In this document: positions 1-64,000 of the stretch, one piece after another
How the letters are laid out: each line of letters starts with the position of its first letter
Numbering within the stretch: the first letter of the stretch is position 1
Assembly (NCBI GenBank): GCA_040758135.1
Contig: JBFLWA010000008.1
Span: forward strand, 29,226-93,225
Direction: 5' to 3'
Origin: Bacillota bacterium
Lineage (GTDB): Bacteria; Bacillota; Sulfobacillia; JBFLWA01
DNA: 64,000 nucleotides
Notes under the pieces: model-generated
What the model saw: only the letters and a program-made list of their open reading frames with translations
Told to the model about the DNA's origin: nothing
Database searches by the model: none
Translations under genes and position numbers: made by a program

Positions 1-877
1 AGCGGGCCAGGCGGTCATTGCCATCACTGATCCGCTGCCACGAGTAGGGCCGATAGCCTACCAACCAGATCCCCTGATGCTCACCCGTGCGGGAGAAAAC
101 ATACCGGGCCGTGACTGGAGACCAGTCGGGATCAAGGGGAAACTGCCCTGGCTCGGTGATCTGGTAGCGCAGGTAGAAAACCCAGTCGTCGTAGATCTCG
201 TCAAGAGTTTTGCCATAGGTCAGAACCGCCGCCTGCTGGGCTTCAGTACCACGGGCCAGTTCCGCTATATAATCAGCCAGAGCCTGGCGGCCATAGTACT
301 CTGTCAGGTAGATGACCAGCACCATGCTGGTATCGTATGCCCGGTTCGAACTCCAGAACGAAGCATAGCTGAGTTCGTGGAACTTAGGGACAGGCAGACC
401 GTCCATTACCTGACCTTTATAGTCGCCCACTACCCACCGGATTCCCCTCTCGGTCCGCAGCATCTGGTACTCGGCCAGGCCCTCGTTGAGCCAGGCCGGG
501 GGACGGCGGCCGATGGCGTGCTGGAGGAGAATATGCGTGATCTCATGGGCCATAGTCTTGCGCAACCCAATCTCGCCGGCCCGGTAGGAGCATTTGATGT
601 AGTCATCCTCGGGAATGGCATAGCTGCGAAACTCCTGGCTGATGAGATCCACCCGGATAGGGCGAAGAGCCTCTACCCCCAAGAAGTCAGCCACATGGCG
701 ATACGCTTCCTCGCAGATCTGTCCCAGACGGACGATAGAAGGAGCCAGATCAGGACTGTATTCAATGATGAAGTGCTCTGTCCGATAAGGCGTGCCAGCC
801 TCCACTGGCCCTGGCCACAAAACGAGGCAGACTAAAATGGCCAGAACCGGGATCAGCCGTGCCCCGAGATTCCGCAC
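1..877 (-). CDS. Secreted zinc metallopeptidase, Peptidase_MA_2-like. The 5' part is in the window and the C-terminus lies beyond the window start.
   Basis: The minus-strand frame is open to the window edge. A GTG start near 877 is followed by a hydrophobic signal-like segment (RNLGARLIPVLAILVCLVLWPGPVEA). A HEITH zinc motif sits near 540-555 with a downstream NEGLAEY third-ligand motif. It is absent from the ORF track because no stop occurs inside the window. The plus-strand ORF 77..835 is judged an antisense artefact. Confidence 0.55.
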   Translation of the reverse strand, partial: MRNLGARLIPVLAILVCLVLWPGPVEAGTPYRTEHFIIEYSPDLAPSIVRLGQICEEAYRHVADFLGVEALRPIRVDLISQEFRSYAIPEDDYIKCSYRAGEIGLRKTMAHEITHILLQHAIGRRPPAWLNEGLAEYQMLRTERGIRWVVGDYKGQVMDGLPVPKFHELSYASFWSSNRAYDTSMVLVIYLTEYYGRQALADYIAELARGTEAQQAAVLTYGKTLDEIYDDWVFYLRYQITEPGQFPLDPDWSPVTARYVFSRTGEHQGIWLVGYRPYSWQRISDGNDRLAR

Positions 878-1019
878 CAGAATCCCCCCTCGGCATTCAT
901 GCCGAGACAAACTTCGTCGCTTTAGGGCAAAAGACCTGCTTGACCTGACTTTCGTGGCACCAAGTTCAGATCGGCCCGTTACCATATTCTATGCAACAGC
1001 CTATGAAGCAGAGCAGGTA

Positions 1020-1598
1020 TTAGTCCAGCTGGTGGCAGCGGCGGCAGCGCGCCTCGTAGCTTTCTTTGCCCCCGATCACCACCACCGGGTCGGTGCGCTT
1101 GGCTGGGCGACCGTTAATCAGGCGCTGATTGAAGCAGGCCGGCTCACCGCAAACAACGCAAATGGCCTTTAACTTGGTTACCTCATCGGCCACGGCCATC
1201 AAGTGGGGCATAATCCCGAATGGACGCCGGGCGAAGTCCATATCTAGCCCGGCCACCAGGACCCGTTTGCCTCTCTGCACAAGGCGCTCAATGACCGCGA
1301 TGAGCCCCGGGGCAAAGAACTGGGCCTCATCAATAGCCACCACATTGACATCAGCCCCGTTGGCCAGTTCTTCGACCAGCTCCGGTCGGTTCTCGTCCAC
1401 GATGGTCGCCTCGACACTGGCTCCGTTATGAGAGGCCACCACCTCACCGTAACGTGTGTCAATGGCCGGCTTAAAGACCATCACTGTCTTTCGGGCAATC
1501 ATTACCCTTCGTACCCGTCGGATTAGCTCCTCCGATTTGCCGCTGAACATACTGCCACAGACTATCTCCAGATGTCCCATGACTGTTGCCCCCTGCAT
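1020..1598 (-). CDS. tdk: Thymidine kinase
   Basis: Motifs: P-loop GSMFSGKSEELIRR, AIDEAQFF, GLDMDFRRPFG, and a C-terminal CxxC...CxxC zinc finger. The N-terminus aligns with B. subtilis Tdk. An alternative start at Met7 (1580) has the better RBS (AGGGGGC). Confidence 0.9.
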   Translation of the reverse strand: MQGATVMGHLEIVCGSMFSGKSEELIRRVRRVMIARKTVMVFKPAIDTRYGEVVASHNGASVEATIVDENRPELVEELANGADVNVVAIDEAQFFAPGLIAVIERLVQRGKRVLVAGLDMDFARRPFGIMPHLMAVADEVTKLKAICVVCGEPACFNQRLINGRPAKRTDPVVVIGGKESYEARCRRCHQLD

Positions 1599-1621
1599 AG
1601 ACTAGTTGTCTGGCGACCGGC

Positions 1622-2836
1622 TCAAGCCTGGCTCTCCCTGGCCTCGCCCCGGCGTACCGTGCTCATCAGCAGGAAGGCAGCAGCAAAGGCGGTGAAGGCT
1701 GCCCAGAACATGACCCCGCGCCCCAGTCGATCCATGAGGAAGCCGAAGACCGGGGGAGCTGAGATGGCGGCTAGAGACGAGAAGAAGTAGTAGAGCCCGG
1801 TGTAAGCACCGGTGCGCTCGGCTGTTACCATGTCAACCACCATTGGGTAAGAGTTGATGTTGATCAGTGCCCAGAAGAGGCCTCCCAGCAGCAGCAGCGG
1901 AAGCAGCAGCGCTGTGTTGCCAAAGAGCCCCATCAGGAGCAGAGCTATTCCCAGGCCGGCCACGCCCGTCTGAATGGTCCGGCGGCGCCCTAACCGGGTC
2001 GCTATGAAACCACTGGGGATGGCGAAGACCAGGAAAGTCAGGGAGAAGAAGCCCAGGCGCAGGGCGGCGGCGTCGGGGGACATCCCCCAGACATCCCTGG
2101 CATACAGGGTAAAGAAGGCCTCCACCCCGTTCCAACCAACGAACCAGAAGAAGATGGCCAGCAGTAGCCGCCACGGGCTGCGTTCGGGGCTCGACCAGAC
2201 CTCGTGAAAGGCAGCCACAATTCCCACCGGACGTTCTGTTCCCTGTTCCAGAATAGGCTGTTCCCGGATAGCCAGGCGCAGCAGAACAATGATGACCAGC
2301 ATTAGTCCACCGGCTGCCACAAACGGCAGGCTCGGGTCGATCCCGAACAGGCGGGAACCAACGAAGAAGGCCAGTAAGGCGCCGAACCCACCCATGAAAT
2401 TGATGATACCATTCCCTTTGCTGCGCAGGGGTGATGGAGTCAGGTCGGGCATCATGGCTACCGCGGGTGCCCGCCAGACGGCCATGGCAATATTCATAGC
2501 CACCAGACCGGTAATGAGTGGGGCTACACTATGCCGCAGGAAGGGGACAACGGCAAAGAGCAGGGCCGAAAGGGGCACGCCCACCAGGAGGTAGGGCATC
2601 CGCCGCCCGAACCGGTTCCAGGTTCGGTCACTCCTGGCGCCAAAGAACGGCTGCAGAGTGATGGCTGCGATATTGTCGAAAGTCATGATGGCCCCGATGA
2701 GAGTGCCCTTGAAGAGACTGTCGGTCAGGACATCATCGAGGAAAACCGGGACAAACGCGTTGTACAGGGCCCAAGTGAGAGAAATAGAGAAAAAACCCAG
2801 CCCAAGAACGAACAGGCGCCCGTAGCTAAACCTCAT
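1622..2836 (-). CDS. MFS-type transporter (12-TM permease)
   Basis: 404 aa. Hydrophobic throughout with MFS-like spacing of charged loops. Overlaps the upstream GDPD gene by 11 nt. Confidence 0.65.
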   Translation of the reverse strand: MRFSYGRLFVLGLGFFSISLTWALYNAFVPVFLDDVLTDSLFKGTLIGAIMTFDNIAAITLQPFFGARSDRTWNRFGRRMPYLLVGVPLSALLFAVVPFLRHSVAPLITGLVAMNIAMAVWRAPAVAMMPDLTPSPLRSKGNGIINFMGGFGALLAFFVGSRLFGIDPSLPFVAAGGLMLVIIVLLRLAIREQPILEQGTERPVGIVAAFHEVWSSPERSPWRLLLAIFFWFVGWNGVEAFFTLYARDVWGMSPDAAALRLGFFSLTFLVFAIPSGFIATRLGRRRTIQTGVAGLGIALLLMGLFGNTALLLPLLLLGGLFWALININSYPMVVDMVTAERTGAYTGLYYFFSSLAAISAPPVFGFLMDRLGRGVMFWAAFTAFAAAFLLMSTVRRGEARESQA

Positions 2837-3569
2837 CCTCGTACTCCTCCTTTAGGGTGTTAACAGCTCGCTCTGGATAGTTGGTGATGATGGCCTCCAC
2901 TCCCAGTGCCGCCAGGCGCCTGATCTGGGCAGGCTGGTCCACGGTCCAGGGACGGATCTTGATCCCCCACTCGCGGCACTTTCTCGCCAGTCGCGACGAG
3001 ACCCAGTGGCGTTCGGGATGAACCGCCTCGGCACCCAGTTGCCGGGCCTTCTGCCACGGGGCCCGGATCGGGAGTGAATAGAGCAGTCCGGTGGCGATCT
3101 CCGGGGCCAACCGCCGACATAAGCCCAGGCTGTTGCGGTTGAAAGTTGAGAGGATGGTCCGGCCAGGATCGCCCCGCTCCCGGACCAGGCGAATGCATTC
3201 AGCCCCCAGTCCCGGGTAGCGTATAACGCTATCCTTCAGTTCGATATTGAGCCAGAGACCCTCTTTAGTCGCCAGATCCAGTACATCACTGAGCCGGGGC
3301 ACCCCCTGGCCTGCGAACTCGGCCCCACGCCAGGAACCCGCGTCGAGCCGTTCCAGTTCAGCCCAGGTCAGATCCCTCACCCAACCACGACCATCGGTGG
3401 TGCGGTCTACCCTCTCGTCATGGATGACTACCGGCACCCCATCGCGACTGAGCTGAACATCCAGTTCGAACCCGTCGGCGCCCTGCCGGGCGGCCAGAAG
3501 AAAAGCTGCCATGGTGTTCTCGGGTGCCTGGCCGGCTGCCCCCCGGTGGGCAAAGACCAAAGGGCGCAT
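2826..3569 (-). CDS. Glycerophosphodiester phosphodiesterase (GDPD family)
   Basis: N-terminus FAHRGAAGQAPENTMAAF, then ELDVQLSRDGVPVVIHDERVDRTTDG and a GDPD TIM-barrel signature. Confidence 0.8.
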   Translation of the reverse strand: MRPLVFAHRGAAGQAPENTMAAFLLAARQGADGFELDVQLSRDGVPVVIHDERVDRTTDGRGWVRDLTWAELERLDAGSWRGAEFAGQGVPRLSDVLDLATKEGLWLNIELKDSVIRYPGLGAECIRLVRERGDPGRTILSTFNRNSLGLCRRLAPEIATGLLYSLPIRAPWQKARQLGAEAVHPERHWVSSRLARKCREWGIKIRPWTVDQPAQIRRLAALGVEAIITNYPERAVNTLKEEYEDEV

Positions 3570-3715
3570 CCCACCACTTCCCTTCGTAGGATCGCTATTG
3601 GTATTCCTTTCGTCCCGGTCTAAACCCTGCCGGTCGAGGGAAAATGGTACCCGGTATACCAGTTTGCGGTATGAGAGAAGGCGATAGCGGCAAGGCTATT
3701 TCGGGAGGGGTTTAA

Positions 3716-4717
3716 ATGCGTTGGACAACACTGGTTCGTCGCACTCTGTTGGCCATCATCGGGCTGGCCCTGGTGCTCACTCTGTGGGAGAGGTCGTGGG
3801 CTCCGGCTATGGCGGATTCTACGGTTATCGGTCCAGGTCGAGCCGCTATCTGGCACCCTGACGGCCAGGCTATTACTATCATCAATGTCGACGGGATCCG
3901 TCTTCACCAGCTCGCTGACCACACTGAGTACTATCTGGTACGCGATCCGGGGTGCTTTTCAGCCGCCTGGGCACCCGGAGGCCGATACCTAGCCTACTTG
4001 GCGGTTGAGGGCGGAAAGAGCAGCTTGCGCGTCCTCGATCTCCAAACGCGCCACGTCAGCCCGGTTACCGACTCAGCCGTCGAGCGTTACGCCTGGATCG
4101 GCCCTGACCAGTTGGTCTTCGGCCAGGTCTGGCCCCGGTCAGAGCTGAGAATCTTCGATTGCGCCAGCCGAGATAGCTTTGTCGTTTACCGGTCCGAGTC
4201 TCCACTGATGGATGTGGCTGCCACTAACGATTACCTTCTATTCACTCAGGCCTCGGATGAGGGGCACTTTGAGGGTTACCGGCTCCCCGTGGCCCTAGCT
4301 GCCTCCGGACGCTCCGGTCCCACGCCGGAACCCATCGGGGCCGCCGACTACCTGGTGCCCGACCGCGCCGGACGGCACCTGGCGGCAGTCCGCATCTCCA
4401 GCGAGGACGGCCTCTACCTTGTTGACACTGAGACCGGCCTGTGGCGGAAAGCCGCCGCTGGTATCGTCCTCGATCTGGCCTGGTCTCCCGCCGGACACAT
4501 ACTGGCCTTCACCCGGGGCGGAAAGGGCCATACCTGGAATCTGATGCTGCTCAGCGGCAGTCGGCTGCGGCAGTTAACCCAGGGAAAGCATGTCACCTCT
4601 CCGGCCTGGTCGCCCGACGGCCGAGCCCTGGTGGTAGCTGTATACGAACTAAGCAAGAGCCCGTCCGATTACGGCCAGGCCCAAATCCACCTGATTCAGG
4701 TGGATACAGGGAGTTAA
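3716..4717 (+). CDS. TolB-like beta-propeller (PD40 repeat) protein with an N-terminal membrane anchor or signal
   Basis: N-terminal hydrophobic segment. Repeated AW[AS]P[DG]G[RH] PD40-type motifs (AAWAPGGRYLAY, AWSPAGHILAF, SPAWSPDGRALVV). Confidence 0.5.
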   Translation: MRWTTLVRRTLLAIIGLALVLTLWERSWAPAMADSTVIGPGRAAIWHPDGQAITIINVDGIRLHQLADHTEYYLVRDPGCFSAAWAPGGRYLAYLAVEGGKSSLRVLDLQTRHVSPVTDSAVERYAWIGPDQLVFGQVWPRSELRIFDCASRDSFVVYRSESPLMDVAATNDYLLFTQASDEGHFEGYRLPVALAASGRSGPTPEPIGAADYLVPDRAGRHLAAVRISSEDGLYLVDTETGLWRKAAAGIVLDLAWSPAGHILAFTRGGKGHTWNLMLLSGSRLRQLTQGKHVTSPAWSPDGRALVVAVYELSKSPSDYGQAQIHLIQVDTGS

Positions 4718-4797
4718 CCCTCGGCTCCTGCGCATCTGCGGGCTGCGGCGTCTACCCCTCTACTCTCCGGAATAAGAATTCAGGAGGGGGTGATTAG

Positions 4798-5862
4798 TTG
4801 CGCCGCTTCTCTTCCTTCCGGGTTATCAGGCTTCGGCGCCTGGCAGTCAGTCTGGCCAAAGTCGCCTTGACCCTGGCCCTGTTTCTGGCCATGGTCACTT
4901 TGGGGCAGTTCTTCTGGGTCGACTATAGTCGGGAGCCAGCCTTGGCCACAGTGCGCCCCGGCGTGTCACTGGTCACCCTGAGTCCCATGGGGCCCCGAAC
5001 CTCGCTGAACCTGGGCGGCCTGACGGCCAGCCAACTCACGGCCCTGCTCGGGGAGATCGCTCCCAGTCAGGTGCGTCCCGCCACCGATGCCTATATCGAC
5101 CCGGTGACCCTCGGCAAGGTACCGGGGCTTCCAGGGTGGGCGCTGGATGTGGAGGCCACGGCCCGGGCGGTGCTCGAGGCCGCCGAAGGCGCTCAGGTCA
5201 ACCCTATCTTCCGCCCCTTCCCACCGGCCGTACGCCTGGAAGACCTGCCCCCGGCCCCCATCTACGGGGGCAACCCAGCCCGGACCGAGATGGCCCTGAT
5301 GATCAACATCGGCACTGGCGGTGATTACCTGCCGGCCATCCTCGATACCCTGGACGAACATGGAGTCCGGGTTAGCTTCTGCCTGGTGGGAGTATGGGCC
5401 GAAGCCCATCCCCATCTCGTCCACGAACTGGTCTGCGGGGGCCACGAAGTCGGCAATCACGGGTACGCCCACCTGCACCCCACCAGGGTCAGCCCAGCCC
5501 AGCTGCTGGCCGATACCACCAAGGGAGCCCAGTTGATCCAGGCCCTCATCGGCGCGCCACCGGCCTTCTTCCAGCCTGCTTACGGCGAATGGGATCTGCA
5601 GAGCGTGGAGACTCTTCAGCGGGAACTGGGATTGGAGACAGTACTGTGGACCATCGACACTGTCGACTGGAAGCGACCGCCGGTCCAGCGAATGTACGAG
5701 AAGGTGATGCGGCTGGCCACCGGTGGTGCCATCGTGCTCATGCACCCCACCGAAACCTCGGTCGAGCTCCTGCGGCTCCTCATCCCTGCCCTCCGGCAGA
5801 AAGGCCACGAATTGATCCCGGTGAGTGAACTAATTGCCGAACTCCCCGGACAAGGGAGGTGA
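4798..5862 (+). CDS. Polysaccharide deacetylase (NodB homology domain), membrane-anchored
   Basis: TM segment near the N-terminus. NodB motifs FCLVGVWAEAHPHLV, HEVGNHGYAH, LWTIDTVDW, GAIVLMHP. Confidence 0.75.
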   Translation: MRRFSSFRVIRLRRLAVSLAKVALTLALFLAMVTLGQFFWVDYSREPALATVRPGVSLVTLSPMGPRTSLNLGGLTASQLTALLGEIAPSQVRPATDAYIDPVTLGKVPGLPGWALDVEATARAVLEAAEGAQVNPIFRPFPPAVRLEDLPPAPIYGGNPARTEMALMINIGTGGDYLPAILDTLDEHGVRVSFCLVGVWAEAHPHLVHELVCGGHEVGNHGYAHLHPTRVSPAQLLADTTKGAQLIQALIGAPPAFFQPAYGEWDLQSVETLQRELGLETVLWTIDTVDWKRPPVQRMYEKVMRLATGGAIVLMHPTETSVELLRLLIPALRQKGHELIPVSELIAELPGQGR

Positions 5863-5867
5863 TTTGA

Positions 5868-6620
5868 GTGTATATCATCCACTTTCCTCAGCGACTGTTG
5901 AGAAGAGGCGCCCTTTTCCTGGCCGTCATGGTAGTGACGATGATCGTTGCCTATCTACTGACCCCTCCGGTTATCGAGCGCAATCAGGATCAGCCGGTGG
6001 CTGCCGCCAAGCTCCTTCCGCTGATGCAGGTCAGCACGAGAGAACCGGCCCTGGCCCTTACCTTCGATATCAGCTGGGGCGAGGCAATGCCCCCTAAGGT
6101 TCTGGCCGTCCTTCGTGAGCACGGCGTCACCTGCACATTCTTTCTGTCCGGACCGTGGGCGCGGCGTCACCCGGAGATTGTGCGGCAGATCGTAACCGAT
6201 GGCCACGACATCCAGAGTCATGGCCAGGAACACAAAGACTATAGCACCCTGACCAAGGCACAGCTAATCCAAAACATCCGGGAATCGCAGGAGATCCTGG
6301 AGGCCCTGACTGGCCGTCTCCCCACCTATGTGCGTCCACCTAACGGCGATTATGATGATAAATCGATCATCGCCGCCGGCGAAATAGGAGTGACCCTAGT
6401 CACCTGGTCAGTCGACACATTGGACTGGATGAACCCGGGGGTACAGCGCATTAAGGAGCGGGCGCTGCGCCTGGCGCACAAAGGTGCTATAGTCTTACTG
6501 CACGCCAGCGACAGCTGTAAGCAAACCGACCTGGCCCTACCCGATATCATCAAAGGGCTTCGTGACCAGGGCTATCAGTTAGTTACTCTGCCAGAGCTAG
6601 TTGAGATGGAGACCAAGTAG
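5868..6620 (+). CDS. Polysaccharide deacetylase (NodB homology domain), tandem paralogue
   Basis: TM anchor. Motifs TFDISWG, TFFLSGPWARRHPEIV, HDIQSHGQEH, TWSVDTLDW, GAIVLLHA. Lies 6 nt downstream of its paralogue. Confidence 0.75.
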   Translation: MYIIHFPQRLLRRGALFLAVMVVTMIVAYLLTPPVIERNQDQPVAAAKLLPLMQVSTREPALALTFDISWGEAMPPKVLAVLREHGVTCTFFLSGPWARRHPEIVRQIVTDGHDIQSHGQEHKDYSTLTKAQLIQNIRESQEILEALTGRLPTYVRPPNGDYDDKSIIAAGEIGVTLVTWSVDTLDWMNPGVQRIKERALRLAHKGAIVLLHASDSCKQTDLALPDIIKGLRDQGYQLVTLPELVEMETK

Positions 6621-6730
6621 GCAAAGAGTTTTCGTCCAATGCGCCCGGACCGGTGGTCCGGGTGCTTCCGCTCCTAGATAGCTTGTCTTTTACTACTAAA
6701 AAATCTTAATTCAGACTACTCTTTTTTTAC

Positions 6731-6759
6731 TTTACATCCTTACAGTAGCAGTATATAAT
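6731..6759 (+). promoter_or_regulatory. Near-consensus sigma-A promoter (TTTACA-N17-TATAAT) for the regulator/hydrogenase locus
   Basis: Located in an AT-rich intergenic stretch. TTTACA at 6731-6736, a 17-nt spacer and TATAAT at 6754-6759. The RBS GAGGGAGG precedes the GTG start at 6821. Confidence 0.45.
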
Positions 6760-6820
6760 CTGAAACGAACGGTGATTGTGAAGCTTTTCACTAGTCCTCA
6801 TCCGAGGGAGGTCCTGAACC

Positions 6821-7375
6821 GTGGAGTTCGCCGAGCGACTTAAGCGAATGCGGATTAACAGCGGTCTGAGCGTGCGGGCCTTGGCCGAGCGAGTGGGCGT
6901 CTCCGCCAGCTTCATCTACCAGCTGGAGAAGGGCGAGACATCCCCCTCCTTCTCCACCCTCCGCAGGCTGGCCGATGTCTTCAGTTCGAGCATCTCGGTC
7001 TTCTTAGAAGACCAGTTGCCCGATGATTGGGTCATCGTGAGGCACGACCGGAGGAAGCAGATTATTACCGGAGATCCAGCTTGCCAGGCCGAGCTTATGC
7101 TCTTCCTGGGCTCGCGGGCCAAGCGTATGCAGCCGGTGGTAATCCGCCTGGCTCCTGGCGGCACTATATCGGACTTCATTTATCAGCACCAGCGGGATGA
7201 CCTGATCTACCTGTGCCGGGGGAGCCTCGAGATCGTAACGGGCGGCAAGAGCTACATACTTGAGGCCGGGGATGCCGCCTACTTCACCTTCGTCGAACCA
7301 GAGTCGATCCGGAACAACGGTCCCGAAGAGGCCGAGTTTCTATGGGTCGTCTCTCCGCCCAGTGCTGACAGCTAG
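6821..7375 (+). CDS. XRE-family HTH plus cupin-domain transcriptional regulator
   Basis: N-terminal HTH (LSVRALAERVGVSASFIYQLEKGETSPSFSTLRRLADV). C-terminal cupin beta-barrel pattern (G.SYILEAGDAAYF). First gene of the hydrogenase cluster. Confidence 0.7.
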   Translation: MEFAERLKRMRINSGLSVRALAERVGVSASFIYQLEKGETSPSFSTLRRLADVFSSSISVFLEDQLPDDWVIVRHDRRKQIITGDPACQAELMLFLGSRAKRMQPVVIRLAPGGTISDFIYQHQRDDLIYLCRGSLEIVTGGKSYILEAGDAAYFTFVEPESIRNNGPEEAEFLWVVSPPSADS

Positions 7376-7408
7376 AGAATGTAAACAGAGCTAAGGAGGA
7401 AACGGAGC

Positions 7409-7903
7409 ATGAGTGCTGCTAAACGAAGTTTCGCCCGGATCAACCAGATCATCGAGAAGCACGAGGGTAAGGTCTCCAACCTCATCGCTATCCTCCAGGG
7501 AGTCCAAGAGGAATACCGCTACCTTCCGGAGGAGGTTCTCACCTACATTGCCACGGCTCTCGATCTCTCTCCCGCGACCGTCTACGGGGTAGCCACTTTC
7601 TACACCCAGTTCTCACTGAGGCCCAAGGGGAAGTATGTTATCAAGATCTGCGACGGCACTGCGTGCCATGTGCGGGGTTCCGATAAGATCCGGTATCTGA
7701 TCCGGGACAAGCTGGGTCTGGGCGACAAGAAAGATACCACCGATGACCTTCGTTTCACAGTGGAGACCGTATCGTGCATCGGGGCCTGTGGCCTGGCTCC
7801 GGTAGTCACGGTTAATGATGAGGAAGTCCACGGGCAGGTAACGCCGGAAGCCATGGAGATTGTGCTGGAGCAGTTGCTGCAGAAGGAGGGCGAGACCGAG
7901 TGA
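7409..7903 (+). CDS. hydC: [FeFe]-hydrogenase gamma subunit / NuoE-like thioredoxin-fold [2Fe-2S] protein
   Basis: 164 aa. NuoE-type CxxxxC...CxxxC pattern (ICDGTACHVRG ... VSCIGACGLAPVVTVN). Overlaps the hydB start (ATGA-type coupling). Confidence 0.8.
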   Translation: MSAAKRSFARINQIIEKHEGKVSNLIAILQGVQEEYRYLPEEVLTYIATALDLSPATVYGVATFYTQFSLRPKGKYVIKICDGTACHVRGSDKIRYLIRDKLGLGDKKDTTDDLRFTVETVSCIGACGLAPVVTVNDEEVHGQVTPEAMEIVLEQLLQKEGETE

Positions 7904-9777
7904 TTACCTCTCGACAGGATCTGGACCGGGTTAGGGCAACGGTATCCGAGGCTCTGGGGCGGCAGAAGGCCCGGGTACTCATCTGCGCCGGCACCGGGTG
8001 TGTTGCTAATGGCTCACTAAAGGTCTACCAGCGCTTTGTGGAAGTCCTCAAGGCTAGAGGGCTCTACACCGATGTCGATCTTCTCCTCCAGCACGAGGGG
8101 GATGGCACCACGGTGGCCAAGAGCGGGTGCCATGGCTTTTGCCAGATGGGACCGCTGGTCCGCATCGAACCCCACGAGTTCTTTTACACCAAGGTTCGCC
8201 CGGATGATGTAACCGAGATTGTTGAACACACTCTGGAGCAGGGTGAGGTTATTGAGCGCCTGCTCTATACTGATCCTGTCACCAATGAGAAGGCCGTGAG
8301 CGAGGATAGCATCCCCTTCTACAAGTACCAGAACCGGGTGGCCCTGGCCAACTGCGGTCGGCTGGACCCCGAGGATATCCGCGAGTACATCGTCCACGAT
8401 GGCTACCAGGCTATTGCCCGGGCCTTAACCCTCTCACCCGAGGAAGTCATCTCCATGGTTAAGGAATCTGGCTTGCGCGGCCGTGGCGGTGGCGGCTTCC
8501 CGGCAGCCCGCAAGTGGGAGCTGGCCCGGGAGGCCGAGGGCGCTATCAAATACATCATCTGCAACGGGGATGAGGGCGACCCGGGCGCCTTCATGGATCG
8601 TAGCGTCATGGAGGGCGATCCCCACCGGGTCGTCGAGGGGATGATGATCGCCGGTTACGCCGTGGGTGCCAGCGAAGGTTACTGTTATGTTCGGGCCGAA
8701 TACCCCCTGGCCGTCTCCCGCCTGCGCAAAGCGGTAGCCGAAGCCGAGGCCCGGGGCCTTCTGGGCGACTCCATCCTGGGTAGCGGTTTTTCCTTCCGAA
8801 TACGCATTAAGGAGGGCGCCGGTGCCTTTGTGTGCGGCGAGGAAACCGCCCTGATGGCTTCCATCGAAGGCAAGCGGGGCATGCCCAACCCCCGTCCCCC
8901 TTACCCGGCCACCCGGGGACTCTGGGGAAAGCCGACGGTAATCAATAATGTAGAGACTCTGGCCAATGTACCGGCCATCGTCCTTAAGGGCGGCGACTGG
9001 TTCCGATCTTACGGCACTCCGACCAGCCCGGGCACCAAGACCTTCGCCCTGGCCGGCCATGTCGCCAACACCGGCCTGGTCGAGGTCCCCATGGGCCTGC
9101 CGCTGCGTGACATTATCTTCAAGATCGGCGGTGGGATTCGCGGCGGCCGGGAATTTAAGGCGGTCCAGATTGGCGGCCCCTCGGGCGGCTGTCTCTGCAC
9201 CGAACACCTGGACCTGCCTCTGGACTATGACTCTCTCAAGAAAGTGGGAGCGATGGTTGGCTCCGGCGGTCTGGTGGTCATGGATGATAGCACCTGCATG
9301 GTCGAAGTGGCCCAGTTCTTTATGAACTTCGCTCAGAACGAGTCGTGCGGCAAGTGTGTCCCTTGCCGCGAGGGCACCAAACAGATGCTGGCCGTCCTGC
9401 AGCGGATCACCGCCGGCCAGGGCCAACCGGGCGATGTCGCCCTCCTGGAAGAACTGGCCGAGGTTGTGCGCGACGGATCCCTCTGCGGGCTGGGCAAGAC
9501 CGCTCCAAACCCGATCTTGACCACTCTCAAGTACTTCCGGCATGAGTACGAGGCGCATGTCCGCGAAAAGCGCTGTCCGGCCAATGCCTGCGAGGCGCTG
9601 AAGAGCTACTCGGTGGATCCGGAGAAGTGCAAAGGCTGTACCCTGTGTGCCCGGGTCTGCCCGGTTGGTGCTATTACCGGTGAACGTGGCCAGCCGCATA
9701 CCATTGATGCCAGCAAGTGCATTAAGTGCAATGCCTGTGTGGAGAAGTGCCGTTTTGGCGCTATCCGGACTAACTGA
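7900..9777 (+). CDS. hydB: [FeFe]-hydrogenase beta subunit / NuoF-like NAD(P)H-binding flavoprotein. It has an N-terminal thioredoxin-like 2Fe-2S domain and two C-terminal 4Fe-4S ferredoxin domains.
   Basis: FMN/NADH motifs GRGGGGFPAARKW and CGKCVPCREGT. C-terminal CKGCTLCARVCP and CIKCNACVEKC. Confidence 0.85.
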   Translation: MITSRQDLDRVRATVSEALGRQKARVLICAGTGCVANGSLKVYQRFVEVLKARGLYTDVDLLLQHEGDGTTVAKSGCHGFCQMGPLVRIEPHEFFYTKVRPDDVTEIVEHTLEQGEVIERLLYTDPVTNEKAVSEDSIPFYKYQNRVALANCGRLDPEDIREYIVHDGYQAIARALTLSPEEVISMVKESGLRGRGGGGFPAARKWELAREAEGAIKYIICNGDEGDPGAFMDRSVMEGDPHRVVEGMMIAGYAVGASEGYCYVRAEYPLAVSRLRKAVAEAEARGLLGDSILGSGFSFRIRIKEGAGAFVCGEETALMASIEGKRGMPNPRPPYPATRGLWGKPTVINNVETLANVPAIVLKGGDWFRSYGTPTSPGTKTFALAGHVANTGLVEVPMGLPLRDIIFKIGGGIRGGREFKAVQIGGPSGGCLCTEHLDLPLDYDSLKKVGAMVGSGGLVVMDDSTCMVEVAQFFMNFAQNESCGKCVPCREGTKQMLAVLQRITAGQGQPGDVALLEELAEVVRDGSLCGLGKTAPNPILTTLKYFRHEYEAHVREKRCPANACEALKSYSVDPEKCKGCTLCARVCPVGAITGERGQPHTIDASKCIKCNACVEKCRFGAIRTN

Positions 9778-9788
9778 GGGAGGCAGAA

Positions 9789-11798
9789 ATGATGGCTAAG
9801 CTGACTATCGATGGCCAGACCATCGAGATAAACAGCGAGAAGAATGTCCTGGAGCTCGTGCGGAAGCTCGGCATCAACCTGCCTACCTTCTGCTACCACT
9901 CGGAACTCTCCGTCTACGGCGCCTGCCGTCTCTGTATGGTGGAGGAAGAGAAGATGGGACTGATAGCGGCCTGTTCCACGCCGCCCCAGGATGGAATGGT
10001 CATCCGGACAAATACCAACCGCACCCGGCGGCTGCGCCGGACCGTGATCGAGCTGCTGCTGGCCAACCACCACCGCGATTGCACCACTTGCGAAAAGAAC
10101 GAGGCCTGTAAACTGCAGAGCCTGGCTCACCAGCTGGGCGTACGCAAGGTGCGCTTCGGTGAGCGCACCGAGATACTGCCCATCGACAACAGCAGCCCGG
10201 CGGTGGTCCGTGATCCCAACAAATGCATCCTCTGCGGCGACTGTGTCCGCATGTGCAGTGAGATCCAGGGCATCGGTGTGCTCAATTTCGCCAACCGGGG
10301 TGCCAAGACTACCGTAGCTCCGGCCTTTAATAAGCAGCTGAGCGAGGTTGACTGCGTCAACTGCGGTCAGTGCGTGGCGGTCTGCCCCACCGGAGCCCTG
10401 ACCGTAAGGTCGGAGACCGAGATCGTCTGGAATGCCCTACACGACCCGACTAAGACCGTCATCGCTCAGGTGGCGCCGGCAGTGCGCGTCGCCCTCAGCG
10501 AGGAGTTCGGCGGCCAGCCGGGCGAGCTGGTCACAGGCCGCCTGGTGGCCGGCTTGCGGCGTCTGGGCTTCGCCAAGGTATTTGACACCACCTTCACCGC
10601 CGACCTGACCGCGGTCGAGGAGACCGATGAGTTCCTGGCCCGCCTGGCCAAAGGCGAGCGGCTGCCCCAGTTCACTTCGTGCTGCCCGGGCTGGGTCAAG
10701 TTCTGCGAGCAGTACTATCCTGAGCTGCTGCCTAACGTTTCCACCTGTAAGTCTCCGCAACAGATGTTCGGATCGGTGGCCAAGCGCTTCTACTCGCGGC
10801 AGTTGGGGGTCGAGCCCAAAGATCTCTTCGTGGTCTCCATCATGCCCTGCACGGCCAAGAAGTTTGAGGCCCGACGCCCAGAATTCGCCTACCAGGGCAT
10901 CCGGGAAGTGGATGCGGTCATCAGTACCACCGAACTGGCGCTTCTGCTCAAGCAGGACGGCATTGTCTTTAACGAACTGGAGGACGAGGCCTTTGATACT
11001 CCGCTGGGCCTCACCAGCGGCGCCGGCGTGCTCTTCGGGGTCACCGGCGGTGTGGCCGAGGCAGCTCTACGGGCAGCCAGCGGCGCCTTAGGGGTCAACC
11101 TGGATAAGGTCGAGTTCCACGAGGTGCGCGGTTTCGAGGGAATCCGCTCGGCTGCAGTCCGGCTGGGCGACGCCGAGCTGAAGGTAGCGGTAGTTAACGG
11201 GCTCGGTAATGCCCGGGAGCTAATCGAAAAGATCAAGCGTGGCGAGGTCCACTATGATCTCATCGAGGTGATGGCCTGCCCCGGCGGATGTGTCGGCGGT
11301 GGCGGCCAGCCGTACCCTAATGACAGCCAGACCCGTCAGGCGCGGGCGAAAGGGCTCTACCGGCGGGATAAGATGACCCAGTTCCGCCGGCCTCAGGATA
11401 ACCTGGCGGTCCAGCAGGTCTACGAGAAGTGGCTCGACGGCCGGCATAGCCAGACCGCCCATGATGCCCTGCATACTTCGTACCGGCCGCGACGGCGGAT
11501 CGATGGCAGCGAGATCGTCCTCAACGGCGCCCGCAGCGATGCCCAGCCGGTGGAGGTAGCGGTCTGCGTAGGCACCGGCTGCTATTTGCGGGGTTCCTAC
11601 GATGTGCTGGCCCAATTTACCCAGCTGTCGCTCAGCGATGAACTGGCCGGCCGCGTCAACCTGAAAGCCACCTTCTGCCTGGAGCACTGCGACAAGGGGG
11701 CCAGCCTTAAGGTCGGTGACCGAATCGTGACCGGGGTTACCCCGGAGAATGCGGCCCAAGTCTTTCACAAGGAAGTAGCCTCACTGTTCCAGAAGTAA
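9789..11798 (+). CDS. hydA: [FeFe]-hydrogenase catalytic subunit (H-cluster). N-terminal 2Fe-2S and multiple 4Fe-4S domains, plus a C-terminal thioredoxin-like 2Fe-2S domain.
   Basis: All three H-cluster motifs are intact: L1 TSCCPGW, L2 MPCTAKKFE, L3 EVMACPGGCVGGGGQP. The C-terminal 120 aa carry NuoE-like CVGTGCYLRG ... FCLEHC cysteines. Confidence 0.9.
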   Translation: MMAKLTIDGQTIEINSEKNVLELVRKLGINLPTFCYHSELSVYGACRLCMVEEEKMGLIAACSTPPQDGMVIRTNTNRTRRLRRTVIELLLANHHRDCTTCEKNEACKLQSLAHQLGVRKVRFGERTEILPIDNSSPAVVRDPNKCILCGDCVRMCSEIQGIGVLNFANRGAKTTVAPAFNKQLSEVDCVNCGQCVAVCPTGALTVRSETEIVWNALHDPTKTVIAQVAPAVRVALSEEFGGQPGELVTGRLVAGLRRLGFAKVFDTTFTADLTAVEETDEFLARLAKGERLPQFTSCCPGWVKFCEQYYPELLPNVSTCKSPQQMFGSVAKRFYSRQLGVEPKDLFVVSIMPCTAKKFEARRPEFAYQGIREVDAVISTTELALLLKQDGIVFNELEDEAFDTPLGLTSGAGVLFGVTGGVAEAALRAASGALGVNLDKVEFHEVRGFEGIRSAAVRLGDAELKVAVVNGLGNARELIEKIKRGEVHYDLIEVMACPGGCVGGGGQPYPNDSQTRQARAKGLYRRDKMTQFRRPQDNLAVQQVYEKWLDGRHSQTAHDALHTSYRPRRRIDGSEIVLNGARSDAQPVEVAVCVGTGCYLRGSYDVLAQFTQLSLSDELAGRVNLKATFCLEHCDKGASLKVGDRIVTGVTPENAAQVFHKEVASLFQK

Positions 11799-11819
11799 CT
11801 GGTAGTCGGGAAGAGGGAG

Positions 11820-12080
11820 TTGGTTGGCTTGCTGATGGTTCAGATCTGCGTGGGAAGCTCGTGTTTCCTGCGGGGCGCGCCGGAAGTCATCAAACAGCTA
11901 CAGGAGCTGTTGGCCGCGCACGAGGTAACTGAACGGGTGGTGCTAAAGGGCTCCTTCTGCATGGAACTGTGCACCAAAGGAGTGACGGTGCGCGTCGGTG
12001 ATAAGGTCATCAGTGGAGTCACACCACAGGATGTCCCAGACCTCTTTGCAACCGAAATCTTGTCAGCCTTAAAGGAGTGA
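11820..12080 (+). CDS. Small thioredoxin-like [2Fe-2S] ferredoxin (NuoE-fold), paralogous to the HydA C-terminal domain
   Basis: 86 aa. CVGSSCFLRG ... FCMELC ... VGDKVISGVTP mirrors the HydA tail (CVGTGCYLRG ... FCLEHC ... VGDRIVTGVTP). Confidence 0.6.
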   Translation: MVGLLMVQICVGSSCFLRGAPEVIKQLQELLAAHEVTERVVLKGSFCMELCTKGVTVRVGDKVISGVTPQDVPDLFATEILSALKE

Positions 12081-12086
12081 TCGACT

Positions 12087-13832
12087 ATGGCCGACCAGCC
12101 TGATGAGTTCATCACTACCATCCGGGCCAAGTGCCGGGACTGCTATAAGTGTCTACGGTCCTGTCCGGTTAAGGCCATCAAGGTCGAGCCGGGCGATCTA
12201 CCCCACGAGCTGCACGCGCGAGTGCTGCCGGACCGTTGCATCCTGGATGGCCGCTGCGTTCTGGTCTGCCCGCAACAGGCGAAAAAAGTTAGTAAGGATA
12301 CTGATACCGTTAAGAGCATGCTTATCCGCGGGGATCGGGTGGCCGTCAGCCTGGCTCCTTCCTTCCCCGCGGCCTTTTCGGGCGATCCGCTGAAGATTCC
12401 TTCGGCCCTGCGCCGCTTGGGGTTCCACTATGTCCAGGAGACGGCCATCGGCGCCGAAATGGTGGCCGCTGAACACCAGCGGTTGCGGGCAGCCGGGTGC
12501 CGGCCGCTGATTACCAGTTCCTGTCCGGCGGTAGTCAATCTGATTCAGTGCCACTATCCTGAGGCCATCCCCTTTCTGGCGCCGGTGGTCTCGCCGATGA
12601 TCGCTCACGGCCGCTACCTCAAGCAGTTACTGCCCGATCACCGGGTCGTCTTCATCGGCCCGTGCATCGCCAAGAAACACGAGATGGGTGTGGCCGACCT
12701 GGCCGGAGCAGTAGATGCTGTCCTGACCTTCGAGGAATTGGCCGCTTGGCTGAGAGAGGCCGAGATTGACCTCGAGGCGCTTGCCCCTGGCGGGTTTGAT
12801 GGTATCAGCCCCAATTGGGCCCGCCTGTTCGCCGTTGATGGCGGCACCCTGCGTACCGCCGCCCTCAGCACCGATATCCTCAGCGATGAGGCCCAGGCGC
12901 TCTCCGGTCTGGAGAAGTGTATCGAGGTCATCCAGAATGTCGTCAGGGGCAGTGGCGACCTTCCCGACCTGATTGAGCTGGTCTCTTGCGAGGGTGGTTG
13001 TGTTTCCGGACCGATGTCCACGGGCTCGCAGGACCTTTTTGTCCGGAGGCAGCGGGTTTTGCGGTATGCGGCTGAGCGGGCCAGGGCTACGTCGGAACGG
13101 GCGGAAGACGGCCCCAAGGTTGACCTGACGCGCCGGTATATCAATAAAAAACCCAATCTGCCCTTGCCGGATGAAGACACCATTCATGAGATACTGGCCA
13201 AGTCGGGTAAGTTCACCGTGGATGATGAGCTCAACTGCGGTGCTTGCGGTTACAGCACCTGCCGGGAGAAGGCCATCGCCGTTTTCCAGGGTCTGGCCGA
13301 CCCCGAGATGTGCATTCCGTATATGAGACAGCGCGCCGAGTCCATGTCAGCTCTAATCGTGAGCTCAACGCCCAACGGAATAATCGTGACCTCACCCGAT
13401 GAAACCATTATCGATATTAACCCTTCCGCTGAGCGGATGTTCCGGACTACCCGGCAAAAGGCGGTCGGTCTCAAACTTGGTGCCCTTATCGATCCGGTGC
13501 ACTTCCGTCAAGTGATCAAGAGCCGGCAGCTGCTGCATGCCGAGGTTGCCTACCCCGAACTCGAACTGGCCACCCGCCAGACCATCTTCTGGGAGGACGG
13601 GCAGCAGGTGGCGGTGGGAATCTTCGCCAACTGCACCGAGGAGAAGCGGCAAGCTGATAGGGTGAACCAGCTCCGCAACGAGACCCTGGAGAAGGCTCAG
13701 GGGGTCATCAGCAAGCAGATGGAGGTAGCCCAGAAGATCGCCAGTCTGCTCGGGGAAACCACTGCCGAGACTAAGGTGCTACTGACCAAGCTCATGCGGG
13801 TGATGCGCGACGAGGATGGTGAGCCCAAGTGA
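12087..13832 (+). CDS. hydS: Sensory [FeFe]-hydrogenase-like protein (HydS type). It has 2x[4Fe-4S] ferredoxin, a degenerate H-domain and a C-terminal PAS domain.
   Basis: N-terminal CRDCYKCLRSCP and CILDGRCVLVCP. Altered H-cluster motifs: TSSCPAV (L1, proton-relay Cys to Ser), GPCIAKKHE (L2, Met to Gly), ELVSCEGGCVSGP (L3). PAS-like region 440-560 (IIVTSPDETIIDINPSAERMF). Confidence 0.75.
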   Translation: MADQPDEFITTIRAKCRDCYKCLRSCPVKAIKVEPGDLPHELHARVLPDRCILDGRCVLVCPQQAKKVSKDTDTVKSMLIRGDRVAVSLAPSFPAAFSGDPLKIPSALRRLGFHYVQETAIGAEMVAAEHQRLRAAGCRPLITSSCPAVVNLIQCHYPEAIPFLAPVVSPMIAHGRYLKQLLPDHRVVFIGPCIAKKHEMGVADLAGAVDAVLTFEELAAWLREAEIDLEALAPGGFDGISPNWARLFAVDGGTLRTAALSTDILSDEAQALSGLEKCIEVIQNVVRGSGDLPDLIELVSCEGGCVSGPMSTGSQDLFVRRQRVLRYAAERARATSERAEDGPKVDLTRRYINKKPNLPLPDEDTIHEILAKSGKFTVDDELNCGACGYSTCREKAIAVFQGLADPEMCIPYMRQRAESMSALIVSSTPNGIIVTSPDETIIDINPSAERMFRTTRQKAVGLKLGALIDPVHFRQVIKSRQLLHAEVAYPELELATRQTIFWEDGQQVAVGIFANCTEEKRQADRVNQLRNETLEKAQGVISKQMEVAQKIASLLGETTAETKVLLTKLMRVMRDEDGEPK

Positions 13833-15001
13833 GTGGGGCAGCCCGCCCGGCCGAGCTCTTCTTCGAGGTCGGCAGGAGCCAACTCAATAAAAAGAACGAG
13901 GAGCTGTGCGGTGATAGCATAGCGGTGGCTGAATCGCCCGAGTCGATGGTTATTGTCTGCTCGGATGGTCTGGGTAGCGGGGTCAAGGCCAATATCCTCT
14001 CCTCCCTCACCGCCAAGATGGCCGCCACCATGCTCCAGCAGGGCTGTTCATTGGATGAGGTTATCGAGACCCTGGCCCATACCCTGCCGGTCTGCGAAGT
14101 ACGGCACTTAGCCTATAGCACCTTTGGAATTCTGCAGATAATGCGCGACGGCCGAACCTACCTGGCCGAATATGATACCCCTCCCACCTTTTATGGGCGC
14201 GCCGGTCGCCTGGCCGGACTACCCCGAACCGAGCGGACTATCGGTGAGCGCATCATCAGAGAGGCGTTTTTTGAGCTCAGACCAGGTGACTGGGTAGCCA
14301 TGGTCAGCGATGGAGTCCTCCACGCGGGCATCGGCGGCATCTGGAACCTGGGGTGGGGAGCCGACAAGGTCGGCCGCTATCTGGAGATGGCGGCTACCAA
14401 GGGGGATGAAGCTACAGTAATAGCCACAGAAATCACTGATCTCTGCAGCAAGCTGTACAACGGTGAGCCGGGCGATGATGCCAGTGTAGTCATCGTCAAG
14501 GTACGGCATCCCCGCGACCTGGTGGTGCTCATCGGCCCCCCGGCCGACCGCCGAGACGATCCGGAAGTAGTCAGACGCCTGATGTCGGCCCCGGGTAAGC
14601 GGGCAGTCTGCGGCGGAACCACCGGTAACCTGGTCGCGCGCGAACTGGGCCGTTCCATCGGCGTGGATCTGACCTCAATAGATCCCAAAGTGCCGCCCAC
14701 TGGGATCATTGATGGAATCGACTTGGTGAGTGAGGGGATCCTCACTGTCTCCTACGCGGTGGAGAAGCTCAAGAGCGGAGTCCATCTGCGGGATGTAGCC
14801 TTCCGTAGAGATGGAGCCAGTCGCCTGACAGCTCTGCTGCTGGAGGCTGACCGCGTTCAAATCATGGTAGGGCGGGCCATGAACCCGGCTCACCAGAGTC
14901 CGGGCGTCCCCATCAATCTGGGACTCAAGAACAAAGTGGTCGAGGACCTGGTAAGAGCCCTCGCCGCCCGGAAAAAGACGGTTCGGGTCGAGTACTACTA
15001 G
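13829..15001 (+). CDS. PP2C/SpoIIE-family serine phosphatase with an uncharacterised ~150-aa C-terminal domain
   Basis: PP2C metal-binding aspartate motifs (CGDSIAV, VCSDGLGSG, MVSDGV). Start overlaps the hydS stop (ATGA-type). The C-terminal domain (CGGTTGNLVAREL...) is not recognised. Confidence 0.7.
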   Translation: MSGAARPAELFFEVGRSQLNKKNEELCGDSIAVAESPESMVIVCSDGLGSGVKANILSSLTAKMAATMLQQGCSLDEVIETLAHTLPVCEVRHLAYSTFGILQIMRDGRTYLAEYDTPPTFYGRAGRLAGLPRTERTIGERIIREAFFELRPGDWVAMVSDGVLHAGIGGIWNLGWGADKVGRYLEMAATKGDEATVIATEITDLCSKLYNGEPGDDASVVIVKVRHPRDLVVLIGPPADRRDDPEVVRRLMSAPGKRAVCGGTTGNLVARELGRSIGVDLTSIDPKVPPTGIIDGIDLVSEGILTVSYAVEKLKSGVHLRDVAFRRDGASRLTALLLEADRVQIMVGRAMNPAHQSPGVPINLGLKNKVVEDLVRALAARKKTVRVEYY

Positions 15002-15014
15002 CCCAAAAGAATTA

Positions 15015-15046
15015 GACTGTCGGTCGGACAGTCCAGCCTTTCTTTT
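15015..15046 (+). terminator. Rho-independent terminator after the hydrogenase/phosphatase operon
   Basis: Stem GACTGTC, loop GGTCG, stem GACAGTC, followed by CAGCCTTTCTTTT. Confidence 0.5.
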
Positions 15047-15066
15047 AACACCCACTCCATGTGTTT

Positions 15067-15092
15067 GGGCAGCTTCCCCAGGGAAGCTGCCC
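15067..15092. terminator. Perfect 11-bp-stem hairpin between convergent genes (possible bidirectional terminator)
   Basis: GGGCAGCTTCC, loop CCAG, GGAAGCTGCCC. Lies between the PP2C gene end (15001, plus strand) and the minus-strand DUF3795 gene end (15120). Confidence 0.4.
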
Positions 15093-15119
15093 TCTTCTTC
15101 TCTCTGCCAAACTCCGCTC

Positions 15120-15462
15120 CTATTCTCCGCCCCGGGGATCTGGCTTCCATGACCGCCCAATGTTTTCGGCCTGCTTCTTGAGGTAAGCGGCCTGCAGGTC
15201 GATGCCGGCGTTGTTGGCCAGCTTCAGGAGACAGCACATTACGGTAGCACTCACTTTGACCGGACCACTGGACCAGGTTGGCACAGGGGAAATCGCTGCA
15301 CTGGCTACAGTCACTGTACCTTCGTTCCGTCACGCAACAGGCATATAACTTGCACTGGCCTGACCAGCACTGAGTCCGGTCACCGTGGCATCCGCCGCAC
15401 TTGATGTCGGCCGGGTTCAGCTCTAGCCCGCGCTTCTCTTTAAACCAGCGCAGAATGGCCAC
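15120..15462 (-). pseudogene. DUF3795-type cysteine-rich protein gene with an apparent +1 frameshift
   Basis: Frame A from the GTG at 15462 gives CGGCHGDRTQCWSGQCKLYACC...CSQCSDFPCANL, the DUF3795 cysteine pattern. The C-terminus CLLKLANNAGIDLQAAYLKKQAENIG continues in another frame (15314..15120) and stops before the terminator hairpins. Frame A instead reads through both hairpins into the antisense of the PP2C gene. Confidence 0.45.
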
Positions 15463-15464
15463 GT

Positions 15465-16295
15465 TCAGGTCGAGAGGAACCCCCCGTCAACGGGGATCAC
15501 TGCGCCCGTCACATAGCTGGCCAGATCTGAGGCGAGGAACAAGGCCACCCGGGCCACCTCGTCAGGCAGGCCCCAGCGGCCCATGGCCAATCTGCTTTGA
15601 AAGTCATAACCAGTCTTCATCAGTTCGAAGTTGAACTGAGTTAGGGCCTTTTTTACAAGGCTCTTGGTACCGGGAGTCTTGATGGCACCGGGCACTAGTA
15701 CATTGGCCCGGAATCCCTGCTTACCATAGTCTCTGGCCAGCGACCGGGTGAGGGCCAGTACGCCTGACTTGCTGATGCTGTAAGTCACCATATCCCGTTT
15801 GAAGGGAAGGATCGCCTCAACTGATGATAGGTTGATGATTACCCCGCCGGCACTGCTGCGTCTCTGGATGAAGTGCTGGCTCATCCAGAATGCCGACTCC
15901 AGGTTCACGCGGAAGGTCTGCGCAAGAAAGGCTTCGTCAACCTCAAGGTAGTCGCGCATGGGATAGATGCCGGCATTATTGATCAAGGTATCAGGTACCT
16001 TCTCGAGCCCCACCCAAAACCGGTCGATAGCCTGCTTGTCCGAGACATCAAGGGCATGGGCTTCAAGGCTGGTACCGCTCGTCTCCAGCTCGGCCGAAAC
16101 CTGAGCCAGACGCTCCTGGCTGATATCAGCAAGAACCAGACTGGCTCCCGCCTCAGCGAAGCGCTGGGCCATGGCCAGACCAATGCCGGAGGCAGCGCCC
16201 GTAATCAGCACCCGCCTACCCGCCATCGAGATAAGCTCACTCGTGGATTTCATGCCAACACCTCCCATAGGGAAGGTTCCCGCTGGCCCAGCCAA
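15465..16295 (-). CDS. Short-chain dehydrogenase/reductase (SDR)
   Basis: TGAASGIGLAMAQRF Rossmann motif. NNAG motif. YSISKSGVLALTRSLA active-site YxxxK. Confidence 0.8.
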   Translation of the reverse strand: MAGPAGTFPMGGVGMKSTSELISMAGRRVLITGAASGIGLAMAQRFAEAGASLVLADISQERLAQVSAELETSGTSLEAHALDVSDKQAIDRFWVGLEKVPDTLINNAGIYPMRDYLEVDEAFLAQTFRVNLESAFWMSQHFIQRRSSAGGVIINLSSVEAILPFKRDMVTYSISKSGVLALTRSLARDYGKQGFRANVLVPGAIKTPGTKSLVKKALTQFNFELMKTGYDFQSRLAMGRWGLPDEVARVALFLASDLASYVTGAVIPVDGGFLST

Positions 16296-16307
16296 ATCCC
16301 TCTCGGC

Positions 16308-17024
16308 TCACCCCACTCCGCGACGCAATCGGTTCGCCAACTCCACCGGGAGCCCCGCCTCTTCTACAGCTCGGGCAGCGCGCTCCACATCGTAGGGCAC
16401 CTCGATGAAGTGCGCGGCTACCGCCTCTCCCACCTCAATTAGGGCATAGATCGCATTGGGGTTGCCATGCTTGGGCTTGCCCACACTACCGGCATTGATG
16501 AAGTGCCTCCCCGTCACCAGGCGGTGAAACGGGCGGTGCGTGTGCGCGAACACCAGAATATCGGCTCCGGAGAGCTCTCCGACTTCGCGCAGCAGTCCTT
16601 CGTCAGAGGAGTCCCGCAGGTACTCATTGAGCCGCCGGGGACTCCCGTGGAAAAAGTGAATGGTGCGGCCACCGGCTGACATGGTCAGCTCCGTGGGCAA
16701 GGAGCGAAGGTAAGCCCTGGTCTCCTCGCTGGTGTTCTCCAGGGTCCATCTGATTGACTGCTCACCCAGCTCCTGCTCGTAAGCATTGGCGAAATCGCAG
16801 CCACAGATCAGGCGCCGGTTGCCGATCCCGTCATCATAGTTGCCGGCCACCGTGCTCACTTTCCGCTCTCTCAGCCGGCTAACCACCTCATTGGGAGAGG
16901 CACCATACCCGACCAGGTCGCCGCAGCAGATAAGGTCATCGGGCTGGCGGCGGTCAATATCGGCCAGCACGGCCTCAAGGGCCGGCAGGTTGGCATGGAT
17001 GTCAGCGACGACGGCCAGCCTCAT
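16308..17024 (-). CDS. Metallophosphoesterase (calcineurin-like MPP, YfcE-like)
   Basis: MRLAVVADIHAN, CCGDLVGYG, GNYD and FAHTHRP motifs. The ATG at 17024 follows a GGAGG RBS and overlaps the ACR3 stop (ATGA). The longer 255-aa ORF-track start is rejected. Confidence 0.65.
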   Translation of the reverse strand: MRLAVVADIHANLPALEAVLADIDRRQPDDLICCGDLVGYGASPNEVVSRLRERKVSTVAGNYDDGIGNRRLICGCDFANAYEQELGEQSIRWTLENTSEETRAYLRSLPTELTMSAGGRTIHFFHGSPRRLNEYLRDSSDEGLLREVGELSGADILVFAHTHRPFHRLVTGRHFINAGSVGKPKHGNPNAIYALIEVGEAVAAHFIEVPYDVERAARAVEEAGLPVELANRLRRGVG

Positions 17025-18097
17025 TGTACTACCTCCCGTCGGCGACTGGGGAACCAACGCCTGGTGCGCAGGCAAACCCGCACCAGAGCCAGCATGAGCG
17101 GGACCTCAATCAGTACACCGACCACGGTGGCCAGGGCCGCTCCGGAGCCTAGGCCGAATAGCGTTGCGGCGGTGGCAATGGCCACCTCGAAGTGGTTGCT
17201 GGCACCGATCATCGCCACGGGAGCAGCTTCTTCGTAGCTTAGCCGCAGTAGGCGGGCGGCCAGATAGCCCAGCCCGAAAATGAGGAAAGTCTGGATCAGC
17301 AGAGGCAGGGCGATCATGGCGATTACCCCCGGCTGGGCCAGGATGATCCCGCCCTGGAGCATGAAGAGGAATACCAAGGTAGCCAGAAGCGCCACCATGG
17401 AAACCTTACCGGTATGCTTGAGAAAGACGGTCTCGTACCACTCCACCCCCCGCCGGCGGGTCAGACTGACGCGCGTCACATATCCGGCGACGAGAGCCAC
17501 ACCAACATAGAACAGGACGGTGTAGAACAGGGTCCGGAATGGGATCGTAATATCACTGGCCCCCAGCAGAAAACTGCCCAGTGGAGCATAGAGCAGCAGC
17601 ATAGTCAGAGAGTTCACTGCTACCATCACTAAAGTGTGACCCATGAACCCCTTAGCCAGATAGCTCCAGACCAGGACCATCGCGGTACAAGGGGCGATCC
17701 CCAGGAGGATCATGCCGGCCATGTAAGAAGTCCCGGCCTCGGCCGGGATGAAGCCGGCCCACAGATGGCGCATGAATAGCCAGGCGAAAAAGAACATGGT
17801 AAAGGGCTTAACAGCCCAATTAACCACCAGAGTCAGCAGGACCGGTCTGGGCGACCGGACCGCCTCTCGTACCTCGGCGAAGTCGATTTGCACCATAATC
17901 GGGTACATCATGAAGAACAGGAGGACGGCAGTGGGCAGGTTGACCTGCTCCACCGCCAGCGAGTTAAGGAAGCTCGCCGATCCCGGGAAAGCCGCGCCCA
18001 ACGCGATACCCGCTCCCATACATAGCAACACCCATAGCGTAAGATACTTCTCGAAGAAACCCAATGTTCTCTCTTTCGCCCGTCCAGCCTCGTTCAC
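17021..18097 (-). CDS. acr3: ACR3-family arsenite efflux carrier
   Basis: N-terminal FEKYLTLWVLLCMGAGIALG and 10-TM organisation typical of ACR3/ArsB-type carriers. Confidence 0.75.
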   Translation of the reverse strand: MNEAGRAKERTLGFFEKYLTLWVLLCMGAGIALGAAFPGSASFLNSLAVEQVNLPTAVLLFFMMYPIMVQIDFAEVREAVRSPRPVLLTLVVNWAVKPFTMFFFAWLFMRHLWAGFIPAEAGTSYMAGMILLGIAPCTAMVLVWSYLAKGFMGHTLVMVAVNSLTMLLLYAPLGSFLLGASDITIPFRTLFYTVLFYVGVALVAGYVTRVSLTRRRGVEWYETVFLKHTGKVSMVALLATLVFLFMLQGGIILAQPGVIAMIALPLLIQTFLIFGLGYLAARLLRLSYEEAAPVAMIGASNHFEVAIATAATLFGLGSGAALATVVGVLIEVPLMLALVRVCLRTRRWFPSRRREVVQ

Positions 18098-18181
18098 TTC
18101 CGAGCCCCCTATATTACTAAATGGTTATACACTTATATGGTAACCATCGCTGGCTCACAGTGCAAGAGGCTTAACCAAACC

Positions 18182-18481
18182 TTAACCGAGGTAGGGTATG
18201 AAGACTGCAGCCAGACCGAGAAGGAACAAAAAACCGAGCACAAAGGCGACGGTGGTAACGAAAATCGAGGACGCGAGAGCAGGGTCGATGTTCAGGGCGC
18301 CTAGGGTGAATGGAACCATCACTCCGGCGGCATTGATGCAGATCAGGTTCAGCAACATGGCCGGGGCGATAACCAGCCCCAGGTAGGGGAGACCCGTGGC
18401 CAGCCAGGCCACCAGACCCACAACAGCGCCCACCGCGCATCCGTTGATCACCCCCACTGGTACCTCCCTGGCCGGGTTCAT
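18182..18481 (-). CDS. Small integral membrane protein (3 TM), unknown function
   Basis: 99 aa, almost entirely hydrophobic. No motif recognised. Confidence 0.3.
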   Translation of the reverse strand: MNPAREVPVGVINGCAVGAVVGLVAWLATGLPYLGLVIAPAMLLNLICINAAGVMVPFTLGALNIDPALASSIFVTTVAFVLGFLFLLGLAAVFIPYLG

Positions 18482-18542
18482 CGGCAGCCCGGATGGCCTG
18501 GAGCGTTAAGAAAGAGGGGTGTACTGCACCCCTCTTTTCCTT

Positions 18543-20220
18543 TTACTCGACTTCGACTGTCGCCTGGCTGCGACCGGCCCGGGGAGCGCTGGCGCTCACC
18601 CGATAGGTCCCGCTACCTTTGACGATCCATTGCAGCCGACGCCGACTGTCGACCGGAGCCCGGCCCCACAGCCCGCCAGCTTCTCCGTTGCCGCGCCCTT
18701 CCAGATGCCCGATCTCCTGCTTAACCCGACCCAGGACCAGTTCGGCTCCTGTCGGGAGCTGCAGTTCGACCTGGACCGGTTTGGCTGCCTTCATCTCCTG
18801 GGCCCTAGCGGTTCCGCTGGTCGGAAGATAGCCGGTATTGGCTACCATGGCGACCAGTTTGAACACGCCCTCTCCCACCGATTCCGCCTCAAAGCTCTCG
18901 ATCTTCAGGAGCGGCGTAATCTCCGCACGGACCAGGTTGAAGCCGAAGTTGTGCTCACACTCATCGGGCAGCAGGTGAGGCGGCGGGTTCTGGCGGACAA
19001 ACTTCGGCTCCCAGCCGCCCAACTCAACCAAGCCCAGCTGTGGGTGGTCGAAAGGCTTCCAGTCAATGAAACCCTGCCCTCCTAGTTCCCGGTCGTTCCA
19101 GGCCAGAAGCTTCAGCCCGTCTTCCTCCTGCTGCTCCGGAGAGAGGGTCATTAGCACATGGAGATCGCGGTTGGGGATACCGGCCCGCCCGGACATATCC
19201 CACAGCTCGGCCTCAAAGGCAAAGATGCCCAGCGTCTCGTAGAGCCACTCCAGATCGCTGCCGACCGGTGGGTGGCTCTTATCGGCAGTAAAGCCCTCAA
19301 AAACAGACTTGCAGGGGTAGCCGGTGGCCGCCTTGCCCACCTCCCCCACCGCCTTATACATGGCCAAATCGACCCGATCCATCTTGGCGTCCACCTCCAG
19401 GCAGAGCGGCCGCAGCAGTACGCCGCCGGAGGTGTGATAGGCCATGCCGGTGACGATATTGGGGTGCTCCAGGTAGAAACGGCCGATGGCCCTCATTTCT
19501 GGCTCCGAGAACGGATAATCGCCCGAGCCCCGCTGCCGGTGCTCCGGCGCCCAGTTGGTCGGGTAGTTGCGGTTGAAGTCAAGTCCCCGCCGGGGCGGGG
19601 CGTAGCGGATGACATCACCATCGTAACCCCGGATCAGCCCTTCGGTATACAGGCGGTAGTAGGTACCGCATCTCTCGGTGGGGCCGCGCCTGACCATCAG
19701 CCGCGGGTCCTTCGCCGAGACCTTCCAGTCACCATCGGGATCCTCCAGGCGCATGGTCAGGATCCGCCCATCGCCGTCAATGTCTTCGGGATAGAGACCG
19801 TCCAGTTCCTCGGTCTCCGGGTAGAGGCGGGGCCCGGAGCGAAGCATCTCGGGGGTGGTCAGGTAGAGCTCTGACCCGTCCACCGTGATCCGGGGAACCA
19901 CATAGAAGACCCTCGTGTCCACCAGGTGGCGCACCCGGTCATCGCTCGCGTAGTATTCCAGCAGGTACCAGATGGTATAGAGGCAGACCGCCGAACCGGC
20001 CACCTCGCCAGCGTGGGTATTCCCGTCCAGGTAGACCCCGGGCTTGTCGTCCCCCGGGCCGGTCGCCCGATTGGTGATCTCCACCGCCCAGATTTCCCGG
20101 CCCTCGCGGCTCTGGCCGATGGAGTAGAGGCTGGCTAGGTCGGGATAGGCCTCGACCAGCGACCGCAGGATGTCGGTTAGCTCGTCGTAGCGGTAGTAGC
20201 GGGTGAAATCGGGCTTCACA
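18543..20220 (-). CDS. M14-family zinc carboxypeptidase-like protein (cytoplasmic, ~560 aa), paralogue 1
   Basis: HxxE zinc motif GNTHAGEVAGSAVCLY. N-terminus RYYRYDELTDIL...IGQSREGREIW. GTG start with a GGAGGTGG RBS overlaps the upstream paralogue stop (GTGA). No signal peptide. Confidence 0.65.
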
Positions 20221-21874
20221 GGACCACCTCCGCGCTGGCCCGGCCGGCTCGCGGCGACGAGACAGCCAGCGAAACCCTGGTACCGGAAGGCGCCTGCACC
20301 AGCCATTCCACCTTTTTCTTCCGGGGGTTGGGCGGGCTGTAGCCGCCCAGGCTGAGCCGGCCTTCGAGATGGCCCAGCTCTTCTCTGGCCTTGCCGTGGA
20401 CCAGCCGGGCCCCCTCGGCCAGACTAAGCTCGGCCACCACCGGCTTAGCCTTTTTAATCGTCTTGGCCATCTCCGTGATGTTGCTGGGCAGATAGCCGCG
20501 GTTGGTGACCACGGCGGTAATCTTATAGAGCTGGCTAGCCACCGCCTCGGCCCTAAGCTCCAGAATCTCCAGCTGGGGCAGGGCGGCGGCATGCTTCAGG
20601 GTAAAGAGCATATTCTTCCGGCATTCGCCCTCTAAGAACGGCTCGGGCGGGTTGACCAGGACGAACTTGCTCCTCCAGCCACCGATCTCCACCGGTCCCA
20701 GCTGGGGATGGTCGAAGGGCCGCCAGGGCTCAAAGCCCTTCCCCGCTAGCTCCCGGTCGTTCCACTGGAGCAGCTTGTAGCCATCCTCATCGGTGCGGCG
20801 GGCCGCCTTACCGAAGACCCGCGGCATTCCGGCCCGGGCGGCGGCATCCCAGAGTTCAGTGGAGTAGACGATGGCACCCAGGTGTTCGTAGACCCAGTCC
20901 ATGAAGACGCCCTTCAGTGGCGCTCCGGAGGTAAAGCCCTCATACACCGAGATGCAGGGATAGCCGGTGAGCTCTTCCCCCAACTCGCCGATGGCGCGGT
21001 AGGCGGCTAGGTCTTTGGGGTTCATCTTCCCATCGTCCCCGGTGCACAGGGGGCGCAGGATGGCACCAGCGGTAGTATGGTAGGCCATGACTCCGCCGAT
21101 GTTGGGGTGGGCCACCAGGAAGTCGGCCACCGCCTTGGTCTCCGGCTCGGATAGGGGAAACGGACCGGCTCCGCGCTGGACCGCCTCCGGCTCCCAGTGA
21201 GCCGGGAAGTTGCGGTTGATATCCAGCCCCCACTTACTGGGCTTGAACTTGATCTCCACCCCATCATAATCCTCGACGATCCCTTCGGGCAGGATGGTGT
21301 AGAACTTGCCCTCGGTGTCATCAGGGCGGCGGCGCACCATCAGCCGGGGATCCTTGTGGTACACCTTCCATTCGCCATCGGGATCCTCGATGCGCATCTG
21401 GAGGATATGACCATCGGCGTCCACATCCCCGGGGGTTACCCCGCCCTCGCTCTCATCGCCCGGGTAGAGTCGAGTGCTCGAACGCAGCACGTGGGGAGTG
21501 GTCAGGAAGAGCTCGGCTCCGTCGGCGCTGATCCGGGGCAGGATGTAGAAGGTAACCCGGTCTACCAGTTCGGTGACCCACCGATCATCACCATAGAGCG
21601 AGGTCAGGTAGCCGATGGTGTAGAGGCAGACCGCCGAACCGGTGACCTCTCCGGCATGGATATTGCCGTCAATATAGAACCCGGGCTTGTGGTTTGGGTC
21701 ACCGGCCAGGCGGTTGGTGACCTCCATCATCCAGAGATCCCGGCCTTCGTGGGTCTGGCCGATAGAGTAAAGCTTGGTCAGATTGGGATGGTCTGCCGCT
21801 ACCTCCTGAAGCAAAGCCACCATCTCGTCATACTTCAGGTACCTGGCGAACTTGGCTCCGTCGAACTTCACCAT
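20216..21874 (-). CDS. M14-family zinc carboxypeptidase-like protein, paralogue 2
   Basis: GNIHAGEVTGSAVCLY. About 55% identity to its downstream paralogue along the full length. No signal peptide. Confidence 0.65.
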   Translation of the reverse strand: MVKFDGAKFARYLKYDEMVALLQEVAADHPNLTKLYSIGQTHEGRDLWMMEVTNRLAGDPNHKPGFYIDGNIHAGEVTGSAVCLYTIGYLTSLYGDDRWVTELVDRVTFYILPRISADGAELFLTTPHVLRSSTRLYPGDESEGGVTPGDVDADGHILQMRIEDPDGEWKVYHKDPRLMVRRRPDDTEGKFYTILPEGIVEDYDGVEIKFKPSKWGLDINRNFPAHWEPEAVQRGAGPFPLSEPETKAVADFLVAHPNIGGVMAYHTTAGAILRPLCTGDDGKMNPKDLAAYRAIGELGEELTGYPCISVYEGFTSGAPLKGVFMDWVYEHLGAIVYSTELWDAAARAGMPRVFGKAARRTDEDGYKLLQWNDRELAGKGFEPWRPFDHPQLGPVEIGGWRSKFVLVNPPEPFLEGECRKNMLFTLKHAAALPQLEILELRAEAVASQLYKITAVVTNRGYLPSNITEMAKTIKKAKPVVAELSLAEGARLVHGKAREELGHLEGRLSLGGYSPPNPRKKKVEWLVQAPSGTRVSLAVSSPRAGRASAEVVL

Positions 21875-22011
21875 GCATCACCCTTCTTTCTGTTGGAATT
21901 GCGCGAATACATACAAGGGATATTTCGAGTAGCGAAGAAGAATTCCTCCTGCATGCCCCCATTTTCGGGGGGCAAAATACGGGTGATGGTCGAGAAACGG
22001 AGGTAGACCGC

Positions 22012-23253
22012 ATGAAAATCAACGGGAACCGTCTCGTACAGGAACTAGGATCCCTGGGCAAGATCGGTTTTTCGCCCGGGAAGGGCGTGACCCGCCTGGC
22101 TTTCACCCCGGCCGATACGGAGGCCCGGGCCTATGTCAGCCGGCGTATGGCTGAGGCCGGAATGGAGGTCCGCACCGACCCGCTGGGCAACATCATCGGG
22201 GTCTACAACCCGGCTCTGGCGTCGGGGCCGGCCATTGCCATCGGTTCGCACATTGATACCGTCCCCGAGGGTGGACAGTACGATGGTGCCCTGGGGGTGC
22301 TGGCCGGCATTGAAGTGGTCCGGACGCTGCGGGACGCCGAATTCCAGCCGCGCCATCCGCTGTGGGTGGTCTCCTTCGCTGATGAAGAGGGGGCCCGCTT
22401 CGGTACCGGACTCATGGGCTCGCGGGCGATCATCGGCGAACTGGATGTGGAGGAGCTGAAAGCCGCCACCGACCTGGATGGTATCACCGCCTACCAGGCC
22501 ATGCAGGAGGTCAAGCTTAACCCCAACGAGATCGGGCAGGTGCGCTGGCGCGAAGGCGACCTGAGGGCCTACCTTGAACTCCATATTGAGCAGGGCGGTA
22601 TGCTCGAGTCCCACCAGGAGAGCATCGGCGTTGTCGAGGGGATCGTCGGCATCTGCCGCTTCGATGTTACCTATGTGGGAAGGCCCAACCACGCCGGTAC
22701 TACCCCCATGGGACTGCGGCGCGACGCTCTGGTGGCCGCGGCCCAGGCGGTCCTGGCGGTGCGGGAGGCGGCAACTGATGCCGGTGATGAGAACACAGTG
22801 GCCACCGTCGGATTCCTGCAAGTGGTCCCGGGAGCGGTCAACGTCGTCCCCGGCCTGGTCAGGTTCTCGGTGGAGATTCGCGATATCCAGCAGGAGACTA
22901 TCGAACGGGTGGCGCATGAGACCGTGGCCCGCCTGACCGCCATCGCCCGCCAGAGCCGGGTTGAGGTTTCCTTCTCGACCCGGCGCCTGGTGCCACCGGT
23001 GGTGCTCAACCAGACTCTCACTGATTACCTGGAGGAAGCTACCCAGCGGGTGGGCCTGAAGTACCGGCGGATGGTGAGCGGGGCCGGGCATGATGCCATG
23101 TCCGTATCGGCGGTGGCACCGGCCGCCATGCTCTTCGTGCCGAGCCAGAGGGGGATCAGCCATTCGCCTGAGGAATACACCGCCCCCGACGACTGCGCCG
23201 CCGGCGCCCAGGTGCTGTTAGAGACGGTAGTTTCCTTAGATAGCCAGGAGTGA
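22012..23253 (+). CDS. M20-family amidohydrolase (allantoate amidohydrolase / N-carbamoyl-L-amino-acid hydrolase type)
   Basis: GSHIDTVPEGGQYDGALG, VVSFADEEGARFG and ELHIEQG motifs, typical of AmaB/HyuC-type M20 enzymes. Confidence 0.7.
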   Translation: MKINGNRLVQELGSLGKIGFSPGKGVTRLAFTPADTEARAYVSRRMAEAGMEVRTDPLGNIIGVYNPALASGPAIAIGSHIDTVPEGGQYDGALGVLAGIEVVRTLRDAEFQPRHPLWVVSFADEEGARFGTGLMGSRAIIGELDVEELKAATDLDGITAYQAMQEVKLNPNEIGQVRWREGDLRAYLELHIEQGGMLESHQESIGVVEGIVGICRFDVTYVGRPNHAGTTPMGLRRDALVAAAQAVLAVREAATDAGDENTVATVGFLQVVPGAVNVVPGLVRFSVEIRDIQQETIERVAHETVARLTAIARQSRVEVSFSTRRLVPPVVLNQTLTDYLEEATQRVGLKYRRMVSGAGHDAMSVSAVAPAAMLFVPSQRGISHSPEEYTAPDDCAAGAQVLLETVVSLDSQE

Positions 23254-23277
23254 ATAACCTCACGCCCAGAACAAATA

Positions 23278-23306
23278 AGACTCCCGGATCGCCCGGGAGT
23301 CTTTTG
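23278..23306. terminator. Bidirectional rho-independent terminator between convergent genes
   Basis: AGACTCCCGG, loop ATCG, CCCGGGAGTCT, followed by TTTTG. Confidence 0.5.
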
Positions 23307-23314
23307 CGTTCTGG

Positions 23315-23707
23315 TCAGCTCCTCTGGCCGAAGTTCAGCAGGATCAGCAGCCAACCGATGACCAGACCGGCCAGTAGCACTGCCAGCAGCTGATACTCGT
23401 TGAAAGGGCCCCAGAGGTGGCGAAAGAAAACCGCAACACTGCCAGCCACAGTGAAGGCCACCAAGCTGAGGATCCCCAGAACCCGACTCCGCCCGGCCAT
23501 CGTCTTCCAGCCGGCCATGAAGGCTCCCCCGAAAAGGGTGAGGCAGAAGGCGATCATCGGCGCCTGGTACCGGGTACCCGGGATGGCTCTCAGTGCGAAG
23601 TAGGCCAACGGGATGGAGACGGCCATCATTAGTGCGGCCTGGTTCGATTTGTCCGTTTGCACGGTTTCATCGCTCCTTCCGAAGGTATGCATGGAGCTCA
23701 AGGCCAT
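23315..23707 (-). CDS. Membrane protein (3 TM), unknown function
   Basis: 130 aa with three hydrophobic spans. Confidence 0.35.
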   Translation of the reverse strand: MALSSMHTFGRSDETVQTDKSNQAALMMAVSIPLAYFALRAIPGTRYQAPMIAFCLTLFGGAFMAGWKTMAGRSRVLGILSLVAFTVAGSVAVFFRHLWGPFNEYQLLAVLLAGLVIGWLLILLNFGQRS

Positions 23708-24078
23708 GGTGCGGGCGGTCGCGTCGGACGGTCATGCCCATCGACTGGGCGAAGGGTGATGATCACCGGCTTGCCGAAGCTGCCCAGGCGCTCCCGGAGC
23801 CGGGTGAGCCCCCGGAGATAGACCTCCCAACCCAGGGCATTGACCTCGCCCCGGGGTGGGACATCCTCGCCAAACCCGGTGGTCGGCCGAAAGACGAAAC
23901 GCACCCGACCCCGCCGCGTGCCTCCGCAGCAGGTTGCCCACCACCCGGATGGCCAGGCGGAAATCCTTTCTGAAGGGCGGCCATATCCCCGTAGCATAGC
24001 TGCCATAGCCGTAGACCATCGGCTCGTTTTTCCACCTGATGCCCGGCTACCGCGGTACCCCAGAGGAACTCCATGCAA
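23700..24078 (-). pseudogene. Highly deleted, frameshifted relic of a GH1 beta-glucosidase gene
   Basis: Three frames on the minus strand carry, in order, the GH1 N-terminal motif (EFLWGTAVAGHQVE), the acid/base region (KNEPMVYGYGSYATGIW ... NLLRRHAAG) and the nucleophile region (GWEVYLRGLTRLRERLGSFGKPVIIT). These are compressed into ~380 nt instead of ~1.3 kb. Confidence 0.4.
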
Positions 24079-24200
24079 AACGCCTCGCCTATCTTCTTTG
24101 ATCAGGGAATTCCAGTCTGGCCGCGGTGATTCCTCCAGACGCGCAGAAGCGCCGGGCTCCGGCCCTGTGGCCGGACCCCGGCGCCCATCTGATACAGCAA

Positions 24201-24590
24201 TTATACCTGTCCCCCGTGGCGCCGGACGATCTGGGCGGCCCGGTCAGCCTGGTCCTCGGGACAGACCACGGTCAGCAGTACATTGTCGTCAGCGATGGCC
24301 GCGCCGCCCATGCCGCTGGCCCCGACATCGGCCCCGGCCAGTATCCCCTCGGACCGCGAATCGAAGGTATTGCCACCCAACTGAGTGAGGCCACTGAGGG
24401 TGGTAGTGCCCCCGTGCAGGGGGCTGTCAAAGCAGGCGTTATTGGTGACACCGAAATCGCCGATGCGGTCAATCTGGACCGTATCGTACCCGTTATCCCG
24501 GAGCTCCCGGAGTGCCGCTTCGGCCCGGGTTTCACTGACAAAGCTGGCCATCACGGTGTGCATCCCCTCGGGCAATTTCATCTGCTTCAC
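24201..24590 (-). CDS. YflT-like general stress protein (GsiB/17M family)
   Basis: N-terminal VMASFVSETRAEAALRELRDNGYDTVQIDRIG, C-terminal VLLTVVCPEDQADRAAQIVRRHGG and a Gly-rich middle. Confidence 0.4.
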   Translation of the reverse strand: MKQMKLPEGMHTVMASFVSETRAEAALRELRDNGYDTVQIDRIGDFGVTNNACFDSPLHGGTTTLSGLTQLGGNTFDSRSEGILAGADVGASGMGGAAIADDNVLLTVVCPEDQADRAAQIVRRHGGQV

Positions 24591-24687
24591 CTCCGTTTTT
24601 CATTCATGCCTAGGGTTTCCCGTAAATAGGCTGTTAATAGCCGGGGACAGCCCAGGCTGTCCCCAACTGATCAACGGAGGTGAGAAT

Positions 24688-25062
24688 ATGCGCTATGGGA
24701 TCATCGCCGGCAGTGTGCTCATCGCCGCCCTGGTCCTGCTGTACCTGGCGCGCCGCCGCTATTTCCGCCTGTCGGCCAAGGCCATGGGGACCGTCATCCT
24801 GATCCAGGTGGCCCACATCGCCTCTTTCTCATCCGGGGTAGTGATCAAGCAGTGGATAGACATTGCCGTGCGCGGTCTGCCGCACCCCGGCTATCCCATC
24901 TGGCTCTTCGCCATCTGCATCGGCCTGGTGGGCGCACCACTCATTCTCTCCAAGGCCCTGGAGATCCCGCGCGAGCGACAGGTCGGGATCTGGCCCTTCC
25001 TCATCACTCTGCAGCTGGGCTATTTCTGGCAATCGTTCCTGCAGGATGTGATTGGGCTGTAA
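24688..25062 (+). CDS. Small membrane protein (4 TM)
   Basis: ATG at 24688 follows a GGAGGTGAG RBS. The 225-aa ORF-track call starting at 24385 is read-through of the upstream region. Confidence 0.4.
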   Translation: MRYGIIAGSVLIAALVLLYLARRRYFRLSAKAMGTVILIQVAHIASFSSGVVIKQWIDIAVRGLPHPGYPIWLFAICIGLVGAPLILSKALEIPRERQVGIWPFLITLQLGYFWQSFLQDVIGL

Positions 25063-25134
25063 CCCCGTCATTGGCGACAGGGGGCGGGAGTATGGGCGCT
25101 CCTCGTCTCACTAAAAAATCACACCGTTCCAGGT

Positions 25135-26187
25135 CTACCATATTTGCCGGTAGGCCTGGTAAACCTCTGTCGCGAAACTGCGTAGCGCTGCCCCAGCCTG
25201 GGGTGTCAGCTCGCCCCGGCGCTGGAGAGAGCGCTCTACCAGCGCGTTCAGCCAGGGCAGGGAATCCAGCTGCTCCAGGATAACCAGCCGCGGATCCTTC
25301 TCGATGAACCGTTCTCGAGCCAGGGCCACCCCACTGAGGCGCTCCACCTCGGCCAGGTAGTGGTCGACCCTGGCCTCAAAGGGGAGGGCAGCCAGGTTAT
25401 CCCCATAGCTGTACACATTGCCCAGGTCGGTCTCGGGAAGGCCAACCCCGGCCAGCTGCCAGTCGATGAGCACCGCCCGGCCGTCAGCCGAGACTCCGCA
25501 GTTGGGCGGGTAGAAGTCGTTATAGGTGACAGTAAGTGGACCGGCCGCCAGTTCCTCGGCCCAGATGGGGAGCTGGTCCCAGAGGCATTCGACCAACTCG
25601 CCGGCGACGCCCAGCAGAGCCGCGACTTCGGCCCGGCTGAGCAGCGCCTCCAGATAGGAGGCCGCCTCCTCAAGGTATCCGGCCACCTGGGCAAAGGGAC
25701 TCAAGTAATCGTGATCAGCCAGGCGAGTCCGCCCTCGCCAGACCGCGGAGTGCAGCTCAGCGTAGAGTGAGAGGATGGCTCTGATCTCCTCCTCCGACCA
25801 GACGTGGTCGTCCGGGTGGAAGCGGTATGAAGGCTCCAGGTCCTCCAGGAGCAGCCAGCTCTCGCCGGTCTCGGGGTGAATGGCCGAGGCATACACGTGG
25901 GCATGGGCGATGGCCAGCTCTGGCAGGAGTCGGCGGTAGACCTCGAACTCGCGTCCCGAGAGATTAGGGTCGAAGGCGACTAGGTGCGGGGCGATCTGGG
26001 CCGGGTTTGCCACCTTCAGGATAAGCGATGGCGGAGCCTCGCCCTCGGCCTTGAGGGAGATGCGCAGTACCTGGCTGCCGCTCTGTCCTTCATTAACCGG
26101 GGTAACATCAAAGCGCTTGATGGGTACACCCAGGGCCTTTGACAGGAAGTCCCTGGTTACATTTCGTGCTCCCCTGATCCAACTCAT
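25135..26187 (-). CDS. Aminoglycoside phosphotransferase / choline-kinase-like kinase family protein
   Basis: Brenner-like catalytic loop VTYNDFYPPN and DWQLAGVGLPETDLG (APH DxD-type motif). Confidence 0.55.
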   Translation of the reverse strand: MSWIRGARNVTRDFLSKALGVPIKRFDVTPVNEGQSGSQVLRISLKAEGEAPPSLILKVANPAQIAPHLVAFDPNLSGREFEVYRRLLPELAIAHAHVYASAIHPETGESWLLLEDLEPSYRFHPDDHVWSEEEIRAILSLYAELHSAVWRGRTRLADHDYLSPFAQVAGYLEEAASYLEALLSRAEVAALLGVAGELVECLWDQLPIWAEELAAGPLTVTYNDFYPPNCGVSADGRAVLIDWQLAGVGLPETDLGNVYSYGDNLAALPFEARVDHYLAEVERLSGVALARERFIEKDPRLVILEQLDSLPWLNALVERSLQRRGELTPQAGAALRSFATEVYQAYRQIW

Positions 26188-26291
26188 GTAATCCCCCCAT
26201 ATCTACACGAGTAATAATACTGACTCGGCGGCCAGTCGTAAAGAAGGGACCGCACAGAATGAAGCCCCGGGTTCCCCGGGGCCTTAGGCCG

Positions 26292-26606
26292 TTAACTGGC
26301 TGAGCTTTTCTTCTCGAGTTCCTCGTACTTCCGGTCTTCCTCGTCGGCCAACCGCCTGGCGACCCGGTCGGTGGTCTCGATATGAGCGGCCCCCAGAATG
26401 AAAGATGAAGACTCCCGGAGGCCCTGAGTCCAGTTCTTACCGAAGGTCTTGGTCAGATTAGTGGCCCCGGTCCAGGTCGGGGCGAACTCCTCCTTCATGA
26501 GCTCCTCCCGCTTTACCAGCTCCTTGCAGCGCCCGCACCGATAGTGGACCAATACCCTCCCGGGAACCCGGCGGTTGTGCTCGTCTACCCTCCGCAGTGT
26601 GGGCAC
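26292..26606 (-). CDS. Hypothetical protein downstream of dnaE2
   Basis: 104 aa with a single CxxC (YRCGRC) and a charged C-terminus. Co-oriented 130 nt after dnaE2. Confidence 0.3.
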   Translation of the reverse strand: MPTLRRVDEHNRRVPGRVLVHYRCGRCKELVKREELMKEEFAPTWTGATNLTKTFGKNWTQGLRESSSFILGAAHIETTDRVARRLADEEDRKYEELEKKSSAS

Positions 26607-26735
26607 CTCGGGTTTTTGAGCATCGATAACGGCACCCGGAAAACCCGGTAGATGCCCTACTAGCTCTCTACACAGAAAGAATAACTAGCTTCTAGAAATA
26701 CTACCAAGGACCTTTCTTCGTCTGAATATCCAGAC

Positions 26736-29700
26736 TTATTCCGAGTCCTTCGCTACCATTGGCGCGATCTCCTCGGCAATTACGCTGACTCCTCTCCCCC
26801 GCCGATCTACTTTACCCCGCACGCACAGTGGCCGGCTCTCGCCGAAGATGAACTGGCCGTACTTCTGGTAGATGGCCTCAAAAACCGTGACATCAATTAA
26901 CCCGTGTTCATCCTCCAGGCTCAGAAAGACAATGGTCTTCCCGCTCTTGGTCGGAGGGCGGTGGGGGCGCACCACCAGCCCCGCCACCTTGACCTCCTCC
27001 CCGTTCTCGGCCCCCCTGATCCCCCGGCTGTCCCAATAGCCCTTACGCTTGAGCCCGGCCCGAAAGAAGTCCATGAAGTGCTTCCCGGGGGTAAGCTCCA
27101 AAACCCCGTATTCCCGGATGAACCGCTCCCGCGGCGGAAAATCGGGCACCGCCCCGGCCTCTACCCTCGGCTCGTCCTCCCCGGACCACAGCCCATCGGC
27201 CTGGGCCAGCCTGGCCCAGCGAACCGCCTCATCCAGCGACCAAACAAGAGCGCGCCGGTTGGGGCAGATGGCATCAAATGCCCCGCCCAGGATGAGGTTC
27301 TCCGCCACCTCCCGGTCGATGCCAGTGCTCCGGAGGAACTGGGGCAGGCTGCGATAGGCCCCCTCTTCCCGCCCTCGCTCGATCCGCTCCACCTGCTCAC
27401 CGCTGATCCCCCTCACCTGGCTGAGGGAGACCCGGATCACCCGGCCCTTCTCCTCTACCGTCCAGGTCCTGGCGCTGCGGTTAATGTCCAGAGGGAGCAC
27501 GGTGATTCCCCGCCGCCTGGCCTCGGTGCAGATAGTGTGGGCCGGATAATAGCCCATGGGTTGCTGGCTGAGGATAGCCGCGTAGAAGTATGCCGGATAG
27601 TGCTTGACCAGGTAGGCAGTTTTAAAGGCAGTGCTGCCGAAAGCCGCCGCATGGGCCTCACAAAAACCGTAACTGGCATAGCCCACAATATAGGAGAAAA
27701 TGGTCTCCGCTACCTCGTAGGCAATTCCGTTGGCTACCGCCTTCTCGATGAAGAAGCAGCCGATCTCGTCCATCTCCCGCCGGGAGCGGGCATGGGTCAT
27801 CACCCGTCGCAGGCGGTCGGCCTCGCCGGGCGTAAAGCCGGCAATGACAGTAGCAATCTCGATTACCTGCTCCTGAAAGAGGACTACCCCGTAGGTCTTC
27901 TTCAGGATCGGCTCCAGCTTGGGATGCAGGTAAGTAATGGGCTCCCTGCCCTGCCGTCGGGCAATAAAGGGCTCGACCATATTACCCTTGATGGGACCGG
28001 GCCGGATCAGGGCGACACTGGCCACTACATCCTCGAACTCCGAAGCCTCCAGGCGGGACTGCAGCGCCCGCTGGGCTGGGCTCTCCAGCTGGAAGACGCC
28101 GATGGTCTCTCCCCGGTTGAGCATCCGGTAGGTGGGCTGGTCATCCAGGGAGATACGGTCATAATCGAACCCCGGTTGCTCCCGCCCGATCTTTTTCACT
28201 GTTTCCTCCACGGCCGAGAGGGTGCGGAGCGACAGAAGGTCCAGCTTGATCAGGCCCAACTCTTCTACATACTCCTTATCGAACTGGGTGACCACTACTC
28301 CTTTGGCCGCCATCTGTAAGGGGGTAACCTCAGTCAACGGGTCACGGGAGATGACCACCCCGCCCAAGTGGGTCCCGAGATGGCGGGGGAAGCCGGTGGC
28401 CGCCGCGCAGGCCCGGAATAGCTGCTCGTACCGGGCTGCCGGGATCCGGGCCTCTCTCAGCTCGGGGATGACCTCCAGGGCCTTCTCCAGATCATCGGCC
28501 AGATAGTACGGGAGCCGCTTGGCGATGCGGTCGATCTCCTCGGTTGGGAAATCCATGGCCTTGCCGAAGTCGCGCAAGGCCGACCGGCCGTGGAAGGTGT
28601 TATAGGTGCAGACCGTGGCCACCCGGTCGGGGCTATATCTCTCGTAGACATATGCGGTCACCTTATCCCGGAAGCGGGCATCGAAATCGATGTCAATATC
28701 GGGTTTCTGGGCCCGCTCCAGGCTCATGAAACGCTCGAAGAGAAGCCTCCGGGCAATGGCATCGACCTCGGTAATATACAGGCAGTAGGCTACCACCGAA
28801 TCGGCGGCCGAACCTCGCCCGGCGTAGCGGATCCCCTGCTCCCGGGCATAACGGACTACATCCCAGACCAGCAGGAAGTAGTCCTCGTAGCCCAGGCGGA
28901 AGATGATCTCCAGCTCATGATCGAGCCGCTCCCGGATGCGCCGGTCCACCCGGCCGTAGCGCTGGCCAGCGCCCGTGTAAACTAGCTCCCGGAGGAACTC
29001 CCGGGCCGACTGCCCCGGCGGCAAAGCATCGAAGAGAGGGTAGCGCCGGGCGGCCGCGTCGAAGGCCGGCTGGCAGCGCTCGGCGATCCGCTGGGTATTG
29101 GCCACTGCCTCCGGGTACTCCCGGAAAACCTCGGCCATCTCGACCGGGGAGCGGAGGTAGTTCTCGGCATTGAGCCGCCGTGCCGGGTGGACCTGATCCA
29201 GCTTGGTTAGGGTGCGTACACAGGTCAGCAGATCGTGGAGGAAGAACTCGTCCTTCCGGCCGTAATGGACATTACCGGTACCCACCACCCCGATCCCGAG
29301 CTCCCGGGCCAGCCCGGCCAGTTCCCCATTGAGCCGGCGGGTGCCGGGAAGCATTGTTCCCTCCAGCTCGAGGAAGAAAGAGTCCGGGCCGAAGGTCTCC
29401 CGGAGGGCGACCGCCGCCCGCCTGGCCGCAGCGCGGTCTCCCCGCAGAAGGCAGCTGGGTATCTCGCCGCGGCGACAACCAGAAAGAACGATCAGCCCGG
29501 CCGCGTGCTTTCGCAGAGTCTCGGCCTTAACCCGGGGCTCACCCCGGGCATTGCCGAGATGGGCCGCGGTCAGCAGCCGGCAGAGGTTGGAGTAACCGGC
29601 CGGCCCGGTGGCCAGGAGGGTGAGATGATATCCGCCCTCCATGGTGACCTCGGCACCCTGGATCGGCCTGATTCCAGCCTCCAGGGCCAAGCGCTGGAAG

Positions 29701-29843
29701 AGGACGGCTCCGCAGAGATTGTCGTGGTCGGTGAGGGTTAGGGCACTCATCCCTAATTGAGCCGCGCGTGCCACCAGTTCCCTCAGGGCGGTGGCCCCGT
29801 CCAGGAAGGAAAAGGGAGAATGCAGGTGGAGATGAGTGAACAT
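26736..29843 (-). CDS. dnaE2: Error-prone DNA polymerase (DnaE2/ImuC-type Pol III alpha paralogue)
   Basis: PHP domain HLHLHSPFSFLDGA. 1035 aa is the DnaE2 size class, versus ~1150+ for the replicative DnaE. A LexA box is present upstream. Confidence 0.7.
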   Translation of the reverse strand: MFTHLHLHSPFSFLDGATALRELVARAAQLGMSALTLTDHDNLCGAVLFQRLALEAGIRPIQGAEVTMEGGYHLTLLATGPAGYSNLCRLLTAAHLGNARGEPRVKAETLRKHAAGLIVLSGCRRGEIPSCLLRGDRAAARRAAVALRETFGPDSFFLELEGTMLPGTRRLNGELAGLARELGIGVVGTGNVHYGRKDEFFLHDLLTCVRTLTKLDQVHPARRLNAENYLRSPVEMAEVFREYPEAVANTQRIAERCQPAFDAAARRYPLFDALPPGQSAREFLRELVYTGAGQRYGRVDRRIRERLDHELEIIFRLGYEDYFLLVWDVVRYAREQGIRYAGRGSAADSVVAYCLYITEVDAIARRLLFERFMSLERAQKPDIDIDFDARFRDKVTAYVYERYSPDRVATVCTYNTFHGRSALRDFGKAMDFPTEEIDRIAKRLPYYLADDLEKALEVIPELREARIPAARYEQLFRACAAATGFPRHLGTHLGGVVISRDPLTEVTPLQMAAKGVVVTQFDKEYVEELGLIKLDLLSLRTLSAVEETVKKIGREQPGFDYDRISLDDQPTYRMLNRGETIGVFQLESPAQRALQSRLEASEFEDVVASVALIRPGPIKGNMVEPFIARRQGREPITYLHPKLEPILKKTYGVVLFQEQVIEIATVIAGFTPGEADRLRRVMTHARSRREMDEIGCFFIEKAVANGIAYEVAETIFSYIVGYASYGFCEAHAAAFGSTAFKTAYLVKHYPAYFYAAILSQQPMGYYPAHTICTEARRRGITVLPLDINRSARTWTVEEKGRVIRVSLSQVRGISGEQVERIERGREEGAYRSLPQFLRSTGIDREVAENLILGGAFDAICPNRRALVWSLDEAVRWARLAQADGLWSGEDEPRVEAGAVPDFPPRERFIREYGVLELTPGKHFMDFFRAGLKRKGYWDSRGIRGAENGEEVKVAGLVVRPHRPPTKSGKTIVFLSLEDEHGLIDVTVFEAIYQKYGQFIFGESRPLCVRGKVDRRGRGVSVIAEEIAPMVAKDSE

Positions 29844-29864
29844 ACAGTTACAGAACCCCTTATA

Positions 29865-29878
29865 CGAACAAGTGTTCG
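29865..29878 (-). promoter_or_regulatory. Cheo-type LexA (SOS) box upstream of dnaE2
   Basis: CGAACAAGTGTTCG is a perfect match to CGAACRNRYGTTCG. It sits 22 nt upstream of the ATG and is flanked by a plausible TTGTGT-N17-TATCAT promoter. Confidence 0.6.
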
Positions 29879-30097
29879 CTCACCTATTATGATACGATTT
29901 TCTCCCCACAAACACAACTGGGTTCCGCTGCCATCAACCACAATAAGCGTAACGGTTGACCGACCAAGGCTGGAATGCACCCCCGCTAAGGCCGACCAAT
30001 AAAATAAACAGGCTAGTGTCGATCGCTGTTGACATATAACTGAATTTCCCTTACCCTTGGACTTGTGTTGGAGATTTCGACTGTCTGGAGGGGGAGC

Positions 30098-31621
30098 ATG
30101 CGGGAGTTCAAGAGCCGGATTACGGCCGAAGAGATCATCGTCAATCCATCCGTCGAGGAACTGCGGGCCCTGGCCCGCAGCGATGAGCGCACCACCCAGT
30201 ATGGTTCAGCCAGCTATGTGTCGAAAGTACGCAACCGAAGTGCCAAGAACACCTTTGTTGTACCCAACGGTATTGCCCTCGGGGTCAGCCAGGCTCCCAT
30301 TACCCAAGAGAAAGCCAACCAGACAGCGGAAGCCGTCCTGGCCTACCTTGCCGACAAGCGCCTGATCCAGCTGGATAAGACCATGGGTCAGGGAGACCGG
30401 ACCTACGCCTGCCGCCTGTATGTCACCACCGATTACGCCCGCCTTGCCCACATGTGGAACAACATGCTCTTCCCCGGCTCTCCACAGCGCGATCCCGATT
30501 TTGTCAGCCTCTATGTCCCGGAATGGCCCGAGCGCCTTATCTTCGTCGATCCGGAAGCCGGGATCACCTTCATCCTGGGCACCGATTACTTCGGCGAGGC
30601 CAAGAAGTCATTCCTCCGCATGGCCATGTACGCTGCCAAAAAGGAGGGGGCCCTGGGTCTCCATGCTGGCAGCAAGATACTGCGAATCAAAGGGGACAAC
30701 GGAATCCTCAGAGATGTGGGCTTCATCATGTTCGGCCTGAGTGGTACCGGCAAGACCACCCTGACCATCCACGACCATGGGCTCACCGGCGAGGAGAAGG
30801 TGATCATTCGCCAGGATGATGTGGTGATGATCCAGCCCGATGGTTCCTGTCTGGGCACGGAGAACGGTTTCTTCATCAAGACCGAGGGGCTCGATGCGTC
30901 ACAGCGGGTACTCTACGCTGCGGCTCAGCGCCCCGAGGCCATCTTCGAGAATGTCTGGGTGGCCGAGGATGGTATTATTGACTTCAGCAATAGTCAGCTC
31001 ACCGGCAACGGGCGCGGGGTCATCCTCCGGGGCCATGTCGAGGGAACCGATGCCGAGATCGACCTGCCCAAGGCGAATAAGGTTATCTTTATCACCCGGC
31101 GTCAAGATATCATCCCACCGGTAGCCCGCCTCACTCCCGAGCAAGCCGCCGCTTATTTTATGCTGGGCGAGTCCATCGAGACCTCGGCCGGCGATCCAAC
31201 CAAGGCCGGCCAATCCAAGCGAGAGGTGGGCACTAACCCGTTCATTGTCGGCCCCGAAGCTGAGGAGGGGAACCTCTTCCTCGAGATCTTGCGGGCCAAT
31301 CCTGATATGGAGTGCTTCCTGTTGAACACCGGTACCGTCGGCCAGTCCGAGACCTCAAGTGGTCAAAAGGTGACTATCAAGGTTTCCACCGAACTAATGA
31401 AGGCCATTGCCCGGGGAGGAATCCAGTGGACGACTGATCCAGTCTGGGGCTATCAGGTGCCCGTCTCGATCCCTGGGGTTGACCTGGAGAAGTACTGCCC
31501 CGAGAGCTACTACTCTCCCAGCGAATATGCGGCCCGTTGCGATAAACTGCGTGATGAGCGCCGTCGTTGGCTGGCCCAGTTCCCGGGGTTGGCCCCGGAA
31601 GTGGCCGGGCTCTTCCAGTAG
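30098..31621 (+). CDS. pckA: Phosphoenolpyruvate carboxykinase (ATP)
   Basis: Kinase-1a motif FGLSGTGKTTL. The ATG at 30098 follows a strong RBS (GGAGGGGGAG). The longer start at 30065 is less likely. Confidence 0.8.
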   Translation: MREFKSRITAEEIIVNPSVEELRALARSDERTTQYGSASYVSKVRNRSAKNTFVVPNGIALGVSQAPITQEKANQTAEAVLAYLADKRLIQLDKTMGQGDRTYACRLYVTTDYARLAHMWNNMLFPGSPQRDPDFVSLYVPEWPERLIFVDPEAGITFILGTDYFGEAKKSFLRMAMYAAKKEGALGLHAGSKILRIKGDNGILRDVGFIMFGLSGTGKTTLTIHDHGLTGEEKVIIRQDDVVMIQPDGSCLGTENGFFIKTEGLDASQRVLYAAAQRPEAIFENVWVAEDGIIDFSNSQLTGNGRGVILRGHVEGTDAEIDLPKANKVIFITRRQDIIPPVARLTPEQAAAYFMLGESIETSAGDPTKAGQSKREVGTNPFIVGPEAEEGNLFLEILRANPDMECFLLNTGTVGQSETSSGQKVTIKVSTELMKAIARGGIQWTTDPVWGYQVPVSIPGVDLEKYCPESYYSPSEYAARCDKLRDERRRWLAQFPGLAPEVAGLFQ

Positions 31622-31680
31622 GCAAGTTTCGCCCGATTCTGGGCAAGCTATCTCCCGAGACAACACGGGAGGTGAGTGGT

Positions 31681-31941
31681 TTGGAGAGAGGCAGGATAGT
31701 CGCTGTAGCCGAGGGTCTGACCCCGGTCACTGAGGAACTGCGCAGCCGGGGTTATGAGCCAGTGCAGCTGGGAGATGACCTGTCCGCGGTGGGTGATGTG
31801 GCAGCACTAGTCATTACCGGACTCGACAGCAACATGATGGGCGTGGAGGATATCTTAACCGAGAAACCGGTGATCACCGCCCGGGGCCGGACAGCCAGGG
31901 AGGTCGCTGACGAGGTTGACTCCCGGACCGGGCGAGAGTAG
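31681..31941 (+). CDS. UPF0180 (YkuS-like) small protein
   Basis: RIVAVAEGL...VITGLDSNMMGVEDI...PVITARGRTAREV matches the YkuS family pattern. The TTG start follows a GGGAGG RBS. Confidence 0.5.
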   Translation: MERGRIVAVAEGLTPVTEELRSRGYEPVQLGDDLSAVGDVAALVITGLDSNMMGVEDILTEKPVITARGRTAREVADEVDSRTGRE

Positions 31942-32000
31942 CCGAATCGATACATTGAGGCAGCGGCTGAAACCGCTGCCTTTGCCTTTCTCTAGGGTTG

Positions 32001-33161
32001 TCAGCCAGAGGCAAACCCTGTCCTCGCATCATCCGGGTAAAGAAACCGCAGCAAGAGAGGGGTGATCAGGGTAGTCACCAGTACCATCGCTACCACCATG
32101 GGGTAGTCCTCACGCGCCAGAAGCCCGGCGTTAAGCCCGATGGTGGCGGTGATCAAGGCCACCTCGCCACGGGCCACCATCCCGACACCCACCCGCAACG
32201 ATTGGATGTAGGTGAGGCCGCCCACCCGGGCGCCCGCGAAGGAGCCCAGAGCCTTACTGAGAACCGCTACGACCGAGAACGCTGCCGAGACGGCCACCAG
32301 ACTCCAGCTCCAGGTTACATCGACCATGGCGCCTATGGAGAAAAAGAATACTGGGACAAAAACCCCGGAGGCCACCGTCTCTACCTCCTCACTGAGAGCC
32401 CGGATCCTGGCTCCCCTCAAGATCAGCCCGGCCAGGTATGCCCCGGTGATCGCCGCCACTCCCACCGCCTCAGCCCCGACCGCCATGAGAAAGCAGACCG
32501 CCAGAGACAGGAGCAACCCCTGATGCTTTGGCTGAGTCCGACGAGCCAGCCGTCGAACCAATGCCCTTCCGCCAAACCAGGCTACTGCGAAGAAGATAGC
32601 GATCTTGAGAAAAACCCAGAGGACGGTGAGAACCAGTCCATGCCCGGCCGCGCCAGAATGCGCCGCGAGAGCCAGGACCACGGTCAGAATGACGATTCCG
32701 ACCACATCATCCACTACGGCCGCGCCCAGGATGGCTGTACCTTCCGTGCTTCTAAGCTGACCGATATCCAGCAGCGTCCGAGCAGTGACGCTGACGCTGG
32801 TGGCGGTGAGGATCGTCCCCATGAAGATTGCTTTATAGTGATTGGCACCAAGAGATAGTGTCAGCCATGTTCCGGCAACAAGGGGCAGGAATACGCCCCC
32901 CAGCGCCGAGAGAAGCATAGGACCTCGGGCCCGGGAGAGCTGTTCGGGATTAGTCTCTAATCCGGCCAGGAACATGAGGATAATGACGCCGATCTCGGCC
33001 AGGGCTGAAATCCATTCAGCCGGACGGATGATCCCCAGCATTGACGGTCCCAGGATCAGGCCAATGATCATCTGCCCTACGATTCCTGGAATGTTGACGC
33101 GACGAAACAGGCGGTCAGTTATCCAAGCCACAAAAAGAATGAGTGCAAGGTTGAACAGCAC
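32001..33161 (-). CDS. Cation:proton antiporter (CPA2 family)
   Basis: N-terminal LFNLALILFVAWITDRLFRRVNIPGIVGQMIIGLILGP. GTG start at 33161 after a GGAGG RBS. Confidence 0.7.
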   Translation of the reverse strand: MLFNLALILFVAWITDRLFRRVNIPGIVGQMIIGLILGPSMLGIIRPAEWISALAEIGVIILMFLAGLETNPEQLSRARGPMLLSALGGVFLPLVAGTWLTLSLGANHYKAIFMGTILTATSVSVTARTLLDIGQLRSTEGTAILGAAVVDDVVGIVILTVVLALAAHSGAAGHGLVLTVLWVFLKIAIFFAVAWFGGRALVRRLARRTQPKHQGLLLSLAVCFLMAVGAEAVGVAAITGAYLAGLILRGARIRALSEEVETVASGVFVPVFFFSIGAMVDVTWSWSLVAVSAAFSVVAVLSKALGSFAGARVGGLTYIQSLRVGVGMVARGEVALITATIGLNAGLLAREDYPMVVAMVLVTTLITPLLLRFLYPDDARTGFASG

Positions 33162-33346
33162 CGGTTGCGCCTCCCTTGATAGCCCTGTCGCCCAGAGATT
33201 CCAGCGGTGACTGGGGCGGTCCCTGTCTAGTATCCGCACCTCGACTGTACGGTCAGCCCTCAGGCTTTGAGCCTTTCGCCACAACCCCGGTAGAAGTTGT
33301 CATCTGCCTCCACCCTGGCTCCGCAGTTGGGGCAGAAATTGGTTCG

Positions 33347-33634
33347 CTATCGGGTTCCGTCGGGCCGGGGCGATTCTGCTGCCAGTCGGCCGTCCGGGTT
33401 TAGCCCGAGCCAGCCTTCGATGGGATCCGGCTCACGGTCGGAGTCGACCACATCCACGACCGAGAAACGCTTGCGGCAGGTAGCATTGGCGAAATTGTAG
33501 ATGGCTGAGACAATACGATCGTGCTCCCTTCTCCCGATGGTGCCTCCTAGATTATACACCCGACATCTGGGTTTGTGTCTACCTAACACCTTGACGCTGG
33601 CATAGCGGAGCGCTCTGTCCATGTCACTTCTCAT
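33347..33634 (-). CDS. Hypothetical protein. A possible zinc-ribbon C-terminus lies in the adjacent frame.
   Basis: 95-aa ORF. Immediately downstream in another frame is FCPNCGARVEADDNFYRGCGERLKA*, ending at about 33264. Confidence 0.25.
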   Translation of the reverse strand: MRSDMDRALRYASVKVLGRHKPRCRVYNLGGTIGRREHDRIVSAIYNFANATCRKRFSVVDVVDSDREPDPIEGWLGLNPDGRLAAESPRPDGTR

Positions 33635-33885
33635 CCTGGTGGGATTCCGGCTGACATATCGGAGCCGGGGGCGGGCCGGTGCTGGCTGCTGGCTATCGCT
33701 CCCGCACTCAGCCTGGTTCGCTCACCGGTAGATCCGGCCGACAGGTGTAACCTCGGTATTTCTCCACCCACCCGCTTGCCCTCCCTTGCCCAGAGGTTTT
33801 TTTGCTTTCCGGACTTGACAGACACCCGGACACGAATTACTTTTTGGGTAGTTCCATAATTCCAGACTGCCAAAGGAGGTTCCCC

Positions 33886-34512
33886 ATGTCCGATCTCCGC
33901 CAAGAGGTGCATGACTTGCGTCTCTCACTGGAACGTCTCACGCGAGAAGTTGAAGAGCTCAGGCGCGAGCGACAGCCATCTCCCCCCACAGCGACGGTAG
34001 CGGTGGGTACTGAGAGCCCCTCCCTCCCCGATGAGCTGCCCGTGGACCTGACGAAGGCCAAGTCCGACCCCAATGGCCGCTTTGTCTCCATAGTCGCCTA
34101 CTGGCGCAGCGGCCAGGGGGAGATGCTGACCCACACTGAGGAGGATTGGTCCGGGCTGGCCGATGCGCCCGAGGGGATAGTGGCTCAGTTCCTGGCCCCC
34201 CTTGGGAGCGAGCAGAGGGTGGCTCTGATGAAGGTCATGGCCGATGGCGGCCTAACCTCGCGGGAACTCTCTGAGCGGACCGGCCTCTCCACTGGCCAGC
34301 TCTACCACCACCTGCGGGAGCTGGCTGCAGTCGGCTACCTTCTAACCAGGGAGCGCAATAGCTACGAACTGACCGCCCGGGGAAAGCGAGTCCTCCTGGT
34401 GGGGCTGGCCCTGGCCCAGAGCCTCGGACGCAGCCCGGTCGAGCCCAGCGGCCGGGGCCGGGTGGTAGAGGCAGCCGGTCTGGAGGATGAGAAGACCGAT
34501 GCCCGGGAGTGA
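33886..34512 (+). CDS. ArsR-family winged-helix regulator with an N-terminal coiled coil
   Basis: ATG at 33886 after an AGGAGG RBS. HTH LTSRELSERTGLSTGQLYHHLRELAAVGYL. Confidence 0.5.
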   Translation: MSDLRQEVHDLRLSLERLTREVEELRRERQPSPPTATVAVGTESPSLPDELPVDLTKAKSDPNGRFVSIVAYWRSGQGEMLTHTEEDWSGLADAPEGIVAQFLAPLGSEQRVALMKVMADGGLTSRELSERTGLSTGQLYHHLRELAAVGYLLTRERNSYELTARGKRVLLVGLALAQSLGRSPVEPSGRGRVVEAAGLEDEKTDARE

Positions 34513-35446
34513 GCATACCCAAGCCCATCGCCAGTCGGCAAGGCTGGCCGCACGCACGCTCGTGGCCTGCCACTTCCCGGTCAGCGCCGGGCAGGAGGTA
34601 CTCATCATCTTCGATGCCCAAAAGACCCTGTTCGCTCTCCATCTGAAAGAAGCGCTGGAGGCGGCTGACGCGAGCGTACACCTGGTGGATGTCACCGGGG
34701 AGCCGGCAAAGGTCAGTGAGCTCCTGCAGCAACTGGCCGACTGCCGCGCCACCGGGCTCCTGGTTCTGGCCTCCCATAGCATGTGGGTTACCGGATTGCT
34801 TCCGTGGGCAGATTTCGATGGCGGAATCCCTCGTCTGCGGATCATGTGTACACCGGCTTGGTTCGACTGCCTGCTTCCCGAGGAGAGCCTAATCCGCAAG
34901 TACAGCGCCCCGCCGGACGAGCTGGCGAGCTATACGGAGATGACCCTGAGTAATCTGCCCCGACACCGAACGGTTCGGGTGACCTCCCCCGCCGGGACTG
35001 ACCTGACACTGGTGACCCGTGAGTGGGGAGTCTCCTCCTTCAGTGAGGTCTATACCAGCCCACTGGAGGGGTCGGCCCAGGGGACCATCGTCGCTGATCT
35101 CAGCACTCACCTGGGACGAGTCTCCTGCCCCATCACTCTGGTTATTGACCAGGGCCGGTTGGCCGCTCTCCACTGCCCGGAACCGGACGACCAAGCTTAC
35201 CAAGCCTACCAAGCCGAGATGGAGCAACGCTTAGCTGCCAACCCCATCGATGTTTGCCTGGCCGAACTGGGAATCGGGCTTAACCCCTGTGCCCGGCTTA
35301 CTGGAGTTATCATGGAAGACGAGACGGTGAGAGGCACTGCCCATTTCTGCTTCGGCGACAACTCCCGGTTTGGCGGAGCCAACCGCTCCGGGTTTCATGG
35401 GGGCACGGTAGTCATCGACTCCCCTGCGCTCACGGTGGTGGAGTAA
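34499..35446 (+). CDS. M29 (aminopeptidase T/S)-like protein
   Basis: C-terminal ELGIGLNP...GTAHFCFGDN...GGANRSGFHGGTVV resembles the M29 signature. Shorter than canonical AmpS. Confidence 0.4.
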   Translation: MPGSEHTQAHRQSARLAARTLVACHFPVSAGQEVLIIFDAQKTLFALHLKEALEAADASVHLVDVTGEPAKVSELLQQLADCRATGLLVLASHSMWVTGLLPWADFDGGIPRLRIMCTPAWFDCLLPEESLIRKYSAPPDELASYTEMTLSNLPRHRTVRVTSPAGTDLTLVTREWGVSSFSEVYTSPLEGSAQGTIVADLSTHLGRVSCPITLVIDQGRLAALHCPEPDDQAYQAYQAEMEQRLAANPIDVCLAELGIGLNPCARLTGVIMEDETVRGTAHFCFGDNSRFGGANRSGFHGGTVVIDSPALTVVE

Positions 35447-35503
35447 ATCGTAACGGAGCTGGCAACCGGCCAGCTCCGTTCTAACTCTGGACAACTTGAG
35501 TCT

Positions 35504-35887
35504 TCAGACCGTCATGGCGGTCTGGTTATGGGTGACCCACTCTACCGCCTGGTCATACAGACGCTGCAGGATGGCGCGCCAAATCTCTTGCGAGACAAAA
35601 AGCCTGACCCATTTCGGCAGCAGAGGGTAGGTCTTGCTCACCACCCAATCCATTTTGGCCTTCCCTGTCTCCAGCACCAGTTCTTCGGCGAGGCGTTCGG
35701 CCTGGAGCATCAGCGAAACTGCGAAGGTCTTGGCGCTGCTGAAATCGAGTAACGCCCAAACTACGAAGCCGATAACTACGGCCAGGATCCCCCAAAATGC
35801 AGTTATCATCATATCCCTCCCCGGTGTTACTCCTCTCCCGATTATCCTATGCCCGCCAATCAGCAGCCGGGCCTGCTGGCAGGACAT
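35504..35887 (-). CDS. Small membrane-anchored hypothetical protein
   Basis: Likely starts at the internal MMITAFWGILAVVIGFVVWALL, with one TM segment then a helical domain. Confidence 0.3.
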   Translation of the reverse strand: MSCQQARLLIGGHRIIGRGVTPGRDMMITAFWGILAVVIGFVVWALLDFSSAKTFAVSLMLQAERLAEELVLETGKAKMDWVVSKTYPLLPKWVRLFVSQEIWRAILQRLYDQAVEWVTHNQTAMTV

Positions 35888-35968
35888 CTGTTGCCCCAGC
35901 CGGCCTATTGGCGGGCTGGCCAGGCTGTGTTAAACTGGAGGCGACCTTAGCCGGGGAGGTAAATCCAC

Positions 35969-37273
35969 ATGTCGACCGAGCTCAACACACCAGAAGCTAC
36001 ATCCGAGCGCTACCGCAACCTGCGCTGGAACTACAACTGCCTGCGGCTGGATGGAACCTTTTTTAACTTCGGCTCCTCCTTCATTGAGGCCAATACCATG
36101 TTTCCGACCTTTGTCAGTCTCCTGACCGACTCTCCTTTGCTGATCGGCCTGGTTAGCACAGTCCGCACTGCCGGCTACCTGCTGCCCCAATTGCTGGTGG
36201 CCGCTATTGCCCACGGGCGACCGCTCAAGAAACCAATCCTCGCGGTGGGTGGTCTGGTGAACCGCCTCTCTCTGCTCATCATCGTGCTCGCCGCCTACTT
36301 CTTGGCCAATCGCCCGACCGTAGGGCTACCCGTTTTCTTCCTGGGGTTGGTGCTCTTCTCCTTGAGTGATGGCATCGGCGGCGTCCCCTGGGTTGATATC
36401 GTCGCCCGGGCCATCCCCAACAACCGCCGGGGACGCCTCTTCGGATCAATGATGCTCTTTGGAGGATTAGGCTCCTTCACCGCCGGCTTCATCATTACCG
36501 CAATCCTGAGCCACCCCCGCCTGCCTTTTCCGGCCAACTACGCCCTGAACTTCGGTTGTGGTCTGGTTTTGCTCTCCATCTCTTATGTCTGCACTATGTT
36601 AGTGCGGGAGCCCGTCCCGGAGCGGCCCCCGACCCGCCTGGCCTTCGCCGCTTTCTTCCGCAGGTTGCCTGACCTCTGGCGGGCTAATCTGGCCTTCCGG
36701 CGCATGATCGGTATCCGGCTGGCTCTCAGCTCCTTCTACCTGGCGCTTCCCTTCTATGCCGTTTACGCCCGGACCGTGTTGGGCTTCCCGCCCAGCATTG
36801 TTGGAATCTTCGTCTCAGCACAGATGGCTGGAAGCATCCTGGGGGGTCTACTCTGGGGCTACCTGGGCGACCATCACGGTAACCGGCTGGTCATCCGTCT
36901 GGTCGGGCTGACCGCTCTCTCTACGCCACTGCTGGCCCTGGCTGCCGGTCTGGCGCTTGGCGCCCACCTCAGGTGGCTGGCCGTCGCGTTCTACCTTTTG
37001 CTTTTCGCCAGTCTGGGTGCTACTTTCAACGGTGTCTGGATGGGGTTCACCAATTACCTCATCGAGATCGTCGATGATGATAACCGCCCTACCTTCATAG
37101 GGTTGATGAATACTATGGTCGCTCCCCTGGCCTTCCTACCCATACTAGGCGGCTGGCTGGTCCGTTTCCTGAACTATCCGCAGCTGTTTGGTGTTACCGC
37201 CATTCTGGTTTTCAGTGGGTTCCTATGGGGACTGCGGCTGCCCGAGCCGAGGCACCAGACTCACCTAACCTGA
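35969..37273 (+). CDS. MFS transporter
   Basis: 434 aa, 12 predicted TM segments, GxxxD/RxGRR-like loop motifs. Confidence 0.7.
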   Translation: MSTELNTPEATSERYRNLRWNYNCLRLDGTFFNFGSSFIEANTMFPTFVSLLTDSPLLIGLVSTVRTAGYLLPQLLVAAIAHGRPLKKPILAVGGLVNRLSLLIIVLAAYFLANRPTVGLPVFFLGLVLFSLSDGIGGVPWVDIVARAIPNNRRGRLFGSMMLFGGLGSFTAGFIITAILSHPRLPFPANYALNFGCGLVLLSISYVCTMLVREPVPERPPTRLAFAAFFRRLPDLWRANLAFRRMIGIRLALSSFYLALPFYAVYARTVLGFPPSIVGIFVSAQMAGSILGGLLWGYLGDHHGNRLVIRLVGLTALSTPLLALAAGLALGAHLRWLAVAFYLLLFASLGATFNGVWMGFTNYLIEIVDDDNRPTFIGLMNTMVAPLAFLPILGGWLVRFLNYPQLFGVTAILVFSGFLWGLRLPEPRHQTHLT

Positions 37274-37309
37274 CAGATGTAAACCGGGTCGCTTCGCTCC
37301 CTGGTATCG

Positions 37310-37552
37310 TCAATCGTAAACTTTGTACAGGCGCCACTCTCCACTGGCCGCTCGCTCCAGCTCGAAGACACCCCCTTTGTCGCTGAGGACCCGATAAACC
37401 TGCCGTTCAGCGGCGCCATCCCACCATTCCCCCGTCTCCGGCCACTGGTCGAGGATTTCCCGGATCAGGTGACGGGAGCGGTAGCGGAATTCCCGGGGCA
37501 GGCCGCGCTGGTCAGTCTCCACTGATACCGGACGGTCAATAATCCGGGACAT
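37310..37552 (-). CDS. Small (80 aa) conserved-looking protein translationally coupled to imuB
   Basis: The ATG at 37552 follows AGGACGG inside the imuB 3' end, and the imuB stop lies 2 nt upstream. The sequence is W/R-rich (EWWDGAAERQVYRVLSDKGGVFELERAASGEWRLYKV). Confidence 0.45.
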   Translation of the reverse strand: MSRIIDRPVSVETDQRGLPREFRYRSRHLIREILDQWPETGEWWDGAAERQVYRVLSDKGGVFELERAASGEWRLYKVYD

Positions 37553-37553
37553 G

Positions 37554-38789
37554 TTATCCGTCCTTTCGCGGCGGTCGGAAGTCTGACCGCATGGGGTCGT
37601 AGAAACCCAGCAGTATCTCCCGGCGACTGGGAGCCAGATCACGCCCGGTAGCTACCACGGTTGCCCGGTATTTGCGCCCCAGGGTCTCGATGGTCTTCTC
37701 TAGACCAGACTGCCGCTCCCTGGCTTCCGTCGGGCCGGCGAACAAGCGCAATTGCCGCCCCAGCACCGGCCGCAGCTGGGCGGCGGTAACGGCCAGCCCA
37801 GATACGGGACGGGCGATGCGCGCCCGCTCCATGAGAACCAGCAGGGTGTGACGACAGAGTTCCGGGTTGTTCTCGGCCCGGGGCAATACCCGGCTGACGC
37901 TGACCGCTCCCCCGTCATCCTGGGTTATGGTCAAGGTCAGTTTCTGGTAGCCCAGGCGTCGCTGGCGCAGGCGTTGGTTGAGCTCCCCGGCCAGGTCGGC
38001 AAGGGCGCGCTCCAAAGCCAGGCGGGACTCCACCTCCCCGCCAAAGTTGACCCTGACCCGTTCCTCGGGGGGCGGGAAATTGACTTGCAGCGGTGAGTCG
38101 TCCCGCCCCCGGCTGTGCGCATACAGGAGAGCCCCGGCCGAACCGAAACGCCGGTATAGCTCGCCTTCGCCGATCTGGGCCAGCTGCCCAATGCGGCACA
38201 GCCCCAGCCAACGGAGTTTATTCACTAGCTCATCACCAGATAGCCAGAGGCAGTCGATGGGAAGCTGGGCCAGCAAGCGCTCTTCCTCTCCGGGAAGGGC
38301 GATCCAGAGGGCTACCCCTGATGGCAATTGCGGATGGGAGCGTCGCGGCAGGAGTCCAGCCTCAGCGGCTAGAACCAGTGCCCGGGCCACCAGACGGTTG
38401 GGAGCCAGACCGAGTTTCAGCCCGTACCCGAACTGAGGGACCAGAGAATAGGCTAGCTGGGTTATCCGCGGAAGCGGGTGGTCAGGGCCGGATAGGTCGA
38501 GGAAGGCCTGGTGCTTCCGGACCAGCTCGACCCCTGGGGTTAGCTTCAAATACAGCTCGCCGAGATCGAAGGAGCGCTTCCGGTAGTCTTCAGGATTGTA
38601 AGGCAAATGGAGGGCGGCCCGACAGACCTGGCGGGCGTGGCGAGCCGAGAGCCCGAGCTTAACCCCTGACTCCGGACTGGCATCGATGACGCTCCCGTTC
38701 TCCAGGACGACCAGAGGAGACTGCTTATCAGAAGAGGTGTGGGGCAACACATAAAAGCCTTCTAACTGCGAAAATAGAATCCACCGCAT
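37554..38789 (-). CDS. imuB: ImuB-type Y-family DNA polymerase homologue (catalytically degenerate)
   Basis: UmuC-like fold motifs (PLVVLENGSVIDASPESGVKLGLSARHARQ) but lacking the DxD carboxylates (SQLEGFY in their place). The start at 38789 is set by the promoter and LexA box positions. The ORF-track start at 38906 would include the operator. Confidence 0.7.
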   Translation of the reverse strand: MRWILFSQLEGFYVLPHTSSDKQSPLVVLENGSVIDASPESGVKLGLSARHARQVCRAALHLPYNPEDYRKRSFDLGELYLKLTPGVELVRKHQAFLDLSGPDHPLPRITQLAYSLVPQFGYGLKLGLAPNRLVARALVLAAEAGLLPRRSHPQLPSGVALWIALPGEEERLLAQLPIDCLWLSGDELVNKLRWLGLCRIGQLAQIGEGELYRRFGSAGALLYAHSRGRDDSPLQVNFPPPEERVRVNFGGEVESRLALERALADLAGELNQRLRQRRLGYQKLTLTITQDDGGAVSVSRVLPRAENNPELCRHTLLVLMERARIARPVSGLAVTAAQLRPVLGRQLRLFAGPTEARERQSGLEKTIETLGRKYRATVVATGRDLAPSRREILLGFYDPMRSDFRPPRKDG

Positions 38790-38811
38790 ACCAATCAGCT
38801 CACTCAAAGAT

Positions 38812-38843
38812 AGTCTCACCCGAACATTTGTTCGGGTGAGACT
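38812..38843 (-). promoter_or_regulatory. LexA (Cheo) box within a perfect 15-bp inverted repeat upstream of imuB
   Basis: AGTCTCACCCGAACA TT TGTTCGGGTGAGACT. The core CGAACAAATGTTCG on the coding strand matches CGAACRNRYGTTCG. Confidence 0.65.
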
Positions 38844-38872
38844 ATTATACCGCTGTCTCTCGCCAGAGTCAA
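38844..38872 (-). promoter_or_regulatory. Consensus promoter TTGACT-N17-TATAAT abutting the imuB LexA box
   Basis: On the minus strand, -35 is at 38872-38867 and -10 at 38849-38844. The operator starts at the next base. Confidence 0.5.
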
Positions 38873-38977
38873 TGGAAGACGAAACGAGAGATCTTGCGCC
38901 AGTCACAGAAATCCATAAGCGAGGCCTAACCTCGACCGAAGGTCAATCCCAATTCTCTTCAACTGTCTAATACAACT

Positions 38978-39838
38978 TTATCCTACCTCCTGTAAATCTA
39001 CTAGTCCAGCCACTACTACCGGCCTAGTCTCCCTCTTGGCCTTCGTAGATGCCAGGCTGGCCATGTTCACAAGGTCACTGACTGTGCATACCTCATTCCC
39101 CTCAGAGCGAGGGCGGCTCCTACGGCCGCCGGCGACCCCCGCCGAGCCTGTTATCTTCACTCCGTGTGGCCAGCTCTCCTCGGCAAGCGCGGTTACCATA
39201 CGCAAGGCAAGGTTTTTGGCATCTTCCAAAGGCCGTATGGTTACAACGGCAAATTCATCTCCCGCGTAGCGACACAGGTAGTCAACCCCGCCCTCCATCA
39301 CGCTTATCAAGACCTGCGCCACCTGCTGCAGAATTCTATCTCCCCATACATGGCCCAGTTCTTTATCTATCGCCCCGAAATTGTCTAGATCTACAAAAAC
39401 AATAGCAACTTCCTGGTCCTCCTGCAATAATTCCGCTGCCTTGCGCTGCAAGAATTCCGCCCGATTAAGCCCCGTCAATGCATCTATGTGCCTCCCCAGC
39501 TGGGCATACAGTTGAGACTTGGTGACTATCCCAACTACTCGCTGATCCTTAACCACTACCAGACGCTCGATCCCGTACTGCTCCAGAAGCTCCTTCGCCT
39601 CCCACAAAGAACAATCTATAGATACAACCACCACTGCTTTGCTCATAGCATCGGCCACTAGTCTGTTAAGATGGGATAGCCTAACATCACGGGAGGTTAT
39701 AATCCCGACCAGCTGCCCATCCTCAACTACCGGCAGGGAGCCTATTTTGTATAGATTCATTAATTCGGCAGCGCGCTCAACACTTTTACTGGGGTCAATA
39801 GTCAGGGGATCCCGCGTCATAACATCTACTACGCGCAT
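38978..39838 (-). CDS. CBS-pair plus GGDEF-domain protein (diguanylate cyclase-like, A-site variant AGDEF)
   Basis: Two CBS motifs (GSLPVVEDGQLVGIITSRDV; ERLVVVKDQRVVGIVT). GGDEF domain with RYAGDEF instead of GG[DE]EF. Confidence 0.7.
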   Translation of the reverse strand: MRVVDVMTRDPLTIDPSKSVERAAELMNLYKIGSLPVVEDGQLVGIITSRDVRLSHLNRLVADAMSKAVVVVSIDCSLWEAKELLEQYGIERLVVVKDQRVVGIVTKSQLYAQLGRHIDALTGLNRAEFLQRKAAELLQEDQEVAIVFVDLDNFGAIDKELGHVWGDRILQQVAQVLISVMEGGVDYLCRYAGDEFAVVTIRPLEDAKNLALRMVTALAEESWPHGVKITGSAGVAGGRRSRPRSEGNEVCTVSDLVNMASLASTKAKRETRPVVVAGLVDLQEVG

Positions 39839-40209
39839 TACAGATCCACCACCCGGTTGACTTCGACTACGATATTCACCTGAGCTTTCATTACCATTTT
39901 GTCGGTGGCAATGCGTGCCCCCTCCTCCTGCACCATTGGTAAGAGCTCCTCCTCAGGGAGAAGTTTGAGCAACGCCTTCTTCAAAACTACGGCCTCAAAA
40001 ATATCGTGTTCTAGTTGAATCACCTCGTACTGATCCGGCGAAAGAGCAGTCACCATCCGCCTTATGGATTCTGGCCCGATAGGCGCCCTCTTCCCCACAA
40101 GGAGGACATCTTGCATCGGCGGGATCTCAAACTCGGATAGTCGCATAGTCACATCCGCCTTGCGCTTTGGCGCCGACTGTGTTGAAGGGACAAGTGACTT
40201 TAATGACAT
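39838..40209 (-). CDS. Hypothetical protein coupled upstream of the CBS-GGDEF gene
   Basis: 123 aa. Its stop overlaps the GGDEF gene start. No motif recognised. Confidence 0.35.
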   Translation of the reverse strand: MSLKSLVPSTQSAPKRKADVTMRLSEFEIPPMQDVLLVGKRAPIGPESIRRMVTALSPDQYEVIQLEHDIFEAVVLKKALLKLLPEEELLPMVQEEGARIATDKMVMKAQVNIVVEVNRVVDL

Positions 40210-40464
40210 AAAGTACCACCTTTTCGTAAGTTGAGAGCTCTACCGAATGCCAGAGCTTAGTATTCATCCTGTTGCTAGCAAACTTGTTTCTATTTCTACC
40301 TTGTCAGGTGGATTCCCTTTTTTTAAGAGGCACATATTGCTAAATATCCCATGCTCTCTTACTCTACCTTGGAAGGGGAATGATACTCAGCGTCTACCTC
40401 CATGTCCGCTTATACCGACTGGAGTATGTGTAGAAAAGACACCCCCGACGGGCATCTCTATCGC

Positions 40465-40695
40465 TCACTTCAGCAGACCTAGGATGGTCTTACGATAACT
40501 CTCGTATGCCGCACGGCCGCGATCGGTAGCCTTATACATGGTGTTGGGGCGACGACCAATGAATTGCTTGGTGACCTCGATGTAACCCGCCTCCTCCAGG
40601 GTGCGCAAGTGAGAAGCCAGGTTGCCATCGGATAAGTTCAGGCTGGTCTTAAGAAAGGTGAAGTCGGCCCGGTAGCCCGAGGCTAGGATCGCCAT
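40465..40695 (-). CDS. HTH_34-type winged-helix regulator, apparently N-terminally truncated
   Basis: GIMAILASGYRADFTFLKTSLNLSDGNLASHLRTLEEAGYIEV. The conserved preceding helix DRVIHEPARL is encoded in frame upstream but is separated from any start codon by an in-frame TGA. Confidence 0.45.
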   Translation of the reverse strand: MAILASGYRADFTFLKTSLNLSDGNLASHLRTLEEAGYIEVTKQFIGRRPNTMYKATDRGRAAYESYRKTILGLLK

Positions 40696-40767
40696 AATCC
40701 CCAGCCGGGCCGGCTCGTGTATGACGCGGTCGACTGCGGTCGGATCCCAGGTTAGTCACGGCACGAC

Positions 40768-41312
40768 TCATTCCGGCACTCTCCTATCGGTACGCTCATC
40801 GCGAAAAGCGTGCAAGAACTGCAGATGCTCCCACAAACCCCTGCTCAGCCAGATTGGGAGCAGAAACCACACCACCTCATTCCTGAATCCGTAGCCCCGC
40901 CAACATCCATCAAGCCGGAGCCAGTGCAAAATGAAGAAGCCATCGTCCACCGGCAACCGCCCGGCCGCCAGAAGGATGGCCCAGAGAACCAGGGTGCAGC
41001 CGAGGGCAATGGTAAATGGCGCTGGCGTAGCGGTTGTCAGGCGCCCCGGCAAAAACCAAAAGATGGATACCAATAAAACCAGCAACGCCGTCTAGCCCAG
41101 ACACTCCTTTTGCTGACCAGCTGCCGCTCATCCTCGAGATGCCCCTTGCGGCGGTACAGGTCCCGCCAGAGGCTATTCCGCACCAAGAAGTAGCCCAGGT
41201 AGAGCGGAAGCAGCCAGGAGACCACCACAGGACGGGTGACACAAACCGCGAGACCAATAGGAGCTGTGGTATGAGCGGTAGGCATTGGAAGACGATAAGC
41301 AATCCGCCCTTG
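40768..41312 (-). pseudogene. Disrupted membrane-protein gene spread over three frames
   Basis: Protein-like segments lie consecutively in different frames: MKIYAQFERAKGGLLIVFQCLP at 41312..., then ...LYLGYFLVRNSLWRDLYRRKGHLEDERQLV (41285-41037), then LVLLVSIFWFLPGRL...LWEHLQFLHAFRDE (41085-40768). Confidence 0.35.
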
Positions 41313-41376
41313 GCCCGCTCAAACTGGGCGTAAATCTTCATAGGCAGCTCCGGTTCCCGCTTCCACAACCTGTCCG

Positions 41377-41386
41377 CCCCCCCCCC
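41377..41386. repeat. Homopolymeric C(10)/G(10) tract about 60 nt upstream of the disrupted membrane-protein gene start
   Basis: TGTCCG followed by CCCCCCCCCC then GGCC. Confidence 0.9.
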
Positions 41387-41463
41387 GGCCGTTTTCTACT
41401 CACTCACACTCTCCACCCGCCGCCATAAGATGAAGAGAAATTGCGTCAAGGAGGAACTGTCTG

Positions 41464-42591
41464 ATGCCGCACATCAAGCGTACCTTCCCGGGCGGTAACA
41501 CTTCCCGGGGCTTCTACTCCTTCTATAACTACATCGCCGACCCGGGAGCTAACAAGATCTTCGTCATCAAAGGCGGGCCTGGGGTTGGGAAGTCCACCTT
41601 CATGCGGAAGATCGCTGAGGAGATGGTGGAGCGGGGCTACGATATCGAGCTCCTCCACTGCTCGTCCGACAATGGCTCACTGGACGGAGTCTACATCCCG
41701 GCCATCGATGTCGCTCTCATCGACGGGACGGCCCCCCATGTGGTCGATCCCAAGAACCCGGGAGCGGTGGATGAGATCATCCACCTGGGCGACTACTGGG
41801 ATGAGAGCGGAATGCGGGCTAACAAGGAGCACGTACTGCGCCTCAACCGAGAAGTTGGAAGACTCTTCCGGCGGGCTTACGGCTATCTGGCCGTGGCTGG
41901 CATCCTCCAGAAGGAGCTGGAGGTCTACTACCCCGAAGCCGAGGCCCTGGACATCGCCGGTCTGAACGACCATACCCGGGCTCTGGTGGCCGACTTGACC
42001 GTTGGGGTCAAACCCTCCGGGCGGGCCCCCCGGGTGCGCCACCTCTTTGCCACCGCCATAACCCCTGACGGCACGGTAAATTACCTGGAGACCGTGGTCG
42101 GCCCGGCCAAGCGCAAGTATATCATCCGCGGTCCCCGGGGTACCGGGAAGGAAACGATGCTACGCAGGCTAATGGAAGCCGTGGTCGGCCTGGGTTATGA
42201 TGTGGAAGCCTACCACTGCGCCCTCGACCCGGACCGTATCGAGCACTTCTTGGTGCCTGAGCTGTCGGTGGCGGTGATCACCGGCACCGAGCCCCATTTC
42301 TACAAGTCAAAGCGCGGTGACACGGTGATCAATACCGAAACCTTTGTTGACAAGACAAAAATAGCCCGCTTCCAGGAGGAAATAGAGGCCGCCGTCGAGG
42401 CGTATAACCGGGCCATCCAGACAGCGGTTAGCTTCATCAATCGGGCCAAGCGGGCCCATGATGAGATGGAGCAATTCTACGTCCCCAACATGGACTTCGC
42501 CGCCATCGAAGAGCGACGGCAGAGGACACTCAGGCGCATCCTGGATCTGGCTAAGGAGAGACAGCAGGGACAGCCGGTTACAGCTGAATAG
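41464..42591 (+). CDS. Tandem P-loop NTPase (two THEP1/NTPase-like domains in one chain)
   Basis: Two Walker A motifs about 190 aa apart (KGGPGVGKSTF and RGPRGTGKETM), each followed by a similar context (GYDIELLHCSSD / GYDVEAYHCALD), indicating an internal duplication. Confidence 0.55.
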   Translation: MPHIKRTFPGGNTSRGFYSFYNYIADPGANKIFVIKGGPGVGKSTFMRKIAEEMVERGYDIELLHCSSDNGSLDGVYIPAIDVALIDGTAPHVVDPKNPGAVDEIIHLGDYWDESGMRANKEHVLRLNREVGRLFRRAYGYLAVAGILQKELEVYYPEAEALDIAGLNDHTRALVADLTVGVKPSGRAPRVRHLFATAITPDGTVNYLETVVGPAKRKYIIRGPRGTGKETMLRRLMEAVVGLGYDVEAYHCALDPDRIEHFLVPELSVAVITGTEPHFYKSKRGDTVINTETFVDKTKIARFQEEIEAAVEAYNRAIQTAVSFINRAKRAHDEMEQFYVPNMDFAAIEERRQRTLRRILDLAKERQQGQPVTAE

Positions 42592-42606
42592 GATAGCCGA
42601 AACTTA

Positions 42607-42631
42607 AAGGGCGGCCGCTGCCGCCCTTTTG
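42607..42631. terminator. Rho-independent terminator (GC stem plus TTTT)
   Basis: AAAGGGCGGC, loop CGC, TGCCGCCC, followed by TTTT. Confidence 0.5.
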
Positions 42632-42639
42632 AGCCCGTC

Positions 42640-43121
42640 CCTAATAAACCGATATTCACCGCCGAACTGCTGATCCGGTTGAGTGAATTGGCCCGCGCCA
42701 GTTCGCTATCGGGAACCAGAGCGGGTAAGGCCGCGCCAATGGCTGGGTCAAAGAACTCGCGGCAGATAGCGTTCATGATCATTAGCAGGTAGAGCACTGG
42801 TAGACTCAGGCTTTCGTGCCAGACCAGATAAGCCAGAAAGGAGTAGATTCCGCCCCTGGTGGCGTCAGTCACCACAATGATGCTCTTGCGGTTCCAGCGG
42901 TCGGCCAGGGCTCCCGCAAAGGGGCCGGGCAGCACCGCAACCATCATCTGGCTGGCAGCCAGAGTGCCCAAAGCCAGTGCAGATCCGGTCTCTACCTGGA
43001 TCCACCAGATAACAGCAATGTAACCGGCGCCATTAGCCAGCTGGGATACGGCTTGACCCAGCCAGAGAAGGACGAAATTACGGTTAAAGAGCTTTCGGGA
43101 CACGGAACTCACTCGCTCCAC
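42640..43121 (-). pseudogene. 3'-truncated MFS transporter gene (N-terminal ~165 aa only)
   Basis: EntS-like MFS N-terminus (NFVLLWLGQAVSQLANGAGYIAVIWWI...ALPALVPDSELARANSL). Homology stops at the terminator. The remainder of the ORF-track call is read-through. Confidence 0.5.
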
Positions 43122-43191
43122 ACCTCACCCCCATAAAGCTCCAATCAACGTCGAAAGGTGTATCAGGAAAGCACGATGGAGGTGATTTACG

Positions 43192-43848
43192 GTGAAGAAA
43201 CCAATCTTAGCGATATTAGCGGTATCACTCGTCATCCTGCTAGCCGTCCCTGCCCTGGCCGCTCCGATCCCATCCGAAACCAGGCTCGGCGCCAAGCTGG
43301 TATTCGACCGTTGGCGTCTGGCTCTCACCGGGCTTCCCGAAGCTCGCGCTGAGCTTCTGGCCCGGATCGCCCAGGAAAATGCCGACCTGGCGGCCGAACT
43401 CAGTACGGCCGACGCGCCGGAACTCGCTGCCCGACTCGGTCAACTGGCAGCGGCCAGGCTGGCCGAAGCCGAACAGCAGATAAGCCAGGCCGCAGCCCGG
43501 GGACGAGATGTCTCCAAAGCAGTAATGGCATTGGAGCAGGCAGCTACCCGGGCTCGTACCCGACTGGCCGAGCTCCTGGCCATGGCGCCCGAGCCAGCCC
43601 GAGCCGGTCTGCAGAATGCTCTAGAGCGGGCCAACCAGGGTATAGAGCGTGCACTGACCATCATGGAACAGATCCGCAACGGCGAGTTGAGAGGTAACCA
43701 TCAGATGATCGAGGCTATCCTGCGCGAGCGCCTGGGAGTCCCGGCTCAGGCTGGTGGCGATAGCCAGCGTCAGGGCAACCAACCCACAGAACCGGACCAG
43801 CCTGCACAGCAAGACCAGGGACAGGGGCAAGGGAAGAAAGGGTCCTAG
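43192..43848 (+). CDS. Secreted Ala/Leu/Arg-rich helical protein with a Gln/Gly low-complexity tail
   Basis: Signal peptide MKKPILAILAVSLVILLAVPALAAP. Helical heptad-like body. C-terminal QQDQGQGQGKKGS. Confidence 0.5.
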   Translation: MKKPILAILAVSLVILLAVPALAAPIPSETRLGAKLVFDRWRLALTGLPEARAELLARIAQENADLAAELSTADAPELAARLGQLAAARLAEAEQQISQAAARGRDVSKAVMALEQAATRARTRLAELLAMAPEPARAGLQNALERANQGIERALTIMEQIRNGELRGNHQMIEAILRERLGVPAQAGGDSQRQGNQPTEPDQPAQQDQGQGQGKKGS

Positions 43849-44059
43849 GCTTCAGCCAATCTCCGGCGAGGGCTCGCCAACGGCGGGTCCTCGTCCTTTT
43901 CGTTTAAGTATGAGTAAAGTATAATTGGGTAACTAGGGACAAAAACAAGGACGAGAAGCAAACTTCTCCCGGGGTGAATGGTTGCGCCAACATGTCCCCG
44001 ACACCCGGCCAGCGATGAATACGAACTACTCCACCGTAACTACCATGTGACACTGGACG

Positions 44060-44560
44060 GAAAGGGTGCTGGCAGCCAGTATAAAATCCGCATAAATGGT
44101 CACGAAAAGCCTTCCACCTGCAAATGGCAGTGCAGGTAAAACAAGGCCCACTCCCTAATTGGTGCTCTGGCAGACACAACTAAACCGGAGCAAGGGAGTG
44201 AGCCAAGACTTGACGGAGGTGGCGACCATCGTGGACATCGTGTAGTTATAAGAGAACAGGGCCTTTCCAAGCGAGCAGTGGCCAAAAGGTTGGGGATCAA
44301 CCGCGATACGGTCAGCAAGTACTGGGGCTGTGTTCAACTGAACTCAGGCAATTATAGCCAGCGGCCACAGTTGATGGACCCTTACCGTGATTATATCACG
44401 GGCCGGCTGCAAGCGTATCCCAAGCTTTCAGCGCACCGGCTTTACAAGGAAATCCGGTCTCAGGGCTTTCAGGGCTCCGAGCGCACCGTACACCGCCATG
44501 TAGCATCGATGCGACCGCAGCGGTTGCGCGGTACAAGCCCTTTCGAAAACAGCCGGCTTA
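44060..44560 (+). mobile_element. IS21-family remnant: left end with TGGCAG repeats plus a 5' fragment of istA (HTH region only)
   Basis: Three TGGCAG copies at ~44066, ~44126 and ~44168. The IstA-like N-terminus REQGLSKRAVAKRLGINRDTVSKYW...LSAHRLYKEIRSQGFQGSERTVHRHVASMRP has no start codon and loses homology near 44560, where the DUF262 gene 3' end overlaps. Confidence 0.45.
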
Positions 44561-45792
44561 TGGCCGGGGTCGCTGAACCACTGGACCAAATCCCGGTAAT
44601 CAGCAAGCGTAATGCTTTCCACGGCCCCGGCGTACCGCTCAACAAAAACCGAACCCCAGTACCACTTTTTTACCCCGCGGCAAGCCCGATTATCCAGTTT
44701 ATCCCGGTCAATCCTGTAGAGAAGAGCAGCCAGTACAGGCATCATTGTCGAATACGGGAGCCACCTCTGGGCAAACGCGCCGAACCCGTCCTGACTCGTC
44801 GAAGTGGTCCGCTTGAGGGCTTTTTCCATGTAAAGTACGGCGGTGTGCCAATCTTTTTCGAAGCCTTCCGGCCGCAGGTTAATTAGGGACTTACTTTTAA
44901 CCTCCTGTTCCCGGATAAGCGCTAATGCACGCAACACCAGAACCCCGTAAATATCCGGATCTCCACCCGAGAACTGGCGGAGCAATTCATTATCCTCCAC
45001 CGCCTGCTGCCAGAGCCGGTGCAGGTCAACACCGAAACGGTACAGCCGGGCGGTCAAAAGGTCGTATACCGAAAGAGCCACCCCGGTACTGTTGAGCTTC
45101 TCGAATATGGCGCATACTTCGGCAATACCGTCAGCATCGTCTGGCTTTACCTTCGGGATTTCAATCGTCGGCACATAAAACTGCCGGATGACCCCAACGG
45201 CGCGGTTCCACACCGGCTTATGCACCTTAAAGTACTCGTTGAAGTACCGCTCCTGGTCGCGCTCAATCAGCCAGCGTTCGTAATCGTTGAGCCAGCTTTC
45301 CCATCGCGGCAGTTCCGTGAACGGAACAATCAGGTTTTCAAACTGGTAGTCTTTGTCCAGGTAACGCCCGCTCAGGTCGGCTCGTTCGCTGAAGATGGCC
45401 GCATCCAGGTCACCAGCAGTGATCTTACCCAAGTCTAAGAAAAAACGGTAGGGATACTTGGTCCATTTTAAAGGAAGCGGTGGCGCTGCAAAAGCGTAAT
45501 GCAGGGAGGTTAACCGCTGTTGCCCATCGAGAATCAGCCAGTCTGGCTTGAGCTGCTCCGCCGGCTTCTCTACCCCGGCCACGGCCCGGAAAGCGAAGGG
45601 GCTGCTCTCCGCATCCACTTTCAAAAGAAGAAACGAACCGATGAAGTAACCCTTCAGCACCGAGGTCAGGAGGTCCCTCACATCATCCCGGGTCCAGACA
45701 AAGTTGCGCTGAAACTCGGGCAGGGCGATCTCCCCGCTCTTCGCCCGCTCCACCAGGTCGAGCAACCTTTTCTTGTCCGGCGTGATATCCAA
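44428..45792 (-). CDS. DUF262 (ParB/GmrSD-N-like nuclease-fold) defence-associated protein
   Basis: ALPEFQRNFVWTRDDVRDLLTSVLKGYFIGSF and the DGQQR motif (ILDGQQRLTSL). The last ~40 codons are antisense to the IS21 istA fragment. Confidence 0.7.
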   Translation of the reverse strand: MDITPDKKRLLDLVERAKSGEIALPEFQRNFVWTRDDVRDLLTSVLKGYFIGSFLLLKVDAESSPFAFRAVAGVEKPAEQLKPDWLILDGQQRLTSLHYAFAAPPLPLKWTKYPYRFFLDLGKITAGDLDAAIFSERADLSGRYLDKDYQFENLIVPFTELPRWESWLNDYERWLIERDQERYFNEYFKVHKPVWNRAVGVIRQFYVPTIEIPKVKPDDADGIAEVCAIFEKLNSTGVALSVYDLLTARLYRFGVDLHRLWQQAVEDNELLRQFSGGDPDIYGVLVLRALALIREQEVKSKSLINLRPEGFEKDWHTAVLYMEKALKRTTSTSQDGFGAFAQRWLPYSTMMPVLAALLYRIDRDKLDNRACRGVKKWYWGSVFVERYAGAVESITLADYRDLVQWFSDPGHKPAVFERACTAQPLRSHRCYMAVYGALGALKALRPDFLVKPVR

Positions 45793-45808
45793 GAAGCTTC
45801 ACCATCCC

Positions 45809-46440
45809 TTATCTCCGGCCTTCCGAAACCCTACGCCGCTTCCGGCCAGTCGCGGTAGAGGCTTTCCGCCTGCTCCATAATGATGACCACCAGCGTCTCG
45901 CACGCCGCCGGCTTGTACCCGTAACGGCCGCAATCGCCTGGTCCAAGGGAATCATCACCTCGTTGTGGTCTTTCTCGGTGTAGCAGGCCAGCGCTTTTTT
46001 GAGGTCGTCGGCGATCCCGATGTAGTCCACGATCAGCCCGCCCGGCTTGTCCTTGAAAACGCGGTTCACCCGGGCGATCGCCTGCATCAGATTGTGGCCC
46101 TTCATCGGCTTGTCAACGTACATCGTGTGCAGGCAGGGGTTGTCAAAGCCGGTGAGCCACATATCCCGGACGATCACTAACTTCAAAGGGTCGTCGGGGT
46201 CCCGGAAGCGCTTCTTCAGTTCCTCCTGCTTGGCCTTGCTCCAGAGGTGCGGCTGGTAATCCTCCGGGTCGCTCGCCGAGCCGGTCATCACCACCGCCAC
46301 CTCGGGGCAACCTGGTAGCTCCCGAAGATACTTGTAAAACCAACGCAGATGCGCCGGCTCATGTAGAAGACCATGGCCTTACCGTCTAAAGCCTCCAGTC
46401 GCCTTTCGAAGTGGGGCACGGCGTCGCGCAGTTGCCGGGC
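45809..46440 (-). pseudogene. Frameshifted internal fragment of a Type I restriction R-subunit (hsdR) gene, helicase domain 2
   Basis: Across frames: [37 protein letters not shown], then [12 protein letters not shown]...[40 protein letters not shown] (helicase motif VI region). No N-terminal nuclease or helicase domain 1 is present. Confidence 0.55.
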
Positions 46441-46465
46441 TAAGCCGTCGATGAAGTCGTATTGG

Positions 46466-47920
46466 CTACCTCGCGCTGCCAGGTTCGCTGTAGGTCAGTG
46501 CGAATACCGTATCGGTCAGCCAGCGACGGAACGACTCATTGTCGCTGAATTGCTTAAACAGCTCGGTGTCATCCTTGAGCAGCGCGGTCATCACGCGGGC
46601 CAGCGCCTTGTCGTGCTCGATGCGGGCGTTCTGTTTGTCGGAATACTTGCGTGCGTTCTGGTAGGCGGTATCGGCCGCTACGCGCGCCGGAATCTCCTCG
46701 GTGATCAGCTTGCGCACCCGATCGGCGTCGGTCCAAGGAATGTTGCCGAACTGATCGTTAAAAGCCTTGATGATGTTCGAGAGACGGTCAAGCTCCGGTT
46801 CGGGCTTGTGTCCACCACCCACAGTGGGCACCGGTTCGATCTCGGCATCCGCATCGGGAAGCGCGATCTTCATGGTCGCCTGCTTTTCGACCCGGTAGCT
46901 GTCCATGTCGATCGCCTCGAGGATGCCCTTTGAGAGGTCCTCCTCTTTGGGCGCCGGCAGCTTTGGCACCAGGAAGTTGAGGAAGATCGATAGCTTCTCC
47001 CACTCGGCGTTGGTGTAGGGGAGGATCGAAGACAGAAAGTTATAGGTTCGCAGAAATGCCTTGGCTTTGCCCTTGAAGTCGACCTGACCGTCCTCGTCGA
47101 GATGCTCCATGTAGGTGGCGACGCAGGCGTCGAGGATCGGGTCGAGCTGGTCGCGATCGGCCCCGCTCAGGTAGAGCCGCACCAGTTCATCAACTTGCTC
47201 AGGCTTGTACACCTGGTAGCCGTCAAGGTCGGCCTTAAGGTCGTGCAGCTTGTTCGGGTCGGTCTCGTCGGCGAGGATGGTCGTCCGGTAGTAGGGCTCG
47301 AAGGCCTTGCGGATCGTCTCCGGGTCATTGACGAAATCGAGGACGAAGGTGTCGTGCTTCTGGGGGTGGGCGCGATTGAGGCGCGAAAGGGTCTGCACCG
47401 CCTTGACCCCGGAGAGCACCTTGTCCACATACATGGTGTGTAACAGCGGCTCGTCATAGCCGGTCTGGAACTTGTCGGCGCAGATCAGGAACCGATAGGG
47501 ATCCTCCCGGATCCGGTCGGCGATCTGGCTCGAGGGAAAGCCGTTAAGGCTGGCCTCGGTGACCTTTTGCCCGCCATACTCGTGCTCACCCGAGAAGGCC
47601 ACAATCGCCCGATAGGGGCTTTTGCGCTCGGCAAGGTACGCCTTAAAGGCATGGAAGTACTGGATAGCTCGCTCGATGCTGCCGGTCACCACCATCGCCC
47701 GCGCCTGGCCCCCGATTTTGCCTTTGGCGATTACCTGCTCGTGGAAGTGGTCCACCATGATCTCGGCCTTGAGCCGGATGGCGTACTCGTGCCCCTCGAC
47801 GAAGCGGCGCAGCTTCTTTTGCGCCTTTTTGAGGTCGAATTCGGGGTCGTCCTCGATTGTCTTGATGAGCTTATAGTAGCTCTTCACCGGCGTGTAGCTG
47901 GCCAGCACATGGATGCGCAA
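46466..47920 (-). pseudogene. C-terminal half (~residues 450-end) of a second, different hsdR. Helicase domain 2 plus a DUF3387-type C-terminal domain, with the nuclease and helicase-1 parts missing.
   Basis: [49 protein letters not shown] (motifs V/VI) and C-terminal FLRTYNFLSSILPY. No Walker A/DEAD box precedes it. The ORF begins 12 nt after the wHTH gene. Confidence 0.6.
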
Positions 47921-47932
47921 TCCATGCGTTCT

Positions 47933-48505
47933 CTACTGATTCTCCTCCTTCGTGAGCCACTTATGACCCTGCTCAGAGATCTCCCAGATGCCGTAAGGCG
48001 AGTCGCCTTTCATCAACCCCTCTCGAACGAGCGTGTTTCGGCACCATTGGGCGGTGTTCCGCCAGCGGACGGCCCGCGGATCGGATGGCAGAGGCTCACG
48101 GTCGTACTCGTTCAGGACGCCTTTCATCTTCTGCTCGACTTGGTTCAGGACTTCGCCGATGGGCGCGCTGCCGCCCAGTTCCACCAGCGTTTCCATTATG
48201 GGGCGCCGGAAGGCGGCCTCCGAGGTACGCAAGCCGCGGGGCAGGCGGGCTCTGGATCTGCGTCGGCCTTTTTCTTTTCGGGCGCGCGGCTCCGACGCGA
48301 AAAGCCCGACCCATTCCTTCTGGAGCCCTTTGACCTTTTCGCAAAACTCAGCCAGCCGGGTTGCTTCCTCAATGGCGGATTTGGCTTTGTTATAATCTCC
48401 GGCACGGAAGGCCTGCGCGCCTTCCTCGTTCAGCGCATTGGCGACGGCCTCGATCTCCTCAAGGAGGATCTCAAAAGCCTCGTTGACTTCGTTCTTATCC
48501 ACGGC
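47933..48505 (-). CDS. Coiled-coil protein with a basic linker and a C-terminal Mrr_N-like winged helix (cassette gene 3)
   Basis: GTG start within GTGGATAA overlaps the stop of the 966-aa gene (RBS AGGTGAG). The body has EILLEEIEAVANALNEEGAQAFRAGDYNKAKSAIEEATRLAEF, RARKEKGRRRSRARLPRG, then RRPIMETLVELGGSAPIGEVLNQV...WRNTAQWCRNTLVREGLM...GIWEISEQG. Confidence 0.5.
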   Translation of the reverse strand, partial: AVDKNEVNEAFEILLEEIEAVANALNEEGAQAFRAGDYNKAKSAIEEATRLAEFCEKVKGLQKEWVGLFASEPRARKEKGRRRSRARLPRGLRTSEAAFRRPIMETLVELGGSAPIGEVLNQVEQKMKGVLNEYDREPLPSDPRAVRWRNTAQWCRNTLVREGLMKGDSPYGIWEISEQGHKWLTKEENQ

Positions 48506-51395
48506 GCTCACCTTCGAGTAGATTCCGGAACTCCAGAAATCCACGGCTGCCAAGATAGTGGATGATCCGCTCTGCCTCCTCCCCAGCGGTGGGATTCCGC
48601 AATGCCACCTCAAGAATCCTTCGGACATGATCGCGGCCTGCAGAGAGGTTCCACCCTTCACGGTCCCCTTCGGCAATTATCCTCAGGCATTGAGCTGATT
48701 CCACAGGATGGGTTTCCACAGTCCTTGCAAGATGCTCCAGCACCATATGATCGAGGTCCGTCTGGTGGACGAGTTGGAGCGACTCGGAAAGCTGCGCAAT
48801 GGCCCAGCCCACGTCGAACTTGTCCGACACAAACCACCGGCCAAAGGCGGCCATCTCCTTGACGAGGTCGGTAGGGGACTGGGACTGTTTGGCCCATGCA
48901 AGACGGACTGCCCAGAGCTGCGTTAGCCGGTCGAGAACCTCCGCAGGAATCTCTCCACTGGTTTGTTCCAGCGCGTGTCCTACATAACCAAGCGCGTGCC
49001 CCCTGAGGGCATCGGTCGCGTTTTCCCAAAAGGCCGTAAGCAACGGGTCCTCAAGTGAGAGCTTGCCACGCCAGTAGAACACCATGAGGTGCTCCGCAAG
49101 CCTCTCGTCCGGGTTGGCGAGCCACCGGGTGTCGTCGCGGCGGCAGCCTATCCGCTCCACTGCGTGGCGGTATTGCTCGCGGAGAATGTCCAAAACGTTG
49201 TCATAAGGCCTGCAGAATGTTACGTAAGTGTTCCACGCGGCCTCGAGAAGCGCCTCTTCACCTTGGCCAATTGGGAAGATTCTCGCTGCACTGTCACGTG
49301 CCCACTCGGAATCCAAAAGGACGAGCCACGGGAACCACTGGCCGTAGACCGCGCGAATGGCGAGCGATGGCTCTTGCGCCACGTCGAGACGGGCGTCCAG
49401 CACTTCCCGGACCTCGGGCATCTCATCGAAGCCCCTGCGATGCTGATCCTCGGCGTCTGCTTGGCCTTCCATGTGCCGCCGCACCCAAAGGGCATAGCGG
49501 ACGACGGCGTGCATAGCCTCACCCCGGGTGGTGTTGATTGAGAGCGTGGCCGGGTCCATGTTGGAGCCACCGTAACGCTCCTCGTGCTCCGGCGTAGGTT
49601 CGGGGTCTTCGGTCACTGGTTTCAGAATACGCCACACCTTTTCGCGAAGGCGGATGGGGATGCTGCCCGGACCATCGTCAAAGCCGGCGGAGAGTAAGCC
49701 CGCGATCGCCTTGCGTGTCCAGCCCCAGTCGGGGTCGGCTTCCATTTCTTCTCCCACCTGCCGGCCCGGGGTCTCCCGCGGCTGTGACAGCGCCCATCCG
49801 CAGAGATCCAAAACCGGCTCCCAATCGAAAGCTCCGCCTTGCTTCAAGGCGTCCCGGAGGCCGGACAGGACAGCGCGGATGTATGTCGGGTCCAGGCCCT
49901 GGAAGCGTTTAGCCTCGACTGCGAAAGGTCCCGGATCTTGCGCGACGACGGACGACAGCACGCGGCCCAGCCCCTCCGGAGACGGCTCGCGGAAAGCATT
50001 GTCCGGAGGCCTCCACGTCTTGAGGAATTCCACGATCTCCTCGACGGACATCGCTTTGAGCTCATCGGCTGACTTGGGGCTCGTCGGCCCCACCCATCCG
50101 CCTTCCGTGTACACCGGGAACTCGACATGATCCGGCTCGCCGTATTTCCCAACAAGCTCTCGATAGCGTTCCTGCCACTCTCCCGGCAGGTTCTCGGGCC
50201 TGATCCTGGCCAGCCAGTCCCGCTGCCAGATTTCGCGGTAGCGGGCAACGGCGTCATCGGACGGCGGAGAACCCGTCGCCTCCTCTCGCCATCGCTTGAA
50301 CTTCTCCACGTCGGGGCCGACCTCGATCCATTCTAGGATCGTGGCTCGATCCTCGAGCGTTAACCGCTGGAAACAATCCCGCAGCAGCAGCACGTACTCG
50401 TGCCGCAGGCCCACGTCTTCGAACAGCGCTCGGTCAGTCAGCCTCTCGGCCGCAAGCGCTTCCGCTTGGTCAGGAAATACCCGGAGGCCGTGCAGCGCGA
50501 TGCGTCGGAAAACTCTCCAGGGTCTGCGCTCGAGGGCGTTCACGACCTCTTCGACAGTCCCGTGCCCGGACCGCACGACGAGCTCCGCGGCGTCGCGGAC
50601 CGCCGTGACGAGGGCATCCTTGATGGTGTGACCGTCGTTCTGGAGATGGTCCTCGATAGCGGGCCGCCAGATCACGGAGTAGTCCTCGGGTCCCTGATCG
50701 TCGTCGCGGCGTCGGGAAAGCCGAATGGCCCTGTCCAACAGATCGCACAGCAGCTCCAGCGCCGGAAGACCGGCAGCTCGGACAACCTCCGGGTAATGAT
50801 CCTTGAGAATTTTTTCGTAGCGCCAGTAGTCGAAGCGCGCCCGCGGCTCAGGCGAAAGCCAATGGACCTCATCCGGTCCGCCCCGCCCTGGTCGCGCATC
50901 CGCAAAGACCTCGAGCAGCACGCGAGCCACGCGCAAGGCTTCCGTGGTCCGGCCAGCGCTGGCCCAATGCGCGACCAGTTGCCCTAGTTTTTCCGGCACG
51001 AGGAAATACGGACACTCCGCCCAACGCGCCGCCCTTTCCGCGAGCCGAGACGCAACGTCGGCTGGCATCGCGAACAGGGCATCTAAGAGGTCCGAGAGTA
51101 CGGCGGCGTTGTCGGTATCGTCCATCTCCCCTATGACTTCGGCTACGCGCTCCGGCTCGTGCCGCGCCATGCGGGCGAGGTACCGCGCCTCGGGCGAAGG
51201 GGGAAAACGAATCGTGCCTTCTTCCTCGTTTCGGATCGGCTCGGGGGGATGTCGGAAGAAACCCTTTTGTCGAAGTGGCTCAAGCCACTCCGGGTTTTCG
51301 AGGCGGTCAAAGAAATAGCGATACTGCTCGGCGTACACGAGCAGTGCTACTGCCTGGTCGACCTGCTCAGGAGTTGGCTTGTTCCAGGATTTCAT
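48495..51395 (-). CDS. Large (966 aa) all-alpha repeat protein of unknown function (cassette gene 2)
   Basis: Long uninterrupted ORF with protein-like composition, Trp/Arg/Glu/Leu-rich. No Walker, nuclease, HEPN or methylase motif recognised. The ATG lies inside the last codons of the upstream 228-aa gene, following a GGTGGAGG RBS. Confidence 0.55.
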   Translation of the reverse strand: MKSWNKPTPEQVDQAVALLVYAEQYRYFFDRLENPEWLEPLRQKGFFRHPPEPIRNEEEGTIRFPPSPEARYLARMARHEPERVAEVIGEMDDTDNAAVLSDLLDALFAMPADVASRLAERAARWAECPYFLVPEKLGQLVAHWASAGRTTEALRVARVLLEVFADARPGRGGPDEVHWLSPEPRARFDYWRYEKILKDHYPEVVRAAGLPALELLCDLLDRAIRLSRRRDDDQGPEDYSVIWRPAIEDHLQNDGHTIKDALVTAVRDAAELVVRSGHGTVEEVVNALERRPWRVFRRIALHGLRVFPDQAEALAAERLTDRALFEDVGLRHEYVLLLRDCFQRLTLEDRATILEWIEVGPDVEKFKRWREEATGSPPSDDAVARYREIWQRDWLARIRPENLPGEWQERYRELVGKYGEPDHVEFPVYTEGGWVGPTSPKSADELKAMSVEEIVEFLKTWRPPDNAFREPSPEGLGRVLSSVVAQDPGPFAVEAKRFQGLDPTYIRAVLSGLRDALKQGGAFDWEPVLDLCGWALSQPRETPGRQVGEEMEADPDWGWTRKAIAGLLSAGFDDGPGSIPIRLREKVWRILKPVTEDPEPTPEHEERYGGSNMDPATLSINTTRGEAMHAVVRYALWVRRHMEGQADAEDQHRRGFDEMPEVREVLDARLDVAQEPSLAIRAVYGQWFPWLVLLDSEWARDSAARIFPIGQGEEALLEAAWNTYVTFCRPYDNVLDILREQYRHAVERIGCRRDDTRWLANPDERLAEHLMVFYWRGKLSLEDPLLTAFWENATDALRGHALGYVGHALEQTSGEIPAEVLDRLTQLWAVRLAWAKQSQSPTDLVKEMAAFGRWFVSDKFDVGWAIAQLSESLQLVHQTDLDHMVLEHLARTVETHPVESAQCLRIIAEGDREGWNLSAGRDHVRRILEVALRNPTAGEEAERIIHYLGSRGFLEFRNLLEGERRG

Positions 51396-52053
51396 CCAAA
51401 GCCTCCACCGTCTTGAAGAATTCTCTTACCATCGCTGACAGTGCCCACTCAAAGCTCTCAAAGCGGCTTTTCAGTTCATCGCCACCCATATCGGCATCCT
51501 TCTGACCCCGGTCATGTGCGCGTTCAACAAACCATTCGGTTGTGTTTAACCAGTTCTCAATTCGCGGCCTAAGAGTTGCCTCCGATAGGGAGTTGTTGGG
51601 GTCGATTGCCAGAAAGAGACGCCTCGCTGCCTCGCTTCTTGTCTCACGTACCCGCTCATGGTCTCTTACAAGGTTGGCCACTTTCTGGAACACAGGGTAC
51701 GGAACTGGAATATCACCATTGGAAGGTAAGGCATCCCCTTCGGTTACTCTTGTCGGTGTCGATCCGTCTAGAGGAAGGCCATGTCTTTTCCAAGTGTTTT
51801 CAATATCATCAAGGCGGCTCTTGTAGTCGAGCCGCGATCCAGCTTGAGGCCCCGCTATGACATCCGGCAAGCGGTTCCTCATCTCTCGCACAGCATGCGC
51901 AACGAAACGAACCCGGCCGGGGCAACCTTCCGAGAAGATCATACGTAGCGTGCCTTCGTACAACTCACCGAGCGACGGAGCGTTTCTCTCGAACCACAAG
52001 CGCAAGTCCCTGCGCTCTGGAGTCCAACAGTCCGGATCACGAACCCCCATCAC
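51367..52053 (-). CDS. Hypothetical 228-aa protein (cassette gene 1) immediately downstream of hsdS
   Basis: Start overlaps the hsdS stop. Contains an Rx5H stretch (RVRFVAH), not sufficient alone to call HEPN. Confidence 0.45.
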   Translation of the reverse strand: MMGVRDPDCWTPERRDLRLWFERNAPSLGELYEGTLRMIFSEGCPGRVRFVAHAVREMRNRLPDVIAGPQAGSRLDYKSRLDDIENTWKRHGLPLDGSTPTRVTEGDALPSNGDIPVPYPVFQKVANLVRDHERVRETRSEAARRLFLAIDPNNSLSEATLRPRIENWLNTTEWFVERAHDRGQKDADMGGDELKSRFESFEWALSAMVREFFKTVEALDEILEQANS

Positions 52054-53288
52054 AACTCCCCCCGAAATGCCTTGTCCAGGATCGAGCGCTCTAGGTCATT
52101 GAGATGCTCTGCGGTTTCTTCCTGGGTCTGCTTCAACGCCCGCACCCGCTCCCAAACCGCCTCTAGATGCGCGACGATGCGGCACTGTTCGGGGAGTGGA
52201 GGGAGAGGGATTCGCTGATTCTCTACCGTTGACTGACGTATCGAGGGAACCGGCCCGACCTTCGATAGGCTCGTCAGGTCAATCGTATATGTCCATAGTA
52301 AGAGGTAATCAGAGCTAACCACCTCTTCATTCGGCAGCAATCCCATAACGTTATTGTCGAACGCCGCCGTGATACCCAACTTTCGCTTTTTGTTGGTTGC
52401 AATCGCTCCGCCGATCTTAGGAAAGACAATAGTTCCTGGCTTACAAGCGCGTCCATGCAAGAACTTCAAGGTGTTCTCGTCGACGTAGTTTGCAGCACGT
52501 GTTACCTCTGGATCATTCTTTGGGTTGTTCAGGTCAGAGACTTTCAAAAAAGCAACGGGGCCCGTCTGTTGCCCCTGGTAGCGCTTGGGGAAGCCGCACC
52601 CATTAATGGCCTTTGCGACCTCCCCCAACCGCACCCACCGCCACCCGGGAGGCAGCTCGGCGCCAGGGCGGGGGAAGACCTCGGCCAGGGCGGCTTGCAT
52701 GAGGTACTCGGCGTCCTCCTTGGCCTGCTGCCGCAGGCGCTTCGCCTCGCGCACCCGCGACATCAGCTCCTCGAGCCGTGCTACAATCCGCCGTTGTTCG
52801 TCGAGGGGTGGGAGGGGGATGGGATGGTGCTCGAGGAACTCCTTCGGAACTCGTTGCTGACCAACTCCACCACGAAATGACGCTTTGGCAGCCTTGCGGA
52901 AACGCTCTTGTCTGATGAACAGCCAAATCCATTCTGGAATAACGGAACCACCGGGGCGCAGCACATGGAATTCAGTGGAACCGAAACCAAAGCCGTTGAG
53001 CAATCCGCGCGCAATGGCTGCTTTTCCGTTTTCCATACACGGCGTGATTTTCGCAAGAAGGACGTCTCCTTCCTCGAAATAGGTATACCCTTGCCGGACT
53101 TGCTCGAAGGGACGTACTTCAGGAGTGACAATCGTGCCGGCCTGGTCGTCAACAGCGGTCATCGGCACAAACGTGGTTGGTTCATTTGGATCAACATGAA
53201 GCCGTGGCCGTCGAGGATTGATTTCGCATGCCTCCCCCAACCTCACCCAGCGCCAGCCTTCGGGGAGTATGTAGGGTCCCTCAGTCAT
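52050..53288 (-). CDS. hsdS: Type I restriction-modification specificity subunit (two TRDs)
   Basis: Duplicated conserved frame LPEGWRWVRLGEACEI / LPPGWRWVRLGEVAKAI preceding each target-recognition domain, and central/C-terminal coiled-coil spacer repeats (LPPLDEQRRIVARLEE / LPPLPEQCRIVAHLEA). Confidence 0.8.
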   Translation of the reverse strand: MTEGPYILPEGWRWVRLGEACEINPRRPRLHVDPNEPTTFVPMTAVDDQAGTIVTPEVRPFEQVRQGYTYFEEGDVLLAKITPCMENGKAAIARGLLNGFGFGSTEFHVLRPGGSVIPEWIWLFIRQERFRKAAKASFRGGVGQQRVPKEFLEHHPIPLPPLDEQRRIVARLEELMSRVREAKRLRQQAKEDAEYLMQAALAEVFPRPGAELPPGWRWVRLGEVAKAINGCGFPKRYQGQQTGPVAFLKVSDLNNPKNDPEVTRAANYVDENTLKFLHGRACKPGTIVFPKIGGAIATNKKRKLGITAAFDNNVMGLLPNEEVVSSDYLLLWTYTIDLTSLSKVGPVPSIRQSTVENQRIPLPPLPEQCRIVAHLEAVWERVRALKQTQEETAEHLNDLERSILDKAFRGEL

Positions 53289-54789
53289 GGGCAGCCACCT
53301 CCCCGTTGTTGTTGCCGAGGAGTTCGTTCAGCTCCTCCACGATACTCAGGATCTCCCGCTCGCGCTCAAGGAGACCCGCCACGATCTCCACCGGCGAGGG
53401 AAGCGCCTCGGCCTCCTTGCGGTTCGGGTTGCGGGCGGTGAGGTCGTAGCCGCGCGCCTTGACCTCGTCGGCAGGAACGATCCAGGAACGCTCGGAAAGG
53501 CAGGCCTCGCGCGGGCCCTGGCCTTTTCGGTAAGCGTCCCATGCTTTCCAAAGCCGGCGCGCCTCTTCAAAGTGCTCGTCCTGGATGGGGCTTCCCTTGC
53601 TGAACTTTTTCAAGCCCTCCGGCAGAGGCAGTTCGTAATACCAGATCTCCGTAGTCGGTCCGGGCCGCTCGAAGAAGAGGAGCGCTGTCTTGACATCGGA
53701 ATAGGGCGCAAAGGTGCCGGGCGGGAGGCTCACCACGGTATGCAGATTGAACTGCTCCAGGAGGTCACGCTTGACGTCGGCGAAGGACCCGCCGCGAAAG
53801 AGCGTCCCTTCGGGCACGACCATCCCGCAGCGGGCGCCGTCCCGGGGCTTGAGCTTCTTCATGATGTGCTGGAGGAAGAGGAGCTCGGTGGCCGTGGCCT
53901 GCACCGGGAAGTTGGCCTGGATGTGCCGGCCTTCTGTGCCCCCGAATGGGGGATTGGTGAGCACCACATCGTAGCGCTCGGTGACGTTGCGGATATTCTC
54001 CTCGAGGGTATTGCGCCGCATCACGCGGGGGGCGGTCACGCCGTGAAGCACCATGTTCATGAGGCCCAGGAGGGCCGGCAAAGGCTTCTTCTCCTGGCCA
54101 AAGAAAGTTTTTTCCTGCAGGGTCTTGTGGTCTTCCAGGGTACGCTCGGATTTTATCATGAAGAGGTAGGCCTGAGCCAGGAAACCACAGGTGCCACAGG
54201 CAGGGTCGTAAACGGTCTCGCCGATCTTGGGGGCGACGAGCTCCACCATAAAGCGCACCACCGGTCTCGGCGTGTAGAACTCGCCGGCCAGCCGGTTCTC
54301 GCTGCCCAGACGGCGGAGCAGCTCTTCGTACACCTGGGAGACGGTGAAAATGTCGTCCTGACTGTGGAAGTCGATGCCGTTGATGATGGTCAAGACATCC
54401 TTGAGGTTGTAACCCGAGGCGCAAACAATAACGTTGCGCTCGGCGAACACGCTGCGGATCGTCTCGCGCAGCGGATCGCCTCCCAGACTCTGAAGGTAGG
54501 GAATCAACCGGCCGTGGACGAACTCCAGCAAGCGATCAGCGGGCCAGTCCTTCGTAGCCCACGCGCTCCAGCGCAGGTCGCCATCCAGAATGCGGGTGTA
54601 GGGGCGGCCGGCAAGCTTCGCTTGAGTCTCCCACTCCTCTTCCTGGGCGTCCAAGAAGCGCAGGAAGAGCAGCCAGGCCAGATGCTCGATGTATTCCATG
54701 ACGCCGCCGCAGTTGTTGTCGCGACGCAAGATGTCGCAGGCCCGCCAGATTTCGTTGGCAAGGGATTCCCGGGTTTGAGGTCCGTTCAT
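53281..54789 (-). CDS. hsdM: Type I R-M N6-adenine DNA methyltransferase subunit
   Basis: HsdM N-terminus (ANEIWRACDILR), motif I DPACGTCGF and motif IV VLTNPPFG. Confidence 0.85.
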   Translation of the reverse strand: MNGPQTRESLANEIWRACDILRRDNNCGGVMEYIEHLAWLLFLRFLDAQEEEWETQAKLAGRPYTRILDGDLRWSAWATKDWPADRLLEFVHGRLIPYLQSLGGDPLRETIRSVFAERNVIVCASGYNLKDVLTIINGIDFHSQDDIFTVSQVYEELLRRLGSENRLAGEFYTPRPVVRFMVELVAPKIGETVYDPACGTCGFLAQAYLFMIKSERTLEDHKTLQEKTFFGQEKKPLPALLGLMNMVLHGVTAPRVMRRNTLEENIRNVTERYDVVLTNPPFGGTEGRHIQANFPVQATATELLFLQHIMKKLKPRDGARCGMVVPEGTLFRGGSFADVKRDLLEQFNLHTVVSLPPGTFAPYSDVKTALLFFERPGPTTEIWYYELPLPEGLKKFSKGSPIQDEHFEEARRLWKAWDAYRKGQGPREACLSERSWIVPADEVKARGYDLTARNPNRKEAEALPSPVEIVAGLLEREREILSIVEELNELLGNNNGEVAAHD

Positions 54790-57449
54790 GCTATTACCTC
54801 CTCAGCGTAGATTCGTGTTTGCATTTCCTTCAGAGACTGACCGAGTAACTCTGCACCGCCGAACCACCCGCTGATCCTGGCGGCACCGCCCCACTCTCGG
54901 AAGGGTGAGACCCCGAAAATCTCCGGCTCAAGCTGCTCGATGCCGCCGATGCGGTATTTGTCGAGAAGCTCCAGGATGACCTTGCGAGCATCTTCCTTGT
55001 GAGCGGCAATGAAGGCTTGCTCACGGTTTCGGAACACGGCGGCCCGCTCACTGCGGGTATGAATGGGACCGCCGAAAGCGAGGTGGCTGAGCAGGTCAAA
55101 AGCGTCCGCCTCCGGTTGACCCAGCACCTCGGCGAGCACCTCGGGATGGATGCTGGAGCGGCGCAGCTCTTCCAGGAAAGCGCGGCGGCGGGCGCTATCC
55201 ACCCAGATGTCTCGCAGGGCTGTGCGGCTGTCGGCAGACCGCAGAATGCGGCGTTTGGTGTAGTCGCGGTATTGCTCGAGCGTGAGCTGCTCGCCTGTGG
55301 ACTCGATCAGGAATATCGCCTCATCGGCAATGCTCACCTCGAGACCTTCCACCCGAATCTTTCCGCCCTTTTTCCTCGCCGGCTTGAGGCCAACAGCTTC
55401 CTGAATCGTCTGGTCTGTCACCGTTTCCACGCCGATGGTGCGGCTCACAAAGCCCTTGGCGCTCACCATGAGCTGGAGGTTGCCGGCGGGAAGGCGGTCA
55501 AAACGGAAACGGCCATTTTCGTCGGTCTGGATCGGGCCTCGCTGGCTGTTGGGCCCGGTTCGGACGCTAACTCGTGCGCCGACAATCAGGTCGTTTGTGT
55601 CGGCATGAAATACTACCCCTTCTAAGACGGCAGTCTGTGGGCCATTAGGCGGCTCCGGTGGCGCCAGCGGAGGACGATCCCATTCATCAAAGAGGCGGGT
55701 CGCGCCCGTGTAGTCGATAATACGGAACCAGTACTTATCAGTGGCGGGATCCAGCCGGCTGCCGCGTCCGATGATTTGCTTGAACAGAATGGGCGAAGAC
55801 AGCGTCTTCATGAACACGATATTGCGGCACGAAGGGACATCGACACCGGTCGAGAGAAGTTCCGCCGTCGTCGCCACAACCGGGGCAGGTTTGTCCGAGT
55901 CGGCGAAGGCCTCCAGCCAACGGCGACCTTCTTCGCCTTCCTCAGAGATGATGGGGACGGCGTAGTTGTCGAGCCCGGTCTCGGGTCCGAATTCGTCCTG
56001 GAGCAGGCGGGCGACCAGCCGCGCATGCTCCATGTCCACGCAGAAGACCATGGTTTTTTCCATCGCCCCGAAGCGGCGAAGGAGCCCGGCCAGATGGCGC
56101 ACCATCTCCCGGGTCCGGTCCGGAAGGGTGATCTCTCTTTCGAACTGGGGCGTGGTGTAGACCTCGCGCGGCTCCACATCTTCGGGGATAAAGACCTCCG
56201 CTCCCTGTTCTACGGCTTCATTCAGATGCAACCCAGTCGCGTCAACAGTCGTTCGCACACGATGCACCTTGTAAGTGGCCAGGAAGCCGTCCTCGATACC
56301 TTGCCCCAAGCTGTATTGATACGCTGGTGGCCTCCAGGTGCCCCGGCCCGGGTCGTCCGCGTCAATGGCAACCTCGGGTTCTTCGGCGCAGAAGTAAGCA
56401 TAGGTATCCACATTTTCGTCCTGTTTGGGCGTGGCGGTCATGCCGAGTTGCATGGCGGTGCCGAAGTGATCGAGGATCTCCCGCCAGGTCCCAAAACCCG
56501 AACGGTGGCACTCGTCGATGATAACGAGGTCAAAGAAGTCTCGCGGAAATTTCTCGAAGAGGCGTTTACCCGCCTCATCCGGGCTCCACAGCGTCTGATA
56601 GATCCCGAAGTAGAGGTCCCGCGTCAAGTTGGCCGGATGCCCTTCGATCTTGAAGCGCGGCTCGCTCGTTCCGTCGGCGAACGGTGCGAAGGTATTGTAT
56701 GCCTGGTCGCGCAGCACGACGCGATCCGCCAGGAACAGAACGCGCCCGGGGCGGTCGGGATGCCGGCGCTGGAGCCAACCCGATTTAACGAGCTTCCAAA
56801 CGATCTGGAAGGCGACGAAAGTCTTGCCGGTTCCGGTGGCCATCGTCAGGAGGACGCGCTTCTGGCCGCGCACAAGGCGCTTGATGACTTCGCGGATGGC
56901 CACTTCCTGGAAGTAGAACGGCGTTTTCCCGCACAGGCTTTCCGGGCAGTATGGATGAAGGAGCGGATTGCTCCGCTTGCCTACGCCGTATTCCTCTGGG
57001 CGCTCGGCGACGCGCGACGCATCTGGGCTTCCCTGATTCTGTTGCCATCTCTCCCACAGCTCACCGGGAGTCGGGAATCGGTCAAGAACCTGGGTTGAGT
57101 TCGTAAAGAAGTCGAATTCGATGATCTGGTGATCATTCGCGGCGTAGGCGAACGCGACCCCGAGCTCCCTGGCGTAGCGTTTGGCTTGTTCAAGCCCAGC
57201 CTCGGCCGCTTCCGCCTCGGACTTCGCTTCGACAACGGCGATGGGAAAAGAATCGGAAAGACGCAAAAGATAGTCCACCTTGCGGGCCTCGCCCCTGCGA
57301 ACCCGATCGCCCACCAGGATGACGCGCCCCTGCGTGTACTGCTGGTCCCGCTGGTAGTAGTGCTCCCTTGTGATTTGTGTGTCGGCCCAGCCTGCGGCTT
57401 TCAGTTTCGGGTCGATGAGCGTTGCCCGCGTGTCCGCCTCGTTTCTCAT
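54786..57449 (-). CDS. hsdR: Type I restriction endonuclease R subunit (EcoAI/EcoEI-like, with EcoEI_R_C-type C-terminus)
   Basis: N-terminal DTRATLIDPKLKAAGW and PD-(D/E)xK (VDYLL...AVVEAK). Helicase motifs LTMATGTGKTF, VIIDECHRS, GMTATP, QIIGRGSRL. Ig-like insert (VSVRTGPNSQRGPIQTDENGRFRF). C-terminal YRIGGIEQLE...FGG. Confidence 0.85.
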   Translation of the reverse strand: MRNEADTRATLIDPKLKAAGWADTQITREHYYQRDQQYTQGRVILVGDRVRRGEARKVDYLLRLSDSFPIAVVEAKSEAEAAEAGLEQAKRYARELGVAFAYAANDHQIIEFDFFTNSTQVLDRFPTPGELWERWQQNQGSPDASRVAERPEEYGVGKRSNPLLHPYCPESLCGKTPFYFQEVAIREVIKRLVRGQKRVLLTMATGTGKTFVAFQIVWKLVKSGWLQRRHPDRPGRVLFLADRVVLRDQAYNTFAPFADGTSEPRFKIEGHPANLTRDLYFGIYQTLWSPDEAGKRLFEKFPRDFFDLVIIDECHRSGFGTWREILDHFGTAMQLGMTATPKQDENVDTYAYFCAEEPEVAIDADDPGRGTWRPPAYQYSLGQGIEDGFLATYKVHRVRTTVDATGLHLNEAVEQGAEVFIPEDVEPREVYTTPQFEREITLPDRTREMVRHLAGLLRRFGAMEKTMVFCVDMEHARLVARLLQDEFGPETGLDNYAVPIISEEGEEGRRWLEAFADSDKPAPVVATTAELLSTGVDVPSCRNIVFMKTLSSPILFKQIIGRGSRLDPATDKYWFRIIDYTGATRLFDEWDRPPLAPPEPPNGPQTAVLEGVVFHADTNDLIVGARVSVRTGPNSQRGPIQTDENGRFRFDRLPAGNLQLMVSAKGFVSRTIGVETVTDQTIQEAVGLKPARKKGGKIRVEGLEVSIADEAIFLIESTGEQLTLEQYRDYTKRRILRSADSRTALRDIWVDSARRRAFLEELRRSSIHPEVLAEVLGQPEADAFDLLSHLAFGGPIHTRSERAAVFRNREQAFIAAHKEDARKVILELLDKYRIGGIEQLEPEIFGVSPFREWGGAARISGWFGGAELLGQSLKEMQTRIYAEEVIA

Positions 57450-59263
57450 GCGGTAGCCTCCACTTCGGGAAGGAGATCGTCCGCCGGCTCTCCGCCCAGG
57501 TCCTCGATGCCGGGCTGGCAGAGACAGCGCGTGTCGCGAAGCTCCGTGTCCGGCTCGTATTCCACCACACGCGGCTTGCCACCGATGACAACCTCAAACA
57601 GCCCGCGCAACGGATCAGGCGCCGTGCCAGGCTTGTGAATTTTCTTGATGACTGGCGGTGCATCGTCGGCACGCTCGGCCGTTTCCCGAAGCGCTTTGAT
57701 CTCCTTGGGTGTGTAGGCGCGCTCGGGGTCGATGCCTTTCAAGCGCAGGGGGCGTTCCACCGTCACCTTCCAGTAGCCGAAGGCCGCGTTGGGGAAGATC
57801 TTGGACCGTTCGGTCTCCTCGAATTTGAGGAAGGTATCAACAATGCGACGGATGTCCTCTTCGGAGAGCTCGCAGTTCTTCTTGCCCAGGTTCTTGCGCA
57901 GGGGCTTGTACCACTGCGTGGCATCGATAAGCTGCACGCGGCCTTTGCGGTGCTCGGGCTTCCTGTTCGTGAGCACCCAGACGTAGGTGGCGATGCCGGT
58001 GTTGTAGAACATGTTGAGCGGCAGGGCCACGATCGCCTCGAGCCAGTCGTTCTCGATGATCCAGCGGCGGATGTTGCTCTCGCCCTGGCCGGCGTCCCCC
58101 GTAAACAGCGACGAGCCGTTGTGCACCTCGGCGATGCGGCTGCCGAGCGGGGTGTCGTGCTTCATCTTGGAGAGCATGTTCACCAGAAACAGCAACTGGC
58201 CATCGCTCGAGCGGGTGATGAGCGACAGCTCCTCGCCCCGGTGCTGCACGACAAAGCGCGGGTCCTTGATGCCAGCCTTGCCGCCCATGCGTTCCAGGTC
58301 ACTCTTCCAGCTCTTCCCGTAGGGCGGATTGGAGAGCATGAAGTCGAAGGTGCGGCCGGGGAAGGCGTCGTTGGATAGGGTCGAATGCTCCGGTCCGCCG
58401 ACGATGTTGTCGGCGGCATCGCCCTCGCCCTTGAGCAAAAGGTCGGCTTTGCAGATGGCGTAGGTCTCGGCGTTGATCTCCTGGCCGAAAAGGTGCACCG
58501 AGACCTGTTTGCGGCGTTCTTTCGCCAACTGCAACAGGGTTTCCTCGGCCACCGTGAGCATCCCGCCGGTGCCGCAGGCGCCGTCGTAGAGGAGATAGGT
58601 GCCGGATTCGATTCTATCGGCGATCGGCTCGAAGATCAGGCGGGCCATCAGCCTCACGGCGTCGCGCGGGGTCCAGTGCTCGCCGGCTTCTTCGTTGTTT
58701 TCCTCGTTGAAGCGGCGCACCAGCTCCTCGAAGATGGTGCCCATGGCGTGATTGTCGAGGCCGGGCAGCCGGACGGTGCCGTCGCTGCCCAGCACAGGGC
58801 AAGGACTCAGGTTGATGGACGGGTCGAGGAACTTCTCGATGAGCGTGCCCAGGGCGTCGGCTTTGGCCAGGCGCGGAATCTGGTTGCGGAACTCGAAGTT
58901 GTCGATAATCTCCTGCACGTTGGGCGAGAAGCCATCGAGGTAGGCGCGAAAATCCGCCTCCAGCTGCTGGCGGCTGGCACGCGCCTTGAGGTCGCGTAGC
59001 GTGAAGGGGGAGGTGTTGTAGAAGGCTTGACCAGCGGCCTGTCGCAGAGCAGCGTCCTGGTGTACGATCCCCGCTTTGTCGAGCGAAGCTTTCATGTCGA
59101 GCATGGCCTGCTTGGTGGGCTCCAGCACCGCATCAAGCCGGCGGATAACGGTCATCGGGAGAATGACATCGCGGTACTTGCCGCGCACGTAGAGGTCGCG
59201 CAGCACGTCGTCGGCGATGCCCCAGATGAAATTGGTGATCCAGGTGAGTTGGCCGTTTTCCAT
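57446..59263 (-). CDS. hsdM: Second, divergent Type I HsdM-type N6-adenine methyltransferase (605 aa, NPPY variant), coupled to hsdR
   Basis: HsdM_N-like start (ITNFIWGIADDVLRD), motif I YDGACGTGGML, motif IV FDFMLSNPPYGKSW and an HsdM C-terminal extension. The stop overlaps the hsdR ATG (ATGA). Confidence 0.75.
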   Translation of the reverse strand: MENGQLTWITNFIWGIADDVLRDLYVRGKYRDVILPMTVIRRLDAVLEPTKQAMLDMKASLDKAGIVHQDAALRQAAGQAFYNTSPFTLRDLKARASRQQLEADFRAYLDGFSPNVQEIIDNFEFRNQIPRLAKADALGTLIEKFLDPSINLSPCPVLGSDGTVRLPGLDNHAMGTIFEELVRRFNEENNEEAGEHWTPRDAVRLMARLIFEPIADRIESGTYLLYDGACGTGGMLTVAEETLLQLAKERRKQVSVHLFGQEINAETYAICKADLLLKGEGDAADNIVGGPEHSTLSNDAFPGRTFDFMLSNPPYGKSWKSDLERMGGKAGIKDPRFVVQHRGEELSLITRSSDGQLLFLVNMLSKMKHDTPLGSRIAEVHNGSSLFTGDAGQGESNIRRWIIENDWLEAIVALPLNMFYNTGIATYVWVLTNRKPEHRKGRVQLIDATQWYKPLRKNLGKKNCELSEEDIRRIVDTFLKFEETERSKIFPNAAFGYWKVTVERPLRLKGIDPERAYTPKEIKALRETAERADDAPPVIKKIHKPGTAPDPLRGLFEVVIGGKPRVVEYEPDTELRDTRCLCQPGIEDLGGEPADDLLPEVEATA

Positions 59264-59264
59264 G

Positions 59265-59486
59265 TTAAACCTTCCTCCAAAAAGGTCGCATACTTTCTAG
59301 TGACGGCGAGCCGGACTTCCAGCGCTTGTCCTCACGCAGGCGCTCACCACACCACTCCTTCATGTTGAAGGGCGGATTGGCCAGGATGAAATCGGCCTTG
59401 AGATCAGGCAATGGGTTCTCTTTCTCGATGGCGGCCATCGCCTCGTCAATCAGCCGGCCGAGGTGCGGCTGGTGCGCGTTCGCCAA
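59265..59486 (-). pseudogene. Relic central fragment of a third hsdM
   Basis: [28 protein letters not shown] is the HsdM motif IV region. An in-frame stop lies just upstream, the expected ...GxPPxGNANxAW continuation is lost, and no N-terminal part is present. Confidence 0.55.
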
Positions 59487-59728
59487 AAGATAAGACCAGC
59501 GAACAGCCGGTTTTTAGAGGTTCAAACCGTAAAGGCGCGTACTGCCGTGCTTTTTTTGTTTTATTCGCCAATCGCCGCCATTTTTTCCTGCCCAAGCCCT
59601 TACAGCGTCAACCGTCTCTTCTTCCCCATTTTCTCAGCCGGCGTTCGTACTCGGCGCGGGGCAGGCGGCTTCCCATCGCCCTCATCTTTTCCAGCGCTCA
59701 AGCTGCTTTTTGGAGCGTAACGACGAAT

Positions 59729-61070
59729 GAGCCAACCCGTTCTCCTTTGGTAAAATGTAGCTGTCTAAACTAAACACCACCGAAGGAGGAACAAGATGGC
59801 TCAATACCAGATTACCCTAGACTGCGATGTTTTGCACGGACTTTTTCAACGGGATGAGGGAGTGGCCCGCCTCTTGGAGCAGGTGTTGAATCAAATTCTG
59901 CAAGCCCAAGCAACAGAACAACTGCAAGCTCGCCCCTACGAGCGGACCGAGGACCGTCAGGGCTACAGGAACGGCACGCTGCCCCATCCCCTGACGACCC
60001 GGGTGGGAACGCTCACCTTGCGGGTTCCCCGGCTGCGGAGCGGCCAGTTTTCCACCGACCTATTCTTCCGGTATCAGCGGAGCGAACAGGCTTTAGTCTT
60101 GGCCTTGCTGGAGATGGTGGTCAATGGTGTCTCTACGCGCAAAGTCACCAAGATCACCGAGGAACTGTGCGGTACCGAACTCTCCAAGTCCACTGTCTCC
60201 GACCTGTCCAAGCGGCTCAATCCGATTGTCCAAGCCTGGAACAACCGCAGCCTCCGGGAGCAACGTTATCCCTTCGTGCTGGTGGACGCTCTGGTGTTGA
60301 AAATCCGGGAAGAGGGGCGAGTACGTTCTCGTAGCGCTCTAATTGCCGTCGGCGCCAATGAGGCCGGCTACCGGGAAGTACTGGGGCTGATGCTGGGCGA
60401 CAGCGAGTCGGAGGTCAGTTGGCCGGAGTTTTTTACCGGGCTTAAGAGCCGCGATTTGCGGGGTGTCGACATTGTTGTCTCGGACAGCTACGGAGGTTTA
60501 GTCCGCGCCGTGAGAAGCCAATTCCAAGGAGCTACATGGCAACGCTGCCAGACCCACTTCATGCGCAACATCCTGGACGCAACACCCAAATCCCTGCAAG
60601 GAGAGATCCATGGCCGCGTCCGGGCTCTTTTGGATGCGCCGGATACCGAAACGGCCCGCTTGCTCTTGGAGAAGATCCCGGAGGACTATTCAAACAAATC
60701 AGCCAAGGCCATGGAGATTCTGGAGACCGGTTTTGACGACGCCACGGCGGTCTTGGAGCTGCCGGAGCGTTACCGGAAACGTCTTCGTACCACTAACGGC
60801 GTGGAACGGCTCAACGAGGAGATTCGCCGCCGTGAGCGAGTGATCCGGATTTTCCCCAACCGGGAATCGGTGATCGCCTTCTCGGGGCCTTGCTGATAGA
60901 GTTGGACGAAAAGTGGGGCTCCGGGAACCGCTACCTGGACATGGCGGAATATCTGGAATGGCGGGAGAAACAGAGAGAAGCTCAAAGACAGGCTTCAAAA
61001 GTGCATCGGCTTGGCTAGCTGATGGCCATTTGCCAAGGGAGAGTTTTTACACACAAATTCGGACTTGACC
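59729..61070 (+). mobile_element. IS256-family insertion sequence (boundaries approximate)
   Basis: Mutator-type transposase gene. The right end GAGTTTTTACACACAAATTCGGACTTGACC (61041-61070) is the inverted form of the IS256-like terminus ...GGTCAAGTCCGAATTTGTGTGTAAAAACTC. An imperfectly matching left end lies at ~59729-59758. Confidence 0.55.
59796..61017 (+). pseudogene. IS256-family transposase gene with a frameshift in a G4 run near the 3' end
   Basis: YRNGTLPHPLTTRVGTLTLRVPRLRSGQFSTDLFFRYQRSEQAL... is typical of the family. The ORF stops at 60896 (…IRIFPNRESVIAFSGPC*), but the conserved C-terminus LLIELDEKWGSGNRYLDMAEYLEWR continues in the +1 frame to 61017. Confidence 0.65.
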
Positions 61071-61404
61071 GATAGAAACAGGCTGGAGAAAATAGCCGAA
61101 CGCTACGGCAACGCGGTTTCAACGAAAACACTGTGAGCGTGGTAATCCGGCGCTTTGGTCTCCTGGAAAACAGCGGCCTCATCCGGGGCAACATTGAAGC
61201 CATAAGAGAAAGCCTTCTAGCCGGAAAGACGGCAGTCATCAGGGGGCCGGTCAAAACCTTAAACCTCTTTGCCGTTTATACCATCCGGCACTAATTAGAA
61301 AGCTCAGTTTGCCAGCCTGAGAAACAGTTTTTCAGGAACGCTCACTTCGGGAATCCGATAGATTACCCAACTCTGCTTGACAGACACCTCGTTTAAGTGG
61401 CATC

Positions 61405-61434
61405 TTGACAGGACTGGCTAGCAGTGGGTATATT
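61405..61434 (+). promoter_or_regulatory. Candidate promoter TTGACA-N18-TATATT for the Cof hydrolase pair
   Basis: TTGACA at 61405-61410 and TATATT at 61429-61434, about 40 nt upstream of the GAGGAG RBS and ATG at 61476. Confidence 0.35.
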
Positions 61435-61475
61435 CGTTGAAAACCCACAACGTTAGCTGCGCGAGAGGAGACCAT

Positions 61476-62324
61476 ATGCTGAGGAAACTGATTGCTCTTG
61501 ATATCGACGGAACCCTGGTCGGCCCCACTAACCGCGTCTCACCGCGCACCATCGAAGCCGTGCAACGGCTCAGCCAATTGGGGGCTACCTTCACCATCGC
61601 CACCGGTCGCCGTCTGCGGGCCACTTTGCCCATCGCTCGGGAGTTGGGGATCTCTGCCCCCATCATCCTTTTCAATGGTAGCCTAGTAGTAGACCCTCAG
61701 AGTTTGGAGACGCTCTACCAGGAGACACTTCCTCACTCGCTGGCTACCCGCTCCATTGAGATCATCCACCAGGAAGCGGAGACCGCTTTCGCCTACCACC
61801 AGAGCCTGAGCCCCCCCGATGTCTTCTACCAGCGAGCATCAGAACTGCCCTTCATCAAAGCCTATATCGAACGGGGTGAGGCCGAGGGGGGCTATATCCG
61901 CAGGGTTCCCGACCTCATTAACGCCTGTGCCAGTCTCTCCATCATTCGCATCCTCTCCTGGGGCCAGGGCGAAGATATTCTCCGGGTGGCCGAGCGCCTG
62001 CGGACACAGCTGGTTGATGAGGCACTGGTACTGGCCGATGACTACCGGGACACCGTTTTAGTGGAAGTTTATCCTCGTGGCGTCTCCAAAGGAAAAGCCA
62101 TTGCCCAGCTGGCTGCCAGCTTCGGTATCGACCAGGCGGATGTCATCGCCATTGGTGATGGGATCAACGATGTAGAGATGCTGGAGTACGCAGGTCTGGG
62201 AGTGGCTATGGGCAATGCCTGTCCCGAAGCCAAACAGGTGGCTAATCGTGTTACCGCCCGGCAGGAAGAGGATGGTGTCGCCCTTTTCCTCGAGGAACTT
62301 CTGAAAGGAGTAGCCGCCTCCTGA
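61476..62324 (+). CDS. Cof-type HAD-IIB phosphatase
   Basis: LIALDIDGTLVGP (motif I), IATGRRL, GDGINDVEML (motif IV). The ORF-track start at 61437 is rejected for the RBS-supported ATG at 61476. Confidence 0.75.
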   Translation: MLRKLIALDIDGTLVGPTNRVSPRTIEAVQRLSQLGATFTIATGRRLRATLPIARELGISAPIILFNGSLVVDPQSLETLYQETLPHSLATRSIEIIHQEAETAFAYHQSLSPPDVFYQRASELPFIKAYIERGEAEGGYIRRVPDLINACASLSIIRILSWGQGEDILRVAERLRTQLVDEALVLADDYRDTVLVEVYPRGVSKGKAIAQLAASFGIDQADVIAIGDGINDVEMLEYAGLGVAMGNACPEAKQVANRVTARQEEDGVALFLEELLKGVAAS

Positions 62325-63154
62325 TGACTAAACTCATTGCCATCGATATTGACGGAACCCTGGTTGGCCCCGGTACCCGGATCATCTCTGATCGGACCCG
62401 ACGAGCCATCAACCAGGCGGTGAGGCAGGGGGCGGTGGTGACCATAGCCACCGGCCGTAGGCTACGGGCTACCCTACCCATCGCTGACCAGATCGGGTTG
62501 GCCGTCCCCATTATCTGTCTCAATGGCGGGCTGATAGTCCACTCAAAGACCCTGGAGACCCTCTACATCAAGTTCCTCGCTGCCGACCAGGCCATGGCCG
62601 CCATCCGTACCATCCACTCCGGCGGCCGGGCTGCCTATACCTACCGGCACACCAATACTCCCCCCGATGTCTTCTACCAGATCTCCAATGACTATGAGGA
62701 ATCAGTACGCAGCTTTGAAGGAGCCGAGGGAGTTGAGCGCGTCTCAGATTTGCTGGCCCAGGGTTGTGACGGGATACAGCGGATCATGTGCTTCGGCACC
62801 GAAAGCGAGGTTCGGGAGGTAGCTACCTTATGTGAGGCTGCCCTCCTGCCCGACGCCACCCGGCTTTATGTGACTCGCTCCGATAACTGGCATCTGGAGG
62901 TCTATCCTTCCGGGATCTCCAAAGCGCAGGGGGTGGCCCGAATGGCAGCCTCGCTGGGGATTGAGCGGCAGGAGATCATTGCCATCGGGGATGGCCTAAA
63001 TGACCTGGAGCTTATCGAGTATGCGGGTCTGGGGGTGGCCATGGGCAATGCGCCACCCAATGTGAAAGCTGTTGCCGACCTGGTGACTGACAGTCAGGAA
63101 AACGACGGGGTAGCCAAGGTTCTGGAGGATCTGTTCCGGGTGGCCGGTACTTGA
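62324..63154 (+). CDS. Cof-type HAD-IIB phosphatase, tandem paralogue
   Basis: LIAIDIDGTLVGP, IATGRRL, GDGLNDLELI. ATGA overlap with the upstream paralogue. Confidence 0.75.
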   Translation: MTKLIAIDIDGTLVGPGTRIISDRTRRAINQAVRQGAVVTIATGRRLRATLPIADQIGLAVPIICLNGGLIVHSKTLETLYIKFLAADQAMAAIRTIHSGGRAAYTYRHTNTPPDVFYQISNDYEESVRSFEGAEGVERVSDLLAQGCDGIQRIMCFGTESEVREVATLCEAALLPDATRLYVTRSDNWHLEVYPSGISKAQGVARMAASLGIERQEIIAIGDGLNDLELIEYAGLGVAMGNAPPNVKAVADLVTDSQENDGVAKVLEDLFRVAGT

Positions 63155-63227
63155 AGCTCGCCACCTTAAGGGCCACCACCTATGACCCGGTAACAATAGC
63201 GGTCATGCTGGGCCTTAGCTGCCGAAA

Positions 63228-63256
63228 TTGACAAGCTTACCCCCGACCGATAGAAT
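63228..63256 (+). promoter_or_regulatory. Candidate promoter TTGACA-N17-TAGAAT
   Basis: TTGACA at 63228-63233 and TAGAAT at 63251-63256, 25 nt upstream of the GTG at 63281. Confidence 0.4.
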
Positions 63257-63280
63257 GGGAACCGTAATCCAGCTACGGGG

Positions 63281-63754
63281 GTGTCCCTTTTGCCCAAATC
63301 CTTCTCAGTACAGGTAGCCCGGTTCCGTGCTCCGGGAGAGGCCTTCGACACGCCCATCATCCATCTGGCGTGTCCCACACCAGAGTCGGTATCAGCCATA
63401 GCCCAGCTGTTTCACCTTTACCACAGTGGCGAAGAGACGATTAAGTCCCCCACTAACCCGGTCCATGTGGGCGACACCCAGATAAAGGTGACGATCACGG
63501 AACATCCTACTGATCCAGAGAGAGTACTGGTGGAATTAGCCTTGAAGCGATCGCCCCGGGATCTCACCTATGTCTTCTATCAGCTGAGCGAGCAGGATAG
63601 ATTGGCCGCCAGCCTGTTCCGCCTGAACCACGAGTTTACCCGCAGCTATGTGTTTTGCCTGAGTCACAACAACGAACTGCTGTTTGACCACCTGTACCTA
63701 GTAAAATACCTGGTAGACTACGCTTTTAAACCAGTCGAAATCGGCCCCCGCTGA
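63281..63754 (+). CDS. Hypothetical protein (157 aa)
   Basis: GTG start after the candidate promoter. No motif recognised. Followed by a terminator hairpin. Confidence 0.4.
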   Translation: MSLLPKSFSVQVARFRAPGEAFDTPIIHLACPTPESVSAIAQLFHLYHSGEETIKSPTNPVHVGDTQIKVTITEHPTDPERVLVELALKRSPRDLTYVFYQLSEQDRLAASLFRLNHEFTRSYVFCLSHNNELLFDHLYLVKYLVDYAFKPVEIGPR

Positions 63755-63768
63755 AGGGGGCTTTTTCT
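63743..63768 (+). terminator. Rho-independent terminator overlapping the stop codon
   Basis: GCCCCC, loop GCTGAA, GGGGGC, followed by TTTTTCT. Confidence 0.45.
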
Positions 63769-63828
63769 GTGTCGTTTCCGCCGGGTCAAGGGCAAACTAA
63801 GGCAAAGCCGATGTGAAGGAGAGTGCCT

Positions 63829-64000
63829 ATGGCGGAAGCCTTTAGTTTTTCACCCCGTCCCAACCGGGCCCACGAGATCAACTGGCAGCCCTGGACCAGC
63901 CACACATTCAGCCGCGCCAGAGCCGAGAATCGCCTCATCCTCCTGGACATCAGCGGTGTCTGGTGCCATTGGTGTCATGTTATGGATGAAACCACCTATT
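63829..64000 (+). CDS. Thioredoxin-domain protein of the DUF255 / YyaL family (N-terminal part, continues beyond the window)
   Basis: RLILLDISGVWCHWCHVMDETTY matches the DUF255 hallmark ...CHWCHVM. The RBS GAAGGAGAG precedes the ATG. Confidence 0.65.
   Translation, partial: MAEAFSFSPRPNRAHEINWQPWTSHTFSRARAENRLILLDISGVWCHWCHVMDETTY

Follow-up and report, generated by a model that had tools for sequence, protein, structure and literature searches.

The window analyzed here, a 64,000-nucleotide stretch of contig JBFLWA010000008.1 from a Bacillota bacterium, carries on its minus strand three ORFs, termed genes A, B, and C, at the positions given by an earlier sequence-only reading. The ORF positions bear out its picture of co-oriented, overlapping genes wedged in at an hsdS-hsdR junction within a defense-rich region, with hsdS on one side and a truncated hsdR on the other. 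Gene A (51367..52053, minus strand) encodes an all-alpha protein, a predicted HEPN-like helical bundle and predicted effector subunit. Its start is either a GTG, giving 228 aa (51367-52053), or the ATG at 52050, giving 227 aa; the string GTGATG forms the overlap of this start with the hsdS stop, and the NCBI annotation of the gene is 167 aa long. Gene B (48495..51395, minus strand) encodes a 966-aa alpha-solenoid that is homologous to the Dsr1/Avs7-type sensor region and is predicted to be a phage-protein receptor. Gene B starts at an ATG 29 nt before gene A ends, in the +1 frame, and this out-of-frame overlap of A stop and B start (51367..51395, minus strand) is the split point of what is a single chain in relatives. 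Gene C (47933..48502, minus strand) encodes a helical hairpin, a basic linker, and an Mrr_N winged helix; its best start, the GTG at 48502, agrees with the family start MDKNEV and gives an 8-nt overlap with the B stop. Of the sizes proposed earlier (228, 966, and 190 aa), that of B stands, that of A is one of two options, and that of C is best corrected to 189 aa. The start/stop overlaps at hsdS/A, A/B, and B/C support the claim that the genes are real and tightly coupled, and the 12-nt gap between the end of C and a TTG-initiated 484-aa hsdR-type ORF is also present. A scan inside the A-B-C block found neither a promoter-like site nor a convincing terminator, in keeping with transcription of the block together with hsdS.

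Type I surroundings and the Mrr_N companion gene C

Pfam and PADLOC matches define an intact inner type I operon (52050..57449, minus strand), to which A-B-C is translationally chained. It comprises hsdR (887 aa, 54786-57449), hsdM (502 aa, 53281-54789), and hsdS (412 aa, 52050-53288), all on the minus strand; since a complete hsdR lies upstream of hsdM and hsdS, this neighboring system is intact. The 484-aa ORF beyond gene C (46466..47920, minus strand) is an hsdR remnant of an outer type I system, T1R_D3-like and matched by REase_I and TIGR00348. The matches span positions 474-669 of TIGR00348 and 500-748 of 1029 of PADLOC REase_I, and the ORF corresponds to residues 248-722 of a 723-aa relative in locus L091. 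Only the C-terminal part of HsdR is thus represented, and the nuclease and first helicase lobe are missing, as had been proposed. The partner of this remnant is probably the outer hsdM (605 aa, 57446..59263, minus strand), which matches PADLOC MTase_I PDLC03029 at positions 3-481 of 661. Residues 1-591 of the outer hsdM align to a 719-aa relative in locus L092, and its C-terminus is cut where the inner hsdR begins. The two hsdR ORFs are not pieces of one broken gene, as both cover the same helicase motifs, with 36% identity.

The suggestion that acquisition of the cassette cost the resident hsdR its 5' half is not upheld. The truncated gene belongs to the second, outer system, and its breakpoint adjoins C and not A-B. 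Moreover, L091, which lacks A-B, has the order C-DUF3644-hsdR at the same position, and L093, which has a fused form of B with the A-related Next domain, shows the same truncation. The same type I block occurs with A-B-C in L001 and without A-B in L087.

The Mrr_N winged helix and basic linker described for gene C were both found. The Pfam Mrr_N (PF14338) match, with E = 1.1e-13 and 51.5 bits, lies above the gathering cut-off of 29.5; it covers residues 156-242 of the 247-aa ORF and profile positions 4-86 of 87. Compared with Mrr_N proteins, gene C lacks a nuclease domain and is a stand-alone protein of 189 aa with an N-terminal helical hairpin, forming a highly conserved family of its own (more than 609 matches at 65-93% identity, across phyla). 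A literature search on DUF3644 together with Mrr_N returned noise only.

It is highly improbable that A, B, and C constitute one new three-component defense system with C as its DNA-binding subunit. The 8-nt overlap of B stop and C start would favor such a system, as would the B-C order, which the closest relatives (L001, L006, L089, and L093) share and which recurs in L083, a more distant one. However, a C-like gene follows B in only three of 85 B loci. In the 41 C-family loci whose upstream sequence reaches 3.5 kb or more, B adjoins C only in the few closest relatives. The other contexts are type I, type III, Eco57I/MmeI-like (type IIG-like), and DUF1156/DUF499 loci, mostly without A-B, and the type I backbone of the window recurs in L087 and L091 with C but no A-B. 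Judged from this gene context, C is a conserved companion of R-M loci and is not part of the A-B unit; it probably serves the R-M locus by binding DNA.

Gene B as a predicted Dsr1/Avs7-type sensor and its N-terminal partners

Residues 193-956 of gene B (764 residues) match positions 509-1216 of 1227 of the PADLOC Dsr1 model PDLC04166 at E = 1e-45, and the match is confined to the non-SIR2 part of the profile. A second PADLOC Dsr1 model, PDLC04167, matches at E = 1.2e-12, and both models place the Dsr1-type C-terminal helical sensor region in gene B. The NCBIfam Dsr1 model NF041818 gives E = 1.6e-11 with 42.7 bits, far under its cut-off of 1400. The AlphaFold2 model of gene B is an all-helical solenoid with a pLDDT of 85.9, in agreement with the earlier all-alpha description, but its pTM is 0.56. 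Fold searches with gene B returned generic HEAT/ARM solenoids only and no Dsr or Avs7 structure, and a PDB sequence search returned nothing. Homologues of B number more than 849, and a scan of viral contigs found no B relatives.

Two further arrangements connect gene B to this sensor. In the B relatives of L013, L020, and L068 (46-51% identity), a separate SIR2_2 gene occupies the position of gene A; its matches fall on the SIR2 part of the Dsr1 models, and those of the B genes in these loci on positions 504-1049. On these profile matches, the arrangement is a true Dsr1 whose SIR2 and sensor parts are encoded by separate genes. The view that the cassette matches no described defense system thus falls away, with B aligning to the Dsr1 sensor and its close relatives paired with a SIR2 gene. 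In a haloarchaeal plasmid protein from Halobiforma, an AAA_16/NB-ARC-like NTPase is fused to a B-like region, which matches the B-family profile at E = 7.7e-65 and a Dsr1 model at E = 7e-29. With the Dsr1 models and this NTPase-sensor protein as intermediates, transitive homology would place gene B in the same sensor family as Avs7.

[quoted passage not shown] The Streptomyces sp. NBC_00271 protein of the Avs7 paper may belong to the Next-B family, and a Streptomyces plasmid protein of the Next-B architecture adjoins Tn7-like genes. In EcDsr1 and SeAvs7, the sensor binds the phage major capsid protein (MCP) as the trigger (PMC13581612, Nature 2026). The sensor of this superfamily is described as bilobed and bent sharply (PMC13581612). 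Like this superfamily, in which variable N-terminal effectors sit on a conserved sensor (PMC13581612), the B loci combine a homologous sensor with interchangeable N-terminal modules, including the NTPase fusion of Halobiforma. Among the 85 related B loci surveyed for the N-terminal partner, A precedes or is fused to the B-like gene in 47 (38 split and nine fused), and the Next domain is fused to B in 22. A SIR2 gene is the partner in three loci (the split Dsr1), a weakly A-like domain, seen together with DUF4062, occurs with B in four, a thioredoxin-like region is fused to B in seven, and the partner is not assigned to a type in two. In a neighbor-joining tree of the sensors, the module types are interspersed, and the B gene of the window, whose partner is A, is 89% identical to that of L006, in which Next is fused.

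The relation of A to B is close to that of a single protein. In Carbobacillus (L007/P0236, 1182 aa), A and B are fused in frame by a junction that differs from that of the window by one nucleotide, and some fused genes are found singly amid housekeeping genes (e.g., L004). The ATG with the MKSW... start is kept in 16 of 30 split loci examined, and in the remainder an ATG lies a few codons downstream. Programmed +1 frameshifting that would yield an A-B fusion in split loci was rejected, because split loci conserve an in-frame ATG close to or at the junction; it is also disfavored by the D220 codon, which is kept as GAT and supplies the ATG. A recent pseudogenizing frameshift was likewise rejected, since 38 loci across many phyla are split in the same way.

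Gene A, the Next domain, and the place of the unit beside hsdS

Gene A, whose structure model is confident, belongs to a family of ~1190 representatives, in which H53, R56, E57, N60, and H180 are invariant and H132 and R136 nearly so. H53, R56, E57, and N60 are spaced i, i+3, i+4, and i+7 along one helix; invariant polar residues on one helix face usually mark an active or ligand site, not a surface for packing. HEPN ribonucleases such as RnlA/LsoA, HEPN-MNT toxins, Csx1/Csm6, and Las1 carry Rx4-6H. In contrast, gene A conserves H53-x2-R56-E57-x2-N60, H132, and H180 and has no HEPN Pfam match, and the A and Next alignments hold no conserved R-x(4-6)-H. Searches of Pfam (to E = 10), PDB, and PADLOC gave no family for A or Next. 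With gene A, NCBIfam and PHROGs returned nothing, the best PDB sequence hits were chance matches to HCV polymerase, and tblastn against plasmids found nothing. A and Next align at E = 1.6e-4 (hhalign) and have the motifs aHxxRE and LxxxH in common; some ORFs score with both profiles, such as that of L079 (1e-13 and 1.8e-16). On these alignments, the two domains are related.

Dsr1 resembles A-B in its layout, a long alpha-solenoid behind an N-terminal output module, with sensor homology over ~760 residues. On the other hand, its SIR2/NADase is absent from A-B, which has the uncharacterized helical domain A instead: no SIR2 or SIR2_2 Pfam match was found in A or B, and the Dsr1 profiles match from position 509 on only. 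Dsr1 is also one polypeptide, which depletes NAD+ upon infection, whereas A-B consists of two genes with the 29-nt overlap; a two-gene split with the effector as its own polypeptide is absent from the available text of PMC13581612. Avs7 carries a STAND NTPase and an effector, and A-B differs in lacking the former, as Pfam and PADLOC gave no P-loop or STAND match in A or B. The placement of A where Dsr1 has SIR2 and Avs7 has its STAND NTPase and effector supports its reading as an output module. It is unlikely that A is instead a non-catalytic regulatory or adaptor bundle, with the pair sequestering a phage protein (e.g., capsid subunits) or recruiting an unlinked host factor. Such a bundle is hard to reconcile with A standing exactly at the place of SIR2 in close relatives, with the polar invariant residues of its one helix face, and with the loss of defense in Dsr1 and Avs7 when the effector is lost (PMC13581612, PMC12803255).

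The position of A-B directly after hsdS, with translational coupling, raises a comparison with PrrC and RloC. The hsdS-hsdR slot is the classical PrrC position, and the place beside hsdS in a type I operon and the idea of a second-line suicide response are the same. A-B could accordingly guard the type I enzyme, silenced by the R-M complex and freed by a phage anti-restriction protein; in 13 of the 85 loci, drawn from many phyla, the A/B unit comes immediately after hsdS, and other loci have type I genes in the vicinity. However, about 70 of the 85 loci have no type I genes beside the unit, as with the fused gene of L004. PrrC and RloC possess an N-terminal ABC-type ATPase and a C-terminal anticodon nuclease and have no sequence kinship to A-B; no ATPase family match was found in A, B, or C, and no anticodon-nuclease features in A or B. 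Moreover, the sensor is homologous to that of Dsr1, which acts as a single gene (PMC13581612). Such guarding is therefore quite improbable.

Proposed mechanism and significance

A-B is very probably an anti-phage module. Its genomic context favors this: besides hsdS upstream in 13 of the 85 loci, recombinases, SNF2 genes, and Schlafen/AlbA genes turn up repeatedly in the neighborhood. The earlier proposal of a novel anti-phage module is thus retained for A-B, while its novelty is reduced by the Dsr1-type sensor and gene C is excluded. We favor, with a probability of roughly 0.7, the reading that A and B are one anti-phage protein split into two translationally coupled polypeptides, with B as the receptor and A as the N-terminal output module. 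A would dock onto the N-terminal part of B, as in the fused relatives. During infection, a newly made phage structural protein would bind B, a trigger assumed by analogy with distant E. coli and Salmonella relatives. The ensuing conformational change or oligomerization would then turn on A. Through its conserved His/Arg/Glu/Asn face, A would most likely cleave RNA in a metal-independent manner, to the harm of the phage or the cell, and phage replication would be aborted. As cargo in the hsdS-proximal slot, transcribed with an intact type I operon, A-B could provide a second line of defense.

More tentatively, A and Next may be effectors of a new activity, in which the His-x2-Arg-Glu-x2-Asn face and two further histidines replace Rx4-6H, the split may be regulatory, and the placement after hsdS may reflect cross-talk with type I restriction. 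If so, translating A separately, from a gene that keeps its out-of-frame overlap with B, would allow the cell to tune the ratio of effector to sensor, and the split A could be freed as a diffusible toxin upon sensing. The recurrent placement after hsdS would in that case reflect functional cross-talk beyond co-location.

The A/B family extends over many bacterial phyla and some archaea, and all of its members are labeled "hypothetical". This large family (more than 849 B clusters and ~1190 A representatives) is now placed in the Dsr1/Avs7 capsid-sensor superfamily, in which two genes coupled in translation can encode sensor and effector separately and effectors swap even among 89%-identical sensors. 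The small and very conserved Mrr_N protein of gene C is set apart as a fellow traveler of many R-M types, and A/Next is singled out for biochemistry as an abundant predicted effector domain without a known family.

Gene row and junctions

The assembly is an NCBI metagenome-assembled genome of a Bacillota bacterium. The minus strand of the window holds an unbroken row of genes, which begins with an hsdM-like gene (57446-59263, 605 aa), referred to here as the outer hsdM. It is followed by a complete hsdR (54786-57449, 887 aa) with ResIII and EcoEI_R_C domains and a CarboxypepD_reg insert, hsdM (53281-54789, 502 aa), and hsdS (52050-53288, 412 aa), which make up the inner type I system. Gene A (51367-52053), gene B (48495-51395, 966 aa; MEW6724485.1, annotated as 'hypothetical protein'), and gene C (47933-48502; Mrr_N) come next, and then two hsdR remnants, namely a C-terminal fragment from a different hsdR (46466-47920, 484 aa) and a fragment from yet another hsdR (45809-46300, 163 aa). 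The row ends with a GmrSD_N (DUF262)-only ORF (44428-45792), which has partial PADLOC matches to PDC-M55C and HEC-05 and no match for a C-terminal nuclease domain.

The string GTGATG holds both the stop codon of hsdS and the start codon of A, and the ATG of B lies 29 nt within A in the +1 frame. C starts with a GTG at 48502 (family-typical MDKNEV), with an 8-nt overlap with the stop of B, and 12 nt separate C from the 484-aa fragment. Neither a promoter-like site nor a convincing terminator was found inside the hsdS-A-B-C block. With such tight junctions and no internal signals of this kind, the arrangement of three closely coupled genes described in the sequence-only reading is confirmed as real, with small corrections to the lengths of A (227/228 aa) and C (189 aa).

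Gene B as a sensor and gene A as its partner

A Pfam search of B gave no match. In a PADLOC check of the island, the model PDLC04166 for Dsr1, a SIR2-bearing anti-phage protein, aligned its positions 509-1216 of 1227 with residues 193-956 of B (E = 1e-45), a match that spans all of Dsr1 except the SIR2 end. The NCBIfam Dsr1 model also matched B (E = 1.6e-11) at a score far under its cut-off. AlphaFold2 models B with confidence as a solenoid made entirely of helices (pLDDT 85.9, pTM 0.56). Homologues of B number more than 849 and fall into two length classes, ~960 aa and ~1130 aa, the longer of which bears a 195-aa N-terminal extension, here called Next. MBT9260256.1 is an example of a Next-B protein.

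Three B relatives with 46-51% identity each stand behind a separate ~300-aa SIR2_2 gene (L013, 3584-7509; L020, 8966-12799; L068, 8943-12814). The SIR2_2 gene aligns with the SIR2 part of the Dsr1 models, and the adjacent B-like sensor gene matches positions 504-1049. Judged by these matches, the three loci represent Dsr1 divided into two genes, so that the split between sensor and effector is not peculiar to the A module. In addition, a 1391-aa Halobiforma plasmid protein carries an AAA_16/NB-ARC-like NTPase fused to a B-like region (E = 7.7e-65 for the B profile, E = 7e-29 for the Dsr1 model), which is an architecture of the Avs7 type, a STAND NTPase with a sensor. A recent paper describes the Avs7 sensor as common to Dsr1 and to proteins with other effectors and no STAND NTPase, the phage major capsid protein as the trigger for the sensors of SeAvs7 and EcDsr1, and the loss of defence when the N-terminal effector is destroyed (Nature, July 2026, PMC13581612; preprint PMC12803255). 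B is thus identified by homology as a Dsr1/Avs7-type sensor.

The partners of B were classified in 85 loci that surround B relatives in the genomes of numerous phyla. A separate A gene overlaps the B start in 38 loci, A is fused in frame in 9, and Next is fused in 22. The remaining partners are a SIR2_2 gene (3 loci), a weakly A-like domain, once with DUF4062 (4 loci), and a fused thioredoxin-like/DUF255 region of ~680 aa (7 loci), with two loci unresolved. The weakly A-like partners (L038, 8818-9951, preceded by DUF4062; L037, L042, and L061) are either separate from the sensor or fused to it, depending on the locus. The thioredoxin-like regions belong to Actinomycetota (L051, L053, L071, L073, L078, L080, and L081), in which a Thioredox_DsbH/DUF255 domain lies in an N-terminal region of ~650-685 aa fused to sensors that are 38-43% identical to B. 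A defence sensor would not be expected to carry such a region.

The close homologues of A (115 proteins) are ~227 aa long. A full HMMER scan with A returned 1190 representative clusters, and the best 150 of these are either ~230 aa or, where A is fused to B, ~1160-1190 aa long. One such fusion, from Carbobacillus (PTQ55411.1, 1182 aa), shares a 90% cluster with window B, and its junction reads ...LDEILEEPTPEQV. The window junction reads ...LDEILEQANS* in the A frame and MKSWNKPTPEQV in the other frame, and one nucleotide makes the difference between the fused and the split form. A recent accident as the origin of the split was ruled out, because the split recurs across phyla with an ATG kept at or just past the junction. 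A is therefore best regarded as the other half of the same protein as B.

A and Next both contain aHxxRE and LxxxH motifs, match each other in hhalign (E = 1.6e-4), and have profiles that both match several N-terminal domains, which points to distant relatedness. When the sensor cores are placed in a neighbour-joining tree, the N-terminal module types are interspersed; window B with its partner A and the Next-fused B of L006 are 89% identical. This is the pattern of exchangeable effectors on a conserved sensor. The suspicion of a defence role was well placed, as A-B is a split, effector-swapped member of the characterised Dsr1/Avs7 sensor superfamily; the expectation of a system without relatives fails on the PADLOC match of B and on the B relatives paired with SIR2_2.

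Searches of Pfam, PADLOC, NCBIfam, PHROGs, and PDB sequences gave no relative of A. Its structure model is confident and all-helical (pLDDT 85), and the canonical Rx4-6H motif is absent. Residues H53, R56, E57, N60, and H180 are invariant, the first four of them on a single face of helix 3. H132 and R136 are almost invariant. Next has counterparts of H53/R56/E57 and of H132. The conserved residues probably form an active site. That A serves as the output part of a defence protein of the sensor-effector kind is given a probability of roughly 70%, and a metal-independent RNase is the favoured guess at its activity, at low confidence.

Gene C and the interleaved type I systems

C matches Mrr_N above threshold. 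Its family (~189 aa, more than 609 hits) retains 65-93% identity across phyla, which is unusually conserved for a defence-island gene. A C-like gene lies 3' of B in only three of the 85 B loci (L001, L006, and L083), and among 86 loci fetched around C relatives (L086-L171), B adjoins C only in those closest to the window (L089/L090, L093, L094, and L095). The genes that recur next to C encode Eco57I/MmeI-type enzymes (17 loci) or are hsdS (16 loci), N6_N4 methylase genes (9), hsdM, HEPN_Swt1-DUF499, and PLD-SNF2 (8 each), a downstream DUF3644 gene (7), and DUF1156 methylase genes (5). C comes last, on the 3' side, in loci of type I, type III, Eco57I/MmeI-like, and DUF1156/DUF499 kinds, often with DUF3644 downstream of it. 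The order in L091 is hsdS-C-DUF3644-hsdR; L087, which lacks A-B, carries an hsdR-hsdM-hsdS set of the same family with DUF3800 and C behind it. Since the contexts of C are mostly restriction-modification loci and B is rarely adjacent, C is a restriction-modification companion independent of A-B, and A-B is cargo placed between hsdS and C. The proposal that the three genes form one cassette is not upheld by these neighbourhoods.

Two type I systems lie one within the other. The outer hsdM has lost everything past residue 591 of ~719, stopping at the start of the inner hsdR, and has an ATGA overlap with the inner, complete hsdR-hsdM-hsdS. The outer hsdR lies 3' of the cargo, and no outer hsdS was found at this locus. 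The same outer-hsdM/inner-hsdR junction is present in L001, L010, L091, and L093, and its occurrence in several unrelated metagenomic loci shows that it is not a one-off insertion. The 484-aa ORF has its counterpart in the outer hsdR ORF of L091, at residues 248-722 (E = 9e-304). The 163-aa remnant has the same helicase motifs as the 484-aa one, with only 36% identity between the two. As the two remnants differ in sequence, traces of at least three type I systems are present here. A-B had also been suggested to be possibly gained at the cost of the resident hsdR. The breakpoint of the outer hsdR adjoins C and not A-B, the inner system has its own intact hsdR, and L093 has the same truncation point with the Next-fused form, so that origin is not supported.

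Neighbourhood, mobility, and autonomy

Among the neighbours of the A-B unit, only type I genes recur strongly, and in 13 loci hsdS is the gene immediately upstream. The unit less often adjoins genes for serine recombinases, SNF2 helicases, or Schlafen/AlbA-HATPase, and some fused genes sit alone amid housekeeping genes. A dependence of A-B on the type I enzyme in the manner of PrrC would agree with the first of these observations, and is unlikely in view of the solitary fused genes.

Two DNA polymerase genes upstream of the defence region, a DnaE-type alpha subunit (26736-29843) and an ImuB-like Y-family polymerase (37554-38906), may form a mutagenesis cassette. A Mutator/IS256-family transposase just past the outer hsdM (59796-60896) fits a mobile or recombination-prone defence hotspot. 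In a Legionella pneumophila plasmid (L174, 5344-8861), an IS3 insertion cuts off the 5' end of a B-like gene, and the B profile match begins at position 110.

On a plasmid of Streptomyces sp. NBC_00212 (L172, 5413-8685), a 1090-aa Next-B protein (WP_331721222.1) is encoded beside Tn7-like tnsA/B/C, comprising TnsA-like, Mu-transposase, and TniB genes, and is probably cargo of a Tn7-like transposon. The A-B unit is a mobile, defence-associated, and autonomous one.
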